Assembly (NCBI GenBank): GCA_964387845.1 | Contig: CAYLXA010000002.1 | Coordinates: 128,001 to 192,000 of the forward strand | Reading direction: 5' to 3' | Length of the DNA: 64,000 nucleotides | Source: an uncultured bacterium | Lineage (GTDB): Bacteria > Omnitrophota > Omnitrophia > Omnitrophales > Abzuiibacteriaceae | Shown here: positions 1 through 64,000 of the stretch, in pieces | Position numbering within the stretch: the stretch's first letter is position 1 | How the letters are laid out: each line of letters begins with the position of its first letter | Notes under the pieces: model-generated | Databases searched by the model: none | Told to the model about the DNA's origin: nothing | Seen by the model: the letters and a program-made list of their open reading frames with translations, nothing else | Translations under genes and position numbers: made by a program

Positions 1-222
1 TCAGAAATCTCCAAGTCTTTGTCCAATGCTCAAACTGAGATTTTGGGCCCGGCGCCGCTGCCGTTCTATAGGTTAAGAGGCCATTTTCGCTGGCATCTAA
101 TGATAAAAGTCAAAAACCAGACCGAGCATCCGCTGCTCGCAATTCGCCAGGCGATTCAATCAGCTAAAAAAGTCAGCAAAGTCTTTATGGCGGTTGATAC
201 GGACCCGGTCTCCATTCTCTAG
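1..222 (+). CDS. priA: Primosomal protein N' (PriA), C-terminal fragment; the gene starts upstream of the window
   Basis: Open frame from position 1 in the same frame as the listed ORF at 19. C-terminal '...LPFYRLRGHFRWHLMIKV...' resembles the PriA C-terminal domain. Confidence 0.6.
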   Translation, partial: SEISKSLSNAQTEILGPAPLPFYRLRGHFRWHLMIKVKNQTEHPLLAIRQAIQSAKKVSKVFMAVDTDPVSIL

Positions 223-274
223 AGCTATTTTCACATCTTTTCCGCTTTTCTGAATCGTGCTAAAATATGCCGCT

Positions 275-763
275 ATGGCGATTCTAAAAGTGCTGACATA
301 TCCCGATCCGATCCTCAAAAAGAAGGCAGAGCCTGTTCAAACAATCGGCCCCATAGAGAAAAAACTCATCCGCGACATGATCGAGACCATGTATACCGAT
401 GACGGAGTCGGCCTTGCAGCGCCGCAGGTCGGTGTATCGAAACGCATTTTTGTAGCCAGCCCGCACGCAAAGCCCGGAGAAGAAATGGTTTTCATTAATC
501 TTGAGATTCTAGAATCCTCCGGAACTCAAACCGGGCCGGAAGGGTGCTTGAGTCTTCCCGGCGTATCCGGACAAGTTCAGCGCGCCAGGAAAATTAAATA
601 CAAAATGATGACTGAGGACGGCAAATGGGTCGAGGGTGAAGCCGCTGATTTCTTGGCACGAGTTATTCAGCATGAATTAGACCATTTGGACGGAAAATTA
701 CTGATTGATCGCGTTGATTTTACGCAGCGCCAGGAAATCCTCAGCGAGTACCAGCTCATATAA
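275..763 (+). CDS. def: Peptide deformylase
   Basis: Motifs GLAAPQVG, EGCLS and HELDHL. ATG at 275 gives MAILKVLTYPDPIL, a typical def N-terminus. The ORF track's 257 is a GTG extension. Confidence 0.9.
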   Translation: MAILKVLTYPDPILKKKAEPVQTIGPIEKKLIRDMIETMYTDDGVGLAAPQVGVSKRIFVASPHAKPGEEMVFINLEILESSGTQTGPEGCLSLPGVSGQVQRARKIKYKMMTEDGKWVEGEAADFLARVIQHELDHLDGKLLIDRVDFTQRQEILSEYQLI

Positions 764-770
764 ATACCCG

Positions 771-1706
771 ATGAAACTTGTTTTTTTTGGCTCTTCCGAT
801 TTTTCCATTTCTGTATTAAACGTGCTCACGGACTCTGATCATCAAGTCGTGTGCATCGTCACAACGCCGCCCCGCAAAAAAGGCAGGGGACAAAAAGAAT
901 CTCCGACGGTCGTGCAAAGCTGGGCCGAAAATAAATCAATTCCCGTTTTAGCGCCTGAAAAAATTAATACGCCGGAATTTGTCGAAAAAATAAAATCCTT
1001 ACAACCGGATTGTTTGGTAGTGGCTTCGTATGGAAAAATGATTCCTGATGCGGTGTTAAAAATCCCCGCACAGCAGCCGCTGAATGTACACCCCTCCTTG
1101 CTTCCAAGGTATCGAGGTGCAGCGCCCATCGCGCGGCAGCTTTTAAACGGAGAAGCGATCAGCGGCGTCACAATTGCACGCATCACATCAAAATTGGATG
1201 CCGGTGAAATCATTGCCCAGCAGCAAGTTAAGATTCTGCCGGATGATAATGGTATTTCGCTCGCCCTTCGGCTGGCAAAATTGGGCGGAGATCTAGCGCT
1301 TAAAGTACTTGGTGAAATTGCCAAAAATAAAATCAAACTTACACCCCAAGATGAATCAAACTCCAGTTATGCCGAGAAGCTCAGGCCTGAAGAGGGGCGA
1401 ATTGATTGGAGCCAATCGGCTGATCAAATAAATCGGCAAGTACAGGCCTTGGTTCCGTGGCCATGCGCTTACGCATTTTTCAATAAAATCCGCATCAAGG
1501 TCCTGGAGGCCGGCGTGGGGCAAAAAATCTCGGAAGATTTACAACCTGGAAGCATTGTTAAAATTGACCCGAAAGGTACCCTTGCCATTCAAACGGGATC
1601 GGGAATCTTAAATCTTAAGACAATTCATCCGGAATCAGGAAAAGCAATGAATGCTTATCAATTCGCGCTCGGGCGGCATCTGAAAGCGGGCGATCTTTTC
1701 TTATGA
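771..1706 (+). CDS. fmt: Methionyl-tRNA formyltransferase
   Basis: MKLVFFGSSDFS... N-terminus and formyltransferase core (NVHPSLLPRYRGAAPI). Classic def-fmt pair. The ORF-track start at 705 is a TTG extension overlapping def; ATG 771 follows the def stop. Confidence 0.9.
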   Translation: MKLVFFGSSDFSISVLNVLTDSDHQVVCIVTTPPRKKGRGQKESPTVVQSWAENKSIPVLAPEKINTPEFVEKIKSLQPDCLVVASYGKMIPDAVLKIPAQQPLNVHPSLLPRYRGAAPIARQLLNGEAISGVTIARITSKLDAGEIIAQQQVKILPDDNGISLALRLAKLGGDLALKVLGEIAKNKIKLTPQDESNSSYAEKLRPEEGRIDWSQSADQINRQVQALVPWPCAYAFFNKIRIKVLEAGVGQKISEDLQPGSIVKIDPKGTLAIQTGSGILNLKTIHPESGKAMNAYQFALGRHLKAGDLFL

Positions 1707-2860
1707 ACAAAACAAAAATACTACATCTAACGACCCATTTGAATATTGGCGGTATCACAACCTATATTTATTTATTGGGCAAGGGACTTGACTCGGCTCA
1801 TTATGAGACCTCTGTTTTTTCAAGCGGCGGTGAAATGGAAAAACAATTCAACAAGTCCGGAATTCGTACTTACGCGTCACCATTCAGAACCAAGAGCGAA
1901 TTAAGCCCGAAGCTTTATTTCGCCATTCCGGAAGTAATTCGCATTATTAAAAACGAAAATATTAATTTATTGCATGCACACACCCGCGTTACGCAAGTCA
2001 TGGCGTGGTGGATCCAGAAAATCACCGGGATTCCTTATGTCTCAACCTGTCATGGTTTCTATAAAAGACGGCTAGGCAGGCGTTTGCTGCCGGCTTGGGG
2101 CAATAAAGTAATCGCGATTAGCCCGCCGGTGGCTGACTCTCTGGTAAACGAATTTAAGGTTCCTGCTGAAAAAGTTAAAACCATTTTGAATGCTATCGAT
2201 ATTGATACTTTAGAGGATTTGGTTCGACAAAAAAATCAGTCAAGCATTACCATCGAATATGATTTGCAATCCACAAAACCTATTTTGGGAATAGTGGCTC
2301 GGATTGTAAAAGATAAGGGGCATGAATATTTGCTTAAGGCCTTCGCGCAGCTGCTGCCTCAATATCCGGACTTGAAATTATTGGTGGTTGGAACCGGCAG
2401 TTATTTGTCCGACGTTAAAAAGCTGGCTGATCAGTTAAGCCTCACTAAAAATTTAACATTTGTGGGCAATCTTAATGATGTTACGAAAGCGCTGGCAGTG
2501 ATTGATATTTTTATATTACCCGCTGTCTGGCGCGAGGGTTTTGGCTTGTCGATTGTCGAGGCGATGGCATTAAAGAAACCAGTTATTGCAACCAATATCT
2601 GGGCTCTCAATTCATTGGTCCAAAACAAAGTGAACGGACTTTTGATTCAACCCAAAAACGTTACAGAGCTGGCTAGTGCGATTACGGAGCTGATTGAAAA
2701 TCAAGACCTGAGAAGAGCGGTAGGTGAAAAAGCTTACAAAACCGTGCAGGAACAATTCTCAATCAAGCGAATGACACGGGATTTCGATCGCCTATATCAA
2801 CAAATACTGCAATCTGACAGCAGATTAGCCGGCAAGAAATCTTCAGCGATGGCGCGTTGA
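1703..2860 (+). CDS. Glycosyltransferase family 4 (GT1-fold) protein
   Basis: N-terminal GT4 region (HLNIGGITTY) and C-terminal GT1 domain with the EGFGLSIVEAMA motif. Overlaps the fmt stop (ATGA). Confidence 0.8.
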   Translation: MNKTKILHLTTHLNIGGITTYIYLLGKGLDSAHYETSVFSSGGEMEKQFNKSGIRTYASPFRTKSELSPKLYFAIPEVIRIIKNENINLLHAHTRVTQVMAWWIQKITGIPYVSTCHGFYKRRLGRRLLPAWGNKVIAISPPVADSLVNEFKVPAEKVKTILNAIDIDTLEDLVRQKNQSSITIEYDLQSTKPILGIVARIVKDKGHEYLLKAFAQLLPQYPDLKLLVVGTGSYLSDVKKLADQLSLTKNLTFVGNLNDVTKALAVIDIFILPAVWREGFGLSIVEAMALKKPVIATNIWALNSLVQNKVNGLLIQPKNVTELASAITELIENQDLRRAVGEKAYKTVQEQFSIKRMTRDFDRLYQQILQSDSRLAGKKSSAMAR

Positions 2861-2884
2861 CAGTCTTTTCAGTATCTGTATAAT
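2857..2884 (+). promoter_or_regulatory. Near-consensus sigma-70 promoter upstream of gap (TTGACA-N16-TATAAT)
   Basis: TTGACA at 2857-2862 and TATAAT at 2879-2884, read directly. An AGGAGG Shine-Dalgarno site sits at 2930-2935 before ATG 2944. Confidence 0.6.
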
Positions 2885-2931
2885 ACCGAGATTGCGTCTT
2901 TTTAAAATGTTTAGTCATTTAGTGTCATTAG

Positions 2932-4047
<1,116 letters not shown>

Positions 4048-4084
4048 CCCGGACTACTTTTCTTAAATTCCTAAAGGTGGGGAA

Positions 4085-4381
4085 ATGCTGAAGTTCCGCC
4101 TTCAAGTAATGAGCCTGAAAAGAATCTTGTTTGACGCTGACGTCGAACAAGTTCATATTTTCGGCGATGAGGGCGAGTACGATCTTTTGGCCTATCACTA
4201 CCCTATTATTGGCGCCTTGCCGGAAGGCGAGGTCCACATCAAAGACCACAAAAACATCCCGCTTCGGGCAGGTGTGGCGCTTTTTCGTCAGAACCGCTGC
4301 CTGATTATTATCGAAGAAAAGGATGCGGAAGGCGCACCAACCGACAAGCCTTCCATCAACCCAATAGGCAAGAAAGACTAG
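4085..4381 (+). CDS. F-type ATPase epsilon-subunit-like protein (AtpC N-terminal beta-sandwich domain only), not next to atpD
   Basis: By-eye alignment to AtpC: L.VVS.E..F.G.VE...V.G.EGE.GI...H.PL...L.PG...I..... Good SD (AGGTGG) precedes it. The stop overlaps the cdaA start (TAGATG). Confidence 0.5.
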   Translation: MLKFRLQVMSLKRILFDADVEQVHIFGDEGEYDLLAYHYPIIGALPEGEVHIKDHKNIPLRAGVALFRQNRCLIIIEEKDAEGAPTDKPSINPIGKKD

Positions 4382-5143
4382 ATGTGGCTTTCAGCGTTTG
4401 CTTTTATTGTTTCCATCGTTTTTCTGATCCGCAGTCTTGAAATAATTCCCGGCGGCCAGCCGCTTTTAAATGCATTGGTGTGCCTATTTTCACTGTTAGC
4501 AGCCCTCTTCTTTCTTCCTGGCGAGTTGATTAGTTCGGCAATTTTAGAGGGTTTCGGGTGGTTTGTTGCAATCTTTGCCGGCAGTCTTGTTTTGATTGAA
4601 TTTGTTCAATTGATTTTTAAAAGACTTTTGCGGTGGGGATCGCTCCGATTGCAAACCACGGCCGGTCTTTCTCCGGAACATGACGAAATTTGCAAAGCGC
4701 TTGATCACATGGCAAAGCAGAAAACCGGCGCCCTTATCGTCCTTGAACGTAAAGGATCATTGAAGCATTTGTATGAAAATGGGTTTCAATTCGATAGTGA
4801 TGTTCGAGCTGAAGTCATCATCTCGCTTTTCGACAAAAATTCGCCGTTGCATGACGGCGCAATGATTATCAGCCAAAACCGGATCAAAGCATTAAAAATC
4901 ATCCTTCCATTAACTACGCGTTCTGATGTACCGCTCGGGATCGGGACCCGCCACCGTTCGGCAATCGGCCTGACTGAGACAACGGATGCCATTGCGCTTA
5001 TCTCATCGGAAGAGCGGGGCATGCTAAGCATTTCTTACCAAGGCGCTTTGGTAGTAGCCAACTCTAAAAACCAGTTCGCAGAACTCTTAAAACGAGCACT
5101 GAAGGGCTTTCCGATCATTGAGCCTGTGCAAGAGTCTGACTAA
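4382..5143 (+). CDS. cdaA: Diadenylate cyclase CdaA (c-di-AMP synthase), membrane-anchored
   Basis: Three N-terminal TM helices, then a DAC domain with DGAMII and GTRHRSAIGLTE motifs and ...ISSEERGMLSI. Confidence 0.85.
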   Translation: MWLSAFAFIVSIVFLIRSLEIIPGGQPLLNALVCLFSLLAALFFLPGELISSAILEGFGWFVAIFAGSLVLIEFVQLIFKRLLRWGSLRLQTTAGLSPEHDEICKALDHMAKQKTGALIVLERKGSLKHLYENGFQFDSDVRAEVIISLFDKNSPLHDGAMIISQNRIKALKIILPLTTRSDVPLGIGTRHRSAIGLTETTDAIALISSEERGMLSISYQGALVVANSKNQFAELLKRALKGFPIIEPVQESD

Positions 5144-5158
5144 TTTTGTCATATTTTC

Positions 5159-5186
5159 TTGATTTTCCGCTAAACTCGCGTATAAT
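5159..5186 (+). promoter_or_regulatory. Sigma-70-like promoter (TTGATT-N16-TATAAT) driving a short transcription unit
   Basis: TTGATT at 5159-5164 and TATAAT at 5181-5186, read directly. A strong terminator follows at 5396-5427. Confidence 0.5.
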
Positions 5187-5209
5187 TACATTACTTTTTG
5201 GAAAACTCG

Positions 5210-5359
5210 ATGGAAAACACTCTGAACCTAAAACACTTTAAAAGCAGTGTAAAACCCGCGACAGGCGCCGTGTCGATGGCGTGGTCTATTATGGGCCACG
5301 GCTATTGTCATCGCCGCAAGCTCGTGGGCTTGAAGGAGGTTCAAGCGTTACTATCGTAA
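5210..5359 (+). CDS. Candidate 49-aa small ORF (MENTLNLKHFKSSVKPATGAVSMAWSIMGHGYCHRRKLVGLKEVQALLS) inside the promoter-terminator unit; a non-coding RNA is an alternative
   Basis: The ATG lies ~20 nt after the -10 element with only a weak RBS. It is below the ORF-track length cutoff and was translated by hand. Confidence 0.25.
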   Translation: MENTLNLKHFKSSVKPATGAVSMAWSIMGHGYCHRRKLVGLKEVQALLS

Positions 5360-5395
5360 AGTAGTTTAAAGTAGTAAAAGCAAAATCAACTTAAG

Positions 5396-5427
5396 CCCAT
5401 GGCTGAAATTCAGTCATGGGTTTTTTT
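5396..5427 (+). terminator. Rho-independent terminator
   Basis: cccatggctgaa / ttcagtcatggg stem of ~11 bp with one G-U pair, followed by a TTTTTTT run. Confidence 0.7.
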
Positions 5428-5445
5428 ATTTTCAGGAGGTTTCAG

Positions 5446-5661
5446 ATGAGACAGACAGCAAAGCTGGTCCCAAAAGCCGGCTTCTTTACGGTCAACAAGG
5501 ACCCGGTAAAATTGACGGCCCTTTTATACCTGCGGGAAGCGCTTTTGGCGGAGCAGTATGAAGAGTGCGCCGAATTTGTGCGGATCGCGGAAGAATTCGG
5601 TGCGCACGGGTTTGAAATCCAGAATTTACTGGAAGACCCGAGGCGCATGCCGAAGGCGTGA
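5446..5661 (+). CDS. Small hypothetical protein with a UVR-like motif
   Basis: AGGAGG SD at 5434-5439 then ATG 5446. The LREALLAEQYEECAEFVRIAEEFG stretch resembles the UvrB/UvrC (UVR) interaction motif. The ORF-track start at 5416 lies inside the terminator T-run. Confidence 0.5.
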   Translation: MRQTAKLVPKAGFFTVNKDPVKLTALLYLREALLAEQYEECAEFVRIAEEFGAHGFEIQNLLEDPRRMPKA

Positions 5662-5846
5662 TTTTGGTGCCGGTGTTATGACTTTAACTAATCGCAACTT
5701 GAGATTCCTTGTTCGCCATTGGTTTTTGAAGGGGACGGGTGTGTTCGGGTTTTGTAAAATAGCGCTAGTGTTTATCGGAAGTGAACTATATAATCAAAAA
5801 CAGAAATTATTTTTTACCATTTATTCTATTGACTGCACGATGCCGT

Positions 5847-6221
5847 ATGAATCAAAAAATCGCTCTTTTCCTTTTATTGTCTGTGATTACAAGCTGTTCT
5901 GGAGGGCATGTTCTCGCTAAATGGGCGGTCGTTCAAGCGGAAGACACGTTTGCAAAAGCGTCCGATATGCGCCATGATAAGAACAAGCACGCTGGGCGCA
6001 TCCGCCTTTACGAACGTGCCTGCGCGCAGTTTGTTAAGGCTTATGAATTAGATCCGGGCGTATTTACGCTTTACCGCATTGAAAACGCAATCACCGCCTG
6101 TGCGTGGGCAGAAAACTATGCCGCAAAAGAAATCATGCAGAATTTTGAATTTGATTACATTGATCAACATCCGACCGAAGCCGAATACGGCGATGCCATG
6201 CCGCCCATAAGTTTTGAGTAA
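5847..6221 (+). CDS. Hypothetical lipoprotein
   Basis: MNQKIALFLLLSVITSC signal peptide with a lipobox (ITSC). The ORF-track start at 5781 is upstream of the signal peptide. Confidence 0.55.
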   Translation: MNQKIALFLLLSVITSCSGGHVLAKWAVVQAEDTFAKASDMRHDKNKHAGRIRLYERACAQFVKAYELDPGVFTLYRIENAITACAWAENYAAKEIMQNFEFDYIDQHPTEAEYGDAMPPISFE

Positions 6222-6223
6222 TT

Positions 6224-6916
6224 ATGCCGCCAACGACTCAGAAAAACTTCAAATTATCACCCTCAACGCTAAATTTATTTCTAGACTGTCCAAGGTGTTT
6301 TTGGCTCGAGAAAGTGAAGGGGATCAAGCGGCCGCGCGGCATTTTTCCGTCGCTTCCGGGCGGCATGGACCGCGAAATCAAAAATCATTTTGATATTTTC
6401 CGCGCAAAAAAGAAACTCCCGCCGGAATTGTCATCACCGGTTTTTACGGGCATAAACCTTTTTGATGCTCAAAAACAGCTCGACTTGTGGCGCAATTGGC
6501 GCACCGGTTTGGAATATCATGACGAAGGCGGTAATGTGTTGAGCGGTGCGCTCGATGATCTGCTCGTCCAAGGCGATCTCTACATTCCGTTTGATTACAA
6601 AACGAAAGGCTCGCCGACGACCGAAGAAGATGCGGTCAAATATTATCAAAATCAATTAGACTGTTACACGCTCATGCTGGAAGCCAATGGAATGAAAAGT
6701 GCCGGATTCGGAATTCTTTTGTATTATTCGCCAAAATTAGTTTCAGAAAACGGAAGTGTTGCATTTCAAACACAACCGATTAAAATAGAAACAAAGTCGG
6801 AGCGCGCCAAATCAACCTTTGCGCGCGCCCTTAATTTAGTGAAAGGTCCAATCCCTTCGGTTAATTTTAATTGCGAGTACTGCACCTGGAACAACAAGCT
6901 GCGTGCCGCCAACTGA
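6224..6916 (+). CDS. PD-(D/E)xK nuclease, Cas4/DUF83-like, with a predicted Cys4 Fe-S cluster
   Basis: N-terminal LSPSTLNLFLDCPRCFW (Cas4-like CxxC), a D...D-Y-K catalytic triad (DDLLV...IPFDYKTKG), a QhxxY motif (YYQNQLDCY), and a C-terminal CEYC. Confidence 0.65.
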   Translation: MPPTTQKNFKLSPSTLNLFLDCPRCFWLEKVKGIKRPRGIFPSLPGGMDREIKNHFDIFRAKKKLPPELSSPVFTGINLFDAQKQLDLWRNWRTGLEYHDEGGNVLSGALDDLLVQGDLYIPFDYKTKGSPTTEEDAVKYYQNQLDCYTLMLEANGMKSAGFGILLYYSPKLVSENGSVAFQTQPIKIETKSERAKSTFARALNLVKGPIPSVNFNCEYCTWNNKLRAAN

Positions 6917-6929
6917 GTAAAGGTGTTTT

Positions 6930-7742
6930 ATGAAACCCAATTTTGTTCCGTTTATTATTGCATTCATTGTCATCACATTTATCGCTTCGGGCTGCTCGGT
7001 CAAAGTGATCGAGGACGGCGAAGCGGGCGTCAAGGCAACTCTCGGAAAAATCGAAGACAAGCCACTGGGGCCGGGGTGGTACATTTTCTTTCCGATTGTT
7101 TCTTGGATTGAAAAATGGAACGTAAAAACACAAGAAATAAAAGAAACCGCCAGCGTTCCTTCATCGGAAGGCCTCATTTCCACGCTGGACGTTTCGGTGC
7201 TTTACAATACATCGATTGATAAGGTCGTGTCTGTCCGCACAACAACAGGCTACAATTATAAAGAAATCATCTTGGAGCCCTTTGTCCGCGAGTCAATCCG
7301 CAATGTCGTGAGCGGCTATGAAGTGAAAGCGCTTTTTAGCGAAAAAAGCAGGAAGGAAATCGGAGAAAAAATTCTTCAGTTTCTGAGAGAAAAATTAGAA
7401 AGCCGCGGCATCACGGTCCAGGACGTTCTGTTGCGTGATGTGCGCCTGCCGCAAGCGTTTAGCCAAAGCATCGAAATCAAGCTCAAAACCGAGCAAGAGG
7501 CCCTTCAAAAGGAATTTGAGCTGCAAAAAGCCAAGAAAGACGCTGAAATTGAAGTTGCGCGCGCAGAAGGCGTTGCCAAAAGCAACCGAATCATTGCCGA
7601 CAGCATCAATGAAAACTATCTTCGGTATAAATGGATTCAAGGCCTTCAAAACACGAGCTCTCAAGTGGTTTATGTGCCGACCGAAGCAAACCTTCCGATT
7701 TTAGAGGCAAATCGGTGGAAAGCCGCGGCTGAAAAGAAATAA
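6930..7742 (+). CDS. SPFH/Band-7 (prohibitin/HflK-like) domain lipoprotein
   Basis: Signal peptide with a lipobox (IASGCS), then an SPFH-type core and a coiled-coil EAxQ-rich C-terminus. Confidence 0.7.
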   Translation: MKPNFVPFIIAFIVITFIASGCSVKVIEDGEAGVKATLGKIEDKPLGPGWYIFFPIVSWIEKWNVKTQEIKETASVPSSEGLISTLDVSVLYNTSIDKVVSVRTTTGYNYKEIILEPFVRESIRNVVSGYEVKALFSEKSRKEIGEKILQFLREKLESRGITVQDVLLRDVRLPQAFSQSIEIKLKTEQEALQKEFELQKAKKDAEIEVARAEGVAKSNRIIADSINENYLRYKWIQGLQNTSSQVVYVPTEANLPILEANRWKAAAEKK

Positions 7743-7747
7743 TATCA

Positions 7748-8302
7748 ATGAACAAAAAAGCTTTGGTGATACTGGCAAATGGTTGCGAAGAAATCGAAGC
7801 CGTTACTCCGATCGACGTCCTGCGCCGTGCAGGCGTTGAAGTAACGGTTGCAGGCCTGGATAGCAAGGTCATTACGGGCGCTCAAGGTATTAAATTCGAG
7901 ACAGATTTATTGTTGAAAGATTACAAAGTAACGCCGGATGCCATTATTTTACCCGGCGGTGCCCAGGGTGCGCGGAATTTAAGCCAATCCAAAGAAGTTT
8001 TGGAAGTCGTAAAATACTTGCACGATCAAAAGCGGCTCGTGGCTGCCATTTGCGCGTCTCCGGCTGTTGCATTATCGCCGACTGGGATTTTGGCAAACCG
8101 CCAGGCCACTTGCTATCCCGGCTTCGAGAAGGAATTCCCGAGAAATGTTATTTTTAAAGAAGACCGCGTCGTGATTGATCAAAATATCATTACGAGCCGC
8201 GGCCCCGGATCAGCGCTTGAGTTTGCACTTAAAATTGTCGAAGAATTGGTATCCAAAGAAAAGGCGCAGACACTCAGGGAAGGGATGCTTGTGAAGGTAT
8301 GA
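7748..8302 (+). CDS. DJ-1/PfpI family protein (ThiJ/YajL-like)
   Basis: Typical length of 184 aa. Nucleophile-elbow motif AAICASP and the GGxxGA pattern. Confidence 0.8.
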   Translation: MNKKALVILANGCEEIEAVTPIDVLRRAGVEVTVAGLDSKVITGAQGIKFETDLLLKDYKVTPDAIILPGGAQGARNLSQSKEVLEVVKYLHDQKRLVAAICASPAVALSPTGILANRQATCYPGFEKEFPRNVIFKEDRVVIDQNIITSRGPGSALEFALKIVEELVSKEKAQTLREGMLVKV

Positions 8303-8421
8303 TTACCGAGAGCAAATGTCCGGCCTGCAATTCGGAGTTGGTGATAAAAAAAGCAAAATTCATCTGCTCGGTCTGTCATTTAATTGTTGAAACTTGCTGC
8401 GACGGCGGAAAGTGTGATTAA
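8299..8421 (+). CDS. Candidate 40-aa zinc-ribbon protein (CPAC...CSVC...CC..GGKC)
   Basis: Translated by hand: MITESKCPACNSELVIKKAKFICSVCHLIVETCCDGGKCD. The ATG overlaps the DJ-1 stop (ATGA) and its TAA overlaps the next ATG (TAATG). Below the ORF-track cutoff. Confidence 0.4.
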   Translation: MITESKCPACNSELVIKKAKFICSVCHLIVETCCDGGKCD

Positions 8422-8690
8422 TGGCTAAATTTTTTGACCGGCACTTCAAAACAGCGCTTGTGGTCCTTGCCGCGGTTTTTCTGTGGATTTATTACGTAAG
8501 CAGCCAAAACGGGCGTTATCAGGTAGAGCGCTACGATACGGATATTCATATTTTTGACACTCAGCGCGGCATTTACTATAAAACCACTTCCAGCGGTTCT
8601 GTTGATGTCATCGATCCGATCGGCGGGTCTGTTAAGTTCAAAAAACTTCCCTTTATGATTAAAGAGCGGAAATTCATTGCCCGCGAATAG
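8421..8690 (+). CDS. Hypothetical single-pass membrane protein
   Basis: N-terminal TM helix (ALVVLAAVFLWIYYV); no recognisable domain. Translationally coupled to the upstream gene. Confidence 0.5.
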   Translation: MAKFFDRHFKTALVVLAAVFLWIYYVSSQNGRYQVERYDTDIHIFDTQRGIYYKTTSSGSVDVIDPIGGSVKFKKLPFMIKERKFIARE

Positions 8691-8746
8691 TTTGATAAAC
8701 CCCCTGGAAAGCCCTCTTTTTATCTGACCCAAATCCTCCGAACGGC

Positions 8747-8775
8747 TTGTAACTTCGCGCAGTCAGCGCTATAAT
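8747..8775 (+). promoter_or_regulatory. Sigma-70-like promoter upstream of glgB (TTGTAA-N17-TATAAT)
   Basis: TTGTAA at 8747-8752 and TATAAT at 8770-8775, read directly. ~40 nt leader to ATG 8816. Confidence 0.5.
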
Positions 8776-8815
8776 AAAAGCCTTTTCCTAACTATAATCA
8801 AGAGAGGGACTTGGG

Positions 8816-11062
8816 ATGGCAGTAAAAAAATCACTGCAAAAAACCTCGCACCTGTCCAACGAACGCGATAAACGCATCGAACTCATCGCGCGATTCGAAG
8901 ACGATCAACCGGCGCTTACTTTAGGAGCCCATCTTTTATCCGATCCCGATAAAAGAATCATTATCAGCGCTTATTTGCCGCGCGCTGCCGAAGCTTGGGT
9001 AAAACCGCTCAACGGCAAACAAAAAAAGCAGCCGATGAAAAAAATTCATCCCTCCGGGCTGTTTCAAACCGTTTATACCGATGAAAAGAGCTTGTTTCCG
9101 TATCGTTTCGAATCCGTTGATGATTCCGGTTATCGCACGGAATTTGATGATCCGTATGTCTATTCAACCGATATTACGGACTATGATCTGCATTTGATGG
9201 GTGAGGGAAACCATTTCAAAAGCTATGAAAAGTTGGGCGCAAGAGTCAAAACATTCAACGGAGTAAGCGGCGTTCATTTTTCCGTCTGGGCACCGAATGC
9301 CAAAAGCGTTAGCGTTATCGGCAACTTTAATCATTGGCAGCCGGGCGTGCACCCGATGAATCGACTGCAATCCAGCGGTGTCTGGGCATTATTTATTCCC
9401 GGGCTTAAATCCGGAGAAGTCTATAAATATGCGATTAAATCCTGGGTGGATGGTAAAATTCGGGAAAAATCAGACCCCTACGCATTTCAAACCGAACTCA
9501 GGCCGCGCTCGGCTTCAGTGGTCCCCTCAACAATTCCATACAACTGGCACGACTCCGGCTGGCTTAAAGAACGTGCGCAAACCGATATTTTCCGCAAGCC
9601 AATCGCAATTTACGAAGTGCATCTGGGCTCTTGGAAACGTGACGAAAAGAAAAATTGTGGGTTTCTGAATTACAGAGAGCTGGCGCACCAGTTGGTGGAA
9701 TATGTGAAGTGGATGGGATATACCCATATCGAATTATTGCCGATCGCGGAACATCCGCTCGATGAATCGTGGGGCTATCAGGTCATTAATTATTTTGCAC
9801 CGACCAGCCGGTTCGGAACGCCGGATGATTTTCGTTACTTTATTGATCATTGCCATCAAAACCAAATCGGCATCATTTTAGATTGGGTACCCGCACATTT
9901 TCCGAAAGATGATCATGGGCTTGCCGATTTCGACGGAAAACAAATTTACGCATATGAAAATTGGAAAAAGGGCGAACACAAAGAATGGGGAACTTACGTT
10001 TTTGACTACGGGCGCAACGAAGTCCGGAACTTTTTAATCTCGAACGCTCTTTTCTGGCTCAGCGAGTATCACATTGACGGGCTCCGGATTGATGCGGTTG
10101 CTTCAATGCTTTACTTGGATTATTCGCGCGCAGAAGGAGAATGGGAACCAAATGAGCACGGCGGCAGGGACAATCCCGAGGCGGTACAATTCCTCAAGCA
10201 ATTAAATGAAGTGGTGCATTCAAATTATCCCGGCGTTTTGACCATCGCCGAAGAATCAACCGCGTGGCCCGCAGTTTCCAGGCCGACCTATATGAATGGC
10301 CTTGGCTTCAGCATGAAATGGAACATGGGTTGGATGCACGACATGCTGGACTACTTTTCAAAAGAACCGGTTCACCGGAAATTCCATCAAAACATGCTTA
10401 CATTTTCAATGCTCTATGCATTCACAGAAAATTTTATCCTTCCGATTTCGCATGATGAGGTTGTGTATGGAAAGCGTTCTCTTTTTGAAAAAATGCCTGG
10501 CGATGACTGGCAGAAATTTGCAAATACACGGCTCTTTTTGGCTTACATGTACGCACATCCGGGTAAAAAACTGCTGTTTATGAGCAGTGATTTTGGCCAG
10601 CGATCTGAATGGGATGCGTCGCGATCTATTGACTGGCACTTCATGGACTACGAACCGCACAGACGGCTGAGCCAGTGCGTGCGTGATTTAAATCAAATTT
10701 ACAAAAACCACCGGGCGCTCTACGAAGTTGATTTTGACTGGCCCGGTTTCGAGTGGATCGATTTTTCAGATGCTGATACCAGTTTGATTAGTTTTGCGCG
10801 ATGGTCGCTGGATAAAAAGCAACTCGTCATTTGCGCATTTAATATGACACCCGTGCCGCGCATGCAATACCGAGTCGGGGTTCCGCGAGATGGATACTAT
10901 CAGGAAATTTTTAACAGTGATGCAAAAGAATACGGCGGCAGCGGAATTGGTAATTGCGGCGGGTTTCATTCCGAGAGCATCCCGTGGCACGGCCAGTCAC
11001 ACTCGCTTCATTTAAATCTACCGCCTTTAGGCGCCGTTATATTTTGCTTAAACCAAACGTAA
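8816..11062 (+). CDS. glgB: 1,4-alpha-glucan branching enzyme (GH13)
   Basis: GH13 catalytic signatures (GLRIDAVASMLY, region with EESTAWP, HDEVV). 748 aa with an N-terminal extension. Confidence 0.9.
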   Translation: MAVKKSLQKTSHLSNERDKRIELIARFEDDQPALTLGAHLLSDPDKRIIISAYLPRAAEAWVKPLNGKQKKQPMKKIHPSGLFQTVYTDEKSLFPYRFESVDDSGYRTEFDDPYVYSTDITDYDLHLMGEGNHFKSYEKLGARVKTFNGVSGVHFSVWAPNAKSVSVIGNFNHWQPGVHPMNRLQSSGVWALFIPGLKSGEVYKYAIKSWVDGKIREKSDPYAFQTELRPRSASVVPSTIPYNWHDSGWLKERAQTDIFRKPIAIYEVHLGSWKRDEKKNCGFLNYRELAHQLVEYVKWMGYTHIELLPIAEHPLDESWGYQVINYFAPTSRFGTPDDFRYFIDHCHQNQIGIILDWVPAHFPKDDHGLADFDGKQIYAYENWKKGEHKEWGTYVFDYGRNEVRNFLISNALFWLSEYHIDGLRIDAVASMLYLDYSRAEGEWEPNEHGGRDNPEAVQFLKQLNEVVHSNYPGVLTIAEESTAWPAVSRPTYMNGLGFSMKWNMGWMHDMLDYFSKEPVHRKFHQNMLTFSMLYAFTENFILPISHDEVVYGKRSLFEKMPGDDWQKFANTRLFLAYMYAHPGKKLLFMSSDFGQRSEWDASRSIDWHFMDYEPHRRLSQCVRDLNQIYKNHRALYEVDFDWPGFEWIDFSDADTSLISFARWSLDKKQLVICAFNMTPVPRMQYRVGVPRDGYYQEIFNSDAKEYGGSGIGNCGGFHSESIPWHGQSHSLHLNLPPLGAVIFCLNQT

Positions 11063-11077
11063 ATTGAGCGGAGCCGT

Positions 11078-13573
11078 ATGTCAAAAAATGTTTTTATTGC
11101 AGTTCATGGACATTTTTACCAACCGCCGCGGGAAAACCCTTGGCTGGAAGAGATCGAGGCGCAGGATACGGCAGCTCCGTTTCATGATTGGAATGAGCGG
11201 ATTTATCATGAGTGCTATTTGCCCAATGCTACTGCGCGCGTTCTGGATGAGCATGGGAAAATCATCGATATCGTAAACAATTACGAATCGATCAGCTTTA
11301 ATTTTGGCCCGACACTCCTGACTTGGCTCCAGCACAAACATCCTGAAATTTATCAAAGAATAATTGAAGCCGACAAAAAGAGCTTGTCAGCCCAAAACGG
11401 CCATGGCAATGCAATTGCGCAAGCCTATAGCCACCTCATTATGCCGCTCGCTAATACAAGGGATAAAGAAACGCAGGTGCGGTGGGGGATTGAAGAATTC
11501 AAATTCCGGTTTAATCGAGCGCCAGAATCTATGTGGCTTCCGGAAACGGCCTGCAATGAGCAAACGCTTGAGGTTTTGGTTGCTCACGGCATCCGGTTTA
11601 TCATCCTAGAACCCAATCAAGCAGAAGCTGTCCGGCCGCTGGGCCATCATGATTGGCAGGATGTTTCATCCGGTACAATTGACCCGAAACACCCATACCG
11701 GTGTTTTCTAAAGAATAATCCTCACCAATTCATCGATATTTTCTTTTATGATGGCCCGATCTCAAAAGATATTGGTTTTGCAAATTTGGCTTTTGATGCA
11801 AAAATTTTTGTAGATCGCTTGATCCACTCGATCGATCACCACAACACTCAAAACCAAATTATTCATACGGCAACGGATGGTGAAACTTACGGTCATCACA
11901 AGGCATTTGGTGAGCGGGCGCTGGCGTATTTATTGCAAAGGGAAATTCACAATCATAACATTCAGCTCACCAATTACGGCGAATACCTGTCCAAAAATCT
12001 GCCGCAACACGAAGTGAAGTTAAAAGAAGGAATTAACGGGCTCGGTACCAGCTGGAGCTGTGCGCATGGCGTGGGCCGTTGGATGGAAAATTGCGGATGC
12101 CGCGGCGGCGGGCCCGCGTCTTGGACGCAGCATTGGCGCAAACCGCTTCGGGAAGCGTTGGACTGGCTGCGCGATGAACTGTCAAAAGTTTATGAAGAGT
12201 TTGGCGGTAAATATTTGAAGAATCCCTGGGAAGCGCGCAATCAATATATCCGCGTCGTGCTCGACCGCAGCGATCAAAATGTCAAAAATTTCTTATCGGA
12301 GCAGGCGCATTCGCTTAATGATATCCCGGCCTGCTTGAAACTGCTTGAGATGCAGCGCCATGCAATGCAGATGTATACCAGTTGCGGCTGGTTTTTTACG
12401 GAACTTTCCGGAATTGAAACCGTTCAAATCATGCAATATGCAGCGCGAGCCATTCAGCTTGCCCGCGAATTGACCGGAAAATCTCTCGAGGAAGAATTTG
12501 TGGAACGGCTTTTCCATGCCAAAAGCAACGTAGCGGAATTTAAAGACGGACGGGGTGTTTATGAAAAACTAATCCGGCCGAAAGAGATCACGCTAAATCA
12601 TATTGCGGCTTATTACGCAATCACGTCGCTTTTTGACGACGACGAGACGCACCGCGATGAAGTCGACCTTTATTGCTTCAAGCTTAAAATTCATCATTAT
12701 CACAGCGAATCGTTCGGTAATTTAAAACTGACCTACGGCCGCGCTTCAGTCAAATCTCAACTGACCTGGGAAGAAAAAGATCTGGCCTTTACCGTTTTGC
12801 AGTTTGGGCTTTACGATTTCCGGTGTTGCGTCAAAGATTTCACCGAAGAACAAAAATTCGAATCGGAAGGGAGGGTCCTGTCAGAGGCCCTCCATTCACT
12901 TGATTTGGTGGGATTGCTCCGGAAAATCGATTCCTTTTTCGGCGATGTTAATTTTTCGCTCCGCGATTTGCCTTATCCCGAGCGGCACAAAATCGTTTCA
13001 ACGCTGTCTAAAGAGGCCATCGAAAAAATCAGCGCTGCTTACGAAACGCTTTATGCAGAAAACAGTAAAATGAATAAAATTTACCGAGACATCAACTTGC
13101 CGATTCCGGCCGAGATACGCTTTGCCGTTCAGCACACACTCGGGAAGCAGTTGGAATTACAGCTTAAGAAATTATCCGCTGCCGGTTTTCAGGCTAAAAA
13201 AGCCCAAAGCGTTTCACGCACCATCGAAACAGCAAGATCTCTGGGCGTTGAAATTAAAACGGAAGCGATCACGCACATGCTCAGCCACGAACTCGCTCAG
13301 AAAGCGCGGCTATTGGCGGTTGAAATGAAGGCTGAGTTTATCTCCGAATGCCTTTATATTTTGCGGATTGCGAAAAAATTGGGCACAGAATTGGAAATCC
13401 GGGAGGCGCAGGATTATTTGTTTAATTTCCTCCAAAAATCAAAACAAGGCGTCAATGCTGCGGCTGAAATCATTAATAACCCGGCGAATCATCTCGCTCA
13501 ATTGGTGACCAATTTAAACATGCATCCTCATTTAATTCCGAAGTCAGCCTCAAAACAGGAGCAGGCGTGTTGA
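11078..13573 (+). CDS. Glycoside hydrolase family 57 protein (alpha-amylase / glucanotransferase / branching type) with a ~300-aa C-terminal extension
   Basis: GH57 N-terminus HGHFYQPPRENPW, a catalytic core with conserved E/D residues (ATDGETYGHHK), 831 aa. Confidence 0.8.
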   Translation: MSKNVFIAVHGHFYQPPRENPWLEEIEAQDTAAPFHDWNERIYHECYLPNATARVLDEHGKIIDIVNNYESISFNFGPTLLTWLQHKHPEIYQRIIEADKKSLSAQNGHGNAIAQAYSHLIMPLANTRDKETQVRWGIEEFKFRFNRAPESMWLPETACNEQTLEVLVAHGIRFIILEPNQAEAVRPLGHHDWQDVSSGTIDPKHPYRCFLKNNPHQFIDIFFYDGPISKDIGFANLAFDAKIFVDRLIHSIDHHNTQNQIIHTATDGETYGHHKAFGERALAYLLQREIHNHNIQLTNYGEYLSKNLPQHEVKLKEGINGLGTSWSCAHGVGRWMENCGCRGGGPASWTQHWRKPLREALDWLRDELSKVYEEFGGKYLKNPWEARNQYIRVVLDRSDQNVKNFLSEQAHSLNDIPACLKLLEMQRHAMQMYTSCGWFFTELSGIETVQIMQYAARAIQLARELTGKSLEEEFVERLFHAKSNVAEFKDGRGVYEKLIRPKEITLNHIAAYYAITSLFDDDETHRDEVDLYCFKLKIHHYHSESFGNLKLTYGRASVKSQLTWEEKDLAFTVLQFGLYDFRCCVKDFTEEQKFESEGRVLSEALHSLDLVGLLRKIDSFFGDVNFSLRDLPYPERHKIVSTLSKEAIEKISAAYETLYAENSKMNKIYRDINLPIPAEIRFAVQHTLGKQLELQLKKLSAAGFQAKKAQSVSRTIETARSLGVEIKTEAITHMLSHELAQKARLLAVEMKAEFISECLYILRIAKKLGTELEIREAQDYLFNFLQKSKQGVNAAAEIINNPANHLAQLVTNLNMHPHLIPKSASKQEQAC

Positions 13574-15435
13574 TCGACTCTGAATCAAACAAACTCGGAG
13601 CCGGGCATGCCGATGAGCGTTACGCTTACTTTTTGTCGGCTCCCAGCGCCGAACATTGGAAACGCATCGGCCTGCGCCGGCGCGGTGGAATTTTGGCGCC
13701 TCTTTTTTCGATTTATTCTGAAAGCAGTATCGGAATCGGGGAATTTCCGGATCTTCGACTGCTGGCAGACTGGTGCAGAGACACGGGTCTTTCCATCATC
13801 CAGTTATTACCGCTCAACGATGTCGGATTTACTTTCCGTCCTTACGATGCCGACAGCACCTTCGCAATTGATCCGATGTATTTATCGCTTGATCGCTTAG
13901 TCGGAGTTGACCCAAGGCCCCTTCGGATGCGGTCGGCGGTTCTGCGTGCGCGCTATCCTCGCAATCATTCGAGAGTCGATTATGGAATCAAGCGTGCTAA
14001 ACTGGATTTTTTATGGGAAGCTTTCGCCAAATCCGAGCACAAACAAAATTCCAGATTTCTCGAGTTTGTGCGCCAAAACGCTTATTGGCTCAGCGATTAC
14101 GCCATGTTCCGCGTTCTAAAAACTCTCCACAAAGAAAAATCCTGGGAAGCTTGGCCTGAAAAATTCAAAAGCCGAAACAAATCGGCCCTGCGAGAAGCAG
14201 AGAACGAACACAGAGAGAAAATTGAATTTCACAAGTGGGTTCAGTGGCAGGTTTTTGAACAATTTCGCGGAGCCAAAAACGATTTAGCGCAAAGAAATAT
14301 TTTGCTGATGGGTGATTTGCCTTTCTTGGTTTCGCGCGATAGTGCCGATGTGTGGTCTCATCCGAATTTATTTAAACTCGACCGCCTGGCCGGCGCGCCT
14401 CCCGATCTTTACTTTGCGTTGGGGCAGCGCTGGGGAATGCCGCCTTACAATTGGGAGAATATTGAAAGCGAAAATTTTTCTTATTTAATTGAACGGCTTC
14501 GCTACGCGGAAAATTTTTATGACTGCTTCCGTATTGATCATTTTGTCGGGCTTTTCCGAATCTGGACAATCGCAGCTGATGAACCACTTGAAAACGGCGG
14601 TTTAAACGGCGCATTTGATCCGCCGGAAGAAACGAAGTGGGAAGAACACGGAAGACGCATTTTGTCGGTCATAACTCGGAATACAAAAATGCTCCCGTGC
14701 GCCGAAGACCTCGGCGTTGTGCCGCCGTGTTCGTTTAAAGTCCTTGAAGAGTTCGGCCTGCCCGGTATGGACATCCAGCGCTGGATGCGCGACTGGGGAA
14801 AAACGTACGAATTTTTGAATGCCGAACGTTACCGGAAAAATTCCTTGTCTACCATTTCGACGCACGATATGTCTATCTTCGCTGCCTGGTGGCAATTTGA
14901 GGCCGGAACCGTCGACGAGGAGCTGTATCGGCGCGCTTTAAAAAAGGCCGGGCTTGATTTCGAAAAACTCAAAAATCACTTATTTGATATCAAGCATTCG
15001 ATGCACAAAAAATTACGGTGGAAAAAAGACATCAAAACTGTTTCAAAGTATCTTCAGATATTGCAAATTCCCGAAACTGCGGCCGGAGAGTTAATTTATT
15101 TGTTTGTGTCATCGTTTGATGAAAAGGAAAAAGCGCTCAGGTTTTTTGATTTTGAGAACGGAGCAAAATCGCCGGAAGTCCGCGAGCTCCTGAAAACCGC
15201 GATCCGTAAAAATTTGGAAACCGATTCCATTTTCAATATCCAATTAATCCAGGATTGGCTGTGCCTTTCGGAAAATTGCTTCGCCGACGCTTGGAATGCA
15301 CGGGTTAATTTTCCGGGTATAATGAGCGACCAAAATTGGTCAATCGTGATGCCGATATCGCTGGAAGAAATGCGGCAGCTGGAAATCAATCCTTTCATCA
15401 AGTCTATGGCCGAGGCTTCTTACCGCACAGAATAA
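13567..15435 (+). CDS. malQ: 4-alpha-glucanotransferase (amylomaltase, GH77)
   Basis: GH77 signatures (RGGILAPLFSI..., GDLPF, IDHFVGLFRIW). GTG start overlaps the GH57 stop; SD caggag 7 nt upstream. Confidence 0.85.
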   Translation: MLIDSESNKLGAGHADERYAYFLSAPSAEHWKRIGLRRRGGILAPLFSIYSESSIGIGEFPDLRLLADWCRDTGLSIIQLLPLNDVGFTFRPYDADSTFAIDPMYLSLDRLVGVDPRPLRMRSAVLRARYPRNHSRVDYGIKRAKLDFLWEAFAKSEHKQNSRFLEFVRQNAYWLSDYAMFRVLKTLHKEKSWEAWPEKFKSRNKSALREAENEHREKIEFHKWVQWQVFEQFRGAKNDLAQRNILLMGDLPFLVSRDSADVWSHPNLFKLDRLAGAPPDLYFALGQRWGMPPYNWENIESENFSYLIERLRYAENFYDCFRIDHFVGLFRIWTIAADEPLENGGLNGAFDPPEETKWEEHGRRILSVITRNTKMLPCAEDLGVVPPCSFKVLEEFGLPGMDIQRWMRDWGKTYEFLNAERYRKNSLSTISTHDMSIFAAWWQFEAGTVDEELYRRALKKAGLDFEKLKNHLFDIKHSMHKKLRWKKDIKTVSKYLQILQIPETAAGELIYLFVSSFDEKEKALRFFDFENGAKSPEVRELLKTAIRKNLETDSIFNIQLIQDWLCLSENCFADAWNARVNFPGIMSDQNWSIVMPISLEEMRQLEINPFIKSMAEASYRTE

Positions 15436-15438
15436 CCG

Positions 15439-15467
15439 TTTGACAAGTCGTCGGAATCTCCTAAAAT
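15439..15467 (+). promoter_or_regulatory. Sigma-70-like promoter upstream of pgk (TTGACA-N17-TAAAAT)
   Basis: TTGACA at 15439-15444 and TAAAAT at 15462-15467, read directly. Confidence 0.5.
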
Positions 15468-15497
15468 ACAGTTTTCGCTACCCATCCGGAACAGATT

Positions 15498-16691
15498 ATG
15501 AATAAGCAGACCATTTCAGATATCGATGTCAAAGGCAAGCGCGTTATTATCCGTGCCGATTTCAATGTGCCTCTTGATAAGTCGGGAAACATTACAGATG
15601 ATGCCCGCATTGCCAAAACCATTCCAACAATCAAAAATTTGCTCGAGCGGAAAGCAAAAGTTGTTTTAATGTCTCACTTGGGTCGCCCAAAAGGGAAGCC
15701 GGAGGCAGAGTTCAGCCTGGCGCCCGTCGCCAAACGGTTAACCGAACTTTTGAAGCAACCTATCGAACTAACGCCGGACTGCGTCGGGCCGGAAGTCGAA
15801 TCAAAAGTGAAAAACCTGAAAGATGGCCAAGCGCTTCTGCTTGAAAATTTGAGATTTCACAAAGAAGAAGAAAAGAACGATCCCGCATTCTCCAAACAAC
15901 TCGCTTCGCTTGCTGATATTTATGTCAATGACGCATTTGGCGCCGCGCACAGGGCACATGCATCAACGGAAGGTATCGCGAAGCATTTGCCGGCTGTTGC
16001 AGGCTTTTTACTTGCAAAGGAAATTGAATATTTCAGTAAGGCGCTCGAAAACCCCGACCGGCCGTTTGTAACGATCCTGGGCGGAGCCAAAGTTTCGGAC
16101 AAGATTAAAGTCATTGAAAACCTGCTTTCAAAAGTAGACGGGTTGTTGATCGGCGGCGCCATGGCATACACGTTTTTAAAATCGCAGGGACTGGCAATCG
16201 GAAAATCCAAACTCGATGAGCCCGGCATCGATATTGCCAAACAGATTTTAGCGAAGGCAAAGCAAGAAAAAATAGAAATTCTGCTTCCTGTCGATCATGT
16301 CGTGTCGCAGGAGATTTCTGAAAATGCCCCTACTAAAGTTGTCGACGAGATTCCTGAGGGCTGGATGGCGGTCGATATCGGTCCTAAAACCGTTCAGGAA
16401 TTTTCAAAGCGTTTATCCGCCTCCAAAATGGTGATTTGGAACGGCCCGGTGGGCATATTTGAAATGAAACCATTCGCTAACGGAACCAAACAACTTGCCG
16501 ATACATTAAGCAAGTTAAAAGCAACTACCATTATCGGCGGCGGAGACACGGCTGCAGCGGTTAAAGAATTTGGATACGAAGAAAAAATGTCGCACGTCTC
16601 AACCGGCGGCGGCGCATCGCTTGAATTTCTAGAAGGAATTGAACTTCCGGGCGTTCGTGCGCTGAACAACAAATCGAAAGCAAAGGTTTAA
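15498..16691 (+). CDS. pgk: Phosphoglycerate kinase
   Basis: Full-length 397 aa with conserved PGK motifs (RADFNVP, GGGASLE). Confidence 0.95.
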
Positions 16692-16692
16692 T

Positions 16693-17478
16693 ATGAATCG
16701 TCCTCTGATTGTCGGAAATTGGAAAATGTACAAGAACATTCCGGAAACGGTTTCGCTCATTAACAGCATCAAAGCCGGCGTTCATTCCGTGACGAATGTC
16801 GATATTGTCGTCTGTCCGCCGTTCACCGCGCTCGCATCAGCGTCTACGGCCTTAAAAGATAGCAAGATTGATTTGGGTGCTCAGGATATGTATCACGAAA
16901 CGGAAGGCGCATTTACGGGCGAGGTTTCGCCGTTGATGCTAAAAGATGTGGGTTGTCGGTATGTCATCTTAGGCCATTCGGAACGCCGCACGATTTTCAA
17001 AGAACCGGACGAGCTGATTGAAAAGAAGCTGCTCGCTGCAATGAAGTACAGTTTTATTCCGATTTTATGCATTGGTGAAACCTTGGAAGAGCGGGAAGCC
17101 CGCAAAGCGTTCGAAGTCGTGAAGCGTCAGTTTGACATCGCCATGGTCCACATTGATCCCAGCGAAATGGAAAGGATCGTCATTGCCTATGAACCCGTGT
17201 GGGCGATTGGTACCGGGCGCACAGCAACGCCGGAACAGGCTGAACAGATGCATTCTTATATCCGAAGATTGCTGCATGAAAAGCACGGTGACGACATCGC
17301 GCAAAAAGTAAAAATTCTTTACGGCGGCAGCGTGAAGCCGGATAATATTGCACAGCTCATGGAACGTCCGAATTTGGACGGCGCTCTTGTCGGCGGCGCT
17401 TCCTTGAAAGCCGAATCATTCATTCAAATCGTTAAAAATTCCGTTGCGCTTGAAACCCAGGAGAAATCCTCATCATGA
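16693..17478 (+). CDS. tpiA: Triosephosphate isomerase
   Basis: GNWKM, ILGHSERR, AYEPVWAIGTG and GGASLK motifs. Confidence 0.95.
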   Translation: MNRPLIVGNWKMYKNIPETVSLINSIKAGVHSVTNVDIVVCPPFTALASASTALKDSKIDLGAQDMYHETEGAFTGEVSPLMLKDVGCRYVILGHSERRTIFKEPDELIEKKLLAAMKYSFIPILCIGETLEEREARKAFEVVKRQFDIAMVHIDPSEMERIVIAYEPVWAIGTGRTATPEQAEQMHSYIRRLLHEKHGDDIAQKVKILYGGSVKPDNIAQLMERPNLDGALVGGASLKAESFIQIVKNSVALETQEKSSS

Positions 17479-17867
17479 CCGTTCTTATTACAGCGATTCA
17501 TATTCTCGTTTGCTTGGTTTTAATTTTAGTAATTCTATTGCAAGCCGGGCGCGGAGCTGGTTTGAGCTGGGGTTCTTTCGGCGGCGACCCGCAATCCGTA
17601 TTCGGAACCAAGTCAGCTACATTCTTAAAAAAAGCAACCACCGTGTCTGCGATTTTATTTTTATTAACCTGCATCGGGCTTAATATTATCGAGACGCATA
17701 AGTCAAAATCACTTTTTTCGACCGGTAATACGCAAGTCGACATCGAAAAAATCAAGCAGGCATTAGAGCAAGTGAAAGCCGAAGAAGCGAAAAACCCCCA
17801 GACCGCTACGCCGGCAGCCGGCGCGACAACGGAAACACCGGCCGCTGAAACCAAATCCGAAAACTAA
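17475..17867 (+). CDS. secG: Preprotein translocase subunit SecG
   Basis: Two TM helices and the glycine-rich LLQAGRGAGLS motif. Conserved pgk-tpiA-secG order. Confidence 0.8.
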   Translation: MTVLITAIHILVCLVLILVILLQAGRGAGLSWGSFGGDPQSVFGTKSATFLKKATTVSAILFLLTCIGLNIIETHKSKSLFSTGNTQVDIEKIKQALEQVKAEEAKNPQTATPAAGATTETPAAETKSEN

Positions 17868-17890
17868 ACCAGCATTGACTGGTTTTTGAG
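17866..17890 (+). terminator. Weak hairpin plus T-run after secG (possible partial terminator)
   Basis: aaccag-cattga-ctggtt then ttttt: 6-bp stem, short U-tract. Confidence 0.3.
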
Positions 17891-19976
17891 TCGGCCGATG
17901 ATTCAATCTCAGACTCACGCAGCCAGCAAGCCTGTCCGATATTTAAAGGGGATTGGCCCTAAACGCTCGGAAGCATTGGAGCGCTTGGGAATCAAAACCA
18001 TCTACGATCTCTGTTTTTTCCTTCCGCGCCAATACCAAGACCGCAGCAACTTTGCCCAAATTGCGGATATACGCCCAAATACTTATGTAACCTTAAAAGG
18101 AAAGGTGTCTGCCGTGACGTGGCGCCCCATGAAACGGATCGGGGTTCTAGAATTGTGGCTTCAGGACAAAAGCGGGGCTATTCTTGCTATTTGGTTCAAC
18201 CAGCCGTTTCTTAAGAAAAATTTTCAGGAAGGCGCGGAGCTTATTTTAAGCGGAAAAGCAGAAGTTTATAAAAACCGGCTGCAAATTGTATCACCGGAAT
18301 ACGAGATCGTGGATGCGCAAGATGACGATACGGTCCATACCGGCAGGATTACACCCATCTATCCGCTGAGCGAAGGACTTTTTCAGCGTTCAGTACGCCT
18401 GGCGATGAAAGAGCTGGTTGATCATCATTTGGCCGAAGAGGTGAGTGACTACATGCCAGATGCTATCAAAAAAGAACACAAGCTTTTGAATTTGATTGAA
18501 GCAGTCCGAGAACTTCATTTCCCATCCGAATTTGACGCGTTAAAAAAAGCACAAGACCGGATCATTTTTGATGATTTCTTTTTATTCGAGCTTCAGTTGC
18601 TTAAAAAAATGCAGCAGATCAAAGAAAAATATAAAAGCGCCTCGATTCCATTTTCGGAAAGTGACCTAGAGCAGTTTGAAAAAACTTTGCCGTTCCGATT
18701 AACCCAAGGACAGCGAAAAGCCATCCAAGAAATCGGTGCCGAGATTGCATCGCCGATGCCGATGAGCCGGCTGCTGCAAGGCGAGGTCGGATCCGGAAAG
18801 ACGGTGGTTGCGGCATTCTTTTTTCAACTCGCCGCCAAATGTAAAATACAGTCTGCCTTTTTAATCCCAACCGAGGTGTTGGCAGAGCAGCATGAAGCAA
18901 CGCTTAAAAAAACACTCGAGCAATATCCGGTCCGGGTTGAGCTGCTCACAGCAAGCGTTGATGATCAAAAGCGCGGTGAAATTTTACGCGATTTGCAGCT
19001 TGGAAAAGTCGATGTCCTGGTCGGAACGCACGCCATGCTTCAGGAGTCGGTTTCTTTCCGAAAGTTGGGCTTTGTTGTGATTGACGAACAGCACAAGTTC
19101 GGCGTCCGGCAGCGAGCCCAACTCTTGAGCCGAGATCCGCGGCCGCATCTTTTGGTGATGTCTGCAACGCCGATTCCCAGGACTTTGGGGCTGACGTTAT
19201 ACGGCGACCTCAGTATTTCAACCATTCGCGAACTTCCCAAAAACAGAAAGCCGATTAAAACCGAATGGATGCCTGAAGCAAGGCGGACTGATGTCTATAA
19301 GCAAGTCAAAACCCGTATTGCAAAAGGCGAGCAGGCTTACATGATGTTCCCGATTATCGAAGAAACCGAAAGATTAGATTTGCAGGCCGCTTCACAGGAA
19401 TTTGAAAAATTAAAACGCGGCGAATTTAAGGATTTCCGTTTGGGACTGATTCACGGCAGAATGTCGAAAGACGAGCGCAATAAAGCGATGAGTGATTTTA
19501 AATCGGGCAAATTGCATATGTTGGTCAGCACATCCGTCATCGAGGTCGGCGTCGATAATCCAAATGCCACAATGATGATCATTCAACACGCGGACCGGTT
19601 TGGCCTTTCGCAGCTCCACCAAATCCGGGGCCGGATCGGCCGGGGAGAGCTAGAGTCAATTTGTTTTTTAATCGCCGATCCCAAAACGGAGAATGCCAAA
19701 ATCAGGCTTGAAGCGCTTGTCAAAACAAACAACGGCTTTGAAATTGCGGAGGAAGATTTAAAATTGCGCGGGCCCGGTGAATTTTTCGGGCTTCGGCAGA
19801 GCGGCGCACCTATGTTTCGGCTGGCCGATATTACGCGCGACTATCAAGTGCTGGAAACTACTCGGGAAAGTGCAAAGCGAGTTTTAAAATCAGACCCAAG
19901 CCTCTCCCGCGAGGACCATCGTCTTCTTGCTCGGGAATTAATAAAGCAATACGGCGGAGGCTCGGCTCAAGAATGA
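17886..19976 (+). CDS. recG: ATP-dependent DNA helicase RecG
   Basis: Wedge/OB N-terminal domain, SF2 helicase motifs (GEVGSGKT, DEQHKFG, SATPIPRT) and the C-terminal TRG motif region. Confidence 0.9.
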   Translation: MSRPMIQSQTHAASKPVRYLKGIGPKRSEALERLGIKTIYDLCFFLPRQYQDRSNFAQIADIRPNTYVTLKGKVSAVTWRPMKRIGVLELWLQDKSGAILAIWFNQPFLKKNFQEGAELILSGKAEVYKNRLQIVSPEYEIVDAQDDDTVHTGRITPIYPLSEGLFQRSVRLAMKELVDHHLAEEVSDYMPDAIKKEHKLLNLIEAVRELHFPSEFDALKKAQDRIIFDDFFLFELQLLKKMQQIKEKYKSASIPFSESDLEQFEKTLPFRLTQGQRKAIQEIGAEIASPMPMSRLLQGEVGSGKTVVAAFFFQLAAKCKIQSAFLIPTEVLAEQHEATLKKTLEQYPVRVELLTASVDDQKRGEILRDLQLGKVDVLVGTHAMLQESVSFRKLGFVVIDEQHKFGVRQRAQLLSRDPRPHLLVMSATPIPRTLGLTLYGDLSISTIRELPKNRKPIKTEWMPEARRTDVYKQVKTRIAKGEQAYMMFPIIEETERLDLQAASQEFEKLKRGEFKDFRLGLIHGRMSKDERNKAMSDFKSGKLHMLVSTSVIEVGVDNPNATMMIIQHADRFGLSQLHQIRGRIGRGELESICFLIADPKTENAKIRLEALVKTNNGFEIAEEDLKLRGPGEFFGLRQSGAPMFRLADITRDYQVLETTRESAKRVLKSDPSLSREDHRLLARELIKQYGGGSAQE

Positions 19977-20557
19977 GAATCATCGGAGGAGAATTCAAAA
20001 GCCGTAAAATCAAGTTCCCAAAGTCAAAAAAAACACGTCCTGCCACCGACCGGAGCAAGGAAACGATTTTTAACATTCTCGGAGAAACAGTCCAAGACAG
20101 CCGTGTTTTGGACCTTTTTGCCGGAAGCGGAAGCTTAGGTCTCGAAGCGCTGAGCCGCGGAGCAAAAATGGTTTATTTTGTCGATTCCGGCGATTTTGCC
20201 TGCAAAGTCATTAAAAACAACCTCAAAACGTTCAAACTTTGGGACAAAAGCCGTGTTCACTGCATGCCGGTTGAGCGGGCCATTAAAATTTTGGCGAAGC
20301 GCAAGGAAATGATGAATCTCGTGTTTCTGGATCCCCCTTATAATAAAGGACTTATAAAAAAAATATTGCGCCTTCTGAACCGTTTTGATATAGTGGCTCC
20401 CTTTGGAAAAGTGGTGATTGGGAGGTCTCGTTTAGAGGATTTGCCGTTAGAATTAGGTAAATTTAAGGTGGAGCGGGATCAAGCGATCGGGCAAGCATTT
20501 TTAAGTATTTTATATTTTGATCCGAAATTATCTGTCATTCAATCTGAAGGCGCTTGA
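19973..20557 (+). CDS. rsmD: 16S rRNA (guanine966-N2)-methyltransferase RsmD
   Basis: VLDLFAGSGSLGLEALSRGA SAM-binding motif and FLDPPY motif. Confidence 0.85.
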   Translation: MRIIGGEFKSRKIKFPKSKKTRPATDRSKETIFNILGETVQDSRVLDLFAGSGSLGLEALSRGAKMVYFVDSGDFACKVIKNNLKTFKLWDKSRVHCMPVERAIKILAKRKEMMNLVFLDPPYNKGLIKKILRLLNRFDIVAPFGKVVIGRSRLEDLPLELGKFKVERDQAIGQAFLSILYFDPKLSVIQSEGA

Positions 20558-20569
20558 GCAGTTAAAAAA

Positions 20570-21058
20570 ATGCCAGCTTCAAAACGCATCGCTCTATATC
20601 CCGGCAGTTTCGATCCACTGACCTACGGCCACCTTGATCTTATTGAGCGCGCACTTGAACTTTTTGATCAAGTACATGTCGCGATTGCGAGAAATCAGGA
20701 TAAAACAGCGCTCTTTAGCACCGAGGAACGTCTGGAAATGGCCGGGAAAGTGTTGAAAGGCAAGCGAGTTGTCGTAGAAACCTTCGACGGCTTGGTGGTG
20801 GATCATGCGAAGCGGAAAAAAATCAGGACAATTATTCGCGGCCTGAGAGCAACCTCAGATTTTGATTATGAATTTCAGATGGCGCTCACGAATCGCGGTT
20901 TGGCGGCCAATATCAACACGATTTTTCTAATGCCGTCAGAGAATCATTTTTATTTATCGTCTCGATTAGTCAAAGAGATTGCACAGCTCGGCGGGAACGT
21001 CCGGAAGTTCGTACCCGCACTGGTTGAAAAAGCGTTGAAAGAAAAGCTCTCGTTTTAA
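20570..21058 (+). CDS. coaD: Phosphopantetheine adenylyltransferase
   Basis: YPGSFDPLTYGHLDL nucleotidyltransferase motif, 162 aa. Conserved rsmD-coaD pair. Confidence 0.9.
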   Translation: MPASKRIALYPGSFDPLTYGHLDLIERALELFDQVHVAIARNQDKTALFSTEERLEMAGKVLKGKRVVVETFDGLVVDHAKRKKIRTIIRGLRATSDFDYEFQMALTNRGLAANINTIFLMPSENHFYLSSRLVKEIAQLGGNVRKFVPALVEKALKEKLSF

Positions 21059-21089
21059 TTTTGATTTATTTTTTGAATTAGGATTTGAT

Positions 21090-21566
21090 ATGATCATCCT
21101 CGTCGCTTCTTTGAAAGAAGGAAAGCCGGAACCGGTTGTCGAAGAGCTTGATGCGAAAGAAATCGACGTTGAATTCAGTGATTTACAGTATCTGGGTAAA
21201 ATAAAGGTCGATGGCACGGTTGAGAAAAGCATGAGCATGGTTACTTTTAAAGCCACGCTCAATCGCAATGTCAGACACTCTTGCGCCCGGTGCTTGTCGG
21301 AAGTAGACGAAAGTCTTTCTGGGCCGGTTGAATTTAATTACGATGCTTCGAACATCGAAGAGATTGACACGCTGCCGGATATCCGGGACGAACTGATTTT
21401 GTCGCATCCGGACCGGTTTTTGTGCAAAGAAGATTGCAAAGGGCTGTGCCCGAATTGCGGAACCAATTTGAACACTTCAAAGTGTAAGTGTTCTGTAAAT
21501 CCGTCGCAGAATGCTTTTTCAAAGTTGTCAAAATTAAAAAAAGAAAAAAATAAAAGTAACGAGTAG
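21090..21566 (+). CDS. yceD: YceD/DUF177 family protein (23S rRNA accumulation protein)
   Basis: C-terminal CxxC...CxxC motifs and a conserved position immediately upstream of rpmF. Confidence 0.75.
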   Translation: MIILVASLKEGKPEPVVEELDAKEIDVEFSDLQYLGKIKVDGTVEKSMSMVTFKATLNRNVRHSCARCLSEVDESLSGPVEFNYDASNIEEIDTLPDIRDELILSHPDRFLCKEDCKGLCPNCGTNLNTSKCKCSVNPSQNAFSKLSKLKKEKNKSNE

Positions 21567-21583
21567 AATCACAAGGAGTTGTC

Positions 21584-21790
21584 ATGGGTCTTCCTAAAAG
21601 GCGCCACTCAAACGAAAGAACGCGCACGCGCCGCGCGCATGATTTTCTGACGGCGACTGCACTGGCGAAGTGTGCCAATTGCGGAGCGCCGAAACTATCG
21701 CACAGAATTTGCCCGTCCTGCGGCTACTACCGGGGCAAGCAAGTCATCACCATTAAAGTTAAATCCAAGAAAGAAGACAAGGCATCATGA
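21584..21790 (+). CDS. rpmF: 50S ribosomal protein L32
   Basis: MGLPKRRHSNERTRTRRAH N-terminus and a zinc ribbon CANCG...CPSCG. Confidence 0.9.
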   Translation: MGLPKRRHSNERTRTRRAHDFLTATALAKCANCGAPKLSHRICPSCGYYRGKQVITIKVKSKKEDKAS

Positions 21791-22860
21791 TCCGAATCGC
21801 GGTCGACGGGATGGGCGGTGATTTTGCCCCTCAAACCGTAGTAGACGGCGCTGTGGACGCTGCGATCAGCTTTCCCGAAATCGATGAAATCGTCATCGTG
21901 GGAAAAGAAGACGCGATTAAGCGCGAACTTAACCGGCACAAAATTCCGGGCGGTCGAATCTCAATTCACCATGCTTCAGAGGTGGTGGAAATGGGGGAAT
22001 CACCGGTTCAAGCAATTCGTAGGAAAAAAGATTCTTCGCTGGCGGTCTGCATTAATTTACTCAAAAATAAAAAAGTCGATGCCGTCATTACAGCGGGAAA
22101 CACAGGCGCTGCGGTAGCTGCCTCAACTTTGAATCTGGGCTTACTCGCAGGTGTTAAACGGCCCGGTATCGCCATCACATATCCGACCACCCATGGCGTT
22201 TCGCTCGTAATCGACGTCGGCGCCAATATTGACCCCCACCCGGAGCACTTACTGCAGTATGCGGTCATGGCTGAAGTTTTTTCGCGTTATCTTTTAAAGA
22301 AAAAGCGTCCGACCGTCGGACTCCTCAATATCGGCGAAGAAGAATCAAAGGGAACGGAAGTGCTGCAGGAAGCTTACAAACTCATCCGGGATTCCGGCCT
22401 TAATTTTGTCGGCAATATCGAGGGCAGGGATTTCTTTACCGGCAAAGGCGACTGTATCGTGACCGACGGCTTCGTGGGAAATGTTGTCTTGAAGATGGTG
22501 GAGAGCGTGATCGAAATTTTTGTCAGCCTCATTCGAACGGAAATCAAAAAGGATGTTTTGGCGCAGATCGGTGCGCTTTTCATGAAGAATACGTTTGACT
22601 CCATCCGCAAGCAAACCAATTACGAAGAAGCGGGCGGTGCACCGCTCTTAGGGGTCGACGGAGTTGTGATGATCGGCCACGGCATTTCATCCGCGCGCGC
22701 GATCCGGAATGCAATTCGCGCCGGTTATAAAATGGTCGATTGCCAAATCAACGAGCATATCGTCGAAGAAATTAAAAAGAAAAGTTTGAAAAACGGTTCC
22801 GCTGCTAACGGCGACGAGCATAGCCGATTTAACATTGACTCGATGGACATCCCCGCATGA
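21787..22860 (+). CDS. plsX: Phosphate acyltransferase PlsX
   Basis: IAVDGMGGD N-terminus and PlsX core. rpmF-plsX-fabH synteny. Confidence 0.9.
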   Translation: MIRIAVDGMGGDFAPQTVVDGAVDAAISFPEIDEIVIVGKEDAIKRELNRHKIPGGRISIHHASEVVEMGESPVQAIRRKKDSSLAVCINLLKNKKVDAVITAGNTGAAVAASTLNLGLLAGVKRPGIAITYPTTHGVSLVIDVGANIDPHPEHLLQYAVMAEVFSRYLLKKKRPTVGLLNIGEEESKGTEVLQEAYKLIRDSGLNFVGNIEGRDFFTGKGDCIVTDGFVGNVVLKMVESVIEIFVSLIRTEIKKDVLAQIGALFMKNTFDSIRKQTNYEEAGGAPLLGVDGVVMIGHGISSARAIRNAIRAGYKMVDCQINEHIVEEIKKKSLKNGSAANGDEHSRFNIDSMDIPA

Positions 22861-23843
22861 GCCAAGACCCTGTTTGCATTCTCGGGGTCGGCGCAAGCCT
22901 TCCTCCGAAAATCCTTACCAATGCCGATCTCGAAAAAATAGTCGATACGACTGATGAGTGGATCCAGACCCGCACCGGCATCAAAGAACGCCGGATCGTT
23001 GAAAAAGGGGTCGGCGCCAGCGACCTCGGTTCGGAGGCAGCTCAAATCGCGCTCAAGCAAGCCGGAATTTCTGCGACTGATTTGGATTTAATTATTGTCG
23101 GCACTGTCACAGCCGACATGATTTTTCCCTCCGCTGCATGTCTCATCCAGAAAAAGATCGGCGCCAAATGCCCGGCTTTTGACGTATCGGCCGCCTGTTC
23201 GGGTTTTGCTTACGCACTTGGAACCGGCGAAGCTTTCATCAAAGCCGGAGTGCATCGGTATGTCCTGATCGTTGGCGCCGAAATTACATCATCATTCGTA
23301 AACTGGAAAGACCGATCGACCTGCGTTTTGTTTGGGGACGGCGCGGGCGCTGCTGTTCTCGGCCGTAAAAGCGACGATGGCCACGAGGTTCTTGCAAATT
23401 TGCTTGGAGCCGATGGCAATGAGGCAGACATTCTCAAAATCCCTGCCGGCGGATCGATATGCCCGATCAATGAACAAGTTATGAAAGATGGGTTGCAGTA
23501 TCTTAAAATGGACGGCGCAGAGGTTTTTAAAATTGCTATCAAAACGATGGGTGATGCAATTCAGCAAGTCTGCAAAAAAGCCGGGTTGACGTTAAACGAT
23601 ATTGATTGCCTGATTCCACACCAAGCCAATATGCGGATTTTGAATGCAGTTGCCGATCGCGTTAAAATCCCTGCAGAGAAAGTATTTATCAATGTAGACC
23701 GTTACGGTAATATGTCGGCCGCATCAACCATTGTCGCGCTTTACGAAGCAGCCGAGCAAAAGGTCATTAAGAAAGGGTCTATCGTGGTTTTGGTCGCTTT
23801 CGGCGGCGGTCTAACCTGGGGCGCTAGTGTGATTCGGTGGTAA
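22857..23843 (+). CDS. fabH: 3-oxoacyl-ACP synthase III
   Basis: Active-site Cys context AACSGFAYAL; His/Asn region HQANMRI... GNMSAAS. Confidence 0.9.
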   Translation: MSQDPVCILGVGASLPPKILTNADLEKIVDTTDEWIQTRTGIKERRIVEKGVGASDLGSEAAQIALKQAGISATDLDLIIVGTVTADMIFPSAACLIQKKIGAKCPAFDVSAACSGFAYALGTGEAFIKAGVHRYVLIVGAEITSSFVNWKDRSTCVLFGDGAGAAVLGRKSDDGHEVLANLLGADGNEADILKIPAGGSICPINEQVMKDGLQYLKMDGAEVFKIAIKTMGDAIQQVCKKAGLTLNDIDCLIPHQANMRILNAVADRVKIPAEKVFINVDRYGNMSAASTIVALYEAAEQKVIKKGSIVVLVAFGGGLTWGASVIRW

Positions 23844-23847
23844 TACT

Positions 23848-24780
23848 ATGAAATCTTACGCGTTTTTATTTCCCGGGCAAGGCGCTCAATATGCGGGAAT
23901 GGGGAAAAATGTCTACGAATCGTTTTCAGAGGCGAAACAAACTTTTGATCAAGCCGATCAAATTCTCGGTTTCCCGCTTTCGAAATTGTGTTTTGAGGGC
24001 CCGGAAGACGAGCTGACTAAAACAGTCAACGCGCAAATCGCAATTTTCGTAACCAGCATCGCAACACTTCGCGCTCTTCAAGCGCGTCGGCCGGATTTAA
24101 AGCCTGCTGCGACTTGCGGCCTGAGTCTCGGTGAATTTAGCGCGCTCGTTGCGTGCGAATCGCTTTCATTTGAAGATGGTGTAAAACTCGTCAAGCGGCG
24201 CGGCGAACTAATGCAGGAAGCGGGCAAAAAAAATCCGGGCTCTATGGTGTCCGTGATTGGCTTACCGCAAGCAGATTGCCAGACAGTTTGCGAGGAAGCG
24301 GGTGTCCAGATCGCCAACATCAATTCCTCGGAGCAGATTGTTCTGTCGGGTACCGTGCAGGGCATCGAAAAAGCAGCTGCTTTAGCAACACAAAAGGGAG
24401 CTAAGAAAGCCATTATATTGAAGGTGAGCGGCGCGTTCCATTCTCGCCTCATGCAAGACGCCATGAACGGGCTTGTAGAATACCTAAAAAACATTCAACT
24501 TAAAGACCCAAAGGCCGTATTTATTCCCAATGTAACCGGGTCTCCGGCAGGCACAGCCGATGAAATTCGCAAGCTCCTCGGAGAGCAAGTTACTCAATCG
24601 GTTCTCTGGACAAAGACGATCAGCTATTTGAAAACAAAAAATTTTTTAGATGCATTTGAAATCGGCCCCGGTAAGGTTTTAAAAGGTCTTGCGCGGCGCA
24701 TCGAGCCAACGATCCAAGTGGTCAATCTTGAGTCCAAAGATGATATCGAGCAGACGGTTAAAATTTTGGAAACGGTTTAA
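23848..24780 (+). CDS. fabD: Malonyl-CoA:ACP transacylase
   Basis: FPGQGAQYAGMG motif, GLSLGEFSAL active-site Ser motif, HS motif region. Confidence 0.9.
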   Translation: MKSYAFLFPGQGAQYAGMGKNVYESFSEAKQTFDQADQILGFPLSKLCFEGPEDELTKTVNAQIAIFVTSIATLRALQARRPDLKPAATCGLSLGEFSALVACESLSFEDGVKLVKRRGELMQEAGKKNPGSMVSVIGLPQADCQTVCEEAGVQIANINSSEQIVLSGTVQGIEKAAALATQKGAKKAIILKVSGAFHSRLMQDAMNGLVEYLKNIQLKDPKAVFIPNVTGSPAGTADEIRKLLGEQVTQSVLWTKTISYLKTKNFLDAFEIGPGKVLKGLARRIEPTIQVVNLESKDDIEQTVKILETV

Positions 24781-25523
24781 TGAAACTCGCGGGTAAAGTC
24801 GCTATCATTACGGGGGCGGGGCAAGGAATCGGACGTGCGATTGCCGTTCAATTCGCAAAAAATGGAGCATCTACCGTTTTGGTTGGCCGGAGACCGGAGC
24901 CGCTTCAGCAGGTAGCGGATGAAATTTCAAAGAATTTCAACCAAAAATCAATTTGTTTGACATGCGATGTGTCTGATGTTAAACAAGTTGACGAAGTTAT
25001 CAAGAAAACGCTTGACACCCTAGGTCGCATCGATATACTTGTCAACAACGCGGGGGTCACGCGCGATCAATTGCTTGCGCTGATGACCGAAAGCGATTGG
25101 GACTCTGTTCTTTCGACAAACTTGAAAGGCTGTTTCTTATTCACGAAAGCGGTGTCGCGTCAAATGATCCGCCAGAGATGGGGCAGGGTTATTAACATGT
25201 CATCCGTGATCGGCGTAATGGGAAATGCCGGACAAGCCAACTATGCAGCATCGAAGGGCGGCATTATCGCCTTCACGAAAAGTGTCGCAAGGGAACTAGC
25301 CAAGCGAAGTATCACCGTGAATGCAATTGCGCCTGGGTTTATTGATACAGCAATGACTGCAGAGTTAAAAGAAGAAGCAAAAAAAGAACTCTTAAATCAA
25401 ATTCCTTTGGGAAGATTTGGAGTCCCTGATGATGTGGCCCATTCAGCTGTTTTTTTAGCGTCAGATGAAGCGGGTTATATCACCGGTCAGGTACTGCAAG
25501 TTTGTGGTGGAATGTTGACTTAA
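24780..25523 (+). CDS. fabG: 3-oxoacyl-ACP reductase
   Basis: SDR motifs: TGAGQGIGRAIA, NNAG, YAASKGG. Confidence 0.9.
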   Translation: MKLAGKVAIITGAGQGIGRAIAVQFAKNGASTVLVGRRPEPLQQVADEISKNFNQKSICLTCDVSDVKQVDEVIKKTLDTLGRIDILVNNAGVTRDQLLALMTESDWDSVLSTNLKGCFLFTKAVSRQMIRQRWGRVINMSSVIGVMGNAGQANYAASKGGIIAFTKSVARELAKRSITVNAIAPGFIDTAMTAELKEEAKKELLNQIPLGRFGVPDDVAHSAVFLASDEAGYITGQVLQVCGGMLT

Positions 25524-25547
25524 CGCTACTAACGAGGGAGAGACTAA

Positions 25548-25787
<240 letters not shown>

Positions 25788-25837
25788 GTGAGCGCATTCG
25801 CACTTCAAGTTGTCCAATTAATTAGTCTTCCTCTCAT

Positions 25838-27088
25838 ATGAAATCACGTGTCGTTGTCACCGGCGTTGGAGCCTTAACGCCGGTCGGCAACACAACTCAA
25901 CTCACATGGCAAAACATCGTCCAGGGCAAAAGCGGTACCGGACGGCTTACGCAGATTCCCCAAGAAATCGCGTCACACTTTAACTCCCAGGTTGCCGCCG
26001 AAATCAACAGCTTCGATCCGGCGCTTTACGTCACGCCGAAGCAAATCAAAAAAACCGACCGTTTTGTGCAATTTGCGCTCGCCGGTGCCAAAATGGCCAT
26101 CGAAAACGCCAAGCTTGATTTTTCGAAAGAAGATCCGTCTCAAGTCGGAGTTTTAGTCGGTTCGGGAATTGGCGGGCTTCGAACAATCGAAGAGCAATAC
26201 CAAACCATGCTGGAACGCGGGCCCGAAAAAATTTCGCCGTTTTTGATTCCCATGTTAATCGTTAATATGGCTCCGGGCCAAATTTCGATTCAGTATGGGC
26301 TAAAAGGGCCTAATAACTGCGTTGCAACCGCCTGCGCAACGGGCGCACATGCCATCGGCGATGCGTTCAAAATCATTCAGCGCGGTGAGGCAACCATTAT
26401 GCTTACGGGCGGCACCGAATCCTGCATTACGCCGCTTGGTTTCGGCGGATTTGATTCTATGAAAGCTTTGAGCACACACAATGAAGCGCCGGAAACGGCG
26501 TCGCGCCCCTTTGACAAAACCCGGAATGGTTTTGTGATGGGTGAAGGCTGCGGCGTTTTGGTTCTTGAAGAGCTGGAGCATGCGTTAAAGCGCAACGCTA
26601 CTATATATGCTGAAATTGTGGGTTATGGCATGACGTCTGATGCATCCCATATGACAGCCCCCGATCCGACGGGCGACGGAGCTTCCCGGTGCATGATCCG
26701 CGCCATGACCGATGCGGGTTTGAAGCCGGATGACATTGATTACATCAATGCGCACGGCACTTCCACAAGTTTAAATGACAAGGTCGAAACTTTGGCAATT
26801 AAGAACGCGCTTGGCCACGAGAGGGCTAAAAAAGTCATGGTCAGCTCCACCAAATCAATGACCGGGCATTTGCTAGGTGCGGCGGGCGGGGTAGAAGCCG
26901 TGTTTTGCGTTTTGGCTATCAAAGAAGGGATTGTGCCGCCCACCATTAACTATAAAAATCCGGACCCGGATTGCGACTTGGATTATGTGCCCAATGAAGC
27001 CAGAAAGTTTCAAATCCGTGCTGCGTTGTCGAATTCTCTCGGATTTGGCGGCCACAATGCCTCGCTTTGTTTCAAGAAGTACGCGTAA
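25838..27088 (+). CDS. fabF: 3-oxoacyl-ACP synthase II
   Basis: KAS II features: active-site Cys ([10 protein letters not shown]), HGTSTSLND and GHLLGAAG motifs. Confidence 0.9.
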
Positions 27089-27198
27089 AACCATCGCCTC
27101 ATAAACCACACCTTACATTTATCTGATATTTCTGCTAAACTTCTCCTTCTGACGGACGATAAATAAGTAATCAAATAACGTTGATTGGCATTTAGATT

Positions 27199-30100
27199 AT
27201 GCACCTTAAAAAATTAGAACTTTCTGGATTTAAATCCTTCTGCGATCCCACCGAAGTCGTTTTCGAAAAAGGTGTCACTTGCGTTGTCGGCCCAAACGGC
27301 TGCGGTAAGAGCAATATCTCAGACTCCATTCGCTGGGTTCTCGGCGAGCGTAGCGCTAAACTGCTCCGTGGTTCTAAAATGGAAGACGTGATTTTCCAGG
27401 GAACCGATTCGCGAAAGCCCGTCAATTTCGCCGAAGTATCACTCACGATCGATAACTCCGACCATTCGCTTCCGATCCAATATGAAGAAGTCGTCATTAC
27501 GCGCCGCTTGCACCGCTCCGGCGAAAGCGAATATTTGATTAATAAAACCGCATGCCGCTTGAAGGACGTTCAGAATTTGATTCTCGACACCGGGCTCGGC
27601 TCCAACACTTATTCAATGATCGAGCAGGGCCGCATTGATTACATTTTAAATGCCGAAGCCGAAGAGCGCCGCTTTTTGATTGAAGAAGCGGCGGGGATTT
27701 CGAAATTCAAAGTCAAAAAGGAAGAGGCGCTTCGAAAGCTAGACCACACCGAACAAAATTTGCTCCGCTTAAACGATATCATTGCCGAGGTTGAGCGGAA
27801 TATTAAATACGCCGAACGTCAGGCGCGGCGCGCTGAGAAATACAAAGAACATTTTGAAAAATTAAAAACACTCGAACTCACACGCCTTGCTCATACGGTT
27901 TCAAGGTTCAAAGAGCAGCTCGGTGCTTATTCCGGTGACCACGCATCGCTTCAAAAACTTACCGCCGAAGCCACGCAACAACTAAACGCATTGACCGAAA
28001 CGCTCCGTTCGGTTGAATCGGATTACAACACAGCTGAAAGCGCCTATCTAGAAGCAGAGCAAAACCGAATCAACGCCGAACATCAATTGACGTCAACATC
28101 GCGTGAAAGAGAAACGGTTCAGGAGCGCTATCATGAAACCAGAGCGCAAATCACTAAAACCGAGCAGGAAATCCAGAGCTTGATTGAAACCCTGGGTCAA
28201 CTCACGCAAGATTTAAAAGTAAAAGAATCCGAAATTGCCGTTTTTGAAGACAAAAAGCAGGCGCTTGAGCATGAAAAATCTGCTTTCGATACCCGATTGT
28301 CTCAACTTCTCGCCGAACTCAATCAGCGCAATGCGCAGTCTGTTGAATATCGTAACCAAAATTTTGAAATCGCAAGCCATATCGCGCAGGCTAAAAGCGA
28401 GCTCGGAAAATTGACGCTTGCGAGCGCAAACCGTTCCGATCAAAAGAATAAAATTTATGAATCAGCAGGCAAAACCACGGAAGAAATTAAATCTCTTCAA
28501 GCAACCCTTAGCAGCGCTGAACGCGCTTTGATTGACCTGAAGTCTGACGCCGGAACTAAAGAGAAAGTTGCGGAGGATTTGTTCCATCAAAAAGAAAATC
28601 TGGTTACTGTGCTTTCGCAAACCAGCGAAGAGCTGGTTATGACCAAAGAAAAGCTTTCTCAGACCGTTCACCGGCTCGAGCTCTTGAATGAACTAGACGG
28701 TGCAGGCTATGCCTGTGTCAAAGAAATGCTGGAAAAACGCAGCGACCTGGGCGAGCTGGAGCCGGGCAGTGTTAATGCATTCTTGGATTTGCTAGAAATT
28801 GAGGAAGGCTACGAAGTCGCTGCCGCTGCAGTGTTGGCCGATGTTTCGAAAGCCGTTGTCGCAGACAACGCCAAAACGGCGATTCAGCTTTTAAAACACA
28901 TTCAAACAAAAGGCCATCACCAGGCAACCATCCTCATCAAAGAGTTCTCTCAAAATCAATCCGCACCCAATCAGTCGACTGAGATCAAACACGAACTGAT
29001 TCAGACACGGCTCCTGGACAAAATCAAAATTAAAGAAGGTTACGAGGCAATGTTTCAAAGCCTTTTGGGCGATGTTTATGTGGTGGAGGAAATCACGCAT
29101 GAAAATTCCGCCCAACTTGCACCTTTGACCGAACAAAACCGGATTGTGTCGAAACGTGGTACCTATCTTAGCAACGGTTTTCATTTAGGGCTTCGCAACG
29201 GTTCCATCAAGCCGATTCAAGATTATTTAAATCGTGAACGTGAAAAGGGAGAGCTGATTCAGCTAGCCGATGAATTAAGCGCCGGATTAATCAAACTTAA
29301 TGAAACAAAAATTAAAGTTGAATCTGATTTAAAAGAGCTGGAAAGCAAAACAAAATCACACAATGCAGAGTTGATGGAAGCGCAAGTAGAGCTGCAGCGC
29401 CAAGAGTTGGCAATGCAATCCCTTCAGCAGCAATTGACTCGGTGCAACCAGGAAGTCGAGCTTGGCCAAACCGATTTACACGAACTAACACAGGAAGAAA
29501 AAAGTCAGTTGGAGTTGCGTGCCCAGCTAGAACAAACCGTTTCCGAACTAGAAGCAAAAGAACAAGAGGTTCTTGCTCATTTACAAACCAATGAGTCTTG
29601 GCAAGAGCAAAAGAAAACTGAAAAAGAAAATCTCATTATTGAAATTACGCGCTTCAAGACTTTGATTGAAGGCCAGACTGCAAGCGAAGCGCAGCTTGTC
29701 AAAACCGCGGAATTCCTAAAAACCAGCCAAGCAGACGGTGAAAGACGCCTTGAAAACCTCCGCCAAGAACTTCAAAGCCTTCAAACACGGACGGAATCGC
29801 TAAACACAAAATCACAAACCCTTGCATCGCAGGCCGAGCAGCTTCAAGCTGACTTAATTTCTTATTCAACGAAATCCGCACAGAAAAAGGAAGTTAGAGA
29901 CACTTTGTCGGTTAAAAAGTCGGAAGTCGCACAGCAAAATTTTGACCTTCAGCAGCAGCTCTCAGAAATCAAGACCAAAGTATACGATTCCGAGAAAAAA
30001 ACGATGGAACTCGAATATCAAAAAAATGCGGCAATTGAAAAAGTAAGAAATGTCTATCAGCTCACGATTTCAGAAGAAGATCTGGCGCGATATTCTCAGG

Positions 30101-30822
30101 ACGGGCTGAATTTAGAGCCGCTCGAAGCTGAACTTGCGGAGCTCAAATCAAAGGTAGAGTCAATCGGCACCGTTAACTTGCTGGCCATCGAAGAATATGA
30201 AGAAATGAAACAGCGTTTTGAATTTATGTCCGGCCAACGAAAGGACTTGGAGGACTCAAAGGAGCAATTAATCGAAGCCATTCGTAAAATCAACCGTGAA
30301 ACCAAAAAGCTTTTCGATGAGACGTTCGTCAAGGTCAGGGAAATGTTCCAGGCTTATTTCAAAATCTTATTTGAGGGCGGCCATGCTGATCTTGTGTTAG
30401 TCGATGAAACTAATCCTTTAGATTCCGGAATTGATATCATTGCACGCCCTCCGGGCAAAAAACCGCAGCACATTTCGCTATTATCAGGCGGCGAAAAGGC
30501 ATTAACGGCCATGGCTCTTTTATTCGCACTCTTCAAAGTCAAGCCGTCGCCTTTCTGCGTTCTGGACGAAGTCGACGCACCGCTTGATGAAGCCAACAAT
30601 GAGCGCTTTGTCCGCGTCGTGAAAGAATTTATCAACAACACGCAGTTTGTGATTGTGACCCACAGCCGCAAGACCATCGCGATGGGTAACACGCTTTACG
30701 GTGTGACCATGGAAGAGCCTGGCGTTTCTAAAATTGTCTCGGTCAAGGTCGGACACGACGGCAGCAGTCTCGAGCACGAAAACTCCAAGATTCAGAAAGA
30801 ACTCAATACGATTCTGCAATAA
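27199..30822 (+). CDS. smc: Chromosome segregation protein SMC
   Basis: N-terminal Walker A (GPNGCGKSN), long coiled coils, central hinge, C-terminal signature motif LSGGEKAL and Walker B/D-loop (FCVLDEVDAPLD). Confidence 0.9.
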   Translation: MHLKKLELSGFKSFCDPTEVVFEKGVTCVVGPNGCGKSNISDSIRWVLGERSAKLLRGSKMEDVIFQGTDSRKPVNFAEVSLTIDNSDHSLPIQYEEVVITRRLHRSGESEYLINKTACRLKDVQNLILDTGLGSNTYSMIEQGRIDYILNAEAEERRFLIEEAAGISKFKVKKEEALRKLDHTEQNLLRLNDIIAEVERNIKYAERQARRAEKYKEHFEKLKTLELTRLAHTVSRFKEQLGAYSGDHASLQKLTAEATQQLNALTETLRSVESDYNTAESAYLEAEQNRINAEHQLTSTSRERETVQERYHETRAQITKTEQEIQSLIETLGQLTQDLKVKESEIAVFEDKKQALEHEKSAFDTRLSQLLAELNQRNAQSVEYRNQNFEIASHIAQAKSELGKLTLASANRSDQKNKIYESAGKTTEEIKSLQATLSSAERALIDLKSDAGTKEKVAEDLFHQKENLVTVLSQTSEELVMTKEKLSQTVHRLELLNELDGAGYACVKEMLEKRSDLGELEPGSVNAFLDLLEIEEGYEVAAAAVLADVSKAVVADNAKTAIQLLKHIQTKGHHQATILIKEFSQNQSAPNQSTEIKHELIQTRLLDKIKIKEGYEAMFQSLLGDVYVVEEITHENSAQLAPLTEQNRIVSKRGTYLSNGFHLGLRNGSIKPIQDYLNREREKGELIQLADELSAGLIKLNETKIKVESDLKELESKTKSHNAELMEAQVELQRQELAMQSLQQQLTRCNQEVELGQTDLHELTQEEKSQLELRAQLEQTVSELEAKEQEVLAHLQTNESWQEQKKTEKENLIIEITRFKTLIEGQTASEAQLVKTAEFLKTSQADGERRLENLRQELQSLQTRTESLNTKSQTLASQAEQLQADLISYSTKSAQKKEVRDTLSVKKSEVAQQNFDLQQQLSEIKTKVYDSEKKTMELEYQKNAAIEKVRNVYQLTISEEDLARYSQDGLNLEPLEAELAELKSKVESIGTVNLLAIEEYEEMKQRFEFMSGQRKDLEDSKEQLIEAIRKINRETKKLFDETFVKVREMFQAYFKILFEGGHADLVLVDETNPLDSGIDIIARPPGKKPQHISLLSGGEKALTAMALLFALFKVKPSPFCVLDEVDAPLDEANNERFVRVVKEFINNTQFVIVTHSRKTIAMGNTLYGVTMEEPGVSKIVSVKVGHDGSSLEHENSKIQKELNTILQ

Positions 30823-30827
30823 CACCT

Positions 30828-31397
30828 ATGGATTACGTTTCAATCCGTAATCTGCCTAATTATTTAACCATTTTGAGAATTTTGCTCGTTCCGGCTTTTT
30901 ATACCATGCTGGTTTACTATCGTCCGGAAAATGATCAATATCGCTGGTACGCGCTAAGTCTTTTTATCTTTGCAAGCCTCACAGACGCCGCGGATGGTTT
31001 TATCGCACGCCGCTGGAAATGCAAAACCGAATTCGGGACCTTTTTAGACCCGTTGGCTGACAAACTGCTTCTGGTCTCGGCCTTTATTGGAATCAGTGTT
31101 TCTGCGCTTCCTGTCAAGCCGCCGCTTTGGGTTTTGTCTATCGTTATATTCCGGGAAATCATCATCCTGATCGGCTTGGCAGCGATTTTCGCCGCCACAC
31201 AATCACTTAAAATTCAACCGAACATGCTCGGAAAGGCCACAACTTTTTTTCAAATGCTGGCCATTATCGTATTGCTTGCCCAATACAAAATCGCCCTTTT
31301 TTTCTGGTTTCTCACCGCGAGCTTGACCGTCGCTTCGGGAATCGTCTATATTGTGCGCGAAATGAGGCGACTCAATGGTATCTCAATCTCCAAGTGA
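30828..31397 (+). CDS. pgsA: CDP-diacylglycerol--glycerol-3-phosphate 3-phosphatidyltransferase (CDP-alcohol phosphatidyltransferase family)
   Basis: CDP-OH P-transferase motif DAADGFIARRW...FGTFLDPLADKLL and multiple TM helices. Confidence 0.8.
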   Translation: MDYVSIRNLPNYLTILRILLVPAFYTMLVYYRPENDQYRWYALSLFIFASLTDAADGFIARRWKCKTEFGTFLDPLADKLLLVSAFIGISVSALPVKPPLWVLSIVIFREIIILIGLAAIFAATQSLKIQPNMLGKATTFFQMLAIIVLLAQYKIALFFWFLTASLTVASGIVYIVREMRRLNGISISK

Positions 31398-32718
31398 ATC
31401 AATTAAATCCCTGACTTCGACGCTGCAAAAGGTGGTTATCGTCGGCCGCCCCAATGCGGGCAAATCAACGCTTTTTAACCGCATTCTAGGCCGCCGCAAG
31501 GCCATTGTGCAGCATGAAAGCGGTACCACCCGCGACCGTGTTTATGGGAAAGTTTCCTGGCAGCATCGAAATTTTACCATGATCGATACCGGTGGCTTTA
31601 ATTTTAAAACCCAAACCGAGCTCGAGAACCTCGTAAACCGGGAAATTGAAAAGGGAATTAGGGAAGCGGCTTTGGTCGTTTTTCTGTGTGATGGCTCTAA
31701 CGGCCTTAATCCCATGGATGAACGCCTCTCGGAAAAATTACGCCGCCTAAAACACAAGGTCATCGTGTGTGTCAATAAACTGGATGAGCCTAAAAATTTT
31801 GCGCAAGGAGACGAATTCTTCAAACTTGGATTTCAAAATCTCGTCAAAATTTCGGCGCTTCACGGAATAGGCGTCGATGATCTACTGGACAGCATCGCCA
31901 AGCTTCTTCCCACGGAATCAAGCATCGCGACTTTGCCTGAGGATATCCTTTTCACTTTAAGCATTGTCGGCGAGCCCAACGTCGGAAAATCGACGTTTTT
32001 TAATGCGCTTCTTAACGAGGAACGTTCGATTGTTTCCGAAGTGCCTGGCACAACGCGCGACGCCGTGGATGAGATGATCGAATATAAAAATTCCAGGATC
32101 CTTTTAGTGGATACAGCCGGTCTTACCAAAAAGCGGATCGAAGAAACGCCCACGGCTTTTTTCAGCATGTCGCGCACCAAAGAGTCGATCCGAAATTCTC
32201 AAGTTATTTTGTTTGTTTTTGACGCTCAAAAAGGGATCGGGTCAACATCAAAGCAGATTCTGAATTTCATTTTTGAAAATAAAAAATGCTGCATTCTAAT
32301 CGCCAACAAATGGGACAAGGTAAAAGGTGTTGAACAGGGAAAATATCGCGTTGTACTTGCCAAAAAAATGCCCTTCATTTCGGCTTACCCGGTCGCATTC
32401 ATATCAGCGGCTACCAAACGAAACATGCTGGAACCGCTGACATTGGCGCTCGAGGGCTACGAACGGTACAACACATGGGTGAAAACTTCCGAGTTGAACC
32501 GATTTCTATTAAATGTAAAGCAAGCACATGCAATCAAAGGAAATGTGCGGCTTAAATTTTTGACCCAAATTAAAACACAACCGCCGGGCTTTCTTTTGTT
32601 TGTCCGGCACAGTAAATCACTGAAAGTTGACGCGATTCGTTTTCTGCGCAATCAAATTCAGGAGCATTTTAATTTATGGGGCTTTCCGGTTGATTTATCG
32701 ATTAAGGAGGATGAATGA
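31375..32718 (+). CDS. der: Ribosome-biogenesis GTPase Der (EngA)
   Basis: Two tandem G domains (GRPNAGKST... and GEPNVGKST...) plus a KH-like C-terminus. Has a ~20-aa N-terminal extension overlapping pgsA by 23 nt; the true start is uncertain. Confidence 0.85.
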   Translation: MVSQSPSESIKSLTSTLQKVVIVGRPNAGKSTLFNRILGRRKAIVQHESGTTRDRVYGKVSWQHRNFTMIDTGGFNFKTQTELENLVNREIEKGIREAALVVFLCDGSNGLNPMDERLSEKLRRLKHKVIVCVNKLDEPKNFAQGDEFFKLGFQNLVKISALHGIGVDDLLDSIAKLLPTESSIATLPEDILFTLSIVGEPNVGKSTFFNALLNEERSIVSEVPGTTRDAVDEMIEYKNSRILLVDTAGLTKKRIEETPTAFFSMSRTKESIRNSQVILFVFDAQKGIGSTSKQILNFIFENKKCCILIANKWDKVKGVEQGKYRVVLAKKMPFISAYPVAFISAATKRNMLEPLTLALEGYERYNTWVKTSELNRFLLNVKQAHAIKGNVRLKFLTQIKTQPPGFLLFVRHSKSLKVDAIRFLRNQIQEHFNLWGFPVDLSIKEDE

Positions 32719-33335
32719 TGTTGATTGCTTTTGTGCTGGCTTACTTGACGGGATCTATTCCAAACGCATATCTCATCGGTAAGCTGGTGCGCGGAATTGA
32801 TATCAGGCAGCATGGCAGCGGCAATGTGGGCGCAACGAACGTGTTTCGGACCGTTGGAAAGACATGGGGGAGCGTCGCGTTTGGACTGGATGTGCTCAAG
32901 GGCTTTATTGCATCTGCGCTTCTCGCCAAATATTTTGCCAATCAAACATCACTTCAATTTGGTATCTTTCAGCTTACTTTGGGCATCACCGCAATCTTAG
33001 GCCATGTTTTTCCGATCTGGCTCCGGTTTAAAGGCGGTAAAGGCGTCGCCACAAGCTGTGGCGTGTTTCTCGGCATTTTCCCGAAAGCGGTCCTGGCGTC
33101 ACTTGCTATTTGGATCATCGTTGCTTTTCTGAGCCGCTACGTATCGCTTGCATCGCTCATCGCGGTTAGCTCGTTTGTGGTCTGGGTCATTTGCTTTTAC
33201 CGCGAGAGCGATATTTTTTATATGGCGATAGCCTTGTCGGTTTTGCTCCTATGTTTTATTTTTTATACCCATCGCTCAAACATTGCGCGGTTAATCCAAG
33301 GCACCGAAAATAAGATCGGATCCCGTCAAAAATAA
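32715..33335 (+). CDS. plsY: Glycerol-3-phosphate acyltransferase PlsY
   Basis: YLTGSIPNAYLIG and HGSGNVGATN motifs, polytopic membrane protein, 206 aa. Confidence 0.9.
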   Translation: MMLIAFVLAYLTGSIPNAYLIGKLVRGIDIRQHGSGNVGATNVFRTVGKTWGSVAFGLDVLKGFIASALLAKYFANQTSLQFGIFQLTLGITAILGHVFPIWLRFKGGKGVATSCGVFLGIFPKAVLASLAIWIIVAFLSRYVSLASLIAVSSFVVWVICFYRESDIFYMAIALSVLLLCFIFYTHRSNIARLIQGTENKIGSRQK

Positions 33336-33337
33336 AG

Positions 33338-33366
33338 TTCTTGACATTTTTTAATTTAGTCATATA
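33338..33366 (+). promoter_or_regulatory. Near-consensus sigma-70 promoter (TTGACA-N16-TATAAT) for the PC4-like gene
   Basis: cttgacattttttaatttagtcatataattc, read directly. Confidence 0.55.
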
Positions 33367-33449
33367 ATTCTTGTGTTTTTAGTAATACCTTCCACGCACA
33401 CCTCACGCGCAGTGCAAAAATCAAAACCAACCATCAAGAGGAGTGTGTC

Positions 33450-33692
33450 ATGGACAAACAAGTGGTTTATCAGTTTGACCGCAATCAAAATGAAAAAGTG
33501 GTAGTCTCCATAGGTGCTTATAAAGAGAAGACTTACGTCGATTTTAGGGTCTTCTTTGAGGACCCAGGCTCGGGTGATTTAAAGCCCACCAAAAAAGGGA
33601 TTACGATTGCAGAAAACCTGCTTCCGCATTTGAAAAGAGCGATTGGGGCCTGTGAGAAAACAAAGGTCCCGGCTGCGTCATTTAAGAGCTGA
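33450..33692 (+). CDS. PC4-like (transcriptional coactivator p15 / YdbC family) ssDNA-binding protein
   Basis: KTYVDFRVFFEDPGSGDLKPTKKGITIAENL matches the PC4-domain hallmark (YVDIREYY...PTKKGISL), 80 aa. GGAG-containing SD upstream. Confidence 0.6.
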   Translation: MDKQVVYQFDRNQNEKVVVSIGAYKEKTYVDFRVFFEDPGSGDLKPTKKGITIAENLLPHLKRAIGACEKTKVPAASFKS

Positions 33693-33723
33693 TTTTTAGT
33701 TAAAACGCACCCTATCTTCAACT

Positions 33724-33751
33724 TTACAAACATGTGGTAAGTGTGTATAAT
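33724..33751 (+). promoter_or_regulatory. Sigma-70-like promoter of recA (TTTACAA...TATAAT)
   Basis: TTACAA-N16-TATAAT read directly. The -10 element overlaps the ORF-track GTG start at 33741, which argues against that start. Confidence 0.5.
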
Positions 33752-33800
33752 GCCGACATTTAGAACAAATCACGAGACCATCCAGAACGGGGAAGACGAC

Positions 33801-34904
33801 ATGAAAAAGAAACCATCATCCAAGAAAGAACATTCAGAAGAACCTCAAGGGAAAGCTGCTCAAGAAAAGAAGAAAGCATTAGAGTTAACACTTTTACATA
33901 TCGAAAAGCAGTTTGGAAAAGGTTCCATCATGAAACTGGGTGATGAACACCAGCGCCGCATGCAGGTTGATGTCATTCCAACCGGCGCCTTTACACTGGA
34001 TCTTGCAACCGGCATCGGCGGCGTTCCGCGCGGCCGCGTCATTGAGATCTTCGGGCCGGAGTCCAGCGGAAAAACCACGCTGACGCTAAGCATTGTCGCC
34101 CGCGCTCAAAAGATGGGCGGAACTGCCGCGTTTATTGATGCAGAGCACGCATTAGACCCTGCTTATGCAACCAAGCTTGGCGTGAACCTGAATGACCTTC
34201 TGATTTCTCAGCCGGATTCCGGCGAGCAGGCACTTCAGATCGTTGAAATGCTGATTCGCTCAAACGCGATTGATGTTTTGGTGGTCGATTCTGTCGCGGC
34301 GCTCGTACCGAAGTCTGAAATTGAAGGCGAAATGGGCGCTTCCTCGATGGGCGTTCAAGCGCGCCTGATGTCGCAGGCATTGCGGAAACTCACGGCAATT
34401 ATCAGCAAATCAAAAACATCGCTCATCTTCATCAATCAAATCCGCGATAAAATCGGTGTCATGTTCGGCAATCCCGAAACAACACCGGGCGGAAAAGCGC
34501 TGAAGTTCTTCTCATCGATGCGGCTCGATATCCGCCGGATTGGTTCAATTAAGAAAGGTGAAGAAGTGGTCGGTAACCGCGTGCGCGTTAAAGTCGTCAA
34601 AAATAAGTGCGCGGCACCTTTCAAACTCGCCGAATTCGACATCATGTTCGATGAAGGCATCTCGCGCTCAGCTTCGGTGATTGATATCGCGATCGAAAAC
34701 GAGATTCTCGAGAAATCGGGCAGCTGGATTGCCTACAATAACGAAAAAATCGGACAAGGGCGCGATGCTGTCAGGCTTTTCCTTCGCGAAAACCCGAATC
34801 TCCTGGAAGAAATTGAAGGCAAAGTCAGGGAAAAACTCACAGCGGTTGCCGCAGAGCATCCGCAGAAGCCTGGCTCCCAGGATGAGGAGAAAGACAGCGA
34901 ATAA
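33801..34904 (+). CDS. recA: Recombinase RecA
   Basis: [23 protein letters not shown], Walker A (GPESSGKTT), the L1/L2 loop region and IFINQIR. ATG 33801 (MKKKP) sits downstream of the promoter with a GGGGAAG RBS. The ORF-track start 33741 is a GTG inside the -10 box. Confidence 0.9.
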
Positions 34905-34938
34905 TCTCGCCTGAACTTCTAAATCTCTTGAGGGTGAA

Positions 34939-34969
34939 ACGCGGCGGATTGATTCCGCCGTGTTTTTTT
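34939..34969 (+). terminator. Strong rho-independent terminator between recA and recX
   Basis: acgcggcgga-ttga-tccgccgtgt 10-bp GC-rich stem then a TTTTTTT run. Confidence 0.75.
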
Positions 34970-34976
34970 CTAATCC

Positions 34977-35486
34977 ATGACAGACAATCAACAGAATTTG
35001 ACGGACGTTAAGGCGCTCGAAGACGGGCAGGAGAAAAACGGCTACATTTACGCAATCCGCCTGTTGTCGGTAACAAAACGCAGTGAGCGGGAATTAAAAA
35101 AACGCCTCAAAGAAAAAGGGTACGGCGAACAAGCGATTGAGAAAATCGCACAGGTGCTTAAAAATCAGAAATATTTAAACGATCTGTCGCTCGCCAAGCA
35201 GCAGGTTGAATATTCGGTTTTCGGAAATCCGAAGGGCCGGAAGCGCATTCGGTTTGAATTAAAACACAAAGGCGTATCGGACAGCGTGATCGACTCGGCG
35301 CTTGAAAGTTACGATCAAGCCAAAGAAACCGAAATTGCGGCGGAAATTGCCGAGCGTAAGTTCGAGCAAATGACAGATCCTGATGCGGCGAAAAAATTGA
35401 AGCGCATTTTTGATTATTTATCCAGGCGCGGTTTTGATTATGAAATTTGCAGGTCGGTGGTTTCGGAACTAAAAAAGAAAACATGA
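34977..35486 (+). CDS. recX: Recombination regulator RecX
   Basis: 169 aa helical-repeat protein with a RecX-like N-terminus (YAIRLLSVTKRSERELKKRLKEKGY). Conserved position after recA. Confidence 0.8.
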   Translation: MTDNQQNLTDVKALEDGQEKNGYIYAIRLLSVTKRSERELKKRLKEKGYGEQAIEKIAQVLKNQKYLNDLSLAKQQVEYSVFGNPKGRKRIRFELKHKGVSDSVIDSALESYDQAKETEIAAEIAERKFEQMTDPDAAKKLKRIFDYLSRRGFDYEICRSVVSELKKKT

Positions 35487-38086
35487 AAACGAGTGAAATC
35501 AGAAAACGGTTTTTGGATTTTTTCGCCAAGCGCGGTCATACGGTCGTCAAAAGCGATTCCCTGATCCCGGCAGGCGATCCGACCCTGCTGTTCACGGGCG
35601 CAGGGATGAACCAATTTAAAGACTATTTTCTGAGCGTCAAAAAAGATTTGAAGCGTGCAACGTCGTCTCAAAAGTGCCTCCGAGCAGGCGATTTGGACTC
35701 TGTCGGCCAAACGCCGTATCACCACACATTTTTTGAAATGCTGGGCAACTTCTCATTCGGCGATTACTTCAAACGCGAAGCGATTGAATGGGCTTGGGAA
35801 CTTCTGACAAAAGAATTTAAACTGCCGCCTGAACGTTTGCGCATCAGCGTCCATAAAAAGGATGATGAAGCGTTTAAAATCTGGCGCGAGGTCGTGAAAG
35901 TGCCGGAAAATTGGATCGATAAACGGGACGACGACTCTAATTTTTGGCCGGCCAACGCACCTGCAGATGGTCCAAACGGGCCCTGCGGACCGTGTTCTGA
36001 GATTTATTATGATCAAGGCGAAAATTATCCAAGTGCCGGCAAAAATGCAAAATGGGCGGATGATTCATCCGGCCGGTACGCTGAAATTTGGAACCTGGTG
36101 TTTACACAATTTGACCGTCAAGACGGCGGAGGCTTGAAACCGCTTGCGGCGAAAAATATTGATACCGGCGCAGGGCTTGAGCGCCTGGCGTGTATGATTC
36201 AAGGCAAGAAAGTAAATTACGAAATCGACCTCTTTGAACCCATGCTCAAAACTATGCAGCAAATTTTTAAAGGCAAAATTGGTGCCGATAGCATCAAAAC
36301 ACTTTACACGTTTGTGGATCACGGCCGCGCTGCCGTATTTTCCATTACCGACGGCATTTTCCCGTCGAATGAAGGCCGTGGATATGTTATCCGAAAATTG
36401 ATTCGCCGAAGCGTCTGGCGCGGAAGCGCTGCCGGTGTTCATCAGCCCTTTTTGCACAAAATCGTTCCGGCCGTCATTGAAGCGATGGGCGATCAATATC
36501 CGGAAATCGCACAATCGCAAAAAAATGTGACGCAAGTGATCGAGCAAGAAGAAAAAAGATTTTTGGAAACCATTGAAAGCGGCGGTGAGTCACTTACAAA
36601 AACAATTTCGACAGTCAAAAATGCAAAACTTAAACAAATTCCGGGCGAGGAAGTATTTAAATTGTATGACACGTACGGATTTCCAGACGAATTAACTAAA
36701 CTGATTGCGACGAAAGAAGGTCTTTCCATCGACCAAAAAGGTTTCGATAAATTGATGAACGAACAGCGAGAACGCGCAAAATCAAAAAGCAAAATTGCGG
36801 ACTCCATTTTCGTGGTCGACAGCAGCAAGCAGGAAATCGCAGCCCTTCCAGCAACTCAATTCGTGGGTTACGAAAAACTCGAATCGGATGCGAAAGTGCT
36901 TTGGTCGAAAGTTGCCGACACTGGGGAGGTTCTTGCGCTTGACCGGACGCCGTTTTATCCTGAAGGCGGCGGCCAGGTTGGCGATAAAGGCAAAATCGCT
37001 GGTGACGGATTTGAGTTTGACGTCATAAATACTCAAAAAAAGGAAAAAATCATTCTGCATATCGGAAAAACCGTACGCGGAAAAATCAAGATCGGACAAA
37101 CTGTAAAAGCAAGCGTGAACGCAGAGCTGCGCCACGCGACAAAACGCAATCACACGGCAACGCATTTGCTGCAGGCGGCCTTGAAACGTGTTTTGGGCGA
37201 CCATGTCCGGCAACTAGGTTCACTGGTTAACCCTGAGAAACTCCGGTTCGATTTTTCGCATCCGAAAGCCTTAACGCAAGATGAAATCAAGAAAGTCGAA
37301 GTCGAGGTGAATCAAGTCATTCTTCAAAATTCAGTGGTCCAGCACAAAACCGAATCTTATCAAGACGCAACGAAAGGCGGCGCATTGGCGTTCTTCGGTG
37401 AAAAGTACGAAGATGAAGTGCGCGTCATCGACGTACCGGGCTTCAGCAAAGAACTGTGCGGCGGAACGCATTGCGCACGCACGGGTGATATTGGCCTTTT
37501 TGTCATTACGAACGAAAGCTCGGTGGCAAGCGGCACGCGCCGGATTGAAGCCAAAACGGGGTTGGGTGCTTTGAATTACTTGCAATCACTTCAGAAAACA
37601 ATCCTGGACGCTGCTCAGGCGATCAAATCATCGCCCGATCGCTTGGTGGAAGACGTGCAAAAAATACAGCAGAATTTGAAAAAAGCAGGCCAGCAAAAGT
37701 CCGTATCCGTCTCGCTACCAAGCGCAAGCGATTTGATTCAAAAAAGCAAGCCGGCGGGCAGTGTTAGTTTAATTGCACAAAACATACAAAACGCGCAATT
37801 GGACGATCTGCGCAATATCGGAGACGCATTGCGCCAGTCGGCCAAGCAAAGCGTTATTGCTTTATTTTCATCGCAAGACGACAAAGTGTCTTTGATTGTG
37901 GGCCTCTCGAAAGACTTGGCGCAATCCAAGTTGGATGCATCACAAATCGCAAAAAAAATTGCCGAAACACTCGACGGCTCTGCGGGCGGGCGCAAAGACC
38001 TGGCGCAGGGCGGCGGCAAAAATCCGGCGGCCATTCAAAAAGCAATTGATGAATTGCCGGCTATTTTGAAAGAAGCGGGAAAATAG
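35483..38086 (+). CDS. alaS: Alanine--tRNA ligase
   Basis: MKTSEIRKRFLDFFAKRGH N-terminus, class II AlaRS core, editing-domain HxxxH...CGGTH, C-terminal DHHA1-like region. The ATG overlaps the recX stop (ATGA); the ORF-track 35447 is an upstream extension. Confidence 0.9.
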   Translation: MKTSEIRKRFLDFFAKRGHTVVKSDSLIPAGDPTLLFTGAGMNQFKDYFLSVKKDLKRATSSQKCLRAGDLDSVGQTPYHHTFFEMLGNFSFGDYFKREAIEWAWELLTKEFKLPPERLRISVHKKDDEAFKIWREVVKVPENWIDKRDDDSNFWPANAPADGPNGPCGPCSEIYYDQGENYPSAGKNAKWADDSSGRYAEIWNLVFTQFDRQDGGGLKPLAAKNIDTGAGLERLACMIQGKKVNYEIDLFEPMLKTMQQIFKGKIGADSIKTLYTFVDHGRAAVFSITDGIFPSNEGRGYVIRKLIRRSVWRGSAAGVHQPFLHKIVPAVIEAMGDQYPEIAQSQKNVTQVIEQEEKRFLETIESGGESLTKTISTVKNAKLKQIPGEEVFKLYDTYGFPDELTKLIATKEGLSIDQKGFDKLMNEQRERAKSKSKIADSIFVVDSSKQEIAALPATQFVGYEKLESDAKVLWSKVADTGEVLALDRTPFYPEGGGQVGDKGKIAGDGFEFDVINTQKKEKIILHIGKTVRGKIKIGQTVKASVNAELRHATKRNHTATHLLQAALKRVLGDHVRQLGSLVNPEKLRFDFSHPKALTQDEIKKVEVEVNQVILQNSVVQHKTESYQDATKGGALAFFGEKYEDEVRVIDVPGFSKELCGGTHCARTGDIGLFVITNESSVASGTRRIEAKTGLGALNYLQSLQKTILDAAQAIKSSPDRLVEDVQKIQQNLKKAGQQKSVSVSLPSASDLIQKSKPAGSVSLIAQNIQNAQLDDLRNIGDALRQSAKQSVIALFSSQDDKVSLIVGLSKDLAQSKLDASQIAKKIAETLDGSAGGRKDLAQGGGKNPAAIQKAIDELPAILKEAGK

Positions 38087-38089
38087 TCC

Positions 38090-39370
38090 ATGCAGCTCCT
38101 CCATTGGGAAAAAAACGCATTTCGAAAACTGGAAAAGGGAATCGACGGCACGATCGATAAGGATCTGTACCGCAAAGTTGAGCGCATCCTGTCCGAAGTC
38201 CGCTCAAAAGGCGATGCGGCCATCCGCCGTTTCACAAAAGAGTTTGATCGTCTTGAGCTTCCACTGAAGCGGATTCAGGTCACAGAAGGCGATATTAACC
38301 GTGCGTTTGAAAAAATTCAGGTTCAATTCGTACCGATTTTGAAACAAATCACCGACAACGTGACAGCTTACTATGAATCTGAGCTGAAAAAATCCTTTGA
38401 AATCAAATCTGAAAGCGGCGCTTATTTGGCAAAACGGTATCGTCCGATTGAACGGGTCGGCATCTATATTCCGGGCGGCACAGCACCGCTCGTTTCAACC
38501 GTTTACATGACAGTCATTCCAGCCAAAGTCGCGGGCGTTAAAGAAATCGTGATTTGCACGCCGCCAAACCGAGAAACCGGTGAAGTTAACCCGAATATTC
38601 TGGCGGTTGCTAATTTGCTGGGCGTGAAAGAAATTTACCGAGTCGGCGGCGCGCAGGCAATTGCCGCGATGGCATTCGGCACGCGGACAATCAAAAAAGT
38701 AGATAAAATCGTCGGTCCCGGAAATCCTTACGTCACGGAAGCCAAGCGGCAAGTGTTCGGCTATGTTGATATTGATATGATCGCAGGGCCCAGTGAAGTG
38801 GCCATCATTGCAGACGGCGAAGCAAACGAAGACTATGTGACTTGCGATTTACTCGCACAGTCTGAGCATTTTGGTGGAATCTCGTATCTCGTCACCAATT
38901 CCAAAAAGCTAGCAGAATCGATCCGTAAGCGCGTCGACAGCGGCTTTGTATTTTTGGTTAAAAATATGAACGAAGCCTGTGAAGCCATTAACGAAATCGC
39001 GCCGGAACATTTACAAATCATGACCGCAGATGCGGAATCCCTGGCGAAAAAAATAGAGCATGCGGGTGCAATATTTTTAGGCGCCTACTCGCCGGCTGTG
39101 TTGGGCGACTATATCGCAGGCCCGAGCCACGTACTGCCGACCGGTGGAACCGCGCGGTTTTTCTCACCGCTCAGCGCGTCCAGCTTTGTCAAAAGCACGC
39201 AGATTATTTCGTATACGCGGGAAGCGCTCGAAAAAGTCCGCCAGCACGTACACCAGCTCACGGAATTGGAAGGTTTGATTCTTCATAAAATATCGCTCGA
39301 AGCCCGGTTTGTGAATGGCTCTCCGGCCAAATCAGAAACCAGGGAATCGTCACAATCAGGAGGCAAATAA
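38090..39370 (+). CDS. hisD: Histidinol dehydrogenase
   Basis: HisD motifs (IYIPGGTAPLVSTVYMT, region with SEHFGG). Confidence 0.9.
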   Translation: MQLLHWEKNAFRKLEKGIDGTIDKDLYRKVERILSEVRSKGDAAIRRFTKEFDRLELPLKRIQVTEGDINRAFEKIQVQFVPILKQITDNVTAYYESELKKSFEIKSESGAYLAKRYRPIERVGIYIPGGTAPLVSTVYMTVIPAKVAGVKEIVICTPPNRETGEVNPNILAVANLLGVKEIYRVGGAQAIAAMAFGTRTIKKVDKIVGPGNPYVTEAKRQVFGYVDIDMIAGPSEVAIIADGEANEDYVTCDLLAQSEHFGGISYLVTNSKKLAESIRKRVDSGFVFLVKNMNEACEAINEIAPEHLQIMTADAESLAKKIEHAGAIFLGAYSPAVLGDYIAGPSHVLPTGGTARFFSPLSASSFVKSTQIISYTREALEKVRQHVHQLTELEGLILHKISLEARFVNGSPAKSETRESSQSGGK

Positions 39371-39371
39371 A

Positions 39372-39977
39372 TTGGCTGCACAAAAAAGAATCGGAAAAGT
39401 TGGCCGAGAAACCAAAGAAACATCGATCCAGATTGAACTCAATTTGGACGGCTCCGGATCGTCATCCATTGCGACCGGAATTCCGTTTTTAGATCACATG
39501 CTCACGAGCCTGACAAAACACGGTCTATTTGACTTGAAAGTCAAAGCGAAAGGTGATTTGGAAATCGACATTCACCACACGAACGAAGACGTCGGAATCG
39601 TGCTGGGCCAGGCACTGTCGAAAGCGCTCGGAAACAAAGCCGGTATCCGCCGGTTTGGGTTTTTCAGCATTCCGATGGATGAGGCACTGGTCCGAGTCAG
39701 CATTGATATTTCAGGGCGGCCGTCGTTTCACTTGATTAAATCAAAAACTGCAAAATTTCACCGCTCAACCAAATATTCATTTCACGACGCGTGTGAATTT
39801 ATGCGTGCCTTCACGCTCAATTCCGGCATCAACATGATCGCGGAAGTCATGCAGGGCGAAGACTCTCACCACATTACGGAAGCCATGTTTAAGGCTTTGG
39901 CTAAATCACTCGATACTGCCACACAAATCGATCCGCGAGTGAAGGGTGTTCCGTCTACAAAGGGAAAACTTGCCTAA
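39372..39977 (+). CDS. hisB: Imidazoleglycerol-phosphate dehydratase
   Basis: GRETKETSIQIELNLDGSG N-terminus and the D-x-HH/H-x-x-E metal motifs (IDIHHTNEDVGI, GEDSHHITEA). Likely TTG start at 39372 after an AGGAGG SD; the ORF-track 39315 extension overlaps hisD. Confidence 0.8.
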   Translation: MAAQKRIGKVGRETKETSIQIELNLDGSGSSSIATGIPFLDHMLTSLTKHGLFDLKVKAKGDLEIDIHHTNEDVGIVLGQALSKALGNKAGIRRFGFFSIPMDEALVRVSIDISGRPSFHLIKSKTAKFHRSTKYSFHDACEFMRAFTLNSGINMIAEVMQGEDSHHITEAMFKALAKSLDTATQIDPRVKGVPSTKGKLA

Positions 39978-40588
39978 TGATTTGCGTTGTTGATTATGGA
40001 ATGGGAAATCTGCGCAGTGTCAGCAAAGCATTGGAAATGCTGGGTGGGCGCGTCCGTGTTTCGGATCAACCAAAAACGCTTGAACAAGCGAGCAAGTTGA
40101 TTTTGCCCGGGGTTGGCGAATTTGGCGCTGCAATGCGGGAATTAAGAAAAAGGCGCCTTGCCGGCCCGATTTTACGCCACATAGGCCGCCAGAAGCCTTT
40201 TCTCGGGATTTGCTTGGGCTTACAGCTTTTGTTTGAAAAAAGCGAAGAGAGTCCCGGTGTCAAAGGCCTTTCCGTGATCCCCGGAAGCGTCATTCGTCTG
40301 GGTAAGAAGACGAAACAAAAATTGAAAATTCCGCAAATGGGCTGGAACCGGGTTGATTTCACGAAACGGTCCGAATTGGTGAAGAAAATCCCGGATAATA
40401 GTTATTTTTATTTCGTACATTCATTTATCGGATCGCCAAAAAGCAAGGCGGTTGTGGCCGGCGAAACCAGTTACGGATCAAAATTTATTTCCATGCTCCA
40501 GAAAGACTCTGTTTTTGCCGTACAATTTCATCCGGAAAAAAGCCAGGCAGCCGGGCTTCAGTTGTTAAAAAATTTTATCCAATATTAA
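39977..40588 (+). CDS. hisH: Imidazole glycerol phosphate synthase, glutamine amidotransferase subunit
   Basis: Class I GATase with the GICLGLQ active-site Cys and an HPE catalytic-triad region. Confidence 0.9.
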   Translation: MICVVDYGMGNLRSVSKALEMLGGRVRVSDQPKTLEQASKLILPGVGEFGAAMRELRKRRLAGPILRHIGRQKPFLGICLGLQLLFEKSEESPGVKGLSVIPGSVIRLGKKTKQKLKIPQMGWNRVDFTKRSELVKKIPDNSYFYFVHSFIGSPKSKAVVAGETSYGSKFISMLQKDSVFAVQFHPEKSQAAGLQLLKNFIQY

Positions 40589-40600
40589 AAAGGTAATCGC

Positions 40601-41332
40601 ATGATCTTAATTCCTGCAATTGATATCCGCGGCGGACGCGTCGTGCGCTTAACACGCGGTGATTTCGCCAAAGAGAAAGTGTATTCCGATTCACCGGAAG
40701 CCGTTGCGCTCAAATGGCAGCGTGAGGGAGCTAAAATGATTCACGTCGTCGACCTGGACGGTGCTGCGACCGGCCGGCGGAAAAATTTGGGCTCGCTAAA
40801 AAATATCTGCCAAGCCGTTCGGGTTCCAATTCAATTCGGAGGCGGGCTCAGATCCGTTCAAGCGATCGAGGAAGTATTTTCTGTCGGAGTTTCGCGCGCC
40901 GTTATCGGAACCAAAGTGTTCGATTTAAAAATGCTCAAACAGCTTGTGAAAAAATTCAGCGACCGGATTGTGGTGAGCTTGGACGTCAGAGGCGATGCGC
41001 TTCAAATCGGAGGCTGGAAATCACAGGTCAAGCTGATGAAAATTGATTCGCTGTGCAAGGAGCTTGAAAAATTGGGTGTTCAAAATGCGATCTATACCGA
41101 TGTCGTCCGCGACGGAACTTTGTCGGGGCCTAATTTTGAAAAGACAGAACATTTGCTTGAAACCACCGGTTTGAAAATCGTGGTTGCGGGCGGAATTTCG
41201 GATTTGAAGGACTTAAAAAAATTAAAAGCCCTGAAACATCCCAACCTGTTCGGCGTTATTATTGGAAAGGCTTTATACGAAAAACGGTTTGAACTTCCGG
41301 AGGCGTTGGCGCTGGTCAACGGAAAATCATGA
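40601..41332 (+). CDS. hisA: 1-(5-phosphoribosyl)-5-[(5-phosphoribosylamino)methylideneamino]imidazole-4-carboxamide isomerase
   Basis: MILIPAIDIRGGRVVRL N-terminus and (beta/alpha)8 HisA signatures. Confidence 0.9.
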   Translation: MILIPAIDIRGGRVVRLTRGDFAKEKVYSDSPEAVALKWQREGAKMIHVVDLDGAATGRRKNLGSLKNICQAVRVPIQFGGGLRSVQAIEEVFSVGVSRAVIGTKVFDLKMLKQLVKKFSDRIVVSLDVRGDALQIGGWKSQVKLMKIDSLCKELEKLGVQNAIYTDVVRDGTLSGPNFEKTEHLLETTGLKIVVAGGISDLKDLKKLKALKHPNLFGVIIGKALYEKRFELPEALALVNGKS

Positions 41333-41721
41333 ACTATTGGCAAACTTTGATATCTGAAAAAAGCTGGGCGTGGTCGGTGGTCGCGTTGGTGTGGCTGATC
41401 GTGATGTTAATCGTGCGCCACATGCTCCTGCGTTATATTTTTGTGGAATTAAAACGCGTTAACAAAGAAATCCGGTCGCAGGTCCAAAGAATTTATTTGC
41501 CCAGGTCTATTCTGGGATGGCTGCTCTTTTTGCTTGGTATTGCGCTAGGTACCGTGATTTGTTTAGACCCGGGCTTTATGGGCGGTCATTTGGCGCTTTT
41601 CCAGCTTCAGGTGTTGTGCATTGCCATTTTAGCGGCTTCGATTTTCGCGCATACCCACGCCTATACGGACGCTATTTTAAAAGTCGTGGTCGAGCATTTT
41701 GGGGTGGAGAAGCCTTCCTGA
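41329..41721 (+). CDS. Hypothetical 3-TM membrane protein embedded between hisA and hisF
   Basis: ATGA overlap with the hisA stop and TGATG overlap with the hisF start. Three hydrophobic helices; no recognisable domain. Confidence 0.5.
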
Positions 41722-42479
41722 TGCTCGCAAAGCGCATTATTCCGTGCCTGGACGTACGTGACGGGCGAGTAGTGAAAGGCGTTCGCTTTATTGATTTGAT
41801 TGACGCCGGCGATCCGGTCGCATGCGCGAAAGCCTATGATAAAGCCAAGGCTGACGAGCTGGTTTTTTTGGACATCACCGCCTCGCACGAGCGGCGCTCG
41901 ACCTTGATTCGAATTGTCGAAAAAGTTGCTGAATCAATCTACATTCCGTTTACGGTAGGTGGCGGCATCCGGAACGTGGAAGATATCCGAGCATTGCTGA
42001 AAGCCGGCTGCGATAAGGTATCGCTCAACACAAAAGCAATCGAAAATCCGAATTTGGTACGCCAAGCCAGTAAAAGGTTTGGAAGCCAGTGTATCGTGGT
42101 CGCCATTGATGCCAAGCAAAGCGCGCGCAATCGCTGGACGGTTTACACACACGGCGGGCGTAATCCAACCCGGTGGGATGCTGTCAAATGGGCGAAGCAT
42201 GTTGAAAAGCTCGGCGCAGGCGAAATTTTGCTTACCAGCATGGATTGTGATGGCACAAAAAATGGTTATGATTTGGCATTAACCCGGGCGGTTTCATCCG
42301 CCGTTCGAATTCCGGTGATTGCCTCCGGCGGCGCGGGAAAGTTGCAACATCTGCATGACGCATTCACAAAAGGAAAAGCGGATGCGGTTTTAGCGGCTTC
42401 GATTTTCCATTTTGGAAAATTTACGATACCGGAAGCCAAACAATATTTGAAAAAGAAAAAAGTAGAAGTCAGGCTTTAA
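41721..42479 (+). CDS. hisF: Imidazole glycerol phosphate synthase cyclase subunit
   Basis: [21 protein letters not shown]-terminus and conserved HisF barrel motifs. The ORF-track start at 41517 is an artifactual upstream extension. Confidence 0.9.
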
Positions 42480-42502
42480 TTGGATACTGAGAAAGGATTT
42501 CA

Positions 42503-42874
42503 ATGATTAAGTTCAAGTTTAATGAAGACGGTTTAATGCCGGCCATCGTGCAGGAAAAAAAGACGGGGCAAGTCTTGATGCTGGCTTACGTCAACAAAAA
42601 GTCCCTCCAAGTTATGATGAAGAAGAAGTATACGTATTTTTATTCACGCTCCCGCAAAAAATTTTGGATGAAAGGTGAAACTTCAGGGCATGTACAAAAA
42701 GTGCTTTCAATTAAAACCGATTGCGACCGCGATACGATTCTCATTGAAGTAGAGCAGGTCGGTGCGGCGTGCCACTTGGGCTATCACTCCTGCTTCGTTC
42801 ACTTGTTAGACGCCAAAGGCAACATCAAACGCGTCACCGAAAAGCGCGAATTTGACCCAAAGTCGATTTATTAA
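42503..42874 (+). CDS. hisI: Phosphoribosyl-AMP cyclohydrolase (no HisE domain)
   Basis: [16 protein letters not shown]...[11 protein letters not shown]...[10 protein letters not shown] signature. Confidence 0.85.
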
Positions 42875-44358
42875 TGAACATCCAGCCGGACTACGCTCAA
42901 TTTACCAAGCTCGCCGCACAGGGAAATCTCATCCCTGTGTTTGCCGAAGAGTTGGCCGATCTTGAAACGCCGGTATCTTTGTTTCTTAAAATTGCCGGAA
43001 AAGATCCCCACGCTTTTCTGCTTGAATCCGCCGAATATGAGGAAAGTATCGGGCGCTACTCCTTGGTTGGCGCTCAGCCCGGCTCCGTGATTGAATTAAA
43101 GAAAAACCTCTTCACGGTCAAGAGCGCCGGCAGGTTAAAACGGATCAAAATCACATCCAAAGAAGACGCGTTAAGCGCATTTAACAATATTCTCAAATCT
43201 TACCGCTTTGTTCGAAATCCGAAACTGCCGTCGTTTGTCGGCGGCTTTGTTGGATTTCTGGGCTATGAATTCGTGACGTTTTGTGATGATATTCGCCTAC
43301 GGAGCAAACCCGGACTCGGCACGCCGGATGCCTTACTCCTCATGACGCAGAATTTGGCAGTGTATGATCACTTCGAACACAAGATTAAGTTAATCCATCT
43401 CGCGGATACCCGCACAAAATCGCCCAAGCAGGCATATACGGACGCAGAATACGCAATCAAAACCATGCAGCATAAAATCAACACGCAGCGAATACCCGCA
43501 GCACTGGAAGCAACTCGAAAAAAATCGAAATCTGTTGCAATTAAATCCAATGTTACCAAAAAGACTTTCACCGCGAGTGTCGGAAAGATCAAAGCTTACA
43601 TACGAGCCGGTGATTGTATTCAAACTGTTCTATCTCAGCGTTTCGAGCTCCCTCGAATCAAAAATGATTTTGCGGTCTACCGGGCGCTTAGGTCGCTTAA
43701 TCCATCGCCGTACATGTTTTATTTTCGGAGCGGTTCGCTGCGGCTAGTGGGCTCATCCCCGGAAATGCTGGTCAAAAAGCAGGGGAGCACGGTCGAAACG
43801 CGTCCGATTGCCGGCACGCGCCCGCGCGGCCACGACGAAACATCCGACAAGCGGCTGGAAGAGAATTTAAAAGCCTCTAAAAAGGAAATGGCGGAACATC
43901 TCATGCTGGTTGACCTTGGAAGGAATGATTTGGGCCGCGTCTGCGATTACAAAAGTGTCAAAGTCCGGCACTTTGCCCAAGTCGAGCGTTTTTCTCACGT
44001 CATGCATTTGGTCAGCCATGTCGAAGGCAGGGCGCTTAAAAATAAAAGCCCGATGGAAATCATCAGCGCCTGTTATCCGGCCGGGACCGTTTCAGGAGCT
44101 CCGAAAATTCGTGCCATGCAGATTATTGATGAACTGGAACCCGAAAAGCGCGGGCCTTATGCGGGTGCCGTCGGTTACATCGGTTTTGACGGCGATTTTG
44201 ATCTTTGCATCACGATTCGTACAATTCTCATCGATGGCAAAAAAGCGTTTGTGCAGGCAGGTGCGGGAATTGTCAACGATTCAAATCCGGAAAAAGAATA
44301 CCAAGAAACAATCAACAAAGCCCGGGCGCTCATGCGTGCTGTCGAAATGGCAGGCTAA
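42874..44358 (+). CDS. trpE: Anthranilate synthase component I
   Basis: Chorismate-binding-enzyme C-terminal motifs ([30 protein letters not shown]). The start overlaps the hisI stop (TAATG). Confidence 0.9.
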
Positions 44359-44360
44359 CC

Positions 44361-44930
44361 ATGTTGCTCATGATCGATAACTACGATTCGTTCACGTATA
44401 ACCTCGTTCAATATTTTGGTGAATTGGGTGTCAAACTCAAAGTATTCCGGAACGACAAAATCTCAATTGCTCAAATCAAGCGCCTAGGCCCTACCAAGAT
44501 CGTGATTTCGCCGGGACCCTGCTCACCGAAAGAAGCGGGGATTTCCAATGAAGTCATCGCCTCTTTCAGTGGAAAGCTGCCGATTCTGGGTGTCTGTCTT
44601 GGGCATCAGTGCATCGGCCACGTTTTTGGCGGAAATGTGATCCGCGCCGCACGGATTATGCACGGCAAAACATCCGAAATTCATCATTCAAAAAAGGGTA
44701 TCTTCAAAGGAATGCCCGAGCCCTTTCAGGCCACGCGCTACCATTCGCTTCTAGTCGAGCGAAAATCGTTTCCGGAAGCATTGGACATCACGGCGTGGAC
44801 AAAAGAGAAAGAAGTGATGGGTCTCCAGCACAAAAAGCATGCAACCTTCGGCGTTCAATTTCATCCGGAGTCGATTCTAACCGAGCAGGGAAAACGGCTT
44901 CTCGCGAATTTCCTTAAAGTAAAAGGTTGA
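44361..44930 (+). CDS. trpG: Anthranilate synthase component II / aminodeoxychorismate synthase glutamine amidotransferase
   Basis: [19 protein letters not shown]-terminus, GVCLGHQ active-site Cys, HPES. The ORF-track start at 44205 is an upstream extension overlapping trpE. Confidence 0.9.
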
Positions 44931-44997
44931 TTGACCGCTCGATATCTGCTGTAAAAAAAATCCCCCATTTTCTCGAATTGTGTTAAAATTACACACT

Positions 44998-46035
44998 ATG
45001 GCATTGGACAAAATAATTGATAAGCTATTGCTATATAACGACTTAGAGAATTCAAAGGCCCGCTTTGCCTTTCAGAATCTTCTAAACGGCAAATTGGACC
45101 AAAAGACAGCCAAAGCTCTCTTGGTTTTGCTCCGCCGAAAGGGTGAGACCGCCACCGAACTTTTTTCACTCATTCAGGCCGCTCGAATGAAAAACGGCAA
45201 ACGTGTCACGGTCCGAAGCAAGCAAAAAAATCTTTGCGATGCTTGTGGAACCGGCGGTGATGGGCAAAAAACATTCAATGTGTCGACGATTTCAAGCCTG
45301 GTTGCGGCCGGCGCAGGCGCCAAGATCGCTAAACACGGCAACCGTTCGATTACATCCAGCTGTGGGAGCTCGGATTTAATGGAAGCGCTTGGTGTCAAGC
45401 TCGACGCAACGCCAAAAGCCATCGCGCGTTCAATTGATCGATCCGGCATCGGTTATTTTCACGCCCCGCTTCACAGCAAAGCCTTTGCCAATGTTCAGGG
45501 AATTCGAAAGGAATTGGCGGCGCAAAAAATTAAAACCATTTTTAATATGGCCGGGCCCTTGCTGAATCCATTGCATGTAAAACGTCAAGTTGTTGGTGTT
45601 TATCATCCGCGAATGATTCCGATTGTTCTGAATACACTCAAAAAACTTGGCACAGTTCATGCAATCGTACTTTCCGGAAAAAATGGAACCGATGAACTCA
45701 CAACCTATCAACCGACTTTTACGGGTGAATTAAAAAAGGGCATCGTGCGGTATTTTAAAATCAATCCGAGCGCTTACGGTTTACGCACTGCAAACATCGC
45801 GCTCATGCGCGGCGGAAGTGCGGCAAAAAACCTCAAAATCGCCCTTGATCTACTAACCGGCCGTGACAAAAGCGCCCGCCGTGATGTGATTCTCGCAAAT
45901 GCGGGCCTCATTTTATATGTAAGTCAAAATGCCAAAAATTTACATGATGGAATCCGGAGGGCTGATCGGGCTCTCAAGTCCGGCAGGGCTCTGCGCGTCA
46001 TCGCTGAAATGAAAAAGGCAACCCATGCTGCTTGA
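44998..46035 (+). CDS. trpD: Anthranilate phosphoribosyltransferase
   Basis: DACGTGGDGQKTFNVST and KHGNRSITSSCGSSD motifs. ATG 44998; the ORF-track 44980 is a GTG extension. Confidence 0.9.
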   Translation: MALDKIIDKLLLYNDLENSKARFAFQNLLNGKLDQKTAKALLVLLRRKGETATELFSLIQAARMKNGKRVTVRSKQKNLCDACGTGGDGQKTFNVSTISSLVAAGAGAKIAKHGNRSITSSCGSSDLMEALGVKLDATPKAIARSIDRSGIGYFHAPLHSKAFANVQGIRKELAAQKIKTIFNMAGPLLNPLHVKRQVVGVYHPRMIPIVLNTLKKLGTVHAIVLSGKNGTDELTTYQPTFTGELKKGIVRYFKINPSAYGLRTANIALMRGGSAAKNLKIALDLLTGRDKSARRDVILANAGLILYVSQNAKNLHDGIRRADRALKSGRALRVIAEMKKATHAA

Positions 46036-46822
46036 TAAAATTGTTGCCAATAAAAAGCGCGAAATTGAAATTTTGAAGCGCCGCCGGCCCGTTTCTGAAT
46101 TGAAAAGACTTGGTGCCGAACGGCCGCATTCGGTGATTTCATTTCGAAAACAACTCCAATCGAGCGGAAAGCGAGCTAAACTTATCTGCGAGATGAAAAA
46201 AGCATCACCTTCGGAAGGCTTGATGCGGCGTGTGTATTTGCCCAGAAAAATTGCGGCGATTTACGAACGTGCCGGCGGCAGCGCCATTTCGGTTCTGACC
46301 GATCAAAAATATTTCAAGGGCTCTATTCACACGATTCGTCATATAAAAGCAGTGACAAAGCTTCCGGTTTTACGGAAGGATTTTCTGGTGGATGATTACC
46401 AGATTTATGAATCAGCAGCGTTTGGCGCTGATGCGATTTTGTTAATTGTCGCAATTTTATCGGATCAAGAATTGGCCCGGCTCCTTAAGCTTGCAAAAAA
46501 ACTCCGATTAGACGCACTGGTTGAAGCACACAACGAATCGGAAGTAAAACGCGCGGTTCGCGCCGGAGCAAACTTAATCGGAATTAATAACCGGAATTTG
46601 GATACACTCAGCATCAACTCAAAACATGCGGAAACGTTGATGAAGTTGATTCCCAAAAATGTGACCATTGTGGTCGAGAGCGGAATTCACACGCGGAAAG
46701 ATATCGAACGCTACCAAAAACTGGGCGCTCACGCGTTCCTCGTCGGAACGGCGTTTATGAAAGCGCCGGATATTTCAAAAAAAATGAGAGAGTTGATCGG
46801 AAACCATGGAACAGCCGTCTAA
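46025..46822 (+). CDS. trpC: Indole-3-glycerol phosphate synthase
   Basis: IAEMKKASPSEG, GINNRNL and ESGI motifs. Confidence 0.9.
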   Translation: MLLDKIVANKKREIEILKRRRPVSELKRLGAERPHSVISFRKQLQSSGKRAKLICEMKKASPSEGLMRRVYLPRKIAAIYERAGGSAISVLTDQKYFKGSIHTIRHIKAVTKLPVLRKDFLVDDYQIYESAAFGADAILLIVAILSDQELARLLKLAKKLRLDALVEAHNESEVKRAVRAGANLIGINNRNLDTLSINSKHAETLMKLIPKNVTIVVESGIHTRKDIERYQKLGAHAFLVGTAFMKAPDISKKMRELIGNHGTAV

Positions 46823-47438
46823 AATAAAAATTTGCGGGAATACAAACCTCAAAGATGCGGAGCTGGCCAAACAGCTGGGCGCCGATTTTCTCGGGTTTAT
46901 TTTCGCCAAAAGTCCGCGCAAAATCGAACCGCGCGATGCCGAGCCTATCATCCGCGCACTCGGTAATTTTGAAAATTTTGTTGGTGTTTTCGCCAATCAA
47001 CCCAAGCAGGAAGTCGAACAAATCGCATCCCAACTTCAGCTGAAATGGCTCCAGTTCCACGGTGAAGAAACAAGCCGCTATTGCGATTACTTCACGGAAA
47101 AGAAATACAAAGTGATTAAATCATTTAGGATCAAAGATAGGCTCAGCCTAAAACGGCTTGACGAATACAACGTCGACGCCTTTTTGTTTGATACCTATTC
47201 TGCCAAATCATTGGGCGGGACCGGTGAAACCTTTGACTGGACCATTATTGACGACAAGCCGCATGTCCGTGACAGGTTATTTTTGGCCGGCGGGCTTTCG
47301 GTGGATAACGTTCAAGAAGCAATCCGGAAAACGCAGCCCTACGCCATTGATGTCGCAAGCGGCGTTGAAAAAGAGCCGGGCAAAAAAGATCCTGCTTTGC
47401 TTCGAAAATTCATGGAACTTGCAAGGGGAGTGAAATAA
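46806..47438 (+). CDS. trpF: N-(5'-phosphoribosyl)anthranilate isomerase
   Basis: KICGNTNLKDA...GADFLGFIF N-terminus, LAGGLSVDNV C-terminal motif. Confidence 0.9.
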   Translation: MEQPSKIKICGNTNLKDAELAKQLGADFLGFIFAKSPRKIEPRDAEPIIRALGNFENFVGVFANQPKQEVEQIASQLQLKWLQFHGEETSRYCDYFTEKKYKVIKSFRIKDRLSLKRLDEYNVDAFLFDTYSAKSLGGTGETFDWTIIDDKPHVRDRLFLAGGLSVDNVQEAIRKTQPYAIDVASGVEKEPGKKDPALLRKFMELARGVK

Positions 47439-47441
47439 CCC

Positions 47442-48632
47442 ATGGCAAACCGTCATTTCTTGACCAAAGCGATTGAAAAAATCGGAAAAGTCGACAAGCA
47501 AAATTTAGAACAGCTTGTCATCAGTCTCCGCCATGAGGCGCATTTTCTGCATGAATTGCTGAGCCGTATCCAGGAAGGCGTCATGGTGGTCAGCTCAAAA
47601 CTTGAAGTCAGATTTTTAAACCGAAAAGCCCAGCTCATTGTCGGCAGCTCCAGCCTTCTCAGGCATCACGAAACCGTGCGGGACATTGTCGAGGACGAAG
47701 GGCTCCGAGCGTTGATTGAAAAAACGGTTGAATCCGGCCAAGAAATTTATGACACCCCGGTCGATTTGTACATTCCGCGGCACGCCCAGCTCAATGTGTC
47801 CATTTTAAAATTTGAGCCAAGCCCCGGTGAAGCGCAAACCGAATGGAAAAAATTCTATATCGTCTTATTAACCCGGCAATCGGCTGCCGAAGAGCGGGAG
47901 CTTGAAAGAGCGCGCCACGAAAAAATGAATTCAGTCATCAGTCTGGCGGACGGCATTGCGCATGAAATCGGAAACCCGCTCAATTCAATCAATATTCATT
48001 TGCAACTGCTTTTAAGCGACATCGAGAAACTTCCGAAAAAAGAGCAGGCCGCGATTCGAAAAACCGCGCAAATCGTAGCGGATGAAACCAAGCGGCTGGA
48101 TTCAATTATCCGTAATTTCTTAAAAGCAAGCCGCCGAAAACCGATTGAATTCCGATCAACTCAGATCAACGACATTCTGAATCACGTTCTCGAGCTTTTA
48201 AAACCCGAAATCGTCAACAATCGGATTCAAGTAAAAACTTCTTTTGATTCTGCGCTGCCCAAATTTTTAATTGATGAAGACCGTTTGAGCCAAGTGTATG
48301 TGAATTTGATGCGCAATGCCATTCAGGCCATGCCGAAGGGCGGAAGGCTTGCAGTCTCGACGCAGATGCATAAGCGGCTTTGTATCACACAAATCGCAGA
48401 CACCGGAGTCGGCATTTCGAAAAAAGACATCCCAAAAATTTTTGACGCGTATTACACCACCAAAGAAGAGGGGAGCGGTTTGGGCTTGATGATTGCTTAC
48501 CAAATCATCGGGGAGCACGGTGGAAAAATCGAAATTGAAAGCAAATTGGGCAAAGGAACGGTCGTCACGGTCCTTCTACCGATCCGGACTGAAAAGCTGC
48601 AGCTCACCGGCCCAAAAAGGAGCAGGGAATAA
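47442..48632 (+). CDS. Cytoplasmic PAS-type sensor histidine kinase (NtrB-like)
   Basis: No TM helix. H-box ADGIAHEIGNPLNSINIHLQLL, N-box LMRNAIQA, and G1/G2 boxes (DTGVGI, GSGLGL). Confidence 0.8.
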   Translation: MANRHFLTKAIEKIGKVDKQNLEQLVISLRHEAHFLHELLSRIQEGVMVVSSKLEVRFLNRKAQLIVGSSSLLRHHETVRDIVEDEGLRALIEKTVESGQEIYDTPVDLYIPRHAQLNVSILKFEPSPGEAQTEWKKFYIVLLTRQSAAEERELERARHEKMNSVISLADGIAHEIGNPLNSINIHLQLLLSDIEKLPKKEQAAIRKTAQIVADETKRLDSIIRNFLKASRRKPIEFRSTQINDILNHVLELLKPEIVNNRIQVKTSFDSALPKFLIDEDRLSQVYVNLMRNAIQAMPKGGRLAVSTQMHKRLCITQIADTGVGISKKDIPKIFDAYYTTKEEGSGLGLMIAYQIIGEHGGKIEIESKLGKGTVVTVLLPIRTEKLQLTGPKRSRE

Positions 48633-50021
48633 ATGGAACATTTAAACAGCGGTATTTTGATTGTCGACGATGAAAAGAATACGCGTGAAGGGCTTCAGCG
48701 ATTTTTGGAGCAAAAGGGCTATGAAGCCCATGTTGCAGAAAATGGCGAAGAAGCGCTCAAGCTGGCCAAAGAACTCAATCCGGACATCACGCTGCTGGAT
48801 CTCCGCATGCCCGGAATGGACGGCATGCACTTGCTTCACCGGCTCAAAGCCGGACATCCAAAAATGGTTGTACTCATGCTGACTGCGTACGGGACCGTTG
48901 AAACGGCGGTTCAAGCCATGAAGGCCGGTGCGTATTACTACCTAACAAAACCGGTCAATTTGGATGAGCTGGAACTCATTCTCCGAAAAGCGATTCGCGA
49001 GCAATCGCTCGAGCATGAAAATCAGAATTTACGCCAAGATTTAATCCGCGAAAAGTTTGAAGAAGGAAAAATCGTAGGCGAATCGCCTGTGATTAAAAAA
49101 TTAATCGACATGGCCAAACAAATCGCAGGTTCCGCCGCTACGGTTTTGATTCAAGGCGAAAGCGGAACGGGAAAAGAACTGTTTGCGCATATGATCCATG
49201 ATCACAGCCCCCGAAAAGGCAAGCCATTCATCACGGTTCATTGCGCGGCGCTCACCGAAACTTTGCTTGCCAGCGAACTCTTCGGACACGAACGCGGTGC
49301 ATTTACCGGTGCAACGGAGCGAAAAATCGGCCGGTTTGAACGCGCTGACAGCGGGACGCTTTTCCTGGATGAGATCGGCGAAATTTCGGAAGAAACGCAG
49401 GTGAAGCTTCTCAGGTTTCTTCAAGAAGGCGAATTTGAACGCGTCGGAAGCTCTAAAACCATGAAAGTTGATGTGCGCCTAATTTGCGCAACCAATAAAG
49501 ATTTGAAAAGCGAAGTCGCCGCCGGGCGATTTCGTGAAGATTTATTTTACCGGATCAATGTTATTCCGCTGACTATTCCACCGCTTCGAGAACGCGGCCA
49601 GGATATTCCGCTTTTAGCGAATTATTACGTCCGTTATTTCAGCCGGCAAAATCAGAAAAAAATCTCAGGCATAGCACCGGAAGCATTGCAAAAACTGCAA
49701 AGCTACTCCTGGCCCGGCAACATCCGTGAACTCCGCAATATCATTGAGCGGGCAGTGGTGTTGGCCAAATCGGATAAAATCGAACTTCAAAATATTCCCG
49801 ATGACTTGGAGGGTTCTTCTGTGATTAAACGGCCTTCGGAATCGCTGCAAAAAGCGGAAACCGATAACGGTGTCCGGCTCACAGCGCTTGAAAAATTGGC
49901 CATTGAACGCGCACTGAAAAATGTTAACGGCAACAAATCTTTAGCCGCCAAAGAACTTGGCATTTCACGCCGAACGCTTTATCGCAAGCTTGAAGAATAC
50001 AACATTGGTGATTCAAAATGA
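48633..50021 (+). CDS. Sigma-54-dependent response regulator (NtrC family: REC + AAA + Fis HTH)
   Basis: REC domain with the phospho-acceptor D in [11 protein letters not shown]; Walker [15 protein letters not shown] motif and the ESELFGHE region; C-terminal HTH ([12 protein letters not shown]). Confidence 0.9.
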
Positions 50022-50040
50022 CACACTCTCGTTGTGTCAT
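50018..50040 (+). promoter_or_regulatory. Perfect 8-bp inverted repeat (atgacaca-N7-tgtgtcat) spanning the regulator's stop codon
   Basis: Read directly. No U-tract follows, so this may be an operator or an RNA hairpin rather than an intrinsic terminator. Confidence 0.3.
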
Positions 50041-50215
50041 CCCGACAAAATCTGCCAAAAATATTCTCCAATCAAAATCTGACTATACATAAGTCATTTA
50101 TTAACAATAACTTACATAAATTAATATTTACAATCGATTTGGCATGTAATTTGTTCTAATAGAGATAAGATTTGGGCTGTCAAAATAAGCAAAATTGAAA
50201 AGGAGCGGTACTGAA

Positions 50216-52144
50216 ATGGCAAAAATTTTAGGCATTGACCTCGGAACAACAAACTCATGCATGGCCGTGATGGAAGGCGGGGAAGCGAAAGTAATCGCCA
50301 ACAAAGAAGGGAACCGGACAACACCTTCTGTTGTGGGATTTTCAAAATCAGGCGAACGCTACGTCGGACAAGCCGCCAAGCGCCAGGCAATCACCAATCC
50401 TGAAAATACAGTGTTCAGCGCAAAACGGTTCATCGGACGCCGGACCAGTGAAGTCGATCGCGAAGTAAAATTGGTTCCTTACAAAATCGCATCAGGCAAG
50501 CACAGCGAAGCAGTGTTCAATATTGCAGGTCGCGAATATACGCCGCCCGAAATTTCGGCGATGGTTTTGCAAAAACTCAAAAGCGACGCGGAAGCTTACT
50601 TGGGTGAAAAAATAGAAAAAGCAGTCATCACAGTTCCCGCTTACTTTAACGACTCACAGCGCCAAGCCACCAAAGATGCGGGCCAAATTGCTGGGCTCGA
50701 GGTAGTTCGCATTATCAATGAACCTACCGCAGCTGCGCTCGCATACGGACTTGATAAAAAGAAAGACGAGCGCATCGCGGTTTACGATTTGGGCGGCGGC
50801 ACGTTCGACATTTCTATTTTGGAGCTGGGCGACGGTGTTTTTGAAGTCAAAGCCACGAACGGCGACACACATCTGGGTGGCGACGATTTCGATCAGCGCG
50901 TCATCGAATGGCTCATTGCCGAATTCAAGAAGCAGGAAGGAATTGATTTGTCAAAAGACCGCATGGCGCTTCAACGGTTAAAAGAAGCCGCCGAGAAGGC
51001 CAAATGCGAACTTTCCACATCACAGACATCCGAAATCAATCTGCCGTTCATTACGGCTGATGCCACAGGCCCCAAACATTTGGTTGTGTCGCTTTCGCGT
51101 GCCAAATTAGAGCAGCTGGTTCAGGACTTAATTGAACGCACTGCAGGCCCTTGCGAAAAATGTCTGCGAGATTCCGGAATTTCAGTGGATAAAATCGACG
51201 AAGTCATTTTGGTCGGCGGACAAACCCGGATGCCGGCTGTGATCGACATGGTGAAGAAAATTTTCAAAAAAGATCCGCATCAGGGGGTCAATCCCGATGA
51301 AGTCGTGGCGGTCGGTGCCGCGATTCAAGGCGGCGTTTTGGCCGGCGAAGTGCGTGACGTGCTGCTTTTAGACGTAACACCGCTTTCTCTTGGCATTGAA
51401 ACGTTGGGCGGAGTGATGACAAAGTTAATCGAACGAAATACCACAATTCCGACTAAAAAATCCGAAATTTTCTCGACGGCAGCCGACAATCAAACCGCTG
51501 TCACAGTGAAAGTGCTGCAAGGGGAGCGGGAAATGGCAAACGATAACCGCGTGCTGGGACTTTTCAATTTAGAAGGCATTCCGCCGGCACCGCGCGGCGT
51601 TCCTCAGGTTGAGGTAACGTTTGATATCGACGCCAACGGTATTGTTCATGTTTCGGCAAAAGATCTCGGAACCGGGAAAGAACAAAAAATCCGGATCGAA
51701 TCATCTTCCGGTCTCAGCAAAGACGAAGTCGAAAAACTCGTCAAAGAAGCGCAAACACATGCCGCGGACGATAAAAAGAAGCACGAACTGATTCAGTCGC
51801 GGAACAATCTCGACAATTTGATCTACGCCACCGAAAAGAGCTTGAAAGATTATGGCGACAAGGTAAGCGCAGATGAAAAGTCAAAGATTGAAGAGGCGCT
51901 CAAAGAAGCAAAAGAGACATTGAGCAAAGACGACGCGGAACTCCTCAAAAAAGCCGCTGAAAAACTGGCCGCCGCCTCGCACGGAATCGCGCAAAAGATG
52001 TATGAGGATGCCGCGAAAAAGCAGGGCGCTAAGGCCGGTGATCAACCTCAGGGAGAAGCGGGTTCTGAGAGCGGTAAAAAAGGTGATGTGGTCGACGCAG
52101 ATTTTGAAGTCGTCGATGAGGATGAAAAGAAACGCAAATCCTGA
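50216..52144 (+). CDS. dnaK: Molecular chaperone DnaK (Hsp70)
   Basis: [22 protein letters not shown] and the Hsp70 signatures. AAGGAG SD 8 nt upstream; the ORF-track 50195 is an extension. Confidence 0.95.
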
Positions 52145-52166
52145 CTTGTAGAATTTAGGATGGAAT

Positions 52167-52997
52167 ATGATGCACAAAGGTCGGCGAATTCAATTGGGCT
52201 TGCTGGCCTTTGTGCTTTTTTTCATCATCATAATCAACCCATCTCGGCTTGCCGCGGACGCGGCGCTGAAATCTTCTTTTCAATACGTACCCCAAAACTC
52301 ATCGCTCGCGATTGACCAAACCGTTACTTTGCAAGTATCGCTTCAGTGGTCGGGCAGCGAAGATCAATACCGGTTCGCGGTGCCTTCCATTTCAGCAAAA
52401 AATTTCGAACTCCTGCGCATAGGCCAAACCATCAAGCGGGAAGATGGATTCTTTCGGAAAGAGTTTGAATACGAATTCAAACCACTCAAGACCGGTTCTG
52501 CCGAAATTCCGGCCTTTCAAATTCCGTATACTTGCGATCCGAATTGTGATTCCGGCACGATTACCGTCGCCAGTAAAACATTTCAAATTACAGCGCCACG
52601 CAAATCTCGTGCACTTTGGTTAATATCGCTTATAATATTTGCTGTTTGTGCGCCGGTTGCGTTTTTTGTTTGGAAGAGACTGAACCGATCAGCGCCGAAT
52701 GCGTCTAATCCGATTAATGCAGATTCCGATCCGAAAGCCGTATGGATGCAAAAATTGGCAGAAATCGAAAGCGCTGATCAGACTCATCGAGAAAAAATAG
52801 CGGCACTTTCAAGGCTGCTGACACGATATAGTAAAGAAAAGCAGATAAGCAATGCAGACAGAGGGTTCAGCGCGCTTTTGTCATCACTAGAACAAATGAA
52901 ATTTTCAGGTTCCAATCTGAGCGAGTCTGATTTGAAAAATACTGTAAATCGGGTAAAATCATTCATTGAAAGCAATCAAGTAACCATGCCTTCATAA
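52167..52997 (+). CDS. BatD-like membrane protein, short paralogue 1 (signal peptide, beta-rich exo-domain, TM, helical C-terminus)
   Basis: Architecture and N-terminal pattern (FQYVPQNSSLAIDQTVTLQVSL) resemble the BatD N-terminal domain. Mid-protein TM LWLISLIIFAVCAPVAFFVW. Confidence 0.5.
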   Translation: MMHKGRRIQLGLLAFVLFFIIIINPSRLAADAALKSSFQYVPQNSSLAIDQTVTLQVSLQWSGSEDQYRFAVPSISAKNFELLRIGQTIKREDGFFRKEFEYEFKPLKTGSAEIPAFQIPYTCDPNCDSGTITVASKTFQITAPRKSRALWLISLIIFAVCAPVAFFVWKRLNRSAPNASNPINADSDPKAVWMQKLAEIESADQTHREKIAALSRLLTRYSKEKQISNADRGFSALLSSLEQMKFSGSNLSESDLKNTVNRVKSFIESNQVTMPS

Positions 52998-53022
52998 TTC
53001 AGAATTCAACAAGGAGACAGCA

Positions 53023-54012
53023 ATGGAAGCCGGAATATCCGAACTGAACGAGCGCGTGCGCGGCGAACATCAAACCACTCAAAAGTTGTTTCAAGAAATC
53101 GGTAAGATGATTGTCGGTCAAAATTATCTGATCGAGCGGCTCATGGTCGGCCTTTTAACAAACGGCCATATCCTCATTGAAGGCGTGCCCGGTCTTGCGA
53201 AAACACTTTCCGTTAAGACGCTGTCCCAGGCCTTACACGCAAAATTCCAGCGAATTCAATTCACGCCCGACCTGCTGCCCGCAGACTTAATCGGAACGCT
53301 CGTTTATAGCCCCAAAGAGGGCAATTTCACGACCAAAAAAGGCCCTATTTTCGCCAATATCGTGCTTGCGGATGAAATCAACCGGGCGCCCTCCAAAGTG
53401 CAGAGCGCGCTTCTGGAGGCCATGCAGGAGCGTCAGGTGACGATTGGTGAGACCACCTATGAACTTCCGGAACCTTTCTTGGTCTTGGCAACTCAAAATC
53501 CGATTGAGCAGGAAGGGACCTATCCGCTTCCCGAAGCGCAGGTCGACCGCTTTATGATGAAGCTGGTGGTGGGTTATCCGACCAAAAAAGAAGAGAAAGA
53601 AATTTTGGAACGGATGACCGCACCGTCCGAGGTTCAAATCCAGCCGGTGTTGGATTTGAAAACAATCTCCAAGTTACGCGAACTCGTAAAAAAGATTTAT
53701 GTCGACGAGAAAATCAAAGATTACATTTTGGATCTCGTGTTCGCAACTCGGAATCCCGAACAATATAAACTTGATGCAATTAAGCCCTTGATTGCTTACG
53801 GCGCTTCACCGCGTGCCAGCATCATGCTTGCGCTAGCGGCAAAAGCCCAGGCCTTTCTGAAAGGCCGCGGTTACGTGATTCCGGAAGACATTAAGCAAGT
53901 CGGTATTGATATTCTACGGCACCGCGTCATCGTGACCTACGAAGCAGAAGCCGAGGAAATGAAATCCGAAGATGTGATTGGAAAGATTTTTGACCAAATC
54001 GAAGTTCCATAA
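53023..54012 (+). CDS. MoxR-family AAA+ ATPase
   Basis: HILIEGVPGLAKT Walker A, LADEINRAP Walker B and MoxR-type length. AAGGAG SD. Confidence 0.9.
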   Translation: MEAGISELNERVRGEHQTTQKLFQEIGKMIVGQNYLIERLMVGLLTNGHILIEGVPGLAKTLSVKTLSQALHAKFQRIQFTPDLLPADLIGTLVYSPKEGNFTTKKGPIFANIVLADEINRAPSKVQSALLEAMQERQVTIGETTYELPEPFLVLATQNPIEQEGTYPLPEAQVDRFMMKLVVGYPTKKEEKEILERMTAPSEVQIQPVLDLKTISKLRELVKKIYVDEKIKDYILDLVFATRNPEQYKLDAIKPLIAYGASPRASIMLALAAKAQAFLKGRGYVIPEDIKQVGIDILRHRVIVTYEAEAEEMKSEDVIGKIFDQIEVP

Positions 54013-54026
54013 GCGGGATTTGACGC

Positions 54027-54902
54027 ATGATCCCCAAAGATGTTTTAAAGGAAATCAAACGGATCGAGATCCGCACGACCCGGCTCGTCAACGACTTATT
54101 CGGCGGTGAATACGAGTCCGTCTTCAAGGGCCGCGGAATCGAGTTTGCGGATGTGCGCGAATATGTGCCGGGCGATGACATCCGGACCATTGATTGGAAC
54201 GTGACGGCGCGCTCTCAGCATCCCTTCGTCAAAAAATACACCGAAGAACGCGAGCTGACGGTCCTTTTTGTCGTCGACGGTTCGGCCTCTCAGCAATTCG
54301 GAACCACTGCCAAAATCAAAGCCCAGATCACGGCGGAAATCTGCGCCCTCCTGGCATTCTCAGCCATCCGGAACCACGATAAAGTCGGCATGGTCATCTA
54401 TACCGACGAAGTCGAAAAATACGTCCCTATCAAGAAGGGGAGGAGCCATGTTTTAAGGGTTGTCCGGGAAATCCTCTTCTATAAGCCCAAGCGGAAGGGG
54501 ACCCGGCTCCAGACAGCCTTAGAATACCTTCAAAAGACCCTCAAGCGGCGCGTGGTGATGTTTATCATTTCAGACTTCCAAGATTCCGGCTATGAAAAAT
54601 CCCTCAAAATCATCAGCCAAAAGCATGATGTCATTGCCATTCATTTAACGGATCCGCTTGAACGGAAATGGCCATCGGGCGGCATTCTTCAGCTTGAAGA
54701 CGCCGAAACCGGAGAGCCCATTCTTATTAATAACCGCTCTCGGCACGTCCGGGAGTTGTTCGAAAAGCAGGTAAGCGAGGAGCTCGGTGAAATCGACCGG
54801 TCTTTTAAGATGATGGGAATCGACAAGGTCAATATTGATACCTCAAAGCCGTACGCTGATCCGCTGATTCGTTTATTTAAACAGCGCGAGCGCCGAAAAT
54901 GA
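54027..54902 (+). CDS. DUF58 domain protein (VWA-like MoxR partner)
   Basis: DUF58 signature EFADVREYVPGDDIRTIDWNVTAR and a VWA-like DxSxS motif (VVDGSAS). Confidence 0.85.
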   Translation: MIPKDVLKEIKRIEIRTTRLVNDLFGGEYESVFKGRGIEFADVREYVPGDDIRTIDWNVTARSQHPFVKKYTEERELTVLFVVDGSASQQFGTTAKIKAQITAEICALLAFSAIRNHDKVGMVIYTDEVEKYVPIKKGRSHVLRVVREILFYKPKRKGTRLQTALEYLQKTLKRRVVMFIISDFQDSGYEKSLKIISQKHDVIAIHLTDPLERKWPSGGILQLEDAETGEPILINNRSRHVRELFEKQVSEELGEIDRSFKMMGIDKVNIDTSKPYADPLIRLFKQRERRK

Positions 54903-55879
54903 AACGTGTTTTTGTTCTCCTGTTCGTTTTTGCGATGGCGCTGATTTTTACCCATCCCGCAGCGGTTTGGTGCGATGAAGCGAAAATATCCGTCACCGCC
55001 GAAGTGGATCATGCCTTTTTTACAATCGGCGACCGGGTCCGCTTCAAAGTAACCGCCGAACACGATCCGTCGATTCAAATTGCGCGTATCGATACTTCCG
55101 AAACATTCAAAGATTTTGAATTAAAAGAAGACAAAAGCTTTAAAACCGAACAAGGCAAAACAATCTCCGAAGGCAGGGAAATCGTATTTACCGGATATGA
55201 GCTCGGCGATTATGTCTTAAGCCCTGCGGTGATTTATTATCGCGAAGGCGCCGGTCAGGAATTAAAGAAAATCGAATCCAACAAGCTTTATGTTTCCATT
55301 GAGAGCGTGGATAAGGATGGGAAGCCGAGCGATGATATTGCAGGCATCAAAGGCGTCGTCAATCTGTCCCGCAAATGGGTCGGTTGGCTCATCGGAATCC
55401 TGTTCGGAGTTATGGCTGCCATCGGGTTCTATTTTTATTACACCAGAAAAAAGCAGTTCGCCGCCGCAATCAACCCTGAAAACCAACTCACGCCGCAGGA
55501 AGAGGCTTATCGGGCACTGAACCGGCTCGGAGATTCAGAGCTTCTGCAGCGCGGCCAAATTAAGCTTTATTTCGCCAAATTGTCAGAAATCATCCGTCGA
55601 TATATGGAACGCCGCTATCAGATTCTTGCGCTGGAATCAACGACTGATGAAATTATGAGCGCCCTAAGGCAGCGCGAATTAGACGGCAAAACACTAACAC
55701 TGATTAAAAGCCACTTTGAGGTCTGCGATCTGGTGAAATTCGCAAAATTTAAACCCGAGCCGGCAGAAATCATCCGTCAGACTAAACTGGCCAAAGAAAT
55801 TGTCGACATCACCAAAGCACCGGAGCTGCCTGCAGCAGATGAAGCGGCCGGAGCAAATCAAGCGGTGTCAAAGCCATGA
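54899..55879 (+). CDS. BatD-like membrane protein, short paralogue 2
   Basis: Same architecture as the 52167 gene: signal peptide, exo-domain (ISVTAEVDHAFFTIGDRVRFKVTA), TM WVGWLIGILFGVMAAIGFYFYY, helical C-terminus. Confidence 0.5.
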   Translation: MKRVFVLLFVFAMALIFTHPAAVWCDEAKISVTAEVDHAFFTIGDRVRFKVTAEHDPSIQIARIDTSETFKDFELKEDKSFKTEQGKTISEGREIVFTGYELGDYVLSPAVIYYREGAGQELKKIESNKLYVSIESVDKDGKPSDDIAGIKGVVNLSRKWVGWLIGILFGVMAAIGFYFYYTRKKQFAAAINPENQLTPQEEAYRALNRLGDSELLQRGQIKLYFAKLSEIIRRYMERRYQILALESTTDEIMSALRQRELDGKTLTLIKSHFEVCDLVKFAKFKPEPAEIIRQTKLAKEIVDITKAPELPAADEAAGANQAVSKP

Positions 55880-56859
55880 TGGAATTCAAGAATCCTGAAT
55901 TCTTTTTACTCTTACTATTGCTTCCGCTGGTTTTGCTTTGGATATCGAGACGCAAACGAAGCTCGATTCGGTTTTCGGCAATTCAAAAATTCAAACAAAT
56001 TCGAGACCATTCCGCATCCCGCTTTTTTTTCTATTTGAATTTGCTTAGGATCATCGCGTTTGTGTTTATGGTCATCGCGCTTGCGCGGCCTCAGCACGTT
56101 GCCGCAGAGCGTGAATATGAAGCCAGCGGACTTGACATTATGCTCGCACTCGACATTTCGGGTTCGATGCTGGCCGAGGATTTTAAGCCGGTCAACCGGA
56201 TGACGGTGGCCAAAGAAGAGGCCAAGCGGTTCGTCAAAGGCCGGAAAAGCGACCGGATTGGTTTGGTCGTCTTCGCCAAAAAGAGCTATACACAATGTCC
56301 GCTCACGCTAGATTATGACGTTCTGATGAAGTTAATTGACGACGTCGAAATCGGCATGATCAAAGACGGAACCGCCATCGGCCTCGGAGTCGCCAATGCG
56401 GTCAACCGGCTTCGGGAAAGCGACGGTAAAAGCCGGGTGGTGATTCTGCTCACAGACGGCGACAACAATGCCGGAAATATTGACCCCATTACCGCCGCAG
56501 AGCTTGCGAAAAGCTTCGGCATCCGGATTTACACGATCGGAATCGGAACCGGCGGCATGGTGCCATTTCCGATTGATGACCCGATTTTCGGCAAGCGGTA
56601 TGTTCAGGCAAAAGTCGACATTGATGAAACAACGCTGAAACGGATCGCCGACATTACCGGCGGATTATTTTTCCCGGCACGTGACGCAAAAATGCTTTCC
56701 GAAATTTATCAGCGAATCGGCGAGCTTGAGAAATCCGAATTTAAAATCAAGGAATATTCAAGCTACGGCGAATTATTTCACTATTTTTTAATCCCGGGGT
56801 TTTTAATTTTGTTACTTGAAATTGGGCTCCGGCAGTTATTTTTCGTGAAGGTGCCTTGA
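55876..56859 (+). CDS. batA: VWA-domain membrane protein BatA
   Basis: N-terminal TM pair, VWA MIDAS motif (DISGSM) and a C-terminal TM. Confidence 0.8.
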   Translation: MMEFKNPEFFLLLLLLPLVLLWISRRKRSSIRFSAIQKFKQIRDHSASRFFFYLNLLRIIAFVFMVIALARPQHVAAEREYEASGLDIMLALDISGSMLAEDFKPVNRMTVAKEEAKRFVKGRKSDRIGLVVFAKKSYTQCPLTLDYDVLMKLIDDVEIGMIKDGTAIGLGVANAVNRLRESDGKSRVVILLTDGDNNAGNIDPITAAELAKSFGIRIYTIGIGTGGMVPFPIDDPIFGKRYVQAKVDIDETTLKRIADITGGLFFPARDAKMLSEIYQRIGELEKSEFKIKEYSSYGELFHYFLIPGFLILLLEIGLRQLFFVKVP

Positions 56860-57881
56860 CCATGCAATTTTATCAGCCGGCTCATCTTCAATTTTTATGG
56901 CTTATCCCAATCGTGATTGCCTTGTTTTATTTTGCGGCAAAACGAAAAAAGAAAATTCTAGCCGGGCTCGGAAATCTTCAGACCCTGCGTCTATTAACGT
57001 CATTTCATTCTGAGTCAAAGCTGAAGTGGAAATCGTTTCTGCTGGTCACAGCATTGATATTTTTGGTTGTGGCGCTTGCGCAACCACAATGGGGCGAGGA
57101 AAAGAAAAAAATTAAGCGAAAAGGCATCGATTTAATATTTTTGGTCGACACATCCTTGAGCATGCTGGCTGAAGACGTAAAACCGAACCGGCTGGAAAAG
57201 GCCCGCTTTGAAATGCGGTCGTTTTTGAGGCATCTCAAAGGAGACCGGGTCGGTATTGTCACGTTTGCAGGATCGGGCTTCCTGCAATCTCCGCTTACAC
57301 TGGATTATTCGGCGTTTTCTTTGTTTGCCGATTCCATTGAAGTGGGCTACATTCCGGACATGGGGACCAGCATGAGCGAAGGTATTCACACGGCCGTCCG
57401 GTCCTTGCCGGGCGACACCAATAAACATCGCGCTGTCGTCATCCTGTCTGATGGTGAAAACATGGAAGAAGATATCCAAAATGCCATCGAATCCGCTAAA
57501 AAAGCAGGGGTGCGGCTCTATACGATCGGTATCGGAACCAAAGCGGGGGAGCCCATTCCCCTTAAATCCGAAACCGGCAAAATGAGCGGATATAAGAAAG
57601 ACAAGTTTGGGGAAGTTGTTATCAGTAAACTGAATGAACCTTTGCTGGGAAAGATTGCAAGCGAAACCGAAGGCTTGTACTTTCCGGCAACGCCGGGCGA
57701 AACTGAAACCGGCTTGATTTATCAGCATATTCAGAGCCTGGGTAAGAAAGAATTTAAGGAACAGCTTTTGGTCGAGCGCGAGGATCATTTTCAGAGTTTT
57801 CTCTTGATTGGCATACTTTTACTACTGCTTGAAACTATTTTGGGCGACCGGAGCAAGCGCCGTTATGCACAAACGATTTAA
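56856..57881 (+). CDS. batB: VWA-domain membrane protein BatB
   Basis: TM, VWA MIDAS (DTSLSM) and a C-terminal TM; paralogue of batA. Confidence 0.8.
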   Translation: MTMQFYQPAHLQFLWLIPIVIALFYFAAKRKKKILAGLGNLQTLRLLTSFHSESKLKWKSFLLVTALIFLVVALAQPQWGEEKKKIKRKGIDLIFLVDTSLSMLAEDVKPNRLEKARFEMRSFLRHLKGDRVGIVTFAGSGFLQSPLTLDYSAFSLFADSIEVGYIPDMGTSMSEGIHTAVRSLPGDTNKHRAVVILSDGENMEEDIQNAIESAKKAGVRLYTIGIGTKAGEPIPLKSETGKMSGYKKDKFGEVVISKLNEPLLGKIASETEGLYFPATPGETETGLIYQHIQSLGKKEFKEQLLVEREDHFQSFLLIGILLLLLETILGDRSKRRYAQTI

Positions 57882-58896
57882 CTCTTCAATATTACTAAGT
57901 TGGTTTTTGATTCTCACATGGCTTGCGCTCTGCGGCTTTTTAGACAGCACTGCATCCCTCAATCAAAAAGCGAACAAACTATACAAAGACAAGCGCTATC
58001 AATCCGCTCAAGAGCTTTATCAAAAGGCTCAGGTCAGAAACCCAAAAAATTCCGAAATCGGCTACAACCTGGGCTCAACCTTGTATCAGCTTGATCAATA
58101 TGAAGACGCGCATAATCAATTCGAAAAATCGATTGCCAACACAAAAGACAAATCACTCTTGGCCCGGTCGCATTACAACTACGGAAATTCGCTTTACCGC
58201 TTAGGGCAACTCGAAGAAGCTATCACGGCCTACAAGAAAGCATTGGATTTAGACCCTAAGGATAAGGACGCAAAGCACAATCTCGAATTGCTGCTTAAGA
58301 AAAAGAATGATTTCGAGCAGAAACAAGACCAGCGGAACGAGCAAAATAAAAATCAGCAGGAGCAGCAAAAGAAACAAAATCAAAACCAGAGTCAAAATCA
58401 GCAGCAACAGCAGCAACAACAAGATCAAAACAACCAAGGCGGAAGCCAAAATCAGAAGCAGCAAAACCAAGGCGGTGGCGGTGGCCAAGATCAAAACCAA
58501 AATCAGCCCAAACCGGACCAAGAGCAGCCCGATAAAAATGCCGGCGGCAAAGGCGCGCAAGACCAGCGCAAACCCCAGGAACAGAACCAAAAGGACGAAC
58601 AAAACCAGAAAAAGGACCAAGAAACCCAAAATCAGCCTAAGCCCGACTCAAAACAGCAGAATGCCGACCTCGACCAACAAAAGGCTGATATGGAGCGTCC
58701 TGACAGCTCCGGTGAGCAGGAAAAGCCCTCAGGAGGCCAAGAGAGCGAAGAGAAGCAATACTTTCAGGGTCAGATGTCAAAAGTGGATGCTATGCGCATT
58801 TTAGACGCCTTAAAAGACTCCGAAAAGAAGATGCAGATTTTGCGCAGACCAAAGCCTCAGAATGAGAATGAGACGCCGCCCGATATGGATTGGTAG
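57865..58896 (+). CDS. batC: TPR-repeat protein BatC with a long Q/N/K-rich low-complexity tail
   Basis: N-terminal TM, three TPR units (YQKAQVRNPKNSEIGYNLGSTLYQL...), then ~200 aa of Q/N/D/K-rich sequence. ATG 57865; the ORF-track 57808 overlaps batB further. Confidence 0.7.
   Translation: MHKRFNSSILLSWFLILTWLALCGFLDSTASLNQKANKLYKDKRYQSAQELYQKAQVRNPKNSEIGYNLGSTLYQLDQYEDAHNQFEKSIANTKDKSLLARSHYNYGNSLYRLGQLEEAITAYKKALDLDPKDKDAKHNLELLLKKKNDFEQKQDQRNEQNKNQQEQQKKQNQNQSQNQQQQQQQQDQNNQGGSQNQKQQNQGGGGGQDQNQNQPKPDQEQPDKNAGGKGAQDQRKPQEQNQKDEQNQKKDQETQNQPKPDSKQQNADLDQQKADMERPDSSGEQEKPSGGQESEEKQYFQGQMSKVDAMRILDALKDSEKKMQILRRPKPQNENETPPDMDW
58300..58700 (+). repeat. Coding low-complexity, CAA/AAC-rich simple-sequence tract (poly-Q/N region of batC)
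   Basis: Read directly (caaaaccaaaatcag...cagcaacagcagcaacaacaa). It generates a spurious poly-Leu ORF on the opposite strand. Confidence 0.7.
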
Positions 58897-58971
58897 GCGC
58901 GTTTTCTTTACCTGTTGTTTTTTTACATAAGATATATTATCGGACGTTATTAAATATAAAGAAAACACCCT

Positions 58972-60630
58972 CTAAACAGAAACCAGCTTGCCCCCGGGCA
59001 TAGCGCCAATACTTGCCAACTTCCGTTTCGCTAACTTTCCCGCGCTCGAAGACGGCTGTTTTTTGACAAGATGCTTCAGAACCCGAATTCCAAATTCGCG
59101 CAGCTCAAAAAGCTTTTCCGAAAAATGAAACCCAATGTAGTGAAGGTCCTGGGGGCCCACCGTTTTCCGGTCCTTGAGCAAGTTCTTGAAAAATTCATCA
59201 GCATTATTCTTAATCAGCGTCTGACATAGATGCAAAGCCTTATCTTGTTCCCGGAAGCCCGTAGAAAGGTCCTTTTTTGAGGTTTTGAGGCTTAAAACCG
59301 TCATTTCGTACCGTGCGGCATGGGTATACAAGTAACTGTCCTGCAAAAGCGCCAAATACGCGACTGCATCTGCCCATTTGCCCTTCTTTTTCAATGACTG
59401 AGCCTTCGTCATCACATATTTATAAAGGAGGTCTGGGTTAATATTCTTCAGTAATTGAAGGTAATTTCGGTATTTTTCATTCTTCTGCTTAATTAGCTTC
59501 TCTAGTGAATTTAGAAGCTTTTTGCAGAGAGCCGGTTTGAATGCCTTTTTATGTGCCCGTAAAACCGAAATGATTTGATCCGCTTTCTCCGGCGTTAAAT
59601 CGCTTTCGAATATTTTCAGGAGCGGCAACACGGCTTTCGGCATTTTCTCAAGCGACGTTTTGGACGCATCCCGAATCCGGATATCCGGCGAGTTTAAATA
59701 TTCAATCAATGTAGATACGTTCTCCGAGGAATCAAAACTACCCAGCTTGGAAAGCGCATAGCTTCGAATCGAAGCATGCGGGCTGTCCAAGAGTTTTGAA
59801 ATGGGAGACTGCATTTTTTTGGACACTTCGAGAGGCTCAACAACCTGTAAAGCGTATTTCCCCACATTCGCAAAGTCCGCATGATTTAAGACGGGCAGCA
59901 AAACTTTCAGCGCATCATCGTGCCCCTTCCCTTTGAATCCAAGCCGCGAGAGCGCCATTAATGCATACTTGGCGACGAAAATATCTTTGCTTTGGCTTAA
60001 TGCCGACATCAGTGCAGACTTTGACCGCGGGTCCTGAAGATAGCCGATTAAAATCAAACATGAAATCATGAAAGAATTGACTTTCTTGATCTGAGGTTTG
60101 CGCATCAATTTCAACAAAGACTGATTCAGCCATTTCCGCTCCCGCTTATCCATCCGCTCAATCACGGATCGGAACAAATCACAAACAAACTTCAAATGTT
60201 CCACTTCCCTGCTATCCCACAGCGAATCCAAAAGCAATACATAAGCTGCTTTGTTGGGAATCCGTCCAATGGTGGCCAAAATAGCTCTCTTTTCAAACGG
60301 CAGTGCTTTCGGATATCGTTTTTTAAGCGCAGGGATGGCCGAAACCCCATTCACAGCAATCGCCCGGATCACTTTCTCGCGGTTAACTGCCATATCGCTT
60401 AAAAACGGGATCAAATACGGTAGATAATCTTTGGATGGCGATTTGCTCGGAATTTCAAGCAAAGAATCCTTAATGACAGGATCTTGAATTTGGGAGAAAA
60501 GATCCCCAACTGCTTTGGCTAGCAACCGGTCTTTAATGCCGAGTTCTGATAGAACGCGTATAGCGGAAAGCTGTACGTCGCGGTCCTTTGATTTGAGAAG
60601 GCCTAAAATTTTCTTGGCAGTAACGTCCAT
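58972..60630 (-). CDS. HEAT/PBS-lyase-like repeat protein
   Basis: 552 aa, all-helical with repetitive ~30-40 aa units (…ALMALSRLG…, …AIRVLSELG…). Convergent with batC. Confidence 0.6.
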   Translation of the reverse strand: MDVTAKKILGLLKSKDRDVQLSAIRVLSELGIKDRLLAKAVGDLFSQIQDPVIKDSLLEIPSKSPSKDYLPYLIPFLSDMAVNREKVIRAIAVNGVSAIPALKKRYPKALPFEKRAILATIGRIPNKAAYVLLLDSLWDSREVEHLKFVCDLFRSVIERMDKRERKWLNQSLLKLMRKPQIKKVNSFMISCLILIGYLQDPRSKSALMSALSQSKDIFVAKYALMALSRLGFKGKGHDDALKVLLPVLNHADFANVGKYALQVVEPLEVSKKMQSPISKLLDSPHASIRSYALSKLGSFDSSENVSTLIEYLNSPDIRIRDASKTSLEKMPKAVLPLLKIFESDLTPEKADQIISVLRAHKKAFKPALCKKLLNSLEKLIKQKNEKYRNYLQLLKNINPDLLYKYVMTKAQSLKKKGKWADAVAYLALLQDSYLYTHAARYEMTVLSLKTSKKDLSTGFREQDKALHLCQTLIKNNADEFFKNLLKDRKTVGPQDLHYIGFHFSEKLFELREFGIRVLKHLVKKQPSSSAGKLAKRKLASIGAMPGGKLVSV

Positions 60631-60659
60631 GGGTGGGTATTGTACTCAAAATACTGACT

Positions 60660-61556
60660 CTACTCAAGAACCATATCGTCAATGTGCCAGCCGCCCGTCA
60701 AAACACCCGCGCTGCGGGCGACCGTCATCCGAATTTGCTTCAGCAAGAATTCATTCGGAGGTGAATCTTGGTTCTTCCATAATTCAATGTCGTACTTTTT
60801 CCAGAATGTAAAGAAATCGGTTACATCATGCTCGATCATTTCTCCGGAATGCGAAACAAGCTGTATGCGAATGGGCGACATAACCCCTTTGTTATGTTTG
60901 AAATCTGCAAGCAATTTAAACGCAAGTTTGTTAAAACCGCTTATATCGATAAGGGGCAGATCAATGACAAGCGTCGCGACCTCCCCGGGCGCGGCCGTAA
61001 AATCATAAATAACCGCAAGCGCATTGCCATAGGAACCAAAACGTTTATTCGTATCGAACTCAAGATTTAACAAAGAACCCGCGGTGCTGTTGCGGATGGC
61101 GTAGATTTTGGTATTAAAGTTTGTAACAAAATCCGGTCGATTAAAATCCGCAATCATTTGCGGCTTGACTTCACGGACGCTCCCGGCCGGCGTGGCAAGA
61201 TTAAAATCCTTCATTATATTTTGAATAACTTTTTGCTTTTGGCTTGCGCCGTTAGCTTTCGAAATACCGGCTGATCCAGGCCCGGCGTTTGCCCCGGCTG
61301 CGGACTCAACAGTGTTCGGAACAGGTTCGGAATAACTTCGAATCTGGTTGAACATCTTCCATGTCATGATAAATATTACCAGCTGCGCAACAAGAATAAC
61401 GAACGAAAAAATCACAATCGCAGTCCTTTGTTGATTGCCGGGCTGCGGGCTCCGTTCGGCGGATTGGCCGGACACATTCATGCCTGATTCATTCAAAAAA
61501 GGCATCGCTGGAGATTTTTTCACTTTTGGGAATTCGGTCTTTTGCATGGTCATCAT
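60660..61556 (-). CDS. Hypothetical single-pass membrane protein with a large extracytoplasmic domain
   Basis: TM AIVIFSFVILVAQLVIFIM. Start ambiguous: ATG candidates at 61589, 61556, 61553 and 61547; 61556 is chosen to avoid a 31-nt overlap with the cca stop. Confidence 0.5.
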   Translation of the reverse strand: MMTMQKTEFPKVKKSPAMPFLNESGMNVSGQSAERSPQPGNQQRTAIVIFSFVILVAQLVIFIMTWKMFNQIRSYSEPVPNTVESAAGANAGPGSAGISKANGASQKQKVIQNIMKDFNLATPAGSVREVKPQMIADFNRPDFVTNFNTKIYAIRNSTAGSLLNLEFDTNKRFGSYGNALAVIYDFTAAPGEVATLVIDLPLIDISGFNKLAFKLLADFKHNKGVMSPIRIQLVSHSGEMIEHDVTDFFTFWKKYDIELWKNQDSPPNEFLLKQIRMTVARSAGVLTGGWHIDDMVLE

Positions 61557-61558
61557 AA

Positions 61559-62896
61559 TTATCCGCGCTTGAATTGCTTTAAAACCCACTCCATTGTTTT
61601 CTCTTTGTCTTTAAACTTACCTTCCAACTGCATTTCGTAGGCTTGCGCTAAAATTTCTTTAAGTATCGGCCCGGCTATATAGCCCGCCTCAAGCAGATCG
61701 TTCCCGTTGATCAGGGGTTTGGGTTTTAAATTTTCTTTTTGGTATTCCTCGGTCTTTTTTTTGAGAAATTGATAATTATCCAGCTTCCCATGACTGGACT
61801 CACAATCAATTCGGTGCAGCTCCAATTCGGTCTCAAAATTCTCGCGCCCTACAAACTGTTTGAGTTTGCCGACCCGCATCACCTGCACGTCAGCAAATTT
61901 CATATGATTCTCAACGCATGAGAGAATACCATCAATTTCCCGGTTTGAAAACCTTAGGCGCCTTAATATTTTTTCAGCCATTTTGGCGCCAATGTGAGAA
62001 TGGTTATAAAAGGTGATTTTACCCTTTTCCCTGCTGAAAGTGACAGGCTTCCCCACATCATGCAAAAGCGCGCCGAATGCTAAAATAACAGATGGGTTTT
62101 CGAGCTTTTGCAAGAGCAGCTTCGTATGCACAAACACGTCTCCTTCCGGATGAAAATCAGGCTGCTGCTCAACGCCTTTCATAGCTTCTACCTCAGGGAG
62201 AATTATCTTTAAAAGGCCGCTTTCAGATAAAAGATCAAGGCCTCGGTTGGCATTCGGTCGCGTTAAAAGCTTGATTAATTCATCACGGATCCGTTCAGGG
62301 CTGACGACCTCAATGGCCGGCGCTAAACGCTTAACTTCTTTCCATGTCGCAGGTTCAATTTTAAACCCCAAGTTTGCGGCAAACCGGATAGCCCGCAAAA
62401 GCCGGAGCTTGTCTTCCTCAAATCTATCAGCCGGCTTTCCAATGGTCCGGATTATCTGTCTCTGGATGTCTTCCCTGCCGCCCACATGGTCAATTAATTC
62501 CTCTTTCAACGGATCATAAAAGAGGCCATTCATCGTAAAATCGCGGCGTTTAGCATCTTCTGCCGGAGAAGTAAACGAAACGCTTGAGGGGTGCCTGCCG
62601 TCCAAATAACGGCCTTCAGATCGAAAGGTGGCAACTTCGAACGGAATTTCATCTTCTAAGACAATCACAACACCAAACTGCTTACCCACGGGGATTGTCT
62701 TTTTGAACAGTTTCTCGATTTCCTCTGGCCGGGCGGTTGTGGCAATATCGAAATCCTCCGGCTCTTGCTTCATGACAAGATCGCGCACGCAGCCACCCGC
62801 GAACAAAGCCGTAAAACCGCTATTTCGCAGCGTTTTAACAATCTCAGTCGCTGTTTTCCGTACAAGGTCTGTACTTTTGGCTGGTTTTTTAGTCAT
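61559..62896 (-). CDS. cca: CCA tRNA nucleotidyltransferase / poly(A) polymerase family with an HD domain
   Basis: N-terminal Pol-beta NTase motif LFAGGCVRDLVM...DFDIAT and an HD motif (ALLHDVGK). Confidence 0.85.
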   Translation of the reverse strand: MTKKPAKSTDLVRKTATEIVKTLRNSGFTALFAGGCVRDLVMKQEPEDFDIATTARPEEIEKLFKKTIPVGKQFGVVIVLEDEIPFEVATFRSEGRYLDGRHPSSVSFTSPAEDAKRRDFTMNGLFYDPLKEELIDHVGGREDIQRQIIRTIGKPADRFEEDKLRLLRAIRFAANLGFKIEPATWKEVKRLAPAIEVVSPERIRDELIKLLTRPNANRGLDLLSESGLLKIILPEVEAMKGVEQQPDFHPEGDVFVHTKLLLQKLENPSVILAFGALLHDVGKPVTFSREKGKITFYNHSHIGAKMAEKILRRLRFSNREIDGILSCVENHMKFADVQVMRVGKLKQFVGRENFETELELHRIDCESSHGKLDNYQFLKKKTEEYQKENLKPKPLINGNDLLEAGYIAGPILKEILAQAYEMQLEGKFKDKEKTMEWVLKQFKRG

Positions 62897-63165
62897 CGAA
62901 TATCGAATGCTGTTAGTTGTAAATCCGGTGATTCCCTCACAATTTCCACGGAATCAACCCGTGCACCGCTTGGCCCTTTCCGGCACCAGTCGATTAATTG
63001 AACGACCATGGCTTCATCGCCTTGAATCCACGCTTCGACACTGCCGTTTGAAAGATTTCGAACATAGCCATGAAGCCCGCGTTTGCGCGCTTCATGAACC
63101 GTGCGCGCCCTAAAGAACACGCCTTGCACAAGCCCTTTAATTGAAATTCTTGCCGCCGATATCAT
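62893..63165 (-). CDS. acyP: Acylphosphatase
   Basis: VQGVFFR and GYVRNLSNGSVE motifs, 90 aa. Confidence 0.85.
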   Translation of the reverse strand: MISAARISIKGLVQGVFFRARTVHEARKRGLHGYVRNLSNGSVEAWIQGDEAMVVQLIDWCRKGPSGARVDSVEIVRESPDLQLTAFDIR

Positions 63166-63172
63166 ACCTCTG

Positions 63173-64000
63173 CTAAATCGTCTTCAATCGTCTCACTACC
63201 AAAAGCCCCGACAATGTAAAAAATGCAATCGCCACGATCATTAAATGCAGTCCGATTTTTTCAAACAAAATACCACCTACGAAAGTACTGACCGCACTTG
63301 CCAGATTTTGTATGCTCATCAACACAGCAAACAGCGAACTTTCTACGCCTGTGGAATTCGCTAATTTTGCGGCAGATGAAACAAGCGGCAAAATGCTGAT
63401 ATAGCCTAAAATGCCGCACATGACGAAGATCAAAATTGCCGATGTTTTGTTATGAATCAGGCTGCAGGATAAAATTGCCAAAAAACCCACTGCGATTGCC
63501 ATCCCGAGCGCATATTTTAGCCGCATTTGCTTCAAAAACTTCAAATAAATAAAACAGCCGATGATCGCCCCGCCCCATGTCACGCTGCTCAAAATTCCGA
63601 GAAACTGCTCGCTGAAGCCCAGGGTTTCGCGCATATAAAAGAAAAGCGGCGTGGCGAGCGCTGCCGAACCTGATGCAATCACGATAAATAATGAGAACCA
63701 AAGCAAATCACCGGAAAACAGAAATTTGACGCATTGGGCAAGCGGCTGCAGGATGTTGATGGTCGGCTTTGCGCGGGTTTTCTGCTCCAAATAAAATGAT
63801 AACGCCATGATTGAAACGATGGGAAGCAGCGCGGTCCATAAAAATATAAGCCGGTATTCGTATTTTCCCGCCACATAACCGCCCAAGACACCGCTAATGA
63901 GGGCTCCGGCACTGCGCATACCCCAAGCGATACTTTGATAAATTTGAGAGGTTTGCTCGGTTGAATGCTCAACCACAATTCCATCGGTTACCACATCGAT
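63173..64000 (-). CDS. MFS transporter, C-terminal part; the N-terminus lies beyond the window end
   Basis: Multiple TM helices with an MFS-like pattern. The frame is open to the window edge. Confidence 0.6.
   Translation of the reverse strand: MDVVTDGIVVEHSTEQTSQIYQSIAWGMRSAGALISGVLGGYVAGKYEYRLIFLWTALLPIVSIMALSFYLEQKTRAKPTINILQPLAQCVKFLFSGDLLWFSLFIVIASGSAALATPLFFYMRETLGFSEQFLGILSSVTWGGAIIGCFIYLKFLKQMRLKYALGMAIAVGFLAILSCSLIHNKTSAILIFVMCGILGYISILPLVSSAAKLANSTGVESSLFAVLMSIQNLASAVSTFVGGILFEKIGLHLMIVAIAFFTLSGLLVVRRLKTI

Follow-up and report, generated by a model that had tools for sequence, protein, structure and literature searches.

The 64-kb window analysed here (a stretch of 64,000 nucleotides from an uncultured bacterium of the Abzuiibacteriaceae, Omnitrophota) carries, between gap and a gene for a membrane-anchored diadenylate cyclase (DAC), a 98-aa ORF with the features of an F-type ATPase epsilon subunit (Table 1). 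The ORF is intact, starts with ATG and has a good ribosome-binding site, AGGTGGGG, upstream. A promoter-like site stands 60 nt before gap, and no strong terminator-like site was found from gap through to the DAC stop codon. Since a sigma-70 consensus thus precedes gap and no convincing terminator intervenes before the DAC gene ends, cotranscription of gap, epsilon and DAC is plausible from the sequence, and the site is the likely promoter of such a unit.

Table 1. Positions of the features at the gap/epsilon/DAC locus of the window.
Feature	Position	Strand	Basis or remark
Promoter-like site, perfect sigma-70 consensus (TTGACA-16 nt-TATAAT)	2857..2884	+	Pattern match only, 12/12
gap (glyceraldehyde-3-phosphate dehydrogenase), upstream neighbour	2944..4047	+	Gp_dh_N, Gp_dh_C
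Ribosome-binding site of the epsilon gene (AGGTGGGG)	4075..4082	+	Direct sequence reading
Short epsilon subunit gene, F-type ATPase, 98 aa	4085..4381	+	Pfam, AF2, Foldseek; encoded away from its own operon
TAG/ATG junction, epsilon stop and DAC start	4379..4384	+	Direct sequence reading
Membrane-anchored diadenylate cyclase, CdaA-like, 253 aa	4382..5143	+	PF02457, 125.8 bits

An earlier note on this DNA, made from the letters alone, had described the epsilon stop codon as overlapping the start of the cyclase gene. The hexamer TAGATG is indeed present, but its two codons abut (TAG at 4379-4381, ATG from 4382) and share zero bases; termination-reinitiation at this junction is possible. The note had also placed the ORF between gap and the cyclase gene with no other ATP-synthase gene nearby, and this held throughout the window: tblastn with proteins of the ATPase cluster described below as queries detected no F-type alpha, beta, gamma, b-delta or c gene and no pilB in the 64 kb, and a search of the same 64 kb for the Walker-A motif of F- and V-type catalytic subunits was likewise negative. 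Rfam searches of the whole window and of positions 5100-5500 returned nothing above gathering scores.

Identity of the 98-aa ORF

A profile search with PF02823 (ATP-synt_DE_N), the check proposed in the earlier note, gave a significant match to the 98-aa protein (40.8 bits against a gathering score of 27; E 2.2e-10), with residues 4-77 aligned to positions 1-78 of the 80 in the profile. Fifteen NCBIfam epsilon models also matched, all 15 of them below their cut-offs; the TIGR01216 equivalog score was 36.3 against a cut-off of 67.25, and the protein thus stayed outside the equivalogs defined by TIGR01216 and the PRK models, partly because its C-terminal domain is missing. An AF2 model built on 35 family sequences had a mean pLDDT of 91 (96-98 in the blocks covering residues 1-80) and showed eight strands, with a beta-sandwich at residues 4-78. 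Residues 79-98 were modelled as a disordered 20-residue tail of low-confidence coil with no helix, and the C-terminal two-helix domain was absent from the model. When the model was compared with the PDB by Foldseek, the best 50 of 73 matches (E <= 0.001) were all F-ATPase epsilon or mitochondrial delta subunits, headed by E. coli epsilon (1aqt; E 4.9e-8; rmsd 1.6 A over 80 residues). The resemblance to the N-terminal beta-sandwich of AtpC that had been seen by eye is therefore borne out by both profile and fold. Since homologues encoded within an ATPase cluster are equally short (75-103 aa), shortness appears to be a trait of the family rather than a sign of decay. By profile match and predicted fold together, the ORF encodes a true F-type rotary ATPase epsilon subunit of the short form.

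The diadenylate cyclase gene

The protein encoded downstream has about three N-terminal hydrophobic helices within residues 1-80 and a DAC domain at residues 105-222, with the motifs DGA at residue 158 and RHR at residue 190. That translation truly starts at the ATG at 4382 is supported by the N-terminus M(I)WLS, which three lineages have in common. In its hydrophobic helices, its DAC domain and these two motifs it resembles CdaA of the Firmicutes, which is encoded in a cdaA-cdaR-glmM operon, and to that extent the label cdaA given in the earlier note was roughly right. However, the protein scored 140.5 against a TIGR00159 (CdaA) cut-off of 188.8, with only the DAC part aligning, and it had no match to PF19293 (CdaA_N), which bona fide CdaA matches carry. 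It differs from CdaA also in its surroundings: as the note had stated, cdaR/ybbR and glmM are missing downstream, with no YbbR or GlmM domain in the next three ORFs and neither glmM nor cdaR among the 30 large ORFs of the window that were scanned. Neither gene lies beside the two related Omnitrophota-type DAC genes that we examined.

Homologues within a pilus-linked ATPase cluster

When 1.84 billion representative proteins were searched exhaustively with a profile, the window epsilon fell into a small, specific family of 27 clusters at E <= 1e-10, nearly all of them 65-116 aa long; beyond these, the matches grade into ordinary epsilon subunits. Among named homologues the closest is from the Candidatus Omnitrophica genome of Abzuiibacterium crystallinum (Omnitrophia), which is listed as 100% complete. 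The family consensus is F-x-L-x-I ... G-D-x-G-E-[FY]-E-L-L-P-x-H-x-P-L ... N-x-C-x-I-L-x-E-E, and the window protein keeps all the residues that are invariant across the family members inside and outside ATPase clusters (G27, D28, E29, G30, E31, L35, H38, L45, G63 and N70).

Locus scans with a 13-sequence alignment subset as query yielded 27 metagenome loci, and a separate scan of genome contigs yielded four loci, none of them from the window's own species. In 16 of the 27 metagenome loci the epsilon-like gene lies directly after the alpha gene and/or directly before the genes for c and a b-delta fusion. These 16 are 48-60% identical to the window protein, and a range of 51-67% was obtained for homologues inside the conserved cluster. 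The locus L024, whose epsilon is 52.6% identical over residues 4-98, has the order 463-aa protein, alpha (ATP-synt_ab), epsilon, c, b-delta fusion (OSCP), gamma, beta and PilB (T2SSE and PilZ). The same order recurs in L020, L022, L023, L027-L030, L032 and L033, while shorter loci show parts of it; ten of the 16 are long enough to run from the 463-aa protein or alpha through gamma, beta or PilB. Wherever an in-cluster locus shows both alpha and c, epsilon stands between the two, and four other loci (L039-L042) have the variant order epsilon, c, b-delta, alpha.

The c subunit of the cluster has the rotor glutamate (FAEATS), and b and delta are fused. An a-subunit gene was found neither in the window nor in any cluster locus, by motif or by tblastn with an approximate E. 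coli AtpB query of limited sensitivity. Cluster alpha and beta passed the atpA (518.6 against 484.45) and atpD (524 against 462.85) cut-offs. They failed the Mycoplasma-type cut-offs of MMOB1660/MMOB1670 and MSC_0619/MSC_0618 (scores over cut-offs of 400.7/600, 416.2/850, 271.1/520 and 380.4/570), and the cluster also failed those of the alt_F1F0 (N-ATPase) models (alpha 478.8 against 750.5, beta 471.3 against 752, b 58.2 against 224.7). Homology and synteny thus suggest that the window epsilon belongs to an F-type ATPase encoded beside type IV pilus genes. Its source would be not a textbook atp operon but the pilus-adjacent F-type cluster reported from Omnitrophota in 2023 (PMC10066038).

Twenty-six distinct epsilon-like proteins were placed in a neighbour-joining tree, in which those encoded away from any cluster (orphans) nest inside the in-cluster clade. 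The window protein, its near relative and Abzuiibacterium group together with 85% bootstrap, and with 55% when L007 and L015 are added; the orphan L014 joins in-cluster sequences with weak support. Bootstrap values are modest because the protein is short. Outside the orphan group, the nearest relatives of the window epsilon are in-cluster epsilons and not canonical long AtpC. The window epsilon descends from an in-cluster epsilon, and the tree, with orphans nested in the in-cluster clade and L014 set apart, makes one or two relocation events likely.

Distribution of orphan genes and state of the cluster

Orphan epsilon genes occur in the window, in its near relatives and in four other lineages, and no ATPase genes were found within 8-10 kb of any of them. 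Those of the window group (L009-L012, L017 and L051) are all arranged as gap/epsilon/DAC. The Abzuiibacterium orphan follows a 2,267-aa ORF and precedes a 141-aa gene and an HMA-domain gene; the orphans of L005 and L008 follow a sulfite-reductase gene and are convergent with leuD; and that of L014 follows znuB and lies near pgk-tpiA.

When the L024 alpha protein was used as query, the informative matches were P0174, from the window's contig, and P0175, from Abzuiibacterium. P0174 is assigned to a single 275,583-bp contig in both NCBI and Logan, as are the window's own epsilon and DAC proteins, and the contig of the window therefore appears, by these sequence records, to carry a cluster alpha gene as well. 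A 90%-cluster mate of P0174, P0279, is encoded on the JGI contig Ga0268299_1000078 (376,988 bp) of a genus-level relative. This contig has gap/epsilon/DAC at 227-248 kb (L017) and, ~130 kb away at 362-377 kb (L046), the genes for the 463-aa protein, alpha, c, b-delta, gamma, beta, PilB, PilC, pilins and PilMN. The gap between alpha and c in L046 is 21 nt, with no epsilon between them, and tblastn with two epsilon queries (E up to 0.01) found no epsilon in the relative's cluster. Abzuiibacterium crystallinum likewise has its orphan on one contig (L001, L013) and on another (L044, L045) an epsilon-less cluster, which again runs alpha, c, b-delta, gamma, beta. In the loci read from these two genomes, the only epsilon-like gene found lies outside the cluster. 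Presence and absence are complementary: the cluster is without epsilon wherever an orphan exists, in 2 of the 2 genomes in which this could be tested. By extension from the genus-level relative, the window's own cluster would also be without epsilon.

The earlier note had offered an unusually split F1 operon as one alternative, and in substance this was right, since the ancestral cluster has epsilon between alpha and c and the cluster of this lineage does not. As to where the other ATP-synthase genes lie, alpha could be placed on the window's contig, while the epsilon-less cluster itself was read in the relative and in Abzuiibacterium.

Selection on the orphan gene

Compared with the genus-level relative, the orphan epsilon gene had a pN of 0.041 and a pS of 0.69 (dN/dS about 0.02), with synonymous sites near saturation, and its reading frame was intact in every lineage in which it was found. 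At the amino-acid level epsilon was 94% identical and gap 93%, and the neighbouring proteins ranged lower (def 83%, glgB 79%, PD-(D/E)XK 79%, DJ-1 75%, GT4 72%, fmt 66%, DAC 65%). The orphan is therefore under strong purifying selection and is not a relic. We also considered the DAC gene as unusually divergent (64-65%) and dropped the idea, since the values for fmt, GT4 and others are much the same and the exceptional proteins are gap and epsilon, with their high conservation.

Proposed history and alternative explanations

We consider a split operon, in which the epsilon gene of the pilus-linked F-type ATPase was moved out of its cluster, to be the best account of these data, with a probability of roughly 75%. 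The ancestral order would have been 463-aa protein, alpha, epsilon, c, b-delta, gamma, beta and PilB. In the lineage of the window, epsilon would have been excised cleanly from between alpha and c, and in this genus it would have come to lie directly behind gap and before the membrane DAC gene, where it is probably transcribed from the strong gap promoter. Its product may still attach to gamma at its foot and to the c-ring at its top, coupling the F1 head to the rotor; 1fs0 is the structure of the gamma/epsilon complex of E. coli. The TAG/ATG junction would have arisen by loss of a short spacer in the strain of the window. In long epsilons such as those of E. coli and Bacillus PS3, the C-terminal helical hairpin is the inhibitory, ATP-sensing part; without that hairpin, the window epsilon presumably cannot exert auto-inhibition of this kind.

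The earlier note had suggested that an extra epsilon-fold protein, co-expressed with the cyclase, could link energy status to c-di-AMP. The epsilon-fold protein would then have been co-opted as a partner or regulator of the membrane diadenylate cyclase, reporting the state of the ATPase or of cellular energy, a reading that could draw on the adjacency of the two genes in three related lineages, on their stop-to-start joining in the window and on the lack of cdaR and glmM, the usual cyclase partners, nearby. However, the adjacency is confined to three close lineages of one genus (the window, L009/L017 and L051), and the genes are separated by 0 nt in the window, 36 nt in L009 and 29 nt in L051, by spacers that do not align with one another. 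Since the epsilon stop codons differ as well (TAG, TGA and TAA), the zero-base junction is specific to the window. No DAC gene was found near the orphan epsilon genes of other genera, where orphans 59-71% identical to that of the window lie beside the giant ORF and HMA-domain gene, beside sulfite reductase and leuD, or beside znuB; and of two Omnitrophota-type DAC genes (43-49% identity), whose neighbours are unrelated too, one lies with an ATP-grasp and a glutamine amidotransferase gene and the other with an RND pump and msrAB. The contrast between a fast-evolving DAC (65%) and a nearly frozen epsilon (94%) gives no sign of co-evolution, every residue invariant in the in-cluster epsilons is kept by the orphan, and our literature search found no link of c-di-AMP or CdaA with the ATP synthase epsilon subunit. 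The adjacency thus does extend beyond this genome, to three lineages, but not beyond one genus, which comes close to the finding in this genome alone that the earlier note had named as evidence against its idea. We conclude that a link from energy status to c-di-AMP is not supported, that co-option is very improbable, and that epsilon and cyclase most likely came to be neighbours by chance, within a single genus. We also consider it very improbable that the relocation was other than neutral. On that reading, how much of the coupling subunit is made would follow glycolytic expression, the gene lying under the gap promoter and, in this genus, directly before the cyclase gene, and epsilon would be a limiting, regulatory subunit by which the pilus-associated rotary motor is tied to carbon flux and to c-di-AMP signalling. 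Two observations keep such a connection in view: orphans lie near glycolytic genes in two genera (gap in the window; pgk-tpiA in L014), and the F1-like gliding motor of Mycoplasma physically recruits phosphoglycerate kinase (PMC11864180).

Relocation from the cluster has also to be weighed against the possibility that the orphan is an extra copy, that is, a spare paralogue with a regulatory or non-essential role in a genome with another epsilon elsewhere, for example in a second, canonical atp operon. Our evidence comes from loci and contigs, and Omnitrophota have been reported with varied sets of respiratory F-type, V-type and pilus-linked F-type ATPases (PMC10066038; bioRxiv 10.64898/2026.06.07.730766), both of which leave some room for a second gene. 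We nevertheless regard a spare copy as unlikely, since the pilus-linked cluster is without epsilon exactly in the two orphan-bearing genomes and keeps it elsewhere, no locus has two epsilon-like genes, the orphan is closest to in-cluster epsilons rather than to canonical long AtpC, and such strong purifying selection speaks against redundancy. That the ORF is what remains, in decay, of an operon since lost, or that it is open by chance alone, might be suggested by its isolation, its shortness and its missing C-terminal domain. This is refuted by the selection analysis (dN/dS about 0.02 with nearly saturated synonymous sites), and the frame intact in every lineage, the good ribosome-binding site, the confident model and the equally short in-cluster homologues also speak against it, so that we give it almost no weight.

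Comparison with known systems

The window epsilon shares with bacterial AtpC the beta-sandwich fold seen in 1aqt and, in sequence, the core motif G-x-E-G-E-x(6)-H-x-P-L-x(2)-A-L-x(2)-G, and its homologues are encoded with the genes for alpha, beta, gamma, c and b-delta. It differs from AtpC in having no C-terminal helical hairpin and in scoring below the equivalog cut-off (36.3 against 67.25). The window family also has GE[YF][ED]LL in place of GEfGiL, together with a conserved N-x-C near the last strand, and the window gene lies outside the operon, with no other subunit gene in 64 kb. N-ATPase operons have the gene order beta, epsilon, Q, R, a, c, b, alpha, gamma; the order in the Omnitrophota cluster is different, and no a, Q or R genes are present in it.

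Seymour et al. (2023; PMC10066038) described from Omnitrophota a 'symbiotic' type 2/3 F-type ATPase with type IV pilus genes next to it. They report such ATPase-pilus loci from every class of the phylum, with the two sets of genes within 10 kb in 57 of 66 contigs. In the part of the article consulted, the cluster is defined by alpha and beta, and an epsilon gene is not mentioned; in the supplementary files the word 'epsilon' occurs in taxon names only. The cluster described here is similar in that the alpha and beta genes are directly followed by those for PilB, PilC, pilins and PilMN. It differs from the ATPase as portrayed in that part of the article in including epsilon, a fused b-delta protein and a c subunit that carries the rotor glutamate, with epsilon gone from the cluster in some lineages, and in that its alpha and beta reach the ordinary atpA/atpD cut-offs but not those of the Mycoplasma type.

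The type 2/3 F1-like clusters of Mycoplasma comprise seven genes, including one for a predicted epsilon-like protein, and have no c, b or delta genes; an X0 membrane sector of unknown make-up has been proposed for them (Beven et al., 2012; PMC3369863). In both cases an additional or specialised F1-type ATPase is linked to motility on surfaces or to interaction with a host, whereas the Omnitrophota alpha and beta score far below the cut-offs of the Mycoplasma families. With regard to the M. mobile G1-ATPase (PMC11864180), the position of the orphan epsilon beside gap, and near pgk-tpiA in L014, is a loose parallel only. With its b-delta fusion and a c subunit that carries the rotor glutamate, the Omnitrophota cluster is closer to a true FoF1 than are the Mycoplasma F1-like X0 clusters.

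These comparisons replace the idea of a c-di-AMP regulator, a tempting false lead, with a concrete account of a split operon, and they extend the subunit list of a poorly understood pilus-adjacent ATPase of Omnitrophota by epsilon, c and a b-delta fusion, with no a gene at hand. Surveys of completeness that look for atpC only inside the operon would wrongly score genomes of this kind as having no epsilon. Should the relocation prove to matter for regulation, a subunit of a rotary ATPase would here be controlled apart from the rest of its enzyme, which is rare. Set beside the known systems, the finding adds a new detail of how a machine of an already known kind is organised.

Genomic setting of the orphan epsilon gene

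In the window, pgk, tpiA and recG lie at 15498-19976, ~11 kb downstream of the orphan epsilon gene. At L014 (1762-8857), an orphan epsilon locus from a different genus, pgk, tpiA, secG and recG begin 2.2 kb downstream of the epsilon gene. The orphan epsilon may have arrived a single time in a gap/pgk/tpi neighbourhood, with insertions splitting these genes apart afterwards; in the window, the splitting insertion may be the block that runs from the DAC gene to malQ. A Band 7/SPFH gene at window 6930-7742, flanked by genes for a PD-(D/E)XK nuclease and a DJ-1 protein, was also seen; L051, one of the two close lineages, has such a gene as well, and the other, L009, has none.

The pilus-linked F-type ATPase cluster

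The first gene of the pilus-linked cluster (see table) always encodes a protein of 463-470 aa that matched no family. At its N-terminus this protein has a signal peptide or a helix; it also has long stretches of predicted coiled coil and a single C-terminal membrane helix. In the same cluster b and delta are fused, and the Walker A motif of the beta subunit, GGAGCGKS, is unusual. No a-subunit gene was detectable in the cluster by motif or by tblastn with an approximate E. coli AtpB query, a search of limited sensitivity; despite this, the c subunit has the rotor glutamate. Giant or highly repetitive ORFs were observed beside the ATPase cluster and also beside the orphan epsilon gene of Abzuiibacterium.

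A more distantly related form of the cluster, with a different gene order, was noted at L040 and L041 (2283-10422) and at L042. Here the 463-aa-like protein is followed by epsilon, c, b-delta, two tandem alpha-like genes, beta and PilB, and tblastn found no gamma in L040 and L041. In contrast to the pilus-linked epsilon family, L043 (1-1236) appears to encode an ordinary pair, beta then epsilon: its Walker A motif, GGAGVGKT, lies at position 43, and the stretch 1039-1236 gives an epsilon-like match. The Chthoniobacteraceae locus L016 gave a weak, partial match and nothing more.

Features of the ATPase clusters and of the region 3' of the DAC gene
Feature	Coordinates	Remarks
Pilus-linked F-type ATPase cluster	L046 2458-8657; L024 7090-13818	L046, without epsilon; L024, with epsilon; also in L044, L045 (Abzuiibacterium)
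Giant ORF, 2,312 aa	L024 62-7000	
Giant ORF, 2,267 aa	L001 1062-7865	Abzuiibacterium orphan locus
Protein with AGVNWDDL repeats	L046 3-2339	
Conserved leader region	window 5159-5445; L009 11081-11392; L051 4222-4533	Immediately 3' of DAC gene
Promoter-like site	window 5159-5186	TTGATT, 16 nt, TATAAT; conserved; straight after DAC gene
Leader, ~240 nt		Between promoter-like site and terminator hairpin
ORF inside leader, 51-53 aa	window 5198-5359	Conserved; in-frame 6-nt indel
Terminator hairpin, 14 bp	window 5393-5423	With T-run; 3' of leader
AGGAGGT, then 71-aa ORF	ORF real start about window 5446	3' of terminator hairpin

A candidate leader RNA downstream of the DAC gene

The stretch at 5159-5445 is 87-89% identical among the window, L009 and L051, compared with ~73-75% for the flanking DNA when alignable parts alone are counted. 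Its predicted fold reaches -88 kcal/mol (z = -6.6). A search of Rfam returned no family match for this stretch, the top result being a weak one to His_leader (E 0.018). RNAalifold proposed that each terminator arm is alternatively paired with upstream segments, and two-sided changes occur at six pairs. In this model, the alternative pairings look like an antiterminator, and the stretch is a candidate for a new attenuator or riboswitch-like leader.

Follow-up and report, generated by a model that had tools for sequence, protein, structure and literature searches.

A candidate ribosome-dependent transcription attenuator precedes a 71-codon gene conserved across the Omnitrophota

Does the short stretch of DNA between cdaA and the next gene of an uncultured member of the Omnitrophota, bounded by a promoter and an intrinsic terminator, give rise to a free RNA, to a protein, or to a means of controlling its neighbor? 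A first-pass annotation of the window, by which we mean the whole 64,000-nt stretch of DNA analyzed, had read it as a self-contained unit producing either a small RNA or a 49-aa micro-protein. The promoter-to-terminator unit is real. The TTGATT-N16-TATAAT promoter reported there was recovered at 5159-5186 as the top promoter-like site in a scan of 3500-7500 (10/12 positions) and is kept in relatives L071 and L074; across the family, a promoter-like site matching at least 9 of 12 positions lies 12-30 nt 5′ of the ORF start in 79% of 57 members vs 3.6% of 251 control windows. Transcription would start near 5193. The strong terminator was likewise found where it had been placed: 5393-5427 is the strongest terminator-like site of the same scan, with a stem of 14 pairs (5393-5423) followed by a run of seven T, and the hairpin alone is worth -20.6 kcal/mol. 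Its base, GCCCAY/RUGGGC, is invariant in the family. The short hairpins noticed by eye are also present, acact/agtgt at 5233-37/5246-50 and gcttgaa-GGAGG-ttcaagc at 5328-5346. The unit ends about 20 nt 5′ of the next gene's start codon (ATG 5446), a closeness that suggests the 5′ leader of the gene at 5446-5661 rather than a free-standing unit. The features to which we refer below are as follows.

5159-5186, plus strand: putative sigma-70-type promoter of the leader, with -35 TTGATT at 5159-5164, a 16-nt spacer and -10 TATAAT at 5181-5186; 10/12 match.
5210-5359, plus strand: leader ORF of 49 codons, with ATG at 5210, TAA at 5357-5359 and a weak SD, GGAAAA.
5255-5262, plus strand: region 1, CCCGCGAC, family consensus CCCAUGAC; the predicted anti-antiterminator strand, which pairs with region 2.
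5264-5319, plus strand: apical hairpin region of variable length, whose base holds a conserved Trp codon UGG (5282-5284) paired with CCA in folds and alignment.
5321-5331, plus strand: region 2, CUCGUGGGCUU, consensus GGUCRUGGGCUU; a near copy of the 3′ half of the terminator.
5333-5340, plus strand: SD-like motif AAGGAGGU, inside the ORF and 16 nt before the leader stop.
5393-5430, plus strand: intrinsic terminator, with region 3, AAGCCCAUGGCUGA, at 5393-5406, a loop at 5407-5409, region 4, UCAGUCAUGGGUUU, at 5410-5423, and a U tract from 5421.
5434-5661, plus strand: putative regulated gene of 71 codons, with RBS AGGAGG at 5434-5439, ATG at 5446 and stop at 5659-5661.

The leader matches no catalogued RNA family. 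The first-pass annotation had failed to place the transcript by eye among known RNAs and had proposed an Rfam scan, and that scan too, run at the gathering score over the whole window and the leaders of 20 relatives, returned no matching family. In E-value mode, 5100-5500 gave only sub-threshold matches driven by the terminator, such as His_leader (27 bits vs a cut-off of 49, with the score coming from the terminator alone) and the trpB motif (25 bits vs a cut-off of 59). ARAGORN found no tRNA or tmRNA. The RNA from 5192 to 5430 folds at -88.1 kcal/mol, against -57.7 ± 4.3 kcal/mol for 200 dinucleotide shuffles (z = -7.06; 0/200 as good), and in the minimum free energy (MFE) structure of the window copy some 185 nt form a rod, interrupted by a large internal bubble, after which comes the terminator. 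Such a rod recalls 6S RNA, which was our first suspicion from the MFE structure. We dropped it: up to E = 10 the Rfam models, 6S included, give no match; relatives do not keep the rod as such, their individual folds being much less extreme (mean z -2.4); and, unlike 6S RNA, the transcript carries a conserved ORF predicted to be translated and is linked in cis to the gene that follows.

What the relatives do conserve is a set of alternative helices. Region 2 has two mutually exclusive partners. In the MFE structure of the window copy it lies in the rod, with region 1 paired to 5321-5328 (duplex -12.5 kcal/mol); alternatively, 5322-5331 can pair with 5393-5402 in region 3, forming an antiterminator duplex of -21.2 kcal/mol that is isoenergetic with the terminator hairpin. 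If the 5′ strand is masked and region 4 has yet to be transcribed, the MFE structure is the antiterminator; with no masking, it is the rod plus the terminator. In an alignment of 57 sequences (A3), the terminator helix 3:4 is paired in 93.5% of cells with compensatory changes at 9/13 pairs, the antiterminator 2:3 in 91.6% with 6/12, and helix 1:2 in 82.6% with 2/8, these compensatory-pair counts taking in related sequences. The helices were specified by hand from conserved blocks, a choice that leans toward an attenuator; controls in which the partner was slid by one to three columns argue against an artefact, at 27-45% paired overall and 27-42% for 2:3. Three-way covariation is seen at alignment columns 337/446/477, which read C-G-C in 29 sequences and U-A-U in 9. 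RNAalifold applied to a MAFFT alignment recovers the terminator alone, because the center of the alignment is poorly aligned. The first-pass annotation had suggested a covariation analysis of related intergenic regions, and its outcome is thus three mutually exclusive helices carrying compensatory changes.

Around this core, conservation is uneven. RUGGG within region 2 is invariant, and the apical region takes length changes (6 nt relative to L071, with 12-nt and 21-nt insertions in other members). In most relatives region 1 could alternatively form a local hairpin, 1:1′, with GUCAUGG just 3′ of it, for which there are 4 compensatory pairs. The SD-like motif doubles as the 3′ strand of a lower stem, P0, and as loop sequence in the local hairpin at 5328-5346; the lower stem has modest family-wide support (mean z -1.0) and is strong in several lineages of differing sequence.

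The 49-aa ORF with a poor ribosome-binding site that had been suspected is present, and its frame is open in every informative relative: in 59/59 informative distinct copies, where shuffles stay open in about 10%, and in 57/57 aligned members vs 9.7% of shuffles, the set comprising 32 clusters below 80% identity. Across the family the other two frames of the same region hold 198 and 119 stops. The ORF starts with ATG or GTG (GTG, for example, in L110) and usually has a recognizable SD. It covers region 1, the apical hairpin, region 2 and the SD-like motif. Its start codon lies 45 nt 5′ of region 1 in most members, its N-terminal 15 codons are fixed in length, regions 1 and 2 fall within it in all members, and its stop lies 10-32 nt 3′ of region 2 and 23-48 nt 5′ of region 3 in all members. 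At least 5 nt of AAGGAGGU occur within 40 nt 5′ of the stop in 49/58 members, the distance being mostly 7-18 nt. The GGG that is invariant in region 2, in turn, is read in frame 0, 1 or 2 according to lineage. Among 32 cluster representatives we found no runs of regulatory codons, only doublets of many different residues, with a Trp doublet once; the enrichment of Cys, Met and Trp in the leader peptides follows UG-rich paired motifs. Amino acid sensing was rejected, as there are no codon runs.

Comparison among relatives thus establishes, at the level of sequence, predicted mutually exclusive helices, an open ORF and linkage to a downstream gene (detailed below). We consider it probable, with appreciable room for doubt, that 5159-5445 comprises the promoter and 5′ leader of the 71-aa gene and works as a ribosome-dependent transcription attenuator. 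The locus has the general features of a leader-peptide attenuator: a short ORF after the promoter, a terminator with an antiterminator that shares a strand with it, and an ORF laid over the deciding strands. By default, with no translation, RNA made from about 5193 would fold so that its 5′ half, including region 1, pairs with its 3′ half, including region 2, giving the long rod; region 3 would be left free for region 4, and the terminator would halt RNA polymerase at the U tract, yielding a transcript of about 235 nt. A ribosome on the 49-codon ORF, the presumed effector, would instead unwind the rod, and if the 5′ strand or the lower stem were held open, region 2 would be free. Being a near copy of the terminator's 3′ half, region 2 would then capture region 3 as it emerged, in an antiterminator of 10-14 bp and about -21 kcal/mol that blocks the terminator, and polymerase would read into the 71-aa gene.

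Two versions of this control can be envisaged. In the classical one, a ribosome stalling 5′ of region 2 would give read-through. In the other, a ribosome at the stop codon, held by the SD-like motif, would leave region 2 exposed. A ribosome at the leader stop would not mask region 2 (median distance 25 nt), and the ORF runs through region 2, so the classical logic of trpL does not appear directly transferable. The stop codon, with the SD-like motif just before it, seems so placed that a ribosome terminating there would keep the antiterminator strand free.

Alternatively, a small molecule or an RNA-binding protein might bind the repeated CCCAUG...CAUGGG hairpins and so choose between terminator and antiterminator, with translation secondary, for instance in clearing or refolding the leader; the binder would possibly be the 71-aa product itself, acting in autoregulation. 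There are up to three like stems with a common invariant core (1:1′, 1:2 or 2:3, and 3:4), the terminator is invariant at its base, more so than pairing alone requires, regulatory codons are absent, and the element is always accompanied by its regulated product, a small three-helix protein. Moreover, regions 1 and 3 resemble one another, as do regions 2 and 4, and two hairpins kept alike as binding sites of one protein could mimic the covariation of 2:3. The RNA itself has an expression platform, its sole invariant nucleotides lie in the switching helices, and no known riboswitch class matches. A switch of this kind leaves unexplained, however, why, for all the changes of frame, every lineage keeps region 2 within an open ORF, and why the stop is so tightly placed; there is no aptamer-like conserved junction, the center of the RNA varying in both length and sequence, and no Rfam match. 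Nor does the protein look like a binder of RNA. It has 158 homologs, the named ones from Omnitrophica MAGs, and matches no family in Pfam or NCBIfam; its AlphaFold2 model (three helices, pLDDT 79) has no match in the PDB with E ≤ 0.001 by Foldseek and no recognizable RNA-binding fold. We regard a protein- or ligand-responsive switch as unlikely.

The distribution of the element ties it to the 71-aa gene. Iterated nhmmer searches placed the element on the same strand, 12-214 nt 5′ of a homolog of the 71-aa gene, at 72/80 metagenomic loci, and two further copies found by eye (L145 and L149) bring this to 74/80. The gene occurs without the leader at four loci (L080, L081, L104 and L132), and the element is single-copy in the window. 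Across the 80 loci none of the other neighboring genes is conserved; the gene 3′ of the 71-aa gene is often convergent, and the 71-aa gene is often monocistronic. From these loci, the pair of leader and 71-aa gene is conserved across the uncultured phylum Omnitrophota. The unit is therefore not self-contained as first described: it is tied to a downstream gene in about 74 of 80 loci, and its terminator has to compete with an antiterminator that is conserved and covaries, which argues that read-through is the point of the design. Its position beside the c-di-AMP locus, to which the first-pass annotation had drawn attention, is lineage-specific and incidental: cdaA lies nearby at 1/80 metagenomic loci, one from the window's close relatives, and we rejected a meaningful synteny on that count. 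The element is absent from all 69 cdaA loci of other phyla, and a scan of GTDB genomes with CdaA returned only relatives of at most 47% identity, from other phyla, none with the element. In two relatives the intergenic DNA is about 85-89% identical while the flanking CdaA proteins are only 65-67% identical.

These observations bear on the small RNA that had been proposed, a free-standing or dual-function transcript of about 235 nt acting in trans by base pairing or protein sequestration, to which the downstream gene would be merely adjacent. It would have its own promoter and strong terminator, a very stable fold in the window copy (z = -7.06) and conservation at the nucleotide level, and attenuator-derived transcripts that act in trans are known elsewhere, the trpL attenuator of S. 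meliloti with its leader peptide being an instance. Yet in compact loci, the window among them, the next start codon follows the terminator at a distance of only 24-40 nt, leaving no room for a separate promoter, and the element stays next to the 71-aa gene in a constant orientation while every other neighbor varies. A conserved antiterminator would be purposeless in a constitutive sRNA, the ORF is conserved, and the folds of relatives are far less extreme than that of the window (mean z -2.4). We judge such an sRNA to be quite improbable.

Evidence on what is selected in the ORF likewise favors control through the ribosome. Synonymous divergence is lower in the leader ORF than in the adjacent gene in each of three comparisons (0.155 vs 0.386, 0.22 vs 0.85 and 0.16 vs 0.29), so that pS spans 0.155-0.22 in the ORF vs 0.29-0.85 in the gene and the synonymous sites of the ORF are 2-4 times more conserved; pN/pS is 0.43-0.59 in the ORF and 0.10-0.21 in the gene. 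Since the ORF is always open, its frame varies over an invariant core and its synonymous sites are constrained, selection appears to act on the act of translating the leader, which we infer to occur, and not on the peptide. A pN/pS below 1 and the presence of Trp, Cys and His in 32/32 cluster representatives leave room for some constraint on the peptide, though these codons sit in paired RNA motifs. The micro-protein option of the first-pass annotation fares poorly, the RNA core being read in three frames across lineages and the synonymous sites strongly constrained. That the 49-aa product of 5210-5359 works in trans, perhaps by partnering the co-transcribed 71-aa protein, with the hairpins as mRNA structure and the terminator setting the ratio of products, is very improbable: its ORF is universal, starts with ATG or GTG behind a usually recognizable SD, has pN < pS, keeps Trp, Cys and His in all representatives and is fixed in length over 15 N-terminal codons, but its C-terminal half, in three frames relative to the invariant core, is not homologous as protein, its synonymous sites are conserved beyond those of the neighboring gene, its conserved residues coincide with base-paired motifs, region 1 keeps its pairing with region 2 even in lineages in which it drifts (CCC to CUA, Pro to Leu), its product matches nothing in Pfam or NCBIfam, and a small protein gives no reason for a covarying antiterminator. 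As a whole, then, the earlier interpretation is partly supported: the structured RNA and the real ORF stand, and the unit is better read as a probable cis leader of the 71-aa gene than as an sRNA or micro-protein gene.

Ribosome-dependent attenuators of several kinds are known, and the candidate described here resembles each in part. The amino acid leaders trpL, hisL, leuL, thrL and pheL (Trp_leader and His_leader in Rfam) have, as here, a promoter-proximal short ORF and four segments forming helices 1:2, 2:3 and 3:4, of which 3:4 is the intrinsic terminator, region 1 resembling region 3 and region 2 resembling region 4. Unlike those leaders, ours has no tandem regulatory codons, does not reach the Rfam gathering score and is not followed by a biosynthetic operon; its stop follows region 2, whereas theirs falls between regions 1 and 2, and it belongs to the Omnitrophota rather than the Proteobacteria. 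The pyrBI leader (pyrL) of enterobacteria has an ORF of a comparable kind, about 44 codons, and there the outcome is set by how closely the ribosome follows RNA polymerase and not by a cognate amino acid. The pyrL ORF extends through the attenuator hairpin, which the ribosome physically blocks, and sensing is by UTP-dependent pausing; here, in contrast, the terminator lies well beyond the end of the ORF, and the leader has a separate antiterminator that covaries.

A precedent is bmrB (yheJ), the leader of the bmrCD operon of B. subtilis, which has a 53-codon leader ORF containing anti-antiterminator, antiterminator and terminator structures and requires translation for read-through (PMC4191407). 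Both leader ORFs are long (53 codons there, 49 here), both themselves encode the anti-antiterminator and antiterminator strands, and both have an intrinsic terminator as the control element; that translation of the ORF matters, and not a run of cognate codons, is described for bmrB and proposed for ours (PMC4191407). The two have no sequence relationship. In bmrB the terminator lies inside the ORF, whereas ours stops 23-48 nt before it, and the SD-like motif before our leader stop is not described for bmrB in the part of that account considered (PMC4191407). The bmrB leader controls a multidrug ABC transporter and responds to ribosome-targeting antibiotics; here the putative target is the gene of a 71-aa protein, in which Pfam, NCBIfam and fold searches gave no recognizable resistance function.

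One reading, doubtful though it is, would make the candidate attenuator a phylum-wide sensor of translation status whose logic departs from that of the classical attenuators: the ORF would serve only to bring a ribosome to a stop codon of precise position, where the SD-like motif would hold it with the lower stem open and region 2 exposed. If so, read-through would report that ribosomes are available and active, and the 71-aa protein would act as a regulator linked to translational capacity in ultra-small, possibly host-dependent bacteria. To our knowledge no genetic system is available for the Omnitrophota and hardly any of their regulatory RNAs have been described, and a search of the literature on Omnitrophica or Omnitrophota for leader peptides, attenuation, riboswitches and sRNA returned nothing specific. 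As the only conserved neighbor of a small Omnitrophota protein family, the element would mark that protein as tightly regulated, and whatever throws the switch of the leader may offer a route to the protein's function. An open frame with a fixed stop, shifting in frame over an invariant RNA core, also allows selection on translating to be separated from selection on the peptide. In relatives, gene callers annotate the leader region as a 51-aa hypothetical protein; these calls are probably regulatory leaders.

Between the cdaA-like gene and the next gene of the window, a first-pass annotation had described a promoter, a terminator and, between them, a possible 49-aa ORF; by eye it had matched the interval to no tmRNA, RNase P, SRP, 6S RNA or known riboswitch, and it had proposed a free-standing small RNA or a micro-protein. 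All three features were borne out, and all lie on the + strand with a short downstream gene:

5159-5186, +: sigma-70-like promoter, TTGATT-N16-TATAAT, scoring 10/12, the best such site in 3500-7500
5210-5359, +: leader ORF of 49 aa, from ATG at 5210 to TAA at 5359
5393-5423, +: terminator hairpin of 14 pairs followed by seven T, the strongest terminator-like site in 3500-7500
5446-5661, +: 71-codon gene with a strong RBS, AGGAGG at 5434-5439, and ATG at 5446

For the RNA from 5192 to 5430 the predicted folding energy is -88.1 kcal/mol, whereas shuffled sequences give -57.7 +/- 4.3 (z = -7.06). Rfam gave no family at its threshold across the whole window; in E-value mode it returned sub-threshold, terminator-driven matches only (for example His_leader, 27 bits against a cut-off of 49), and a tRNA/tmRNA search found none. 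The unit is real and uncatalogued, but it is not self-contained: its U tract ends only about 20 nt ahead of the RBS and ATG of the 71-codon gene, to which it is linked in cis. The observation is confirmed and its interpretation supported in part; most probably the unit is a translated leader that acts in cis.

We collected 80 metagenomic loci that surround 71-aa homologues. Searching them by nhmmer with a three-sequence model placed the element in about 40, and one iteration raised this to 72; in every match the element lies on the gene's strand and ends 12-214 nt 5' of the start codon. Two further copies (L145, L149) were recognised by eye. Four loci (L080, L081, L104, L132) encode a 71-aa homologue yet show no leader in the 330 nt or more available upstream, so the gene is not always under the attenuator. 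The remaining two were uninformative, L139 having almost no upstream DNA and L152 showing no element in 210 nt. The element occurs once in the window and in 0/69 cdaA loci of other phyla. In tblastn searches with the window's neighbouring proteins, cdaA, GAPDH, a PD-(D/E)XK gene and others were nearby only in L076, a close relative of the window; the element travels with the 71-aa gene, and its position beside cdaA is incidental. The next downstream gene is convergent in many loci, and the leader is preceded by a promoter-like site scoring 9/12 or better in 79% of members versus 3.6% of control windows. From these data we take the conserved unit to be promoter, leader, terminator and 71-aa gene.

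Alignment of 57 leaders (A3) revealed four related RNA segments capable of alternative pairing, region 2 being a near copy of region 4:

Region 1: CCCAUGAC, window 5255-5262
Region 2: GGUCRUGGGCUU, window 5321-5331
Region 3, the terminator 5' half: AAGCCCAYGAUC, window from 5393
Region 4, the terminator 3' half: GAUCRUGGGCUUUUUU

Pairing in alignment A3 (cells paired; compensatory)
Terminator 3:4: 93.5%; 9/13
Antiterminator 2:3: 91.6%; 6/12
Helix 1:2: 82.6%; 2/8
Local hairpin 1:1': 74-92% by sub-helix; 5/7

Controls in which the 3' partner was slid by 1-3 columns paired in 27-45% of cells. Columns 337 (region 2), 446 (region 3) and 477 (region 4) change jointly, as C-G-C (n=29) or U-A-U (n=9). 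RNAalifold recovered the terminator and no other helix from A3, because the centre of the alignment is poorly aligned. In the window, the 2:3 duplex (-21.2 kcal/mol) and the terminator hairpin (-20.6 kcal/mol) are close in energy. The minimum free energy structure of the full, free RNA is a rod plus terminator (-86.7 kcal/mol), and imposing the antiterminator on it takes about 12 kcal/mol; with the 5' strand masked and region 4 untranscribed, the minimum is the antiterminator. Relatives' individual folds average z = -2.4, so the window's extreme rod is in part particular to its lineage. The lower stem, pairing the 5' part of the ORF with the segment past region 2, is modest family-wide (mean z -1.0) and is long and perfect, with differing sequences, in several lineages (e.g. 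L083-85, L093, L095, L135).

Every informative copy carries an ATG ORF of 42-64 codons, with GTG as the start in L110. Region 2 is spanned by an ORF of 40 or more codons in 57/57 sequences (32 clusters below 80% identity) versus 9.7% of dinucleotide shuffles, and the two other frames hold 198 and 119 stops. Region 1 follows the start codon in phase, at a distance divisible by 3 that is most often 45 nt, and the leader stop always falls 10-32 nt (median 25) past region 2 and 23-48 nt ahead of region 3. Lineages differ, however, in the frame (0, 1 or 2) in which they read region 2's invariant GGG. We compared substitution in the leader and the adjacent 71-aa gene over the same genome pairs:

Leader versus gene (pS; pN/pS)
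Group A: 0.155 versus 0.386; 0.43 versus 0.21
Group L071/L074: 0.22 versus 0.85; 0.59 versus 0.10
Group C: 0.16 versus 0.29; 0.43 versus 0.11

The conserved residues (Pro, Met, Trp, Cys, His, Gly) fall in the paired motifs CCCAUG, GUCAUGG, GUGG/CCAC and RUGGG, and region 1 still pairs with region 2 in lineages where its CCC has drifted to CUA. Tandem regulatory codons were not found in the leader ORFs. By these comparisons the ORF is real as an open frame, and its peptide sequence is not the conserved feature. At least 5 nt of a Shine-Dalgarno-like motif, AAGGAGGU, occur within 40 nt 5' of the leader stop in 49/58 members, mostly 7-18 nt from it (window 5333-5340). When the leader stop occupies the A site, the P site is as far from the motif as is usual for a Shine-Dalgarno sequence. 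The motif is also part of the lower stem, and its selected role may be either of the two. Automated annotation of L071 (3814-3969) and L074 (3820-3975) reports this ORF as a hypothetical protein of 51 aa.

Comparative sequence analysis establishes the cis linkage, the three helices and the open frame, and the leader is probably a ribosome-dependent transcription attenuator, the best-supported reading. Without translation, the leader fold would sequester region 2 and the terminator would form. A ribosome in the leader ORF, which we infer to be the effector, would hold the 5' strand or the lower stem open, and the freed region 2 would capture region 3, letting polymerase enter the 71-aa gene. 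Stalling might induce read-through, or read-through might follow each time a ribosome completes the ORF; we keep both variants because, with the ribosome at the stop codon, region 2 would be exposed rather than covered, a geometry unlike that of trpL. Among experimentally studied systems, bmrB of B. subtilis comes closest in design: its 53-codon leader ORF contains the alternative stems, and read-through needs translation of that ORF (PMC4191407).

A switch controlled by a protein or ligand, possibly autoregulation by the 71-aa protein, is an unlikely alternative that would account for the repeated, similar hairpins but leaves the frame-independent ORF unexplained. The free-standing sRNA first proposed is less probable again, being contradicted by the fixed cis linkage, by compact loci without room for a second promoter and by the antiterminator; the terminated transcript could have a role in trans as well. 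A functional micro-protein is the least credible, since the frame changes between lineages and synonymous sites are constrained. The attenuator would represent a new family and, in geometry, a new form of a well-known kind of regulator; it has strong comparative support, comes from an uncultured phylum and poses a testable design question, though it offers as yet no new principle.

The 71-aa protein has 158 homologues (P0026-P0145 among them), the named ones from Omnitrophica MAGs. Its core is near-invariant (PVKLTALLYLREALL...YEEC...A.EFGA...E...LLEDPRR.P), as is Cys C41. Pfam and NCBIfam hold no family for it; an AlphaFold2 model has three helices (pLDDT 79), which in fold searches repeatedly, but only weakly, resembled helices of the AhpD/carboxymuconolactone-decarboxylase type.

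Sequence collections cover the window's lineage very sparsely. Among GTDB species representatives, CdaA had no relative above 47% identity, and a collection of 5.8 billion proteins held only three (clusters, 65-67% identity) and no exact match to the 49-aa product. Gene order is the same on the contigs of these three, and in two relatives the intergenic DNA is about 85-89% identical in nucleotides, far above the conservation of the flanking genes.

A 98-aa ORF at 4085-4381 (+) matches only PF02823, the ATP synthase epsilon N-terminal beta-sandwich domain (E 2e-10), with no other ATP synthase genes nearby; its stop codon is immediately followed by the first codon of the cdaA-like DAC gene (4382-5143), and the pair recurs in L071, L074 and L076. 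Essentially all long ORFs from 257 to 58896 lie on the + strand, a strikingly long co-oriented run of about 58 kb, before switching to the - strand over the last 5 kb or so (58972-63994). In L082, an Rfam cspA thermoregulator match (1799-2203; 78.8 bits, cut-off 78) lies directly upstream of the leader copy. One sub-lineage has 90-214 nt between terminator and 71-aa gene (L119 2252-2450; L127 2267-2450; L131 2251-2453; L137 2249-2450; L151 1210-1413), with GC-rich palindromes such as GGATCCGCCACAAAGCGTTGGCGGATTT and CCCCGCCGCTTTCTTGCGAAAGCAAGAGGCGGGG, candidates for REP-like insertions or for a second layer of regulation.

Follow-up and report, generated by a model that had tools for sequence, protein, structure and literature searches.

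Six genes of a Candidatus Omnitrophota bacterium follow one another on one strand almost without spacing, which raises the question of whether they constitute a dedicated multi-gene system. The first-pass annotation, made from the sequence alone, described them as a lipoprotein, a Cas4-like Fe-S nuclease, an SPFH protein, a DJ-1/PfpI protein, a zinc-ribbon micro-protein and a membrane protein, and tentatively read them as one envelope-associated nucleic-acid-processing or stress/defence module. We analyzed these genes within the window, i.e., the whole 64-kb stretch of DNA examined here. The identities of the genes and the presence of an intact, stand-alone nuclease stood up to this analysis; the module did not. 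With a probability of about 0.75, the locus is no dedicated multi-gene system but a series of genes without functional relation to each other, which share an orientation and probably a transcript within a compact genome.

Layout of the six-gene run

The six ORFs were recovered with exactly the coordinates and gaps (2, 13, 5, -4 and -1 nt) first given for them (Table 1). Their tight packing does not exceed the background of the window, since the median same-strand gap across the 64 kb is also 5 nt (with 36 of 58 gaps no longer than 15 nt) and 57 of the 62 genes lie on the + strand. Both spacing and orientation are the norm in this genome, and short intergenic gaps carry no information on functional linkage here. 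Co-transcription of the six genes is plausible judging from the sequence, and a consensus scan found no strong internal terminator within the run. The same type of scan returned two promoter-like sites by pattern match alone, at 5159-5186 and ahead of glgB, of which the latter likely marks the 3' boundary of the transcription unit. The whole window yielded zero Rfam matches at gathering thresholds. A structured region at 5193-5432 was also considered as an sRNA; this is disfavoured, since a 6-nt indel that keeps the frame and a bias towards third codon positions favour a 49-aa ORF.

Table 1. Features of the six-gene run and its context (positions within the window)
Feature	Position	Strand	Remarks
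Membrane diadenylate cyclase (CdaA-like), context gene	4382..5143	+	PF02457 8.7e-37
124-aa lipoprotein, lineage-specific	5847..6221	+	Signal peptide MNQKIALFLLLSVITS followed by Cys; no family match
230-aa stand-alone Cas4-like PD-(D/E)XK nuclease	6224..6916	+	PF12705 PDDEXK_1
270-aa SPFH/prohibitin-family protein	6930..7742	+	PF01145 5.9e-32; N-terminal anchor or possible lipobox (IASG followed by Cys)
184-aa DJ-1/YajL-type protein (glyoxalase III/deglycase family)	7748..8302	+	TIGR01383, PF01965
40-aa CxxC...CxxC zinc-ribbon micro-protein	8299..8421	+	Start overlaps DJ-1 stop codon by 4 nt
89-aa membrane-anchored orphan	8421..8690	+	N-terminal TM helix, then small five-strand beta domain
Promoter-like site TTGTAA-17-TATAAT	8747..8775	+	Ahead of glgB; 10/12 consensus matches, pattern match only

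A conserved stand-alone Cas4-like nuclease

The nuclease matches PF12705 above the Pfam gathering threshold (49.8 bits, cutoff 22, E 5.6e-13), a domain carried by all of its listed homologues, and has a Cas4/RecB-like fold. The hallmarks for which it was first called Cas4-like are present and family-invariant. Its catalytic residues, namely D111, D124-Y-K126 and the Q144 and Y148 of a QxxxY motif, are intact on alignment, with D111, D124, K126, Q144 and Y148 invariant in the nuclease alignment and 98-100% conserved in 135 representatives, and the catalytic motif aligns to the D...ExK of Cas4 4r5q. Four cysteines, conserved at 93-96% in the same representatives, are arranged as C22xxC25 ... C217xxC220 and form a candidate metal site, in which C22 aligns with the N-terminal Cys of Cas4 and a third C-terminal Cys is absent. 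The Fe-S label attached to the protein was inferred, and this four-Cys site could bind Zn instead. No signal peptide is present in the sequence, so the enzyme would be cytoplasmic. Its stand-alone status was borne out: no spaced, CRISPR-like direct repeats occur in the 64-kb window, and no cas genes were found among the called neighbours in any nuclease locus examined.

The protein resembles the solo-Cas4/PF12705 nucleases (Hudaiberdiev et al. 2017, PMC5704561; M. mazei Solo-Cas4, PMC12501428) in being a single domain of ~225 aa encoded outside CRISPR-cas loci, in its PD-(D/E)XK core with QxxxY motif, and in four conserved Cys that tie the two ends of the chain together in the manner of the 'iron staple'. 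Solo-Cas4 genes are described as inherited vertically, subject to ordinary purifying selection and overrepresented in environmental bacteria with small genomes (PMC5704561); the present family likewise shows strong purifying selection and a distribution that largely follows lineage among such bacteria. Unlike Cas4 proper, the window nuclease falls below the cutoffs of PF01930 (DUF83; 14.7 vs 22.7) and TIGR00372 (26.9 vs 65), and it also differs by an invariant basic loop, KRPRGIFPSLPGGMDR, for which no alignable Cas4 counterpart was found. The canonical Cas4 cysteine pattern of the Cas4/AddB literature is C...CxxCx5C (1+3), whereas that of the window nuclease is CxxC...CxxC (2+2). In contrast to the nuclease domains of AdnAB/AddAB, Dna2, Exo5 and MGME1, it is fused to no helicase or other domain; a Pfam scan of longer family members (276-475 aa) detected nothing besides PF12705, and no conserved helicase neighbour was found among the 80 species-level loci clustered below.

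More than 1800 homologues were identified, the best 120 of which are 63-80% identical, and the family comprises 331 clusters at 50% identity (E<1e-30). Its members occur in Omnitrophota, Elusimicrobia, Planctomycetia, Aerophobetes, Auribacterota and some phages. Nine IMG/VR contigs carry homologues, next to exonuclease, helicase and RecE-like genes; a tblastn search of GenBank phages gave zero matches, and a search of plasmids gave a single one (29%, Flagellatimonas). In sum, the protein is a Cas4-like DNA nuclease that stands alone, is strongly conserved and arranges its Cys in an unusual 2+2 pattern.

The partner proteins

The domain calls made earlier for the partners were also upheld. The SPFH protein scores 111.6 bits against PF01145 (cutoff 23.6) and has a hydrophobic N-terminus, FVPFIIAFIVITFIASGC, as a membrane anchor. 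The DJ-1 protein scores 195 bits against the TIGR01383 equivalog model (cutoff 131.25) and 162 bits against PF01965 (1.3e-47), with its nucleophile Cys in the elbow motif AAICASP. Compared with known bacterial prohibitin/HflC-type SPFH proteins and DJ-1/YajL glyoxalase-deglycases, both pass curated thresholds and show nothing unusual apart from their chance adjacency in the window.

The lipoprotein has zero matches in Pfam, NCBIfam, PADLOC and PHROGs. Its signal peptide and lipobox Cys are kept in four lineages (the window, L008, L104 and L029), its substitutions show third-position bias (32/22/71 at codon positions 1/2/3), and it lies immediately upstream of the nuclease in L008, L104 and L029 alike, an adjacency still seen at L029, where the lipoprotein is 39% identical, and one that counts against the reading of unrelated genes. 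When 75 loci were searched by regex for small lipoproteins of any kind ahead of the nuclease, no common theme emerged.

Both small ORFs are genuinely coding, as indicated by their substitutions relative to the sister genome at codon positions 1/2/3 (3/3/22 for the zinc-ribbon protein and 11/4/45 for the 89-aa protein), which makes the longer ORF on the opposite strand at 8418-8732 spurious. The 40-aa protein has the CxxC...CxxC motif and weak, sub-threshold zinc-ribbon matches in searches of Pfam, NCBIfam, PADLOC and PHROGs; it is 88% identical in L008 and 58% in L103. The 89-aa protein has zero matches in these four collections and six homologues in total among 5.8 billion proteins, one of which (64% identical) lies in an unrelated AI-2E/HTH/AsmA context. 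Its AF2 model is of low confidence (pLDDT 68, pTM 0.38), with a helix at 2-29 and five strands, and its fold search returned nothing significant (best E 0.6), so the protein is given no function.

Conservation of the gene neighbourhood

The neighbourhood survey covered 80 clustered species-level nuclease loci. The full set of six is confined to this genome (L001) and one close relative (L104/L105), with nucleases at least 80% identical, and subsets of the six are present at L008 and L103. No conserved six-gene module extends across divergent genomes, and the genes are largely conserved individually and not co-localised, which contradicts the initial view of them as one system. Apart from DJ-1, each partner was found near the nuclease in 0-1 of the 80 loci; across the survey, the nuclease has no general neighbour among its five partners. 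The sole recurrent block, CdaA-YbbR-PdxJ-carbohydrate kinase-radical SAM-nuclease-cupin-DUF6941-DJ-1-CYTH-EF-P, is found in about 20-25 related genomes, and the remaining nuclease loci share nothing. The CdaA-like gene of the window is the upstream end of a residual diadenylate cyclase (DAC)...nuclease...DJ-1 synteny; in 19 of 45 loci, a DAC gene precedes the nuclease by no more than 7 kb.

Alternative explanations

The least improbable alternative is a two-gene functional pair of nuclease and DJ-1, possibly with cdaA signalling. The deglycase would undo or flag carbonyl (methylglyoxal) lesions in nucleotides or DNA, and processing of the damaged DNA ends would fall to the nuclease. DJ-1 follows the nuclease on its strand at a distance of 0.7-2.4 kb in the window, at L008, L103 and L105, and at 21 species-level loci, with varying genes in between (none, SPFH, or cupin plus DUF6941). 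Moreover, in the nuclease NJ tree, which is a single-protein tree with short deep branches and does not represent a species tree, unlinked lineages separate two linked clades. The order and strand of DAC, nuclease and DJ-1 are kept in both clades while every gene between them differs, and this could reflect selection for proximity instead of inertia. Against the pair, the 21 loci with DJ-1 within 3 kb downstream, out of 60 species-level loci with enough flank for this test, all belong to one syntenic clade of housekeeping genes; the other 39, including all members from Elusimicrobia, Planctomycetia, Aerophobetes and Auribacterota, have no DJ-1 nearby, and neither do the phage homologues examined. 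Because the entire 11-gene block is syntenic in the large clade, DJ-1 is linked to the nuclease no more than EF-P or PdxJ is. We thus regard the pair as unlikely, and a search of the literature on Omnitrophota together with the nuclease and DJ-1 returned nothing informative. Slightly less probable still is its stronger form, that the order kept in two clades represents a real coupling by which the 2+2 Cys nuclease and the DJ-1/YajL deglycase repair carbonyl-damaged DNA in small-genome Omnitrophota. If true, the nuclease family would be a new phylum-scale DNA-repair enzyme and not a generic solo Cas4.

In line with the first reading, the nuclease, DJ-1, the pair of lipoproteins and the small membrane proteins could make up an envelope-associated module for nucleic-acid processing or anti-phage defence; this appears very improbable. 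Three or four of the members are envelope proteins, the nuclease weakly matches PADLOC Cas4 models (1.7e-9), and a defensive role is possible for solo Cas4-family enzymes, as for ACE1 with pAgo (PMC12094033). However, the lipoprotein, SPFH, DJ-1, zinc-ribbon and 89-aa proteins have no match in PADLOC-DB 2.0, no system of which is matched by two or more members, and the combination is confined to this genome and its one close relative. The nuclease itself is predicted to be cytoplasmic, and its 63-80% identity across hundreds of taxa is unlike that of fast-evolving accessory defence genes. In addition, the run is flanked by core metabolism genes (GAPDH, cdaA and glgB), GC content is flat, and no tRNA was found in positions 1-20000 of the window.

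Protease-like partners are commonly paired with SPFH genes, and the DJ-1/PfpI-family gene starts 5 nt after SPFH both here and in L105. SPFH and DJ-1 might therefore pair as scaffold and protease at the membrane, much as in the widespread SPFH-NfeD operons, with the nuclease as an unrelated neighbour. This is likewise very improbable, given that the SPFH orthologues with 79% and 70% identity have unrelated surroundings and are followed by TauE/PFK or an opposite-strand VWA gene and not DJ-1, that DJ-1 predates the SPFH insertion at this locus (L008, L103), that the DJ-1 protein scores as a TIGR01383-type glyoxalase and below the PfpI/YhbO cutoff (82 vs 139 bits), and that no adjacency recurring in unrelated phyla is seen. 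SPFH homologues 65-89% identical are found across many Omnitrophota, but this genome and the close relative (L104/L105, nuclease 80%) are the only ones with SPFH placed between nuclease and DJ-1; the gene is missing at L008, a sister species with a 79% identical nuclease.

Functional interpretation

As a run of unrelated genes, the locus would combine several separate activities. We infer that the solo Cas4-like nuclease may trim or degrade DNA ends in repair or recombination, probably by metal-dependent hydrolysis through D111/D124/K126, with the four-Cys metal site bridging the N- and C-termini and stapling the fold. The DJ-1/YajL-type glyoxalase/deglycase would detoxify reactive carbonyls. 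Its proximity to the nuclease, with cdaA upstream, is probably residual ancestral synteny common to one large Omnitrophota clade, and the lipoprotein, the SPFH/prohibitin scaffold, the zinc-ribbon micro-protein and the 89-aa orphan are envelope proteins gained or lost at the genus level.

That these six genes stand together is an accident of gene order at the genus level and reflects no conserved system, so the six do not matter as a system. What this analysis delineates is a nuclease family that is Cas4-like, stand-alone, compact and strongly conserved, and whose CxxC...CxxC site permutes the canonical iron-staple ligands. This family is a candidate for asking what role solo Cas4-type enzymes play in small-genome uncultured bacteria.

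Gene content and coding evidence

Six ORFs on the + strand were recovered at exactly the coordinates proposed by the first-pass annotation, with the same intergenic distances (2, 13, 5, -4, and -1 nt). Profile searches against Pfam and NCBIfam upheld its domain calls for the nuclease (PF12705 PDDEXK_1, 49.8 bits, cutoff 22), the SPFH protein (PF01145, 111.6 bits), and the DJ-1 protein (PF01965, 162 bits; TIGR01383 'DJ-1 family glyoxalase III', 195 bits, cutoff 131). Neither the lipoprotein nor the 89-aa membrane protein matched any family in Pfam, NCBIfam, PADLOC, or PHROGs.

Features of the six-gene cluster and its surroundings (window coordinates)
Feature	Position	Strand	Evidence or remark
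Epsilon-like gene (98 aa) and cdaA	4085-5143		PF02823 (epsilon-like)
'Intergenic' stretch	5146-5445		272 nt, after cdaA
Promoter-like site	5159-5186		sigma70-like, conserved
49-aa ORF	5210-5359		MENTLNLKHFKSS...; in post-cdaA stretch
Terminator-like hairpin	5393-5423		strong
71-aa gene	5446-5661		strong AGGAGG ribosome-binding site; 23 nt past hairpin
Lipoprotein, 124 aa	5847-6221	+	ORF
Nuclease, 230 aa	6224-6916	+	ORF; PF12705
SPFH protein, 270 aa	6930-7742	+	ORF; PF01145
DJ-1 protein, 184 aa	7748-8302	+	ORF; PF01965, TIGR01383
CxxC…CxxC micro-protein (Zn-ribbon), 40 aa	8299-8421	+	ORF
Membrane protein, 89 aa	8421-8690	+	ORF
Antisense ORF, 104 aa	8418-8732	-	rejected
Promoter-like site	8747-8775		consensus scan
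Glycogen/alpha-glucan cluster	8816-15435		directly downstream
ORF, probably GH77	13567-15435		synteny with sister genome

Substitutions relative to the sister genome (L008, ~71% DNA identity) at codon positions 1/2/3 were 3/3/22 for the Zn-ribbon gene, 11/4/45 for the 89-aa gene, 32/22/71 for the lipoprotein gene, and 43/24/105 for the nuclease gene. This pattern shows that the Zn-ribbon and 89-aa micro-genes are genuine, and that the antisense ORF overlapping the latter, which a longest-ORF rule would pick, is an artefact. The lipobox Cys and signal peptide of the lipoprotein are kept in four lineages. The model of the 89-aa protein (pLDDT 68) begins at its N-terminus with a TM helix (2-29), continues with five short strands, and gave no significant fold match (best E 0.6); with only six homologues among 5.8 billion sequences, this protein remains a genus-level orphan. 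The lipoprotein, SPFH protein, and 89-aa protein are predicted envelope proteins. The nuclease has no signal peptide and is therefore cytoplasmic.

A solo Cas4-like nuclease with a 2+2 cysteine pattern

In an alignment of 22 nuclease homologues, C22, C25, D111, D112, D124, Y125, K126, Q144, Y148, C217, and C220 are invariant, and the loop K35-RPRGIFPSLPGGMDR-50 is likewise invariant at most of its positions. Among 135 family representatives just 35-58% identical to the query, conservation reaches 100% for D111 and K126, 99% for D124 and Y148, 98% for Q144, and 93-96% for the four Cys. The catalytic hallmarks recognized in the first-pass annotation are intact at 98-100%, which therefore excludes a loss of catalytic residues on alignment.

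The fold neighbours (scores in parentheses) are the Cas4 domain of a Cas4-Cas1 fusion (7mi4; 14.1), AdnA (12.4), Dna2 (11.9), type I-C Cas4 (11.8), MGME1 (11.5), SSO0001 (10.7), RecE (10.5), Exo5 (9.8), Pcal_0546 Cas4 (9.3), ACE1 (8.5), and AddB (8.1), all of them DNA-end or ssDNA-processing enzymes. By sequence, the protein falls outside Cas4 proper, scoring below the Cas4 cutoffs (PF01930, 14.7 bits vs 22.7; TIGR00372, 26.9 vs 65) and reaching a best E-value of 0.008 against PDB by phmmer. The canonical iron staple of Cas4, AddB, Dna2, and Exo5 has a 1+3 arrangement (C…CxxCx5C), whereas this family has 2+2 Cys, an N-terminal and a C-terminal CxxC. C22 aligns to the lone N-terminal Cys of Cas4, and a third C-terminal Cys is absent from the 22-homologue alignment. 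Given the 1+3 canon, the family would have relocated one metal ligand to the N-terminal knuckle; the candidate site may hold either an Fe-S cluster or Zn, so the first-pass label of an Fe-S nuclease is putative. Longer family members carry no extra Pfam domain.

The nuclease also matches phrog_31195 (function unknown; 2e-67), and nine IMG/VR contigs (L092-L100), five of them ~42-45 kb, encode homologues of 36-50% identity. In the five viral contigs examined, the homologue shares one strand and one block with genes for a RecE-like exonuclease and a large DNA helicase, as well as with 'exonuclease' PHROGs (298, 10477). This block is a replication/recombination module and, together with the fold neighbours, supports a role in DNA-end processing.

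More than 1800 homologues were found; the best 120 share 63-80% identity, and the named ones among these are Candidatus Omnitrophota. Searching 1.84 billion 50%-identity representatives with a profile gave 331 clusters (E<1e-30), almost all of them full length (215-250 aa). When one genome per GTDB species was scanned, the best 80 of 99 loci were mostly from Omnitrophota; the others (51-68% identity) belong to MAGs labelled Elusimicrobia/Endomicrobiales, Planctomycetia/Scalinduaceae, Auribacterota, Aerophobetes, and one Nitrospirota. Two MAGs, JACPCP01 (L044/L048) and CAZSFZ01 (L019/L031), have a copy on two contigs each, as paralogues or through bin contamination.

Solo-Cas4 genes are reported to show mostly vertical inheritance and ordinary purifying selection, to be enriched in small-genome environmental bacteria without CRISPR, and to include a PF12705 branch treated as not CRISPR-linked (PMC5704561); in one that has been characterised, a metal-dependent DNase, the Fe-S cluster plays a structural role (PMC12501428). 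The window nuclease fits this picture as a new member. The reported absence of a CRISPR array was borne out, as no CRISPR-like spaced repeats were detected in the window.

Packing and transcription signals

A crude gene call across the whole window gave 62 genes, 57/62 of them on the + strand, with ~96% of the sequence coding. Same-strand gaps have a median of 5 nt (≤15 nt in 36/58) and co-orientation is normal window-wide; both features are the genome default and uninformative on functional linkage. The 57 + strand genes are consecutive over ~59 kb (1-58900), and the strand switches at ~58.9 kb. In a consensus scan, flanking promoter-like sites and a strong terminator-like hairpin, with no strong terminator inside the cluster, make a single transcription unit across the six genes plausible. 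GC content is flat across the cluster (0.44-0.47), and no tRNA lies within 1-20000.

Upstream, the stand-alone ATP-synthase epsilon-like gene has a 0-nt gap to the membrane diadenylate cyclase gene cdaA (DAC). Its product consists of the N-terminal beta-sandwich alone (2e-10); the gene is far from any atp operon and, at 94% protein identity in the sister genome, is the best-conserved small gene of the region. With an MFE of -86.7 vs -58.1 kcal/mol (z = -7), the stretch after cdaA is predicted to fold far more stably than shuffles, and its 79% identity to the sister genome exceeds that of the flanking genes. An in-frame 6-nt indel and third-position bias (5/7/15) make a small protein gene the likelier reading of its 49-aa ORF; neither Rfam nor Pfam gave a match. 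The 71-aa gene (74% identity in relatives; substitutions 16/11/43, a coding-type bias) has no family match. Downstream, GlgB is followed by GH57 plus DUF3536, an order kept in close relatives; since GH77 (4-alpha-glucanotransferase) follows GH57 in the syntenic sister genome, the last ORF of this alpha-glucan cluster is probably GH77.

Neighbourhood conservation and origin of the cluster

An identical contig (L001; nuclease identity 100%) carries the same cluster. The order lipo-nuc-SPFH-DJ-1-[Zn-ribbon]-89aa-GlgB is found at L104/L105 (nuclease 80%, SPFH 89%), lipo-nuc-DJ-1-Zn-ribbon-89aa-GlgB, without SPFH, in the sister genome (79%), and nuc-DJ-1-91aa-Zn-ribbon-89aa-NUDIX at L103 (67%); L029 (66%) retains a lipoprotein of 39% identity directly upstream. 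Beyond close relatives, the set falls apart. An SPFH orthologue of 79% identity is flanked by a phytase-like gene and TauE/PFK/TerC, and one of 70% adjoins an opposite-strand VWA gene. At 64% identity, a homologue of the 89-aa protein has an AI-2E transporter gene on one side and HTH/AsmA genes on the other, and neither nuclease nor DJ-1 within 7 kb; it and the 79% SPFH orthologue come from separate contigs of one assembly, ERZ21828298. The SPFH protein itself has 1648 matches at E<1e-20 (top 120 at 65-89% identity, named 'prohibitin family').

Across the 80 species-level loci (tblastn, E≤1e-3), SPFH was found near the nuclease in one (28% identity, 3.4 kb upstream), the lipoprotein in one, and the Zn-ribbon and 89-aa proteins in none. 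DJ-1 lies ≤3 kb downstream in 21/60 loci with enough flank, and DAC ≤7 kb upstream in 19/45. When all ORFs within 5 kb were clustered de novo, every recurrent neighbour family fell into one syntenic block of ~20-25 related genomes (CdaA-YbbR-PdxJ-carbohydrate kinase-radical SAM-NUC-cupin-DUF6941-DJ-1-CYTH-EF-P). Outside it, no neighbour family is common to more than four remaining loci, and the genes immediately beside the nuclease are heterogeneous. None of the five partners matched a defence model (PADLOC).

The six genes had been read as an operon forming a speculative envelope-associated nucleic-acid processing or stress/defence module; as a six-gene functional module, the cluster is not supported and is instead a lineage-specific juxtaposition of genes, probably transcribed as one unit. 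The nuclease is a conserved solo Cas4-like enzyme and the DJ-1 protein a glyoxalase of the DJ-1 type; the prohibitin-type SPFH gene is a recent insertion, and the other three genes encode small lineage-specific proteins, of which the lipoprotein and the 89-aa membrane protein are predicted to be in the envelope. Synteny decay is the best explanation for the leftover nuc-DJ-1(-cdaA) proximity. In a neighbour-joining nuclease tree, the DJ-1/DAC-linked loci comprise the block clade and the window/L008 pair, with unlinked lineages between them and short deep branches; functional coupling as the cause of this proximity is quite improbable. On the simplest reading, synteny decay would have started from an ancestral order DAC…nuc…DJ-1; the window lineage would then have replaced all genes between these three and gained four small genes for envelope proteins. 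The sole mildly novel element is this variant of the iron-staple nucleases, with its 2+2 Cys, together with its spread in uncultured phyla.

Follow-up and report, generated by a model that had tools for sequence, protein, structure and literature searches.

We examined what a PC4-like, single-stranded DNA (ssDNA) binding protein could be doing when its gene lies directly in front of recA, as it does within the window, i.e., the whole 64,000-nucleotide stretch of DNA analysed here. Eukaryotic PC4/Sub1 has DNA-repair roles, and eukaryotic PC4 represses transcription via binding to melted promoter DNA. For the bacterial PC4-family proteins, structures have been solved and ssDNA binding has been demonstrated; to our knowledge, no cellular role has been assigned to them. 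The gene order in the window is SMC, CDP-alcohol phosphatidyltransferase, Der, PlsY, PC4-like, RecA, RecX and AlaS. The original prediction had read the PC4-like gene as a unit of its own encoding an accessory factor for recombination or repair, and we asked how far the sequence, the family, the neighbourhood and the control signals of the gene agree with this. The features of the locus are collected in Table 1.

Table 1. Features of the PC4-like–recA region, with positions as numbered in the window.
Feature	Position	Strand	Details and basis
PC4-like promoter	33341..33368	+	TTGACA 33341-33346, N16, TATAAT 33363-33368; 12/12 consensus
5' leader of the PC4-like gene, ~75 nt	33375..33449	+	start inferred from the -10 position
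PC4-like gene, PF02229	33450..33692	+	80 aa; Pfam, PDB profile matches, AF2 model, pN vs pS
internal recA promoter (predicted)	33722..33751	+	CTTTACA-N17-TATAAT; TTTACA 33723-33728, TATAAT 33746-33751; 11/12
inverted repeat TAAGT-N15-A(C/T)TTA	33738..33762	+	brackets the recA -10; promoter alignment
recA, 367 aa	33801..34904	+	PF00154 E=3e-136; RecA_C 7.7e-22
intrinsic terminator after recA (predicted)	34936..34966	+	13-bp stem, 7 G-C pairs, T-run

The open reading frame of the PC4-like gene begins with ATG, and its 80-aa product includes the string YVDFRVFFEDPGSGDLKPTKKGITIAENL, which had been taken as the hallmark of a PC4 domain. That reading passed the HMM check: the product matched PF02229 with E=2e-12 and 46.8 bits (gathering cut-off, 25 bits) over profile positions 3-51 of 52, and at E<=1 it matched no other Pfam family. 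The divergent recA-linked orthologues from loci L115, L116 and L117 likewise scored above the PF02229 cut-off (36.5, 31.7 and 49.1 bits). Comparison of three orthologues indicated purifying selection (pN 0.09-0.12 vs pS 0.71-0.81, with pS saturated), and the open reading frame at 33450-33692 is a real gene. The NCBIfam search of the protein gave a chance-level match only and no specific model, and there was no profile match in Pfam or NCBIfam to OB-fold SSB, RecO, RecR, DprA or RecX. A clade profile prepared from the PC4-like protein and its closest homologues was run against all PDB sequences and retrieved human PC4 (6e-9 to 3e-8), BPSL1147 (3e-8), MoSub1 and, weakly, the T5 homologue (E=0.018); entries for human PC4 and fungal Sub1 were the best matches (6e-9 to 6e-7). 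The same profile did not retrieve YdbC (2ltd/2ltt) or SP_0782 (5zkl) from the PDB even at E<=1, so that the protein falls in the canonical PC4 subfamily and outside the DUF2128/YdbC branch, and the "YdbC family" label originally attached to it was imprecise.

The family is broad: when 1.84 billion cluster representatives were searched exhaustively, 1,926 clusters were returned at E<=1e-3, mostly of single-domain proteins of ~80 aa, plus longer proteins with up to four PC4 repeats. Proteins with four such repeats and Lys/Glu/Asp-rich linkers were 340-507 aa long (P0013, P0016-P0019 and others) and are presumably eukaryotic. A tblastn search of 50,697 phage records found no PC4-like match, the IMG/VR scan gave one weak locus, and PADLOC found no match at the PC4-like locus; PHROG 4053, annotated "transcriptional regulator", matched the protein weakly (E=6e-4).

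The AF2 model of the protein, calculated as a monomer (pLDDT 74) and for which Foldseek ranked the T5 homologue (4bg7) first and BPSL1147 second, has beta-beta-beta-beta-alpha topology. This is the PC4 fold, as a predicted model, with a four-stranded antiparallel beta-sheet followed by an alpha-helix. The residues of human PC4 that contact ssDNA, which we take from the PC4 literature to be F77, K78, K80, R86, W89, R100 and K101, correspond to Y24, K25, K27, R33, F36, K48 and K49 of the window protein, and in an alignment of the 22 recA-linked proteins with human PC4, 20-22 sequences have an aromatic or basic residue at each of these positions. Because the aromatic and basic residues of the ssDNA channel are kept, the likeliest reading is of a small protein that forms homodimers and binds ssDNA or melted DNA irrespective of sequence. 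We assign it with high confidence, from its profile matches, modelled fold and aligned contact residues, as a putative PC4-family ssDNA binder; that it forms homodimers and binds ssDNA we infer. The alignment also drew attention to Cys68 (33651-33653; motif ACEK) in the C-terminal helix, where (A/L/V)CEK is kept in most recA-linked proteins and is absent in human PC4; this cysteine may be a dimer-interface or redox-sensitive position.

The neighbourhood of the gene was assessed from both sides. A metagenome scan gave 80 loci, in which recA was located by tblastn with the window proteins. Counting both sides together, the PC4-like gene was directly upstream of recA-recX-alaS in ~20 distinct Omnitrophota lineages, with PC4 identities to the window protein ranging from 85% to 29%; the close relatives of the window locus came from groundwater and sediment metagenomes. 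recA was directly downstream in all loci having PC4 identity of at least 46% and enough downstream DNA, with the exception of L052, and the adjacency was found as well at 41-42% identity in the scan and, over all loci, at 29-46% identity (L041, L048, L063, L112, L113 and L115). The recA-side sample consisted of seven Omnitrophota-type RecA proteins on long contigs, picked regardless of PC4; a PC4-domain gene lay immediately upstream of recA in six of the seven (L112, L113, L115, L116, L117 and L118), and not in L114. In a neighbor-joining tree the 22 recA-linked proteins grouped together, apart from more than 60 non-linked ones. Thus the position immediately upstream of recA, as originally stated for the window, recurs across Omnitrophota. 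A GTDB scan by peptide pattern, run with the clade alignment, had at first suggested the opposite, "adjacency not conserved", from 19 loci of <=43% identity with no recA within 5 kb; this was overturned by the metagenome and recA-side loci, and since that scan evidently missed the Omnitrophota orthologues it is unusable for an estimate of prevalence.

The junction stands within a larger block, smc-pgsA-(der)-(plsY)-PC4-recA-recX-alaS, whose synteny extends across the phylum; an argument from guilt by association alone is weakened by this. The members of this block are unequally kept: only a few lineages have der, L041-L044, L046 and L113 lack plsY, and L115 lacks pgsA. The upstream neighbour of the PC4-like gene varies between plsY and pgsA, while the PC4-recA junction persists.

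Outside the recA-linked group, more than 60 PC4-like genes had no recA nearby; they belong mostly to other phyla (Thermodesulfobacteriota, Acidobacteriota, Spirochaetota and others). Clustering of the neighbours at 82 non-recA loci yielded nothing beyond synteny confined to particular lineages (purE/purD, pabA/B) and some contexts of mobile elements such as ArdC, with no recurrent repair gene beside the PC4-like genes at these 82 loci. In an Omnitrophota MAG (L012, 5001-6136), a PC4-like paralogue shares 4 nt with the beginning of an ArdC-type gene, which encodes ArdcN plus a zincin metallopeptidase, and a 1097-aa ORF lies upstream; this paralogue looks like a mobile-element copy of the PC4 family. 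The single published survey of such contexts, on bacterial PC4, YdbC and Pur-alpha genes, reported variable neighbourhoods and monocistronic genes (PMC3575825). Our literature search found no paper tying PC4-like genes to recA or to Omnitrophota.

We then considered whether the PC4-like gene and recA form one transcription unit. The PC4-like ORF stops 30 nt before the -35 of the recA promoter (33692 to 33723), in full agreement with the spacing first described. The accompanying description of the gene as monocistronic was not borne out. A terminator-like hairpin between the PC4-like stop and the recA -10 was found in 0 of 20 loci, the window included, and in five lineages (L033, L005, L039, L048 and L063) the recA -35 sits 10-31 nt inside the PC4-like ORF, leaving no space for termination between the genes. 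A strong intrinsic terminator was found instead after recA, in 8 of the 13 loci where this could be tested, the window included. The absence of an intergenic terminator, the overlap of -35 and ORF, and the terminator beyond recA together define a predicted unit from the PC4-like gene to recA, and the two genes are predicted to share transcripts. The genes are on the same strand and separated by a short gap, and the layout is conserved; judged from sequence, it points to the order P(PC4)-leader-PC4-P(recA)-recA-terminator, in which transcripts of recA would arise by read-through as well as at the promoter of recA itself. The stem of the recA terminator, (A)CGGCGGA...TCCGCCG(T), is near-identical in the window, L042, L041, L113 and L112; it is unusually conserved, considering that the PC4 proteins of those lineages are only 44-49% identical.

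The promoter ahead of the PC4-like gene had been called a consensus promoter, TTGACA-N16-TATAAT, belonging to the gene itself, and the match was confirmed at all 12 hexamer positions. Exact consensus hexamers with a spacer of 16-18 nt occur at two sites in the 64 kb, where 0 were expected and none arose in 100 shuffles; the second site, also TTGACA-N16-TATAAT (2857-2884), precedes the GAPDH (gap) gene at 2944-4047. As these are the only two perfect sites, and the other is that of GAPDH, the PC4-like promoter falls in the window's strongest class. The upstream regions of the orthologues have a recurring (C)TTGAC or TTGAT -35 and an AT-rich -10. By sequence, then, the predicted promoter is a very strong sigma-70 promoter of constitutive type.

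The leader between this promoter and the gene contains a CCUCC-like box (33391-33404) that, in the minimum free energy (MFE) fold, pairs with the Shine-Dalgarno (SD)/start region (33438-33454; GAGGAG, 33438-33443). In several relatives the box and SD sides vary together (CCCCCC/GGGGG, TCCTCCC/GGGAGGA, TCCCTCC/GGAGGGA), and a test of the duplex against dinucleotide shuffles at 16 loci gave a Fisher p=6e-4, as compared to 0.60 for control genes. The accessibility of the initiation region of the PC4-like gene was the same as for control genes (p=0.22), the MFE of the window leader was no stabler than for shuffles (z=+0.42), and MAFFT plus RNAalifold on the leaders gave no consensus structure; Rfam gave nothing at the gathering threshold, and its permissive search gave only a chance-level CRISPR-DR65 match (E=0.81, 21 vs 43 bits). 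Taken together, these mixed results leave an SD-sequestering hairpin in the leader as a weak candidate feature.

The downstream partner is an Omnitrophota recA. Its best named homologues are RecA proteins of Candidatus Omnitrophica/Omnitrophota (71-78% identity), with one exception labelled Verrucomicrobiae, which places the window in an Omnitrophota (OP3) genome. The Omnitrophota RecA proteins have a variable, Lys/Glu-rich N-terminal extension of ~15-30 residues that precedes the conserved start (in the window 33801-33895, residues 1-32), and all RecA tblastn alignments started past it, at residue 33-34; the RecA of L114, the locus where the PC4-like gene is missing, has this Lys/Glu-rich extension too.

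The recA promoter, CTTTACA-N17-TATAAT, is unique within the window. CTTTACA was found in 20 of 20 aligned Omnitrophota recA loci, and the spacer measures 17 nt in 19 of them and 16 nt in the remaining locus. Fourteen of the 20 have TATAAT as the -10, and the others have TATACT or TAAAAT. This -10 is bracketed by the arms of an inverted repeat, TAAGT lying 3 bases upstream and A(C/T)TTA(G) 6 bases downstream, which are mutual reverse complements and whose columns rank with the best conserved of the promoter alignment. TAAGT-N15-ACTTA occurs in ~16 of the 20 loci (e.g., L033, L034, L037, L042, L044, L046 and L113). It is absent from the recA promoter of L047, where the PC4-like gene is present; L115, L116 and L117 have different inverted repeats instead; and L114, without the PC4-like gene, has no inverted repeat at the recA promoter. 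The repeat looks like a candidate operator for a dimeric regulator. It does not appear to resemble published LexA boxes.

It had been proposed to look for LexA-box-like palindromes near both promoters, and this held for one part only: a palindrome is present at the recA promoter, and it is neither repeated at the PC4-like promoter nor apparently LexA-like. When the weight matrix of the repeat was applied upstream of the PC4-like gene, 19 of the 20 loci gave a shuffle p>0.05, and the one remaining value (L112, p=0.025) is at chance level. Without a site upstream of the PC4-like gene, the two promoters would not be under the same operator, and an operator common to both was rejected on the basis of this 20-locus scan. 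A tblastn search with E. coli and B. subtilis LexA and E. coli SSB found no match in 676 kb, which is too little DNA to be informative.

Pattern searches for the repeat within the window and the loci gave chance-level counts, except for the recA promoters and one perfect site before dnaK. This site, the only other perfect TAAGT-N15-ACTTA of the window, lies ~30-50 nt before a sigma-54-like TGGCAT-N5-TTGT (dnaK-side coordinates in the window: 50090-50114, 50142-50157, 47442-50021 and 50216-52144); immediately upstream of the site are genes for a histidine kinase and an NtrC-type sigma-54 activator (Pfam). dnaK may be controlled by sigma-54 and an enhancer, or may share a regulator with recA.

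How are these results best explained together? The phylum has retained the PC4-recA pair whereas genes around it were lost or exchanged, and for this reason we think it most likely that the protein works on the substrate of RecA. It could coat or protect ssDNA, or keep hold of the strand displaced in a D-loop or bubble, and on this most economical model would serve as an accessory SSB or as a modulator of RecA filament formation in recombinational repair; the strong promoter would drive the PC4-like gene, and transcription would run on unterminated into recA, which adds a promoter of its own. We give roughly even weight to this combined reading, a PC4-family ssDNA binder, operonic with recA, that would act on RecA substrates as an accessory factor. 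The recombination/repair role in company with RecA, as it was proposed earlier, is reasonable as drawn purely from gene context; a functional or physical interaction of the protein with RecA we likewise infer. The locus may also be read as a matter of synteny, the protein being a general, abundant ssDNA- or nucleoid-associated protein with no RecA-specific role (e.g., protecting melted DNA or limiting oxidative damage) that stays beside recA via the conserved smc...alaS block. The whole block is kept with unrelated genes included (smc, pgsA, plsY, alaS), the GAPDH-class promoter suggests that the gene is expressed constitutively, at a high level and irrespective of recA, this promoter does not carry the recA-type inverted repeat, and the related PC4-like genes outside the recA-linked group sit in unrelated contexts. 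Against this, several lineages have lost der, plsY and pgsA, yet the PC4-recA junction is missing in only one, and the junction itself is tight, with no terminator and with the overlap of -35 and ORF in five lineages. We regard such a passenger as the main alternative, though a less likely one.

The conserved repeat raises the further idea that the protein regulates recA transcription, a PC4-like dimer sitting at the repeat or at the melted -10 and being titrated off by the ssDNA that damage produces, as a LexA-independent switch. The layout does resemble that of a regulator beside its target; the inverted repeat bracketing the recA -10 is conserved in the phylum; L114, the sole recA locus without a PC4-like gene, is also without the repeat, and the divergent PC4 clades of L115-L117 carry different inverted repeats; the weak PHROG 4053 match and the repression by eukaryotic PC4 on melted promoter DNA would fit as well. 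However, the protein consists of the PC4 domain alone and has no module known to bind double-stranded DNA in a sequence-specific manner, a repressor would not typically have a promoter of the GAPDH class, L047 has the PC4-like gene yet no repeat, the L114 correlation is n=1, and the palindrome could be accounted for just as well by any unrelated dimeric repressor. We consider a regulator of this kind improbable, and slightly more so its fullest form, in which an abundant dimer would sense ssDNA for a damage response that needs no LexA, sitting on the recA promoter and blocking read-through until ssDNA from damage releases recA. If true, the sensor would carry the eukaryotic behaviour, "PC4 represses on melted DNA", into a bacterial SOS-like switch. 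Least probable of all, in our judgement, is a role unrelated to recombination, as an ssRNA binder or in some other nucleic-acid transaction, e.g., translation, mRNA metabolism, or nicking of the type of the PC4-like AcrIIA22.

With the accessory role beside RecA as the preferred reading, what is known here is the PC4 family; what is new is its conserved recA operon context in Omnitrophota, which is previously undescribed. This context contradicts the published generalisation that bacterial PC4 genes have no conserved context (PMC3575825). The phylum-wide linkage to recA is a first contextual clue, and it offers a testable hypothesis, that of a PC4-type accessory ssDNA binder for RecA; such a role would parallel the part of eukaryotic PC4/Sub1 in repair and that of the T5 homologue in recombination-dependent replication. 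The comparison also exposed a conserved recA promoter/operator architecture in Omnitrophota, an uncultivated phylum with an undescribed damage response. The finding should be of use mainly to specialists in recombination and in ssDNA-binding proteins, its basis being gene context in an uncultivated phylum.

Among known systems, the window protein has family, topology and contact residues in common with the C-terminal domain of human PC4 (SUB1) and with fungal Sub1/MoSub1 (1pcf, 2c62, 4usg, 4bhm). It differs from human PC4 in being a bare 80-aa domain, without the Ser/Lys-rich N-terminal regulatory region of the eukaryotic protein, and in being bacterial and predicted to be co-transcribed with recA, with no coactivator context. 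BPSL1147 of Burkholderia pseudomallei (5a4n/5a4o) is likewise a bacterial single-domain PC4-family protein of similar size, but its gene has variable neighbourhoods, with phage integrases adjacent in some Burkholderia, and no linkage to recA (PMC3575825). With SsbB/DprA, RecO/RecR and RecX, which act on RecA substrates and are often co-regulated with recA or adjacent to it, the likeness is one of functional analogy only: the RecX gene follows recA in the window too, and the PC4-like protein has no kinship of sequence or fold to these RecA accessory partners. According to the title of PDB entry 4bg7, the T5 PC4 homologue is implicated in recombination-dependent replication, a PC4-family ssDNA binder tied to recombination; it differs in being a phage protein, a replicative SSB of ~15% identity with no RecA operon. 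YdbC of Lactococcus lactis and SP_0782 of Streptococcus pneumoniae are small bacterial dimers that bind ssDNA and belong to the same fold superfamily; they differ in being DUF2128-type, mainly of Firmicutes, and reported as monocistronic with variable context (PMC3575825). SP_0782 was induced 8-fold in pneumococcal competence (PMC7145681), and competence is a RecA-dependent process.
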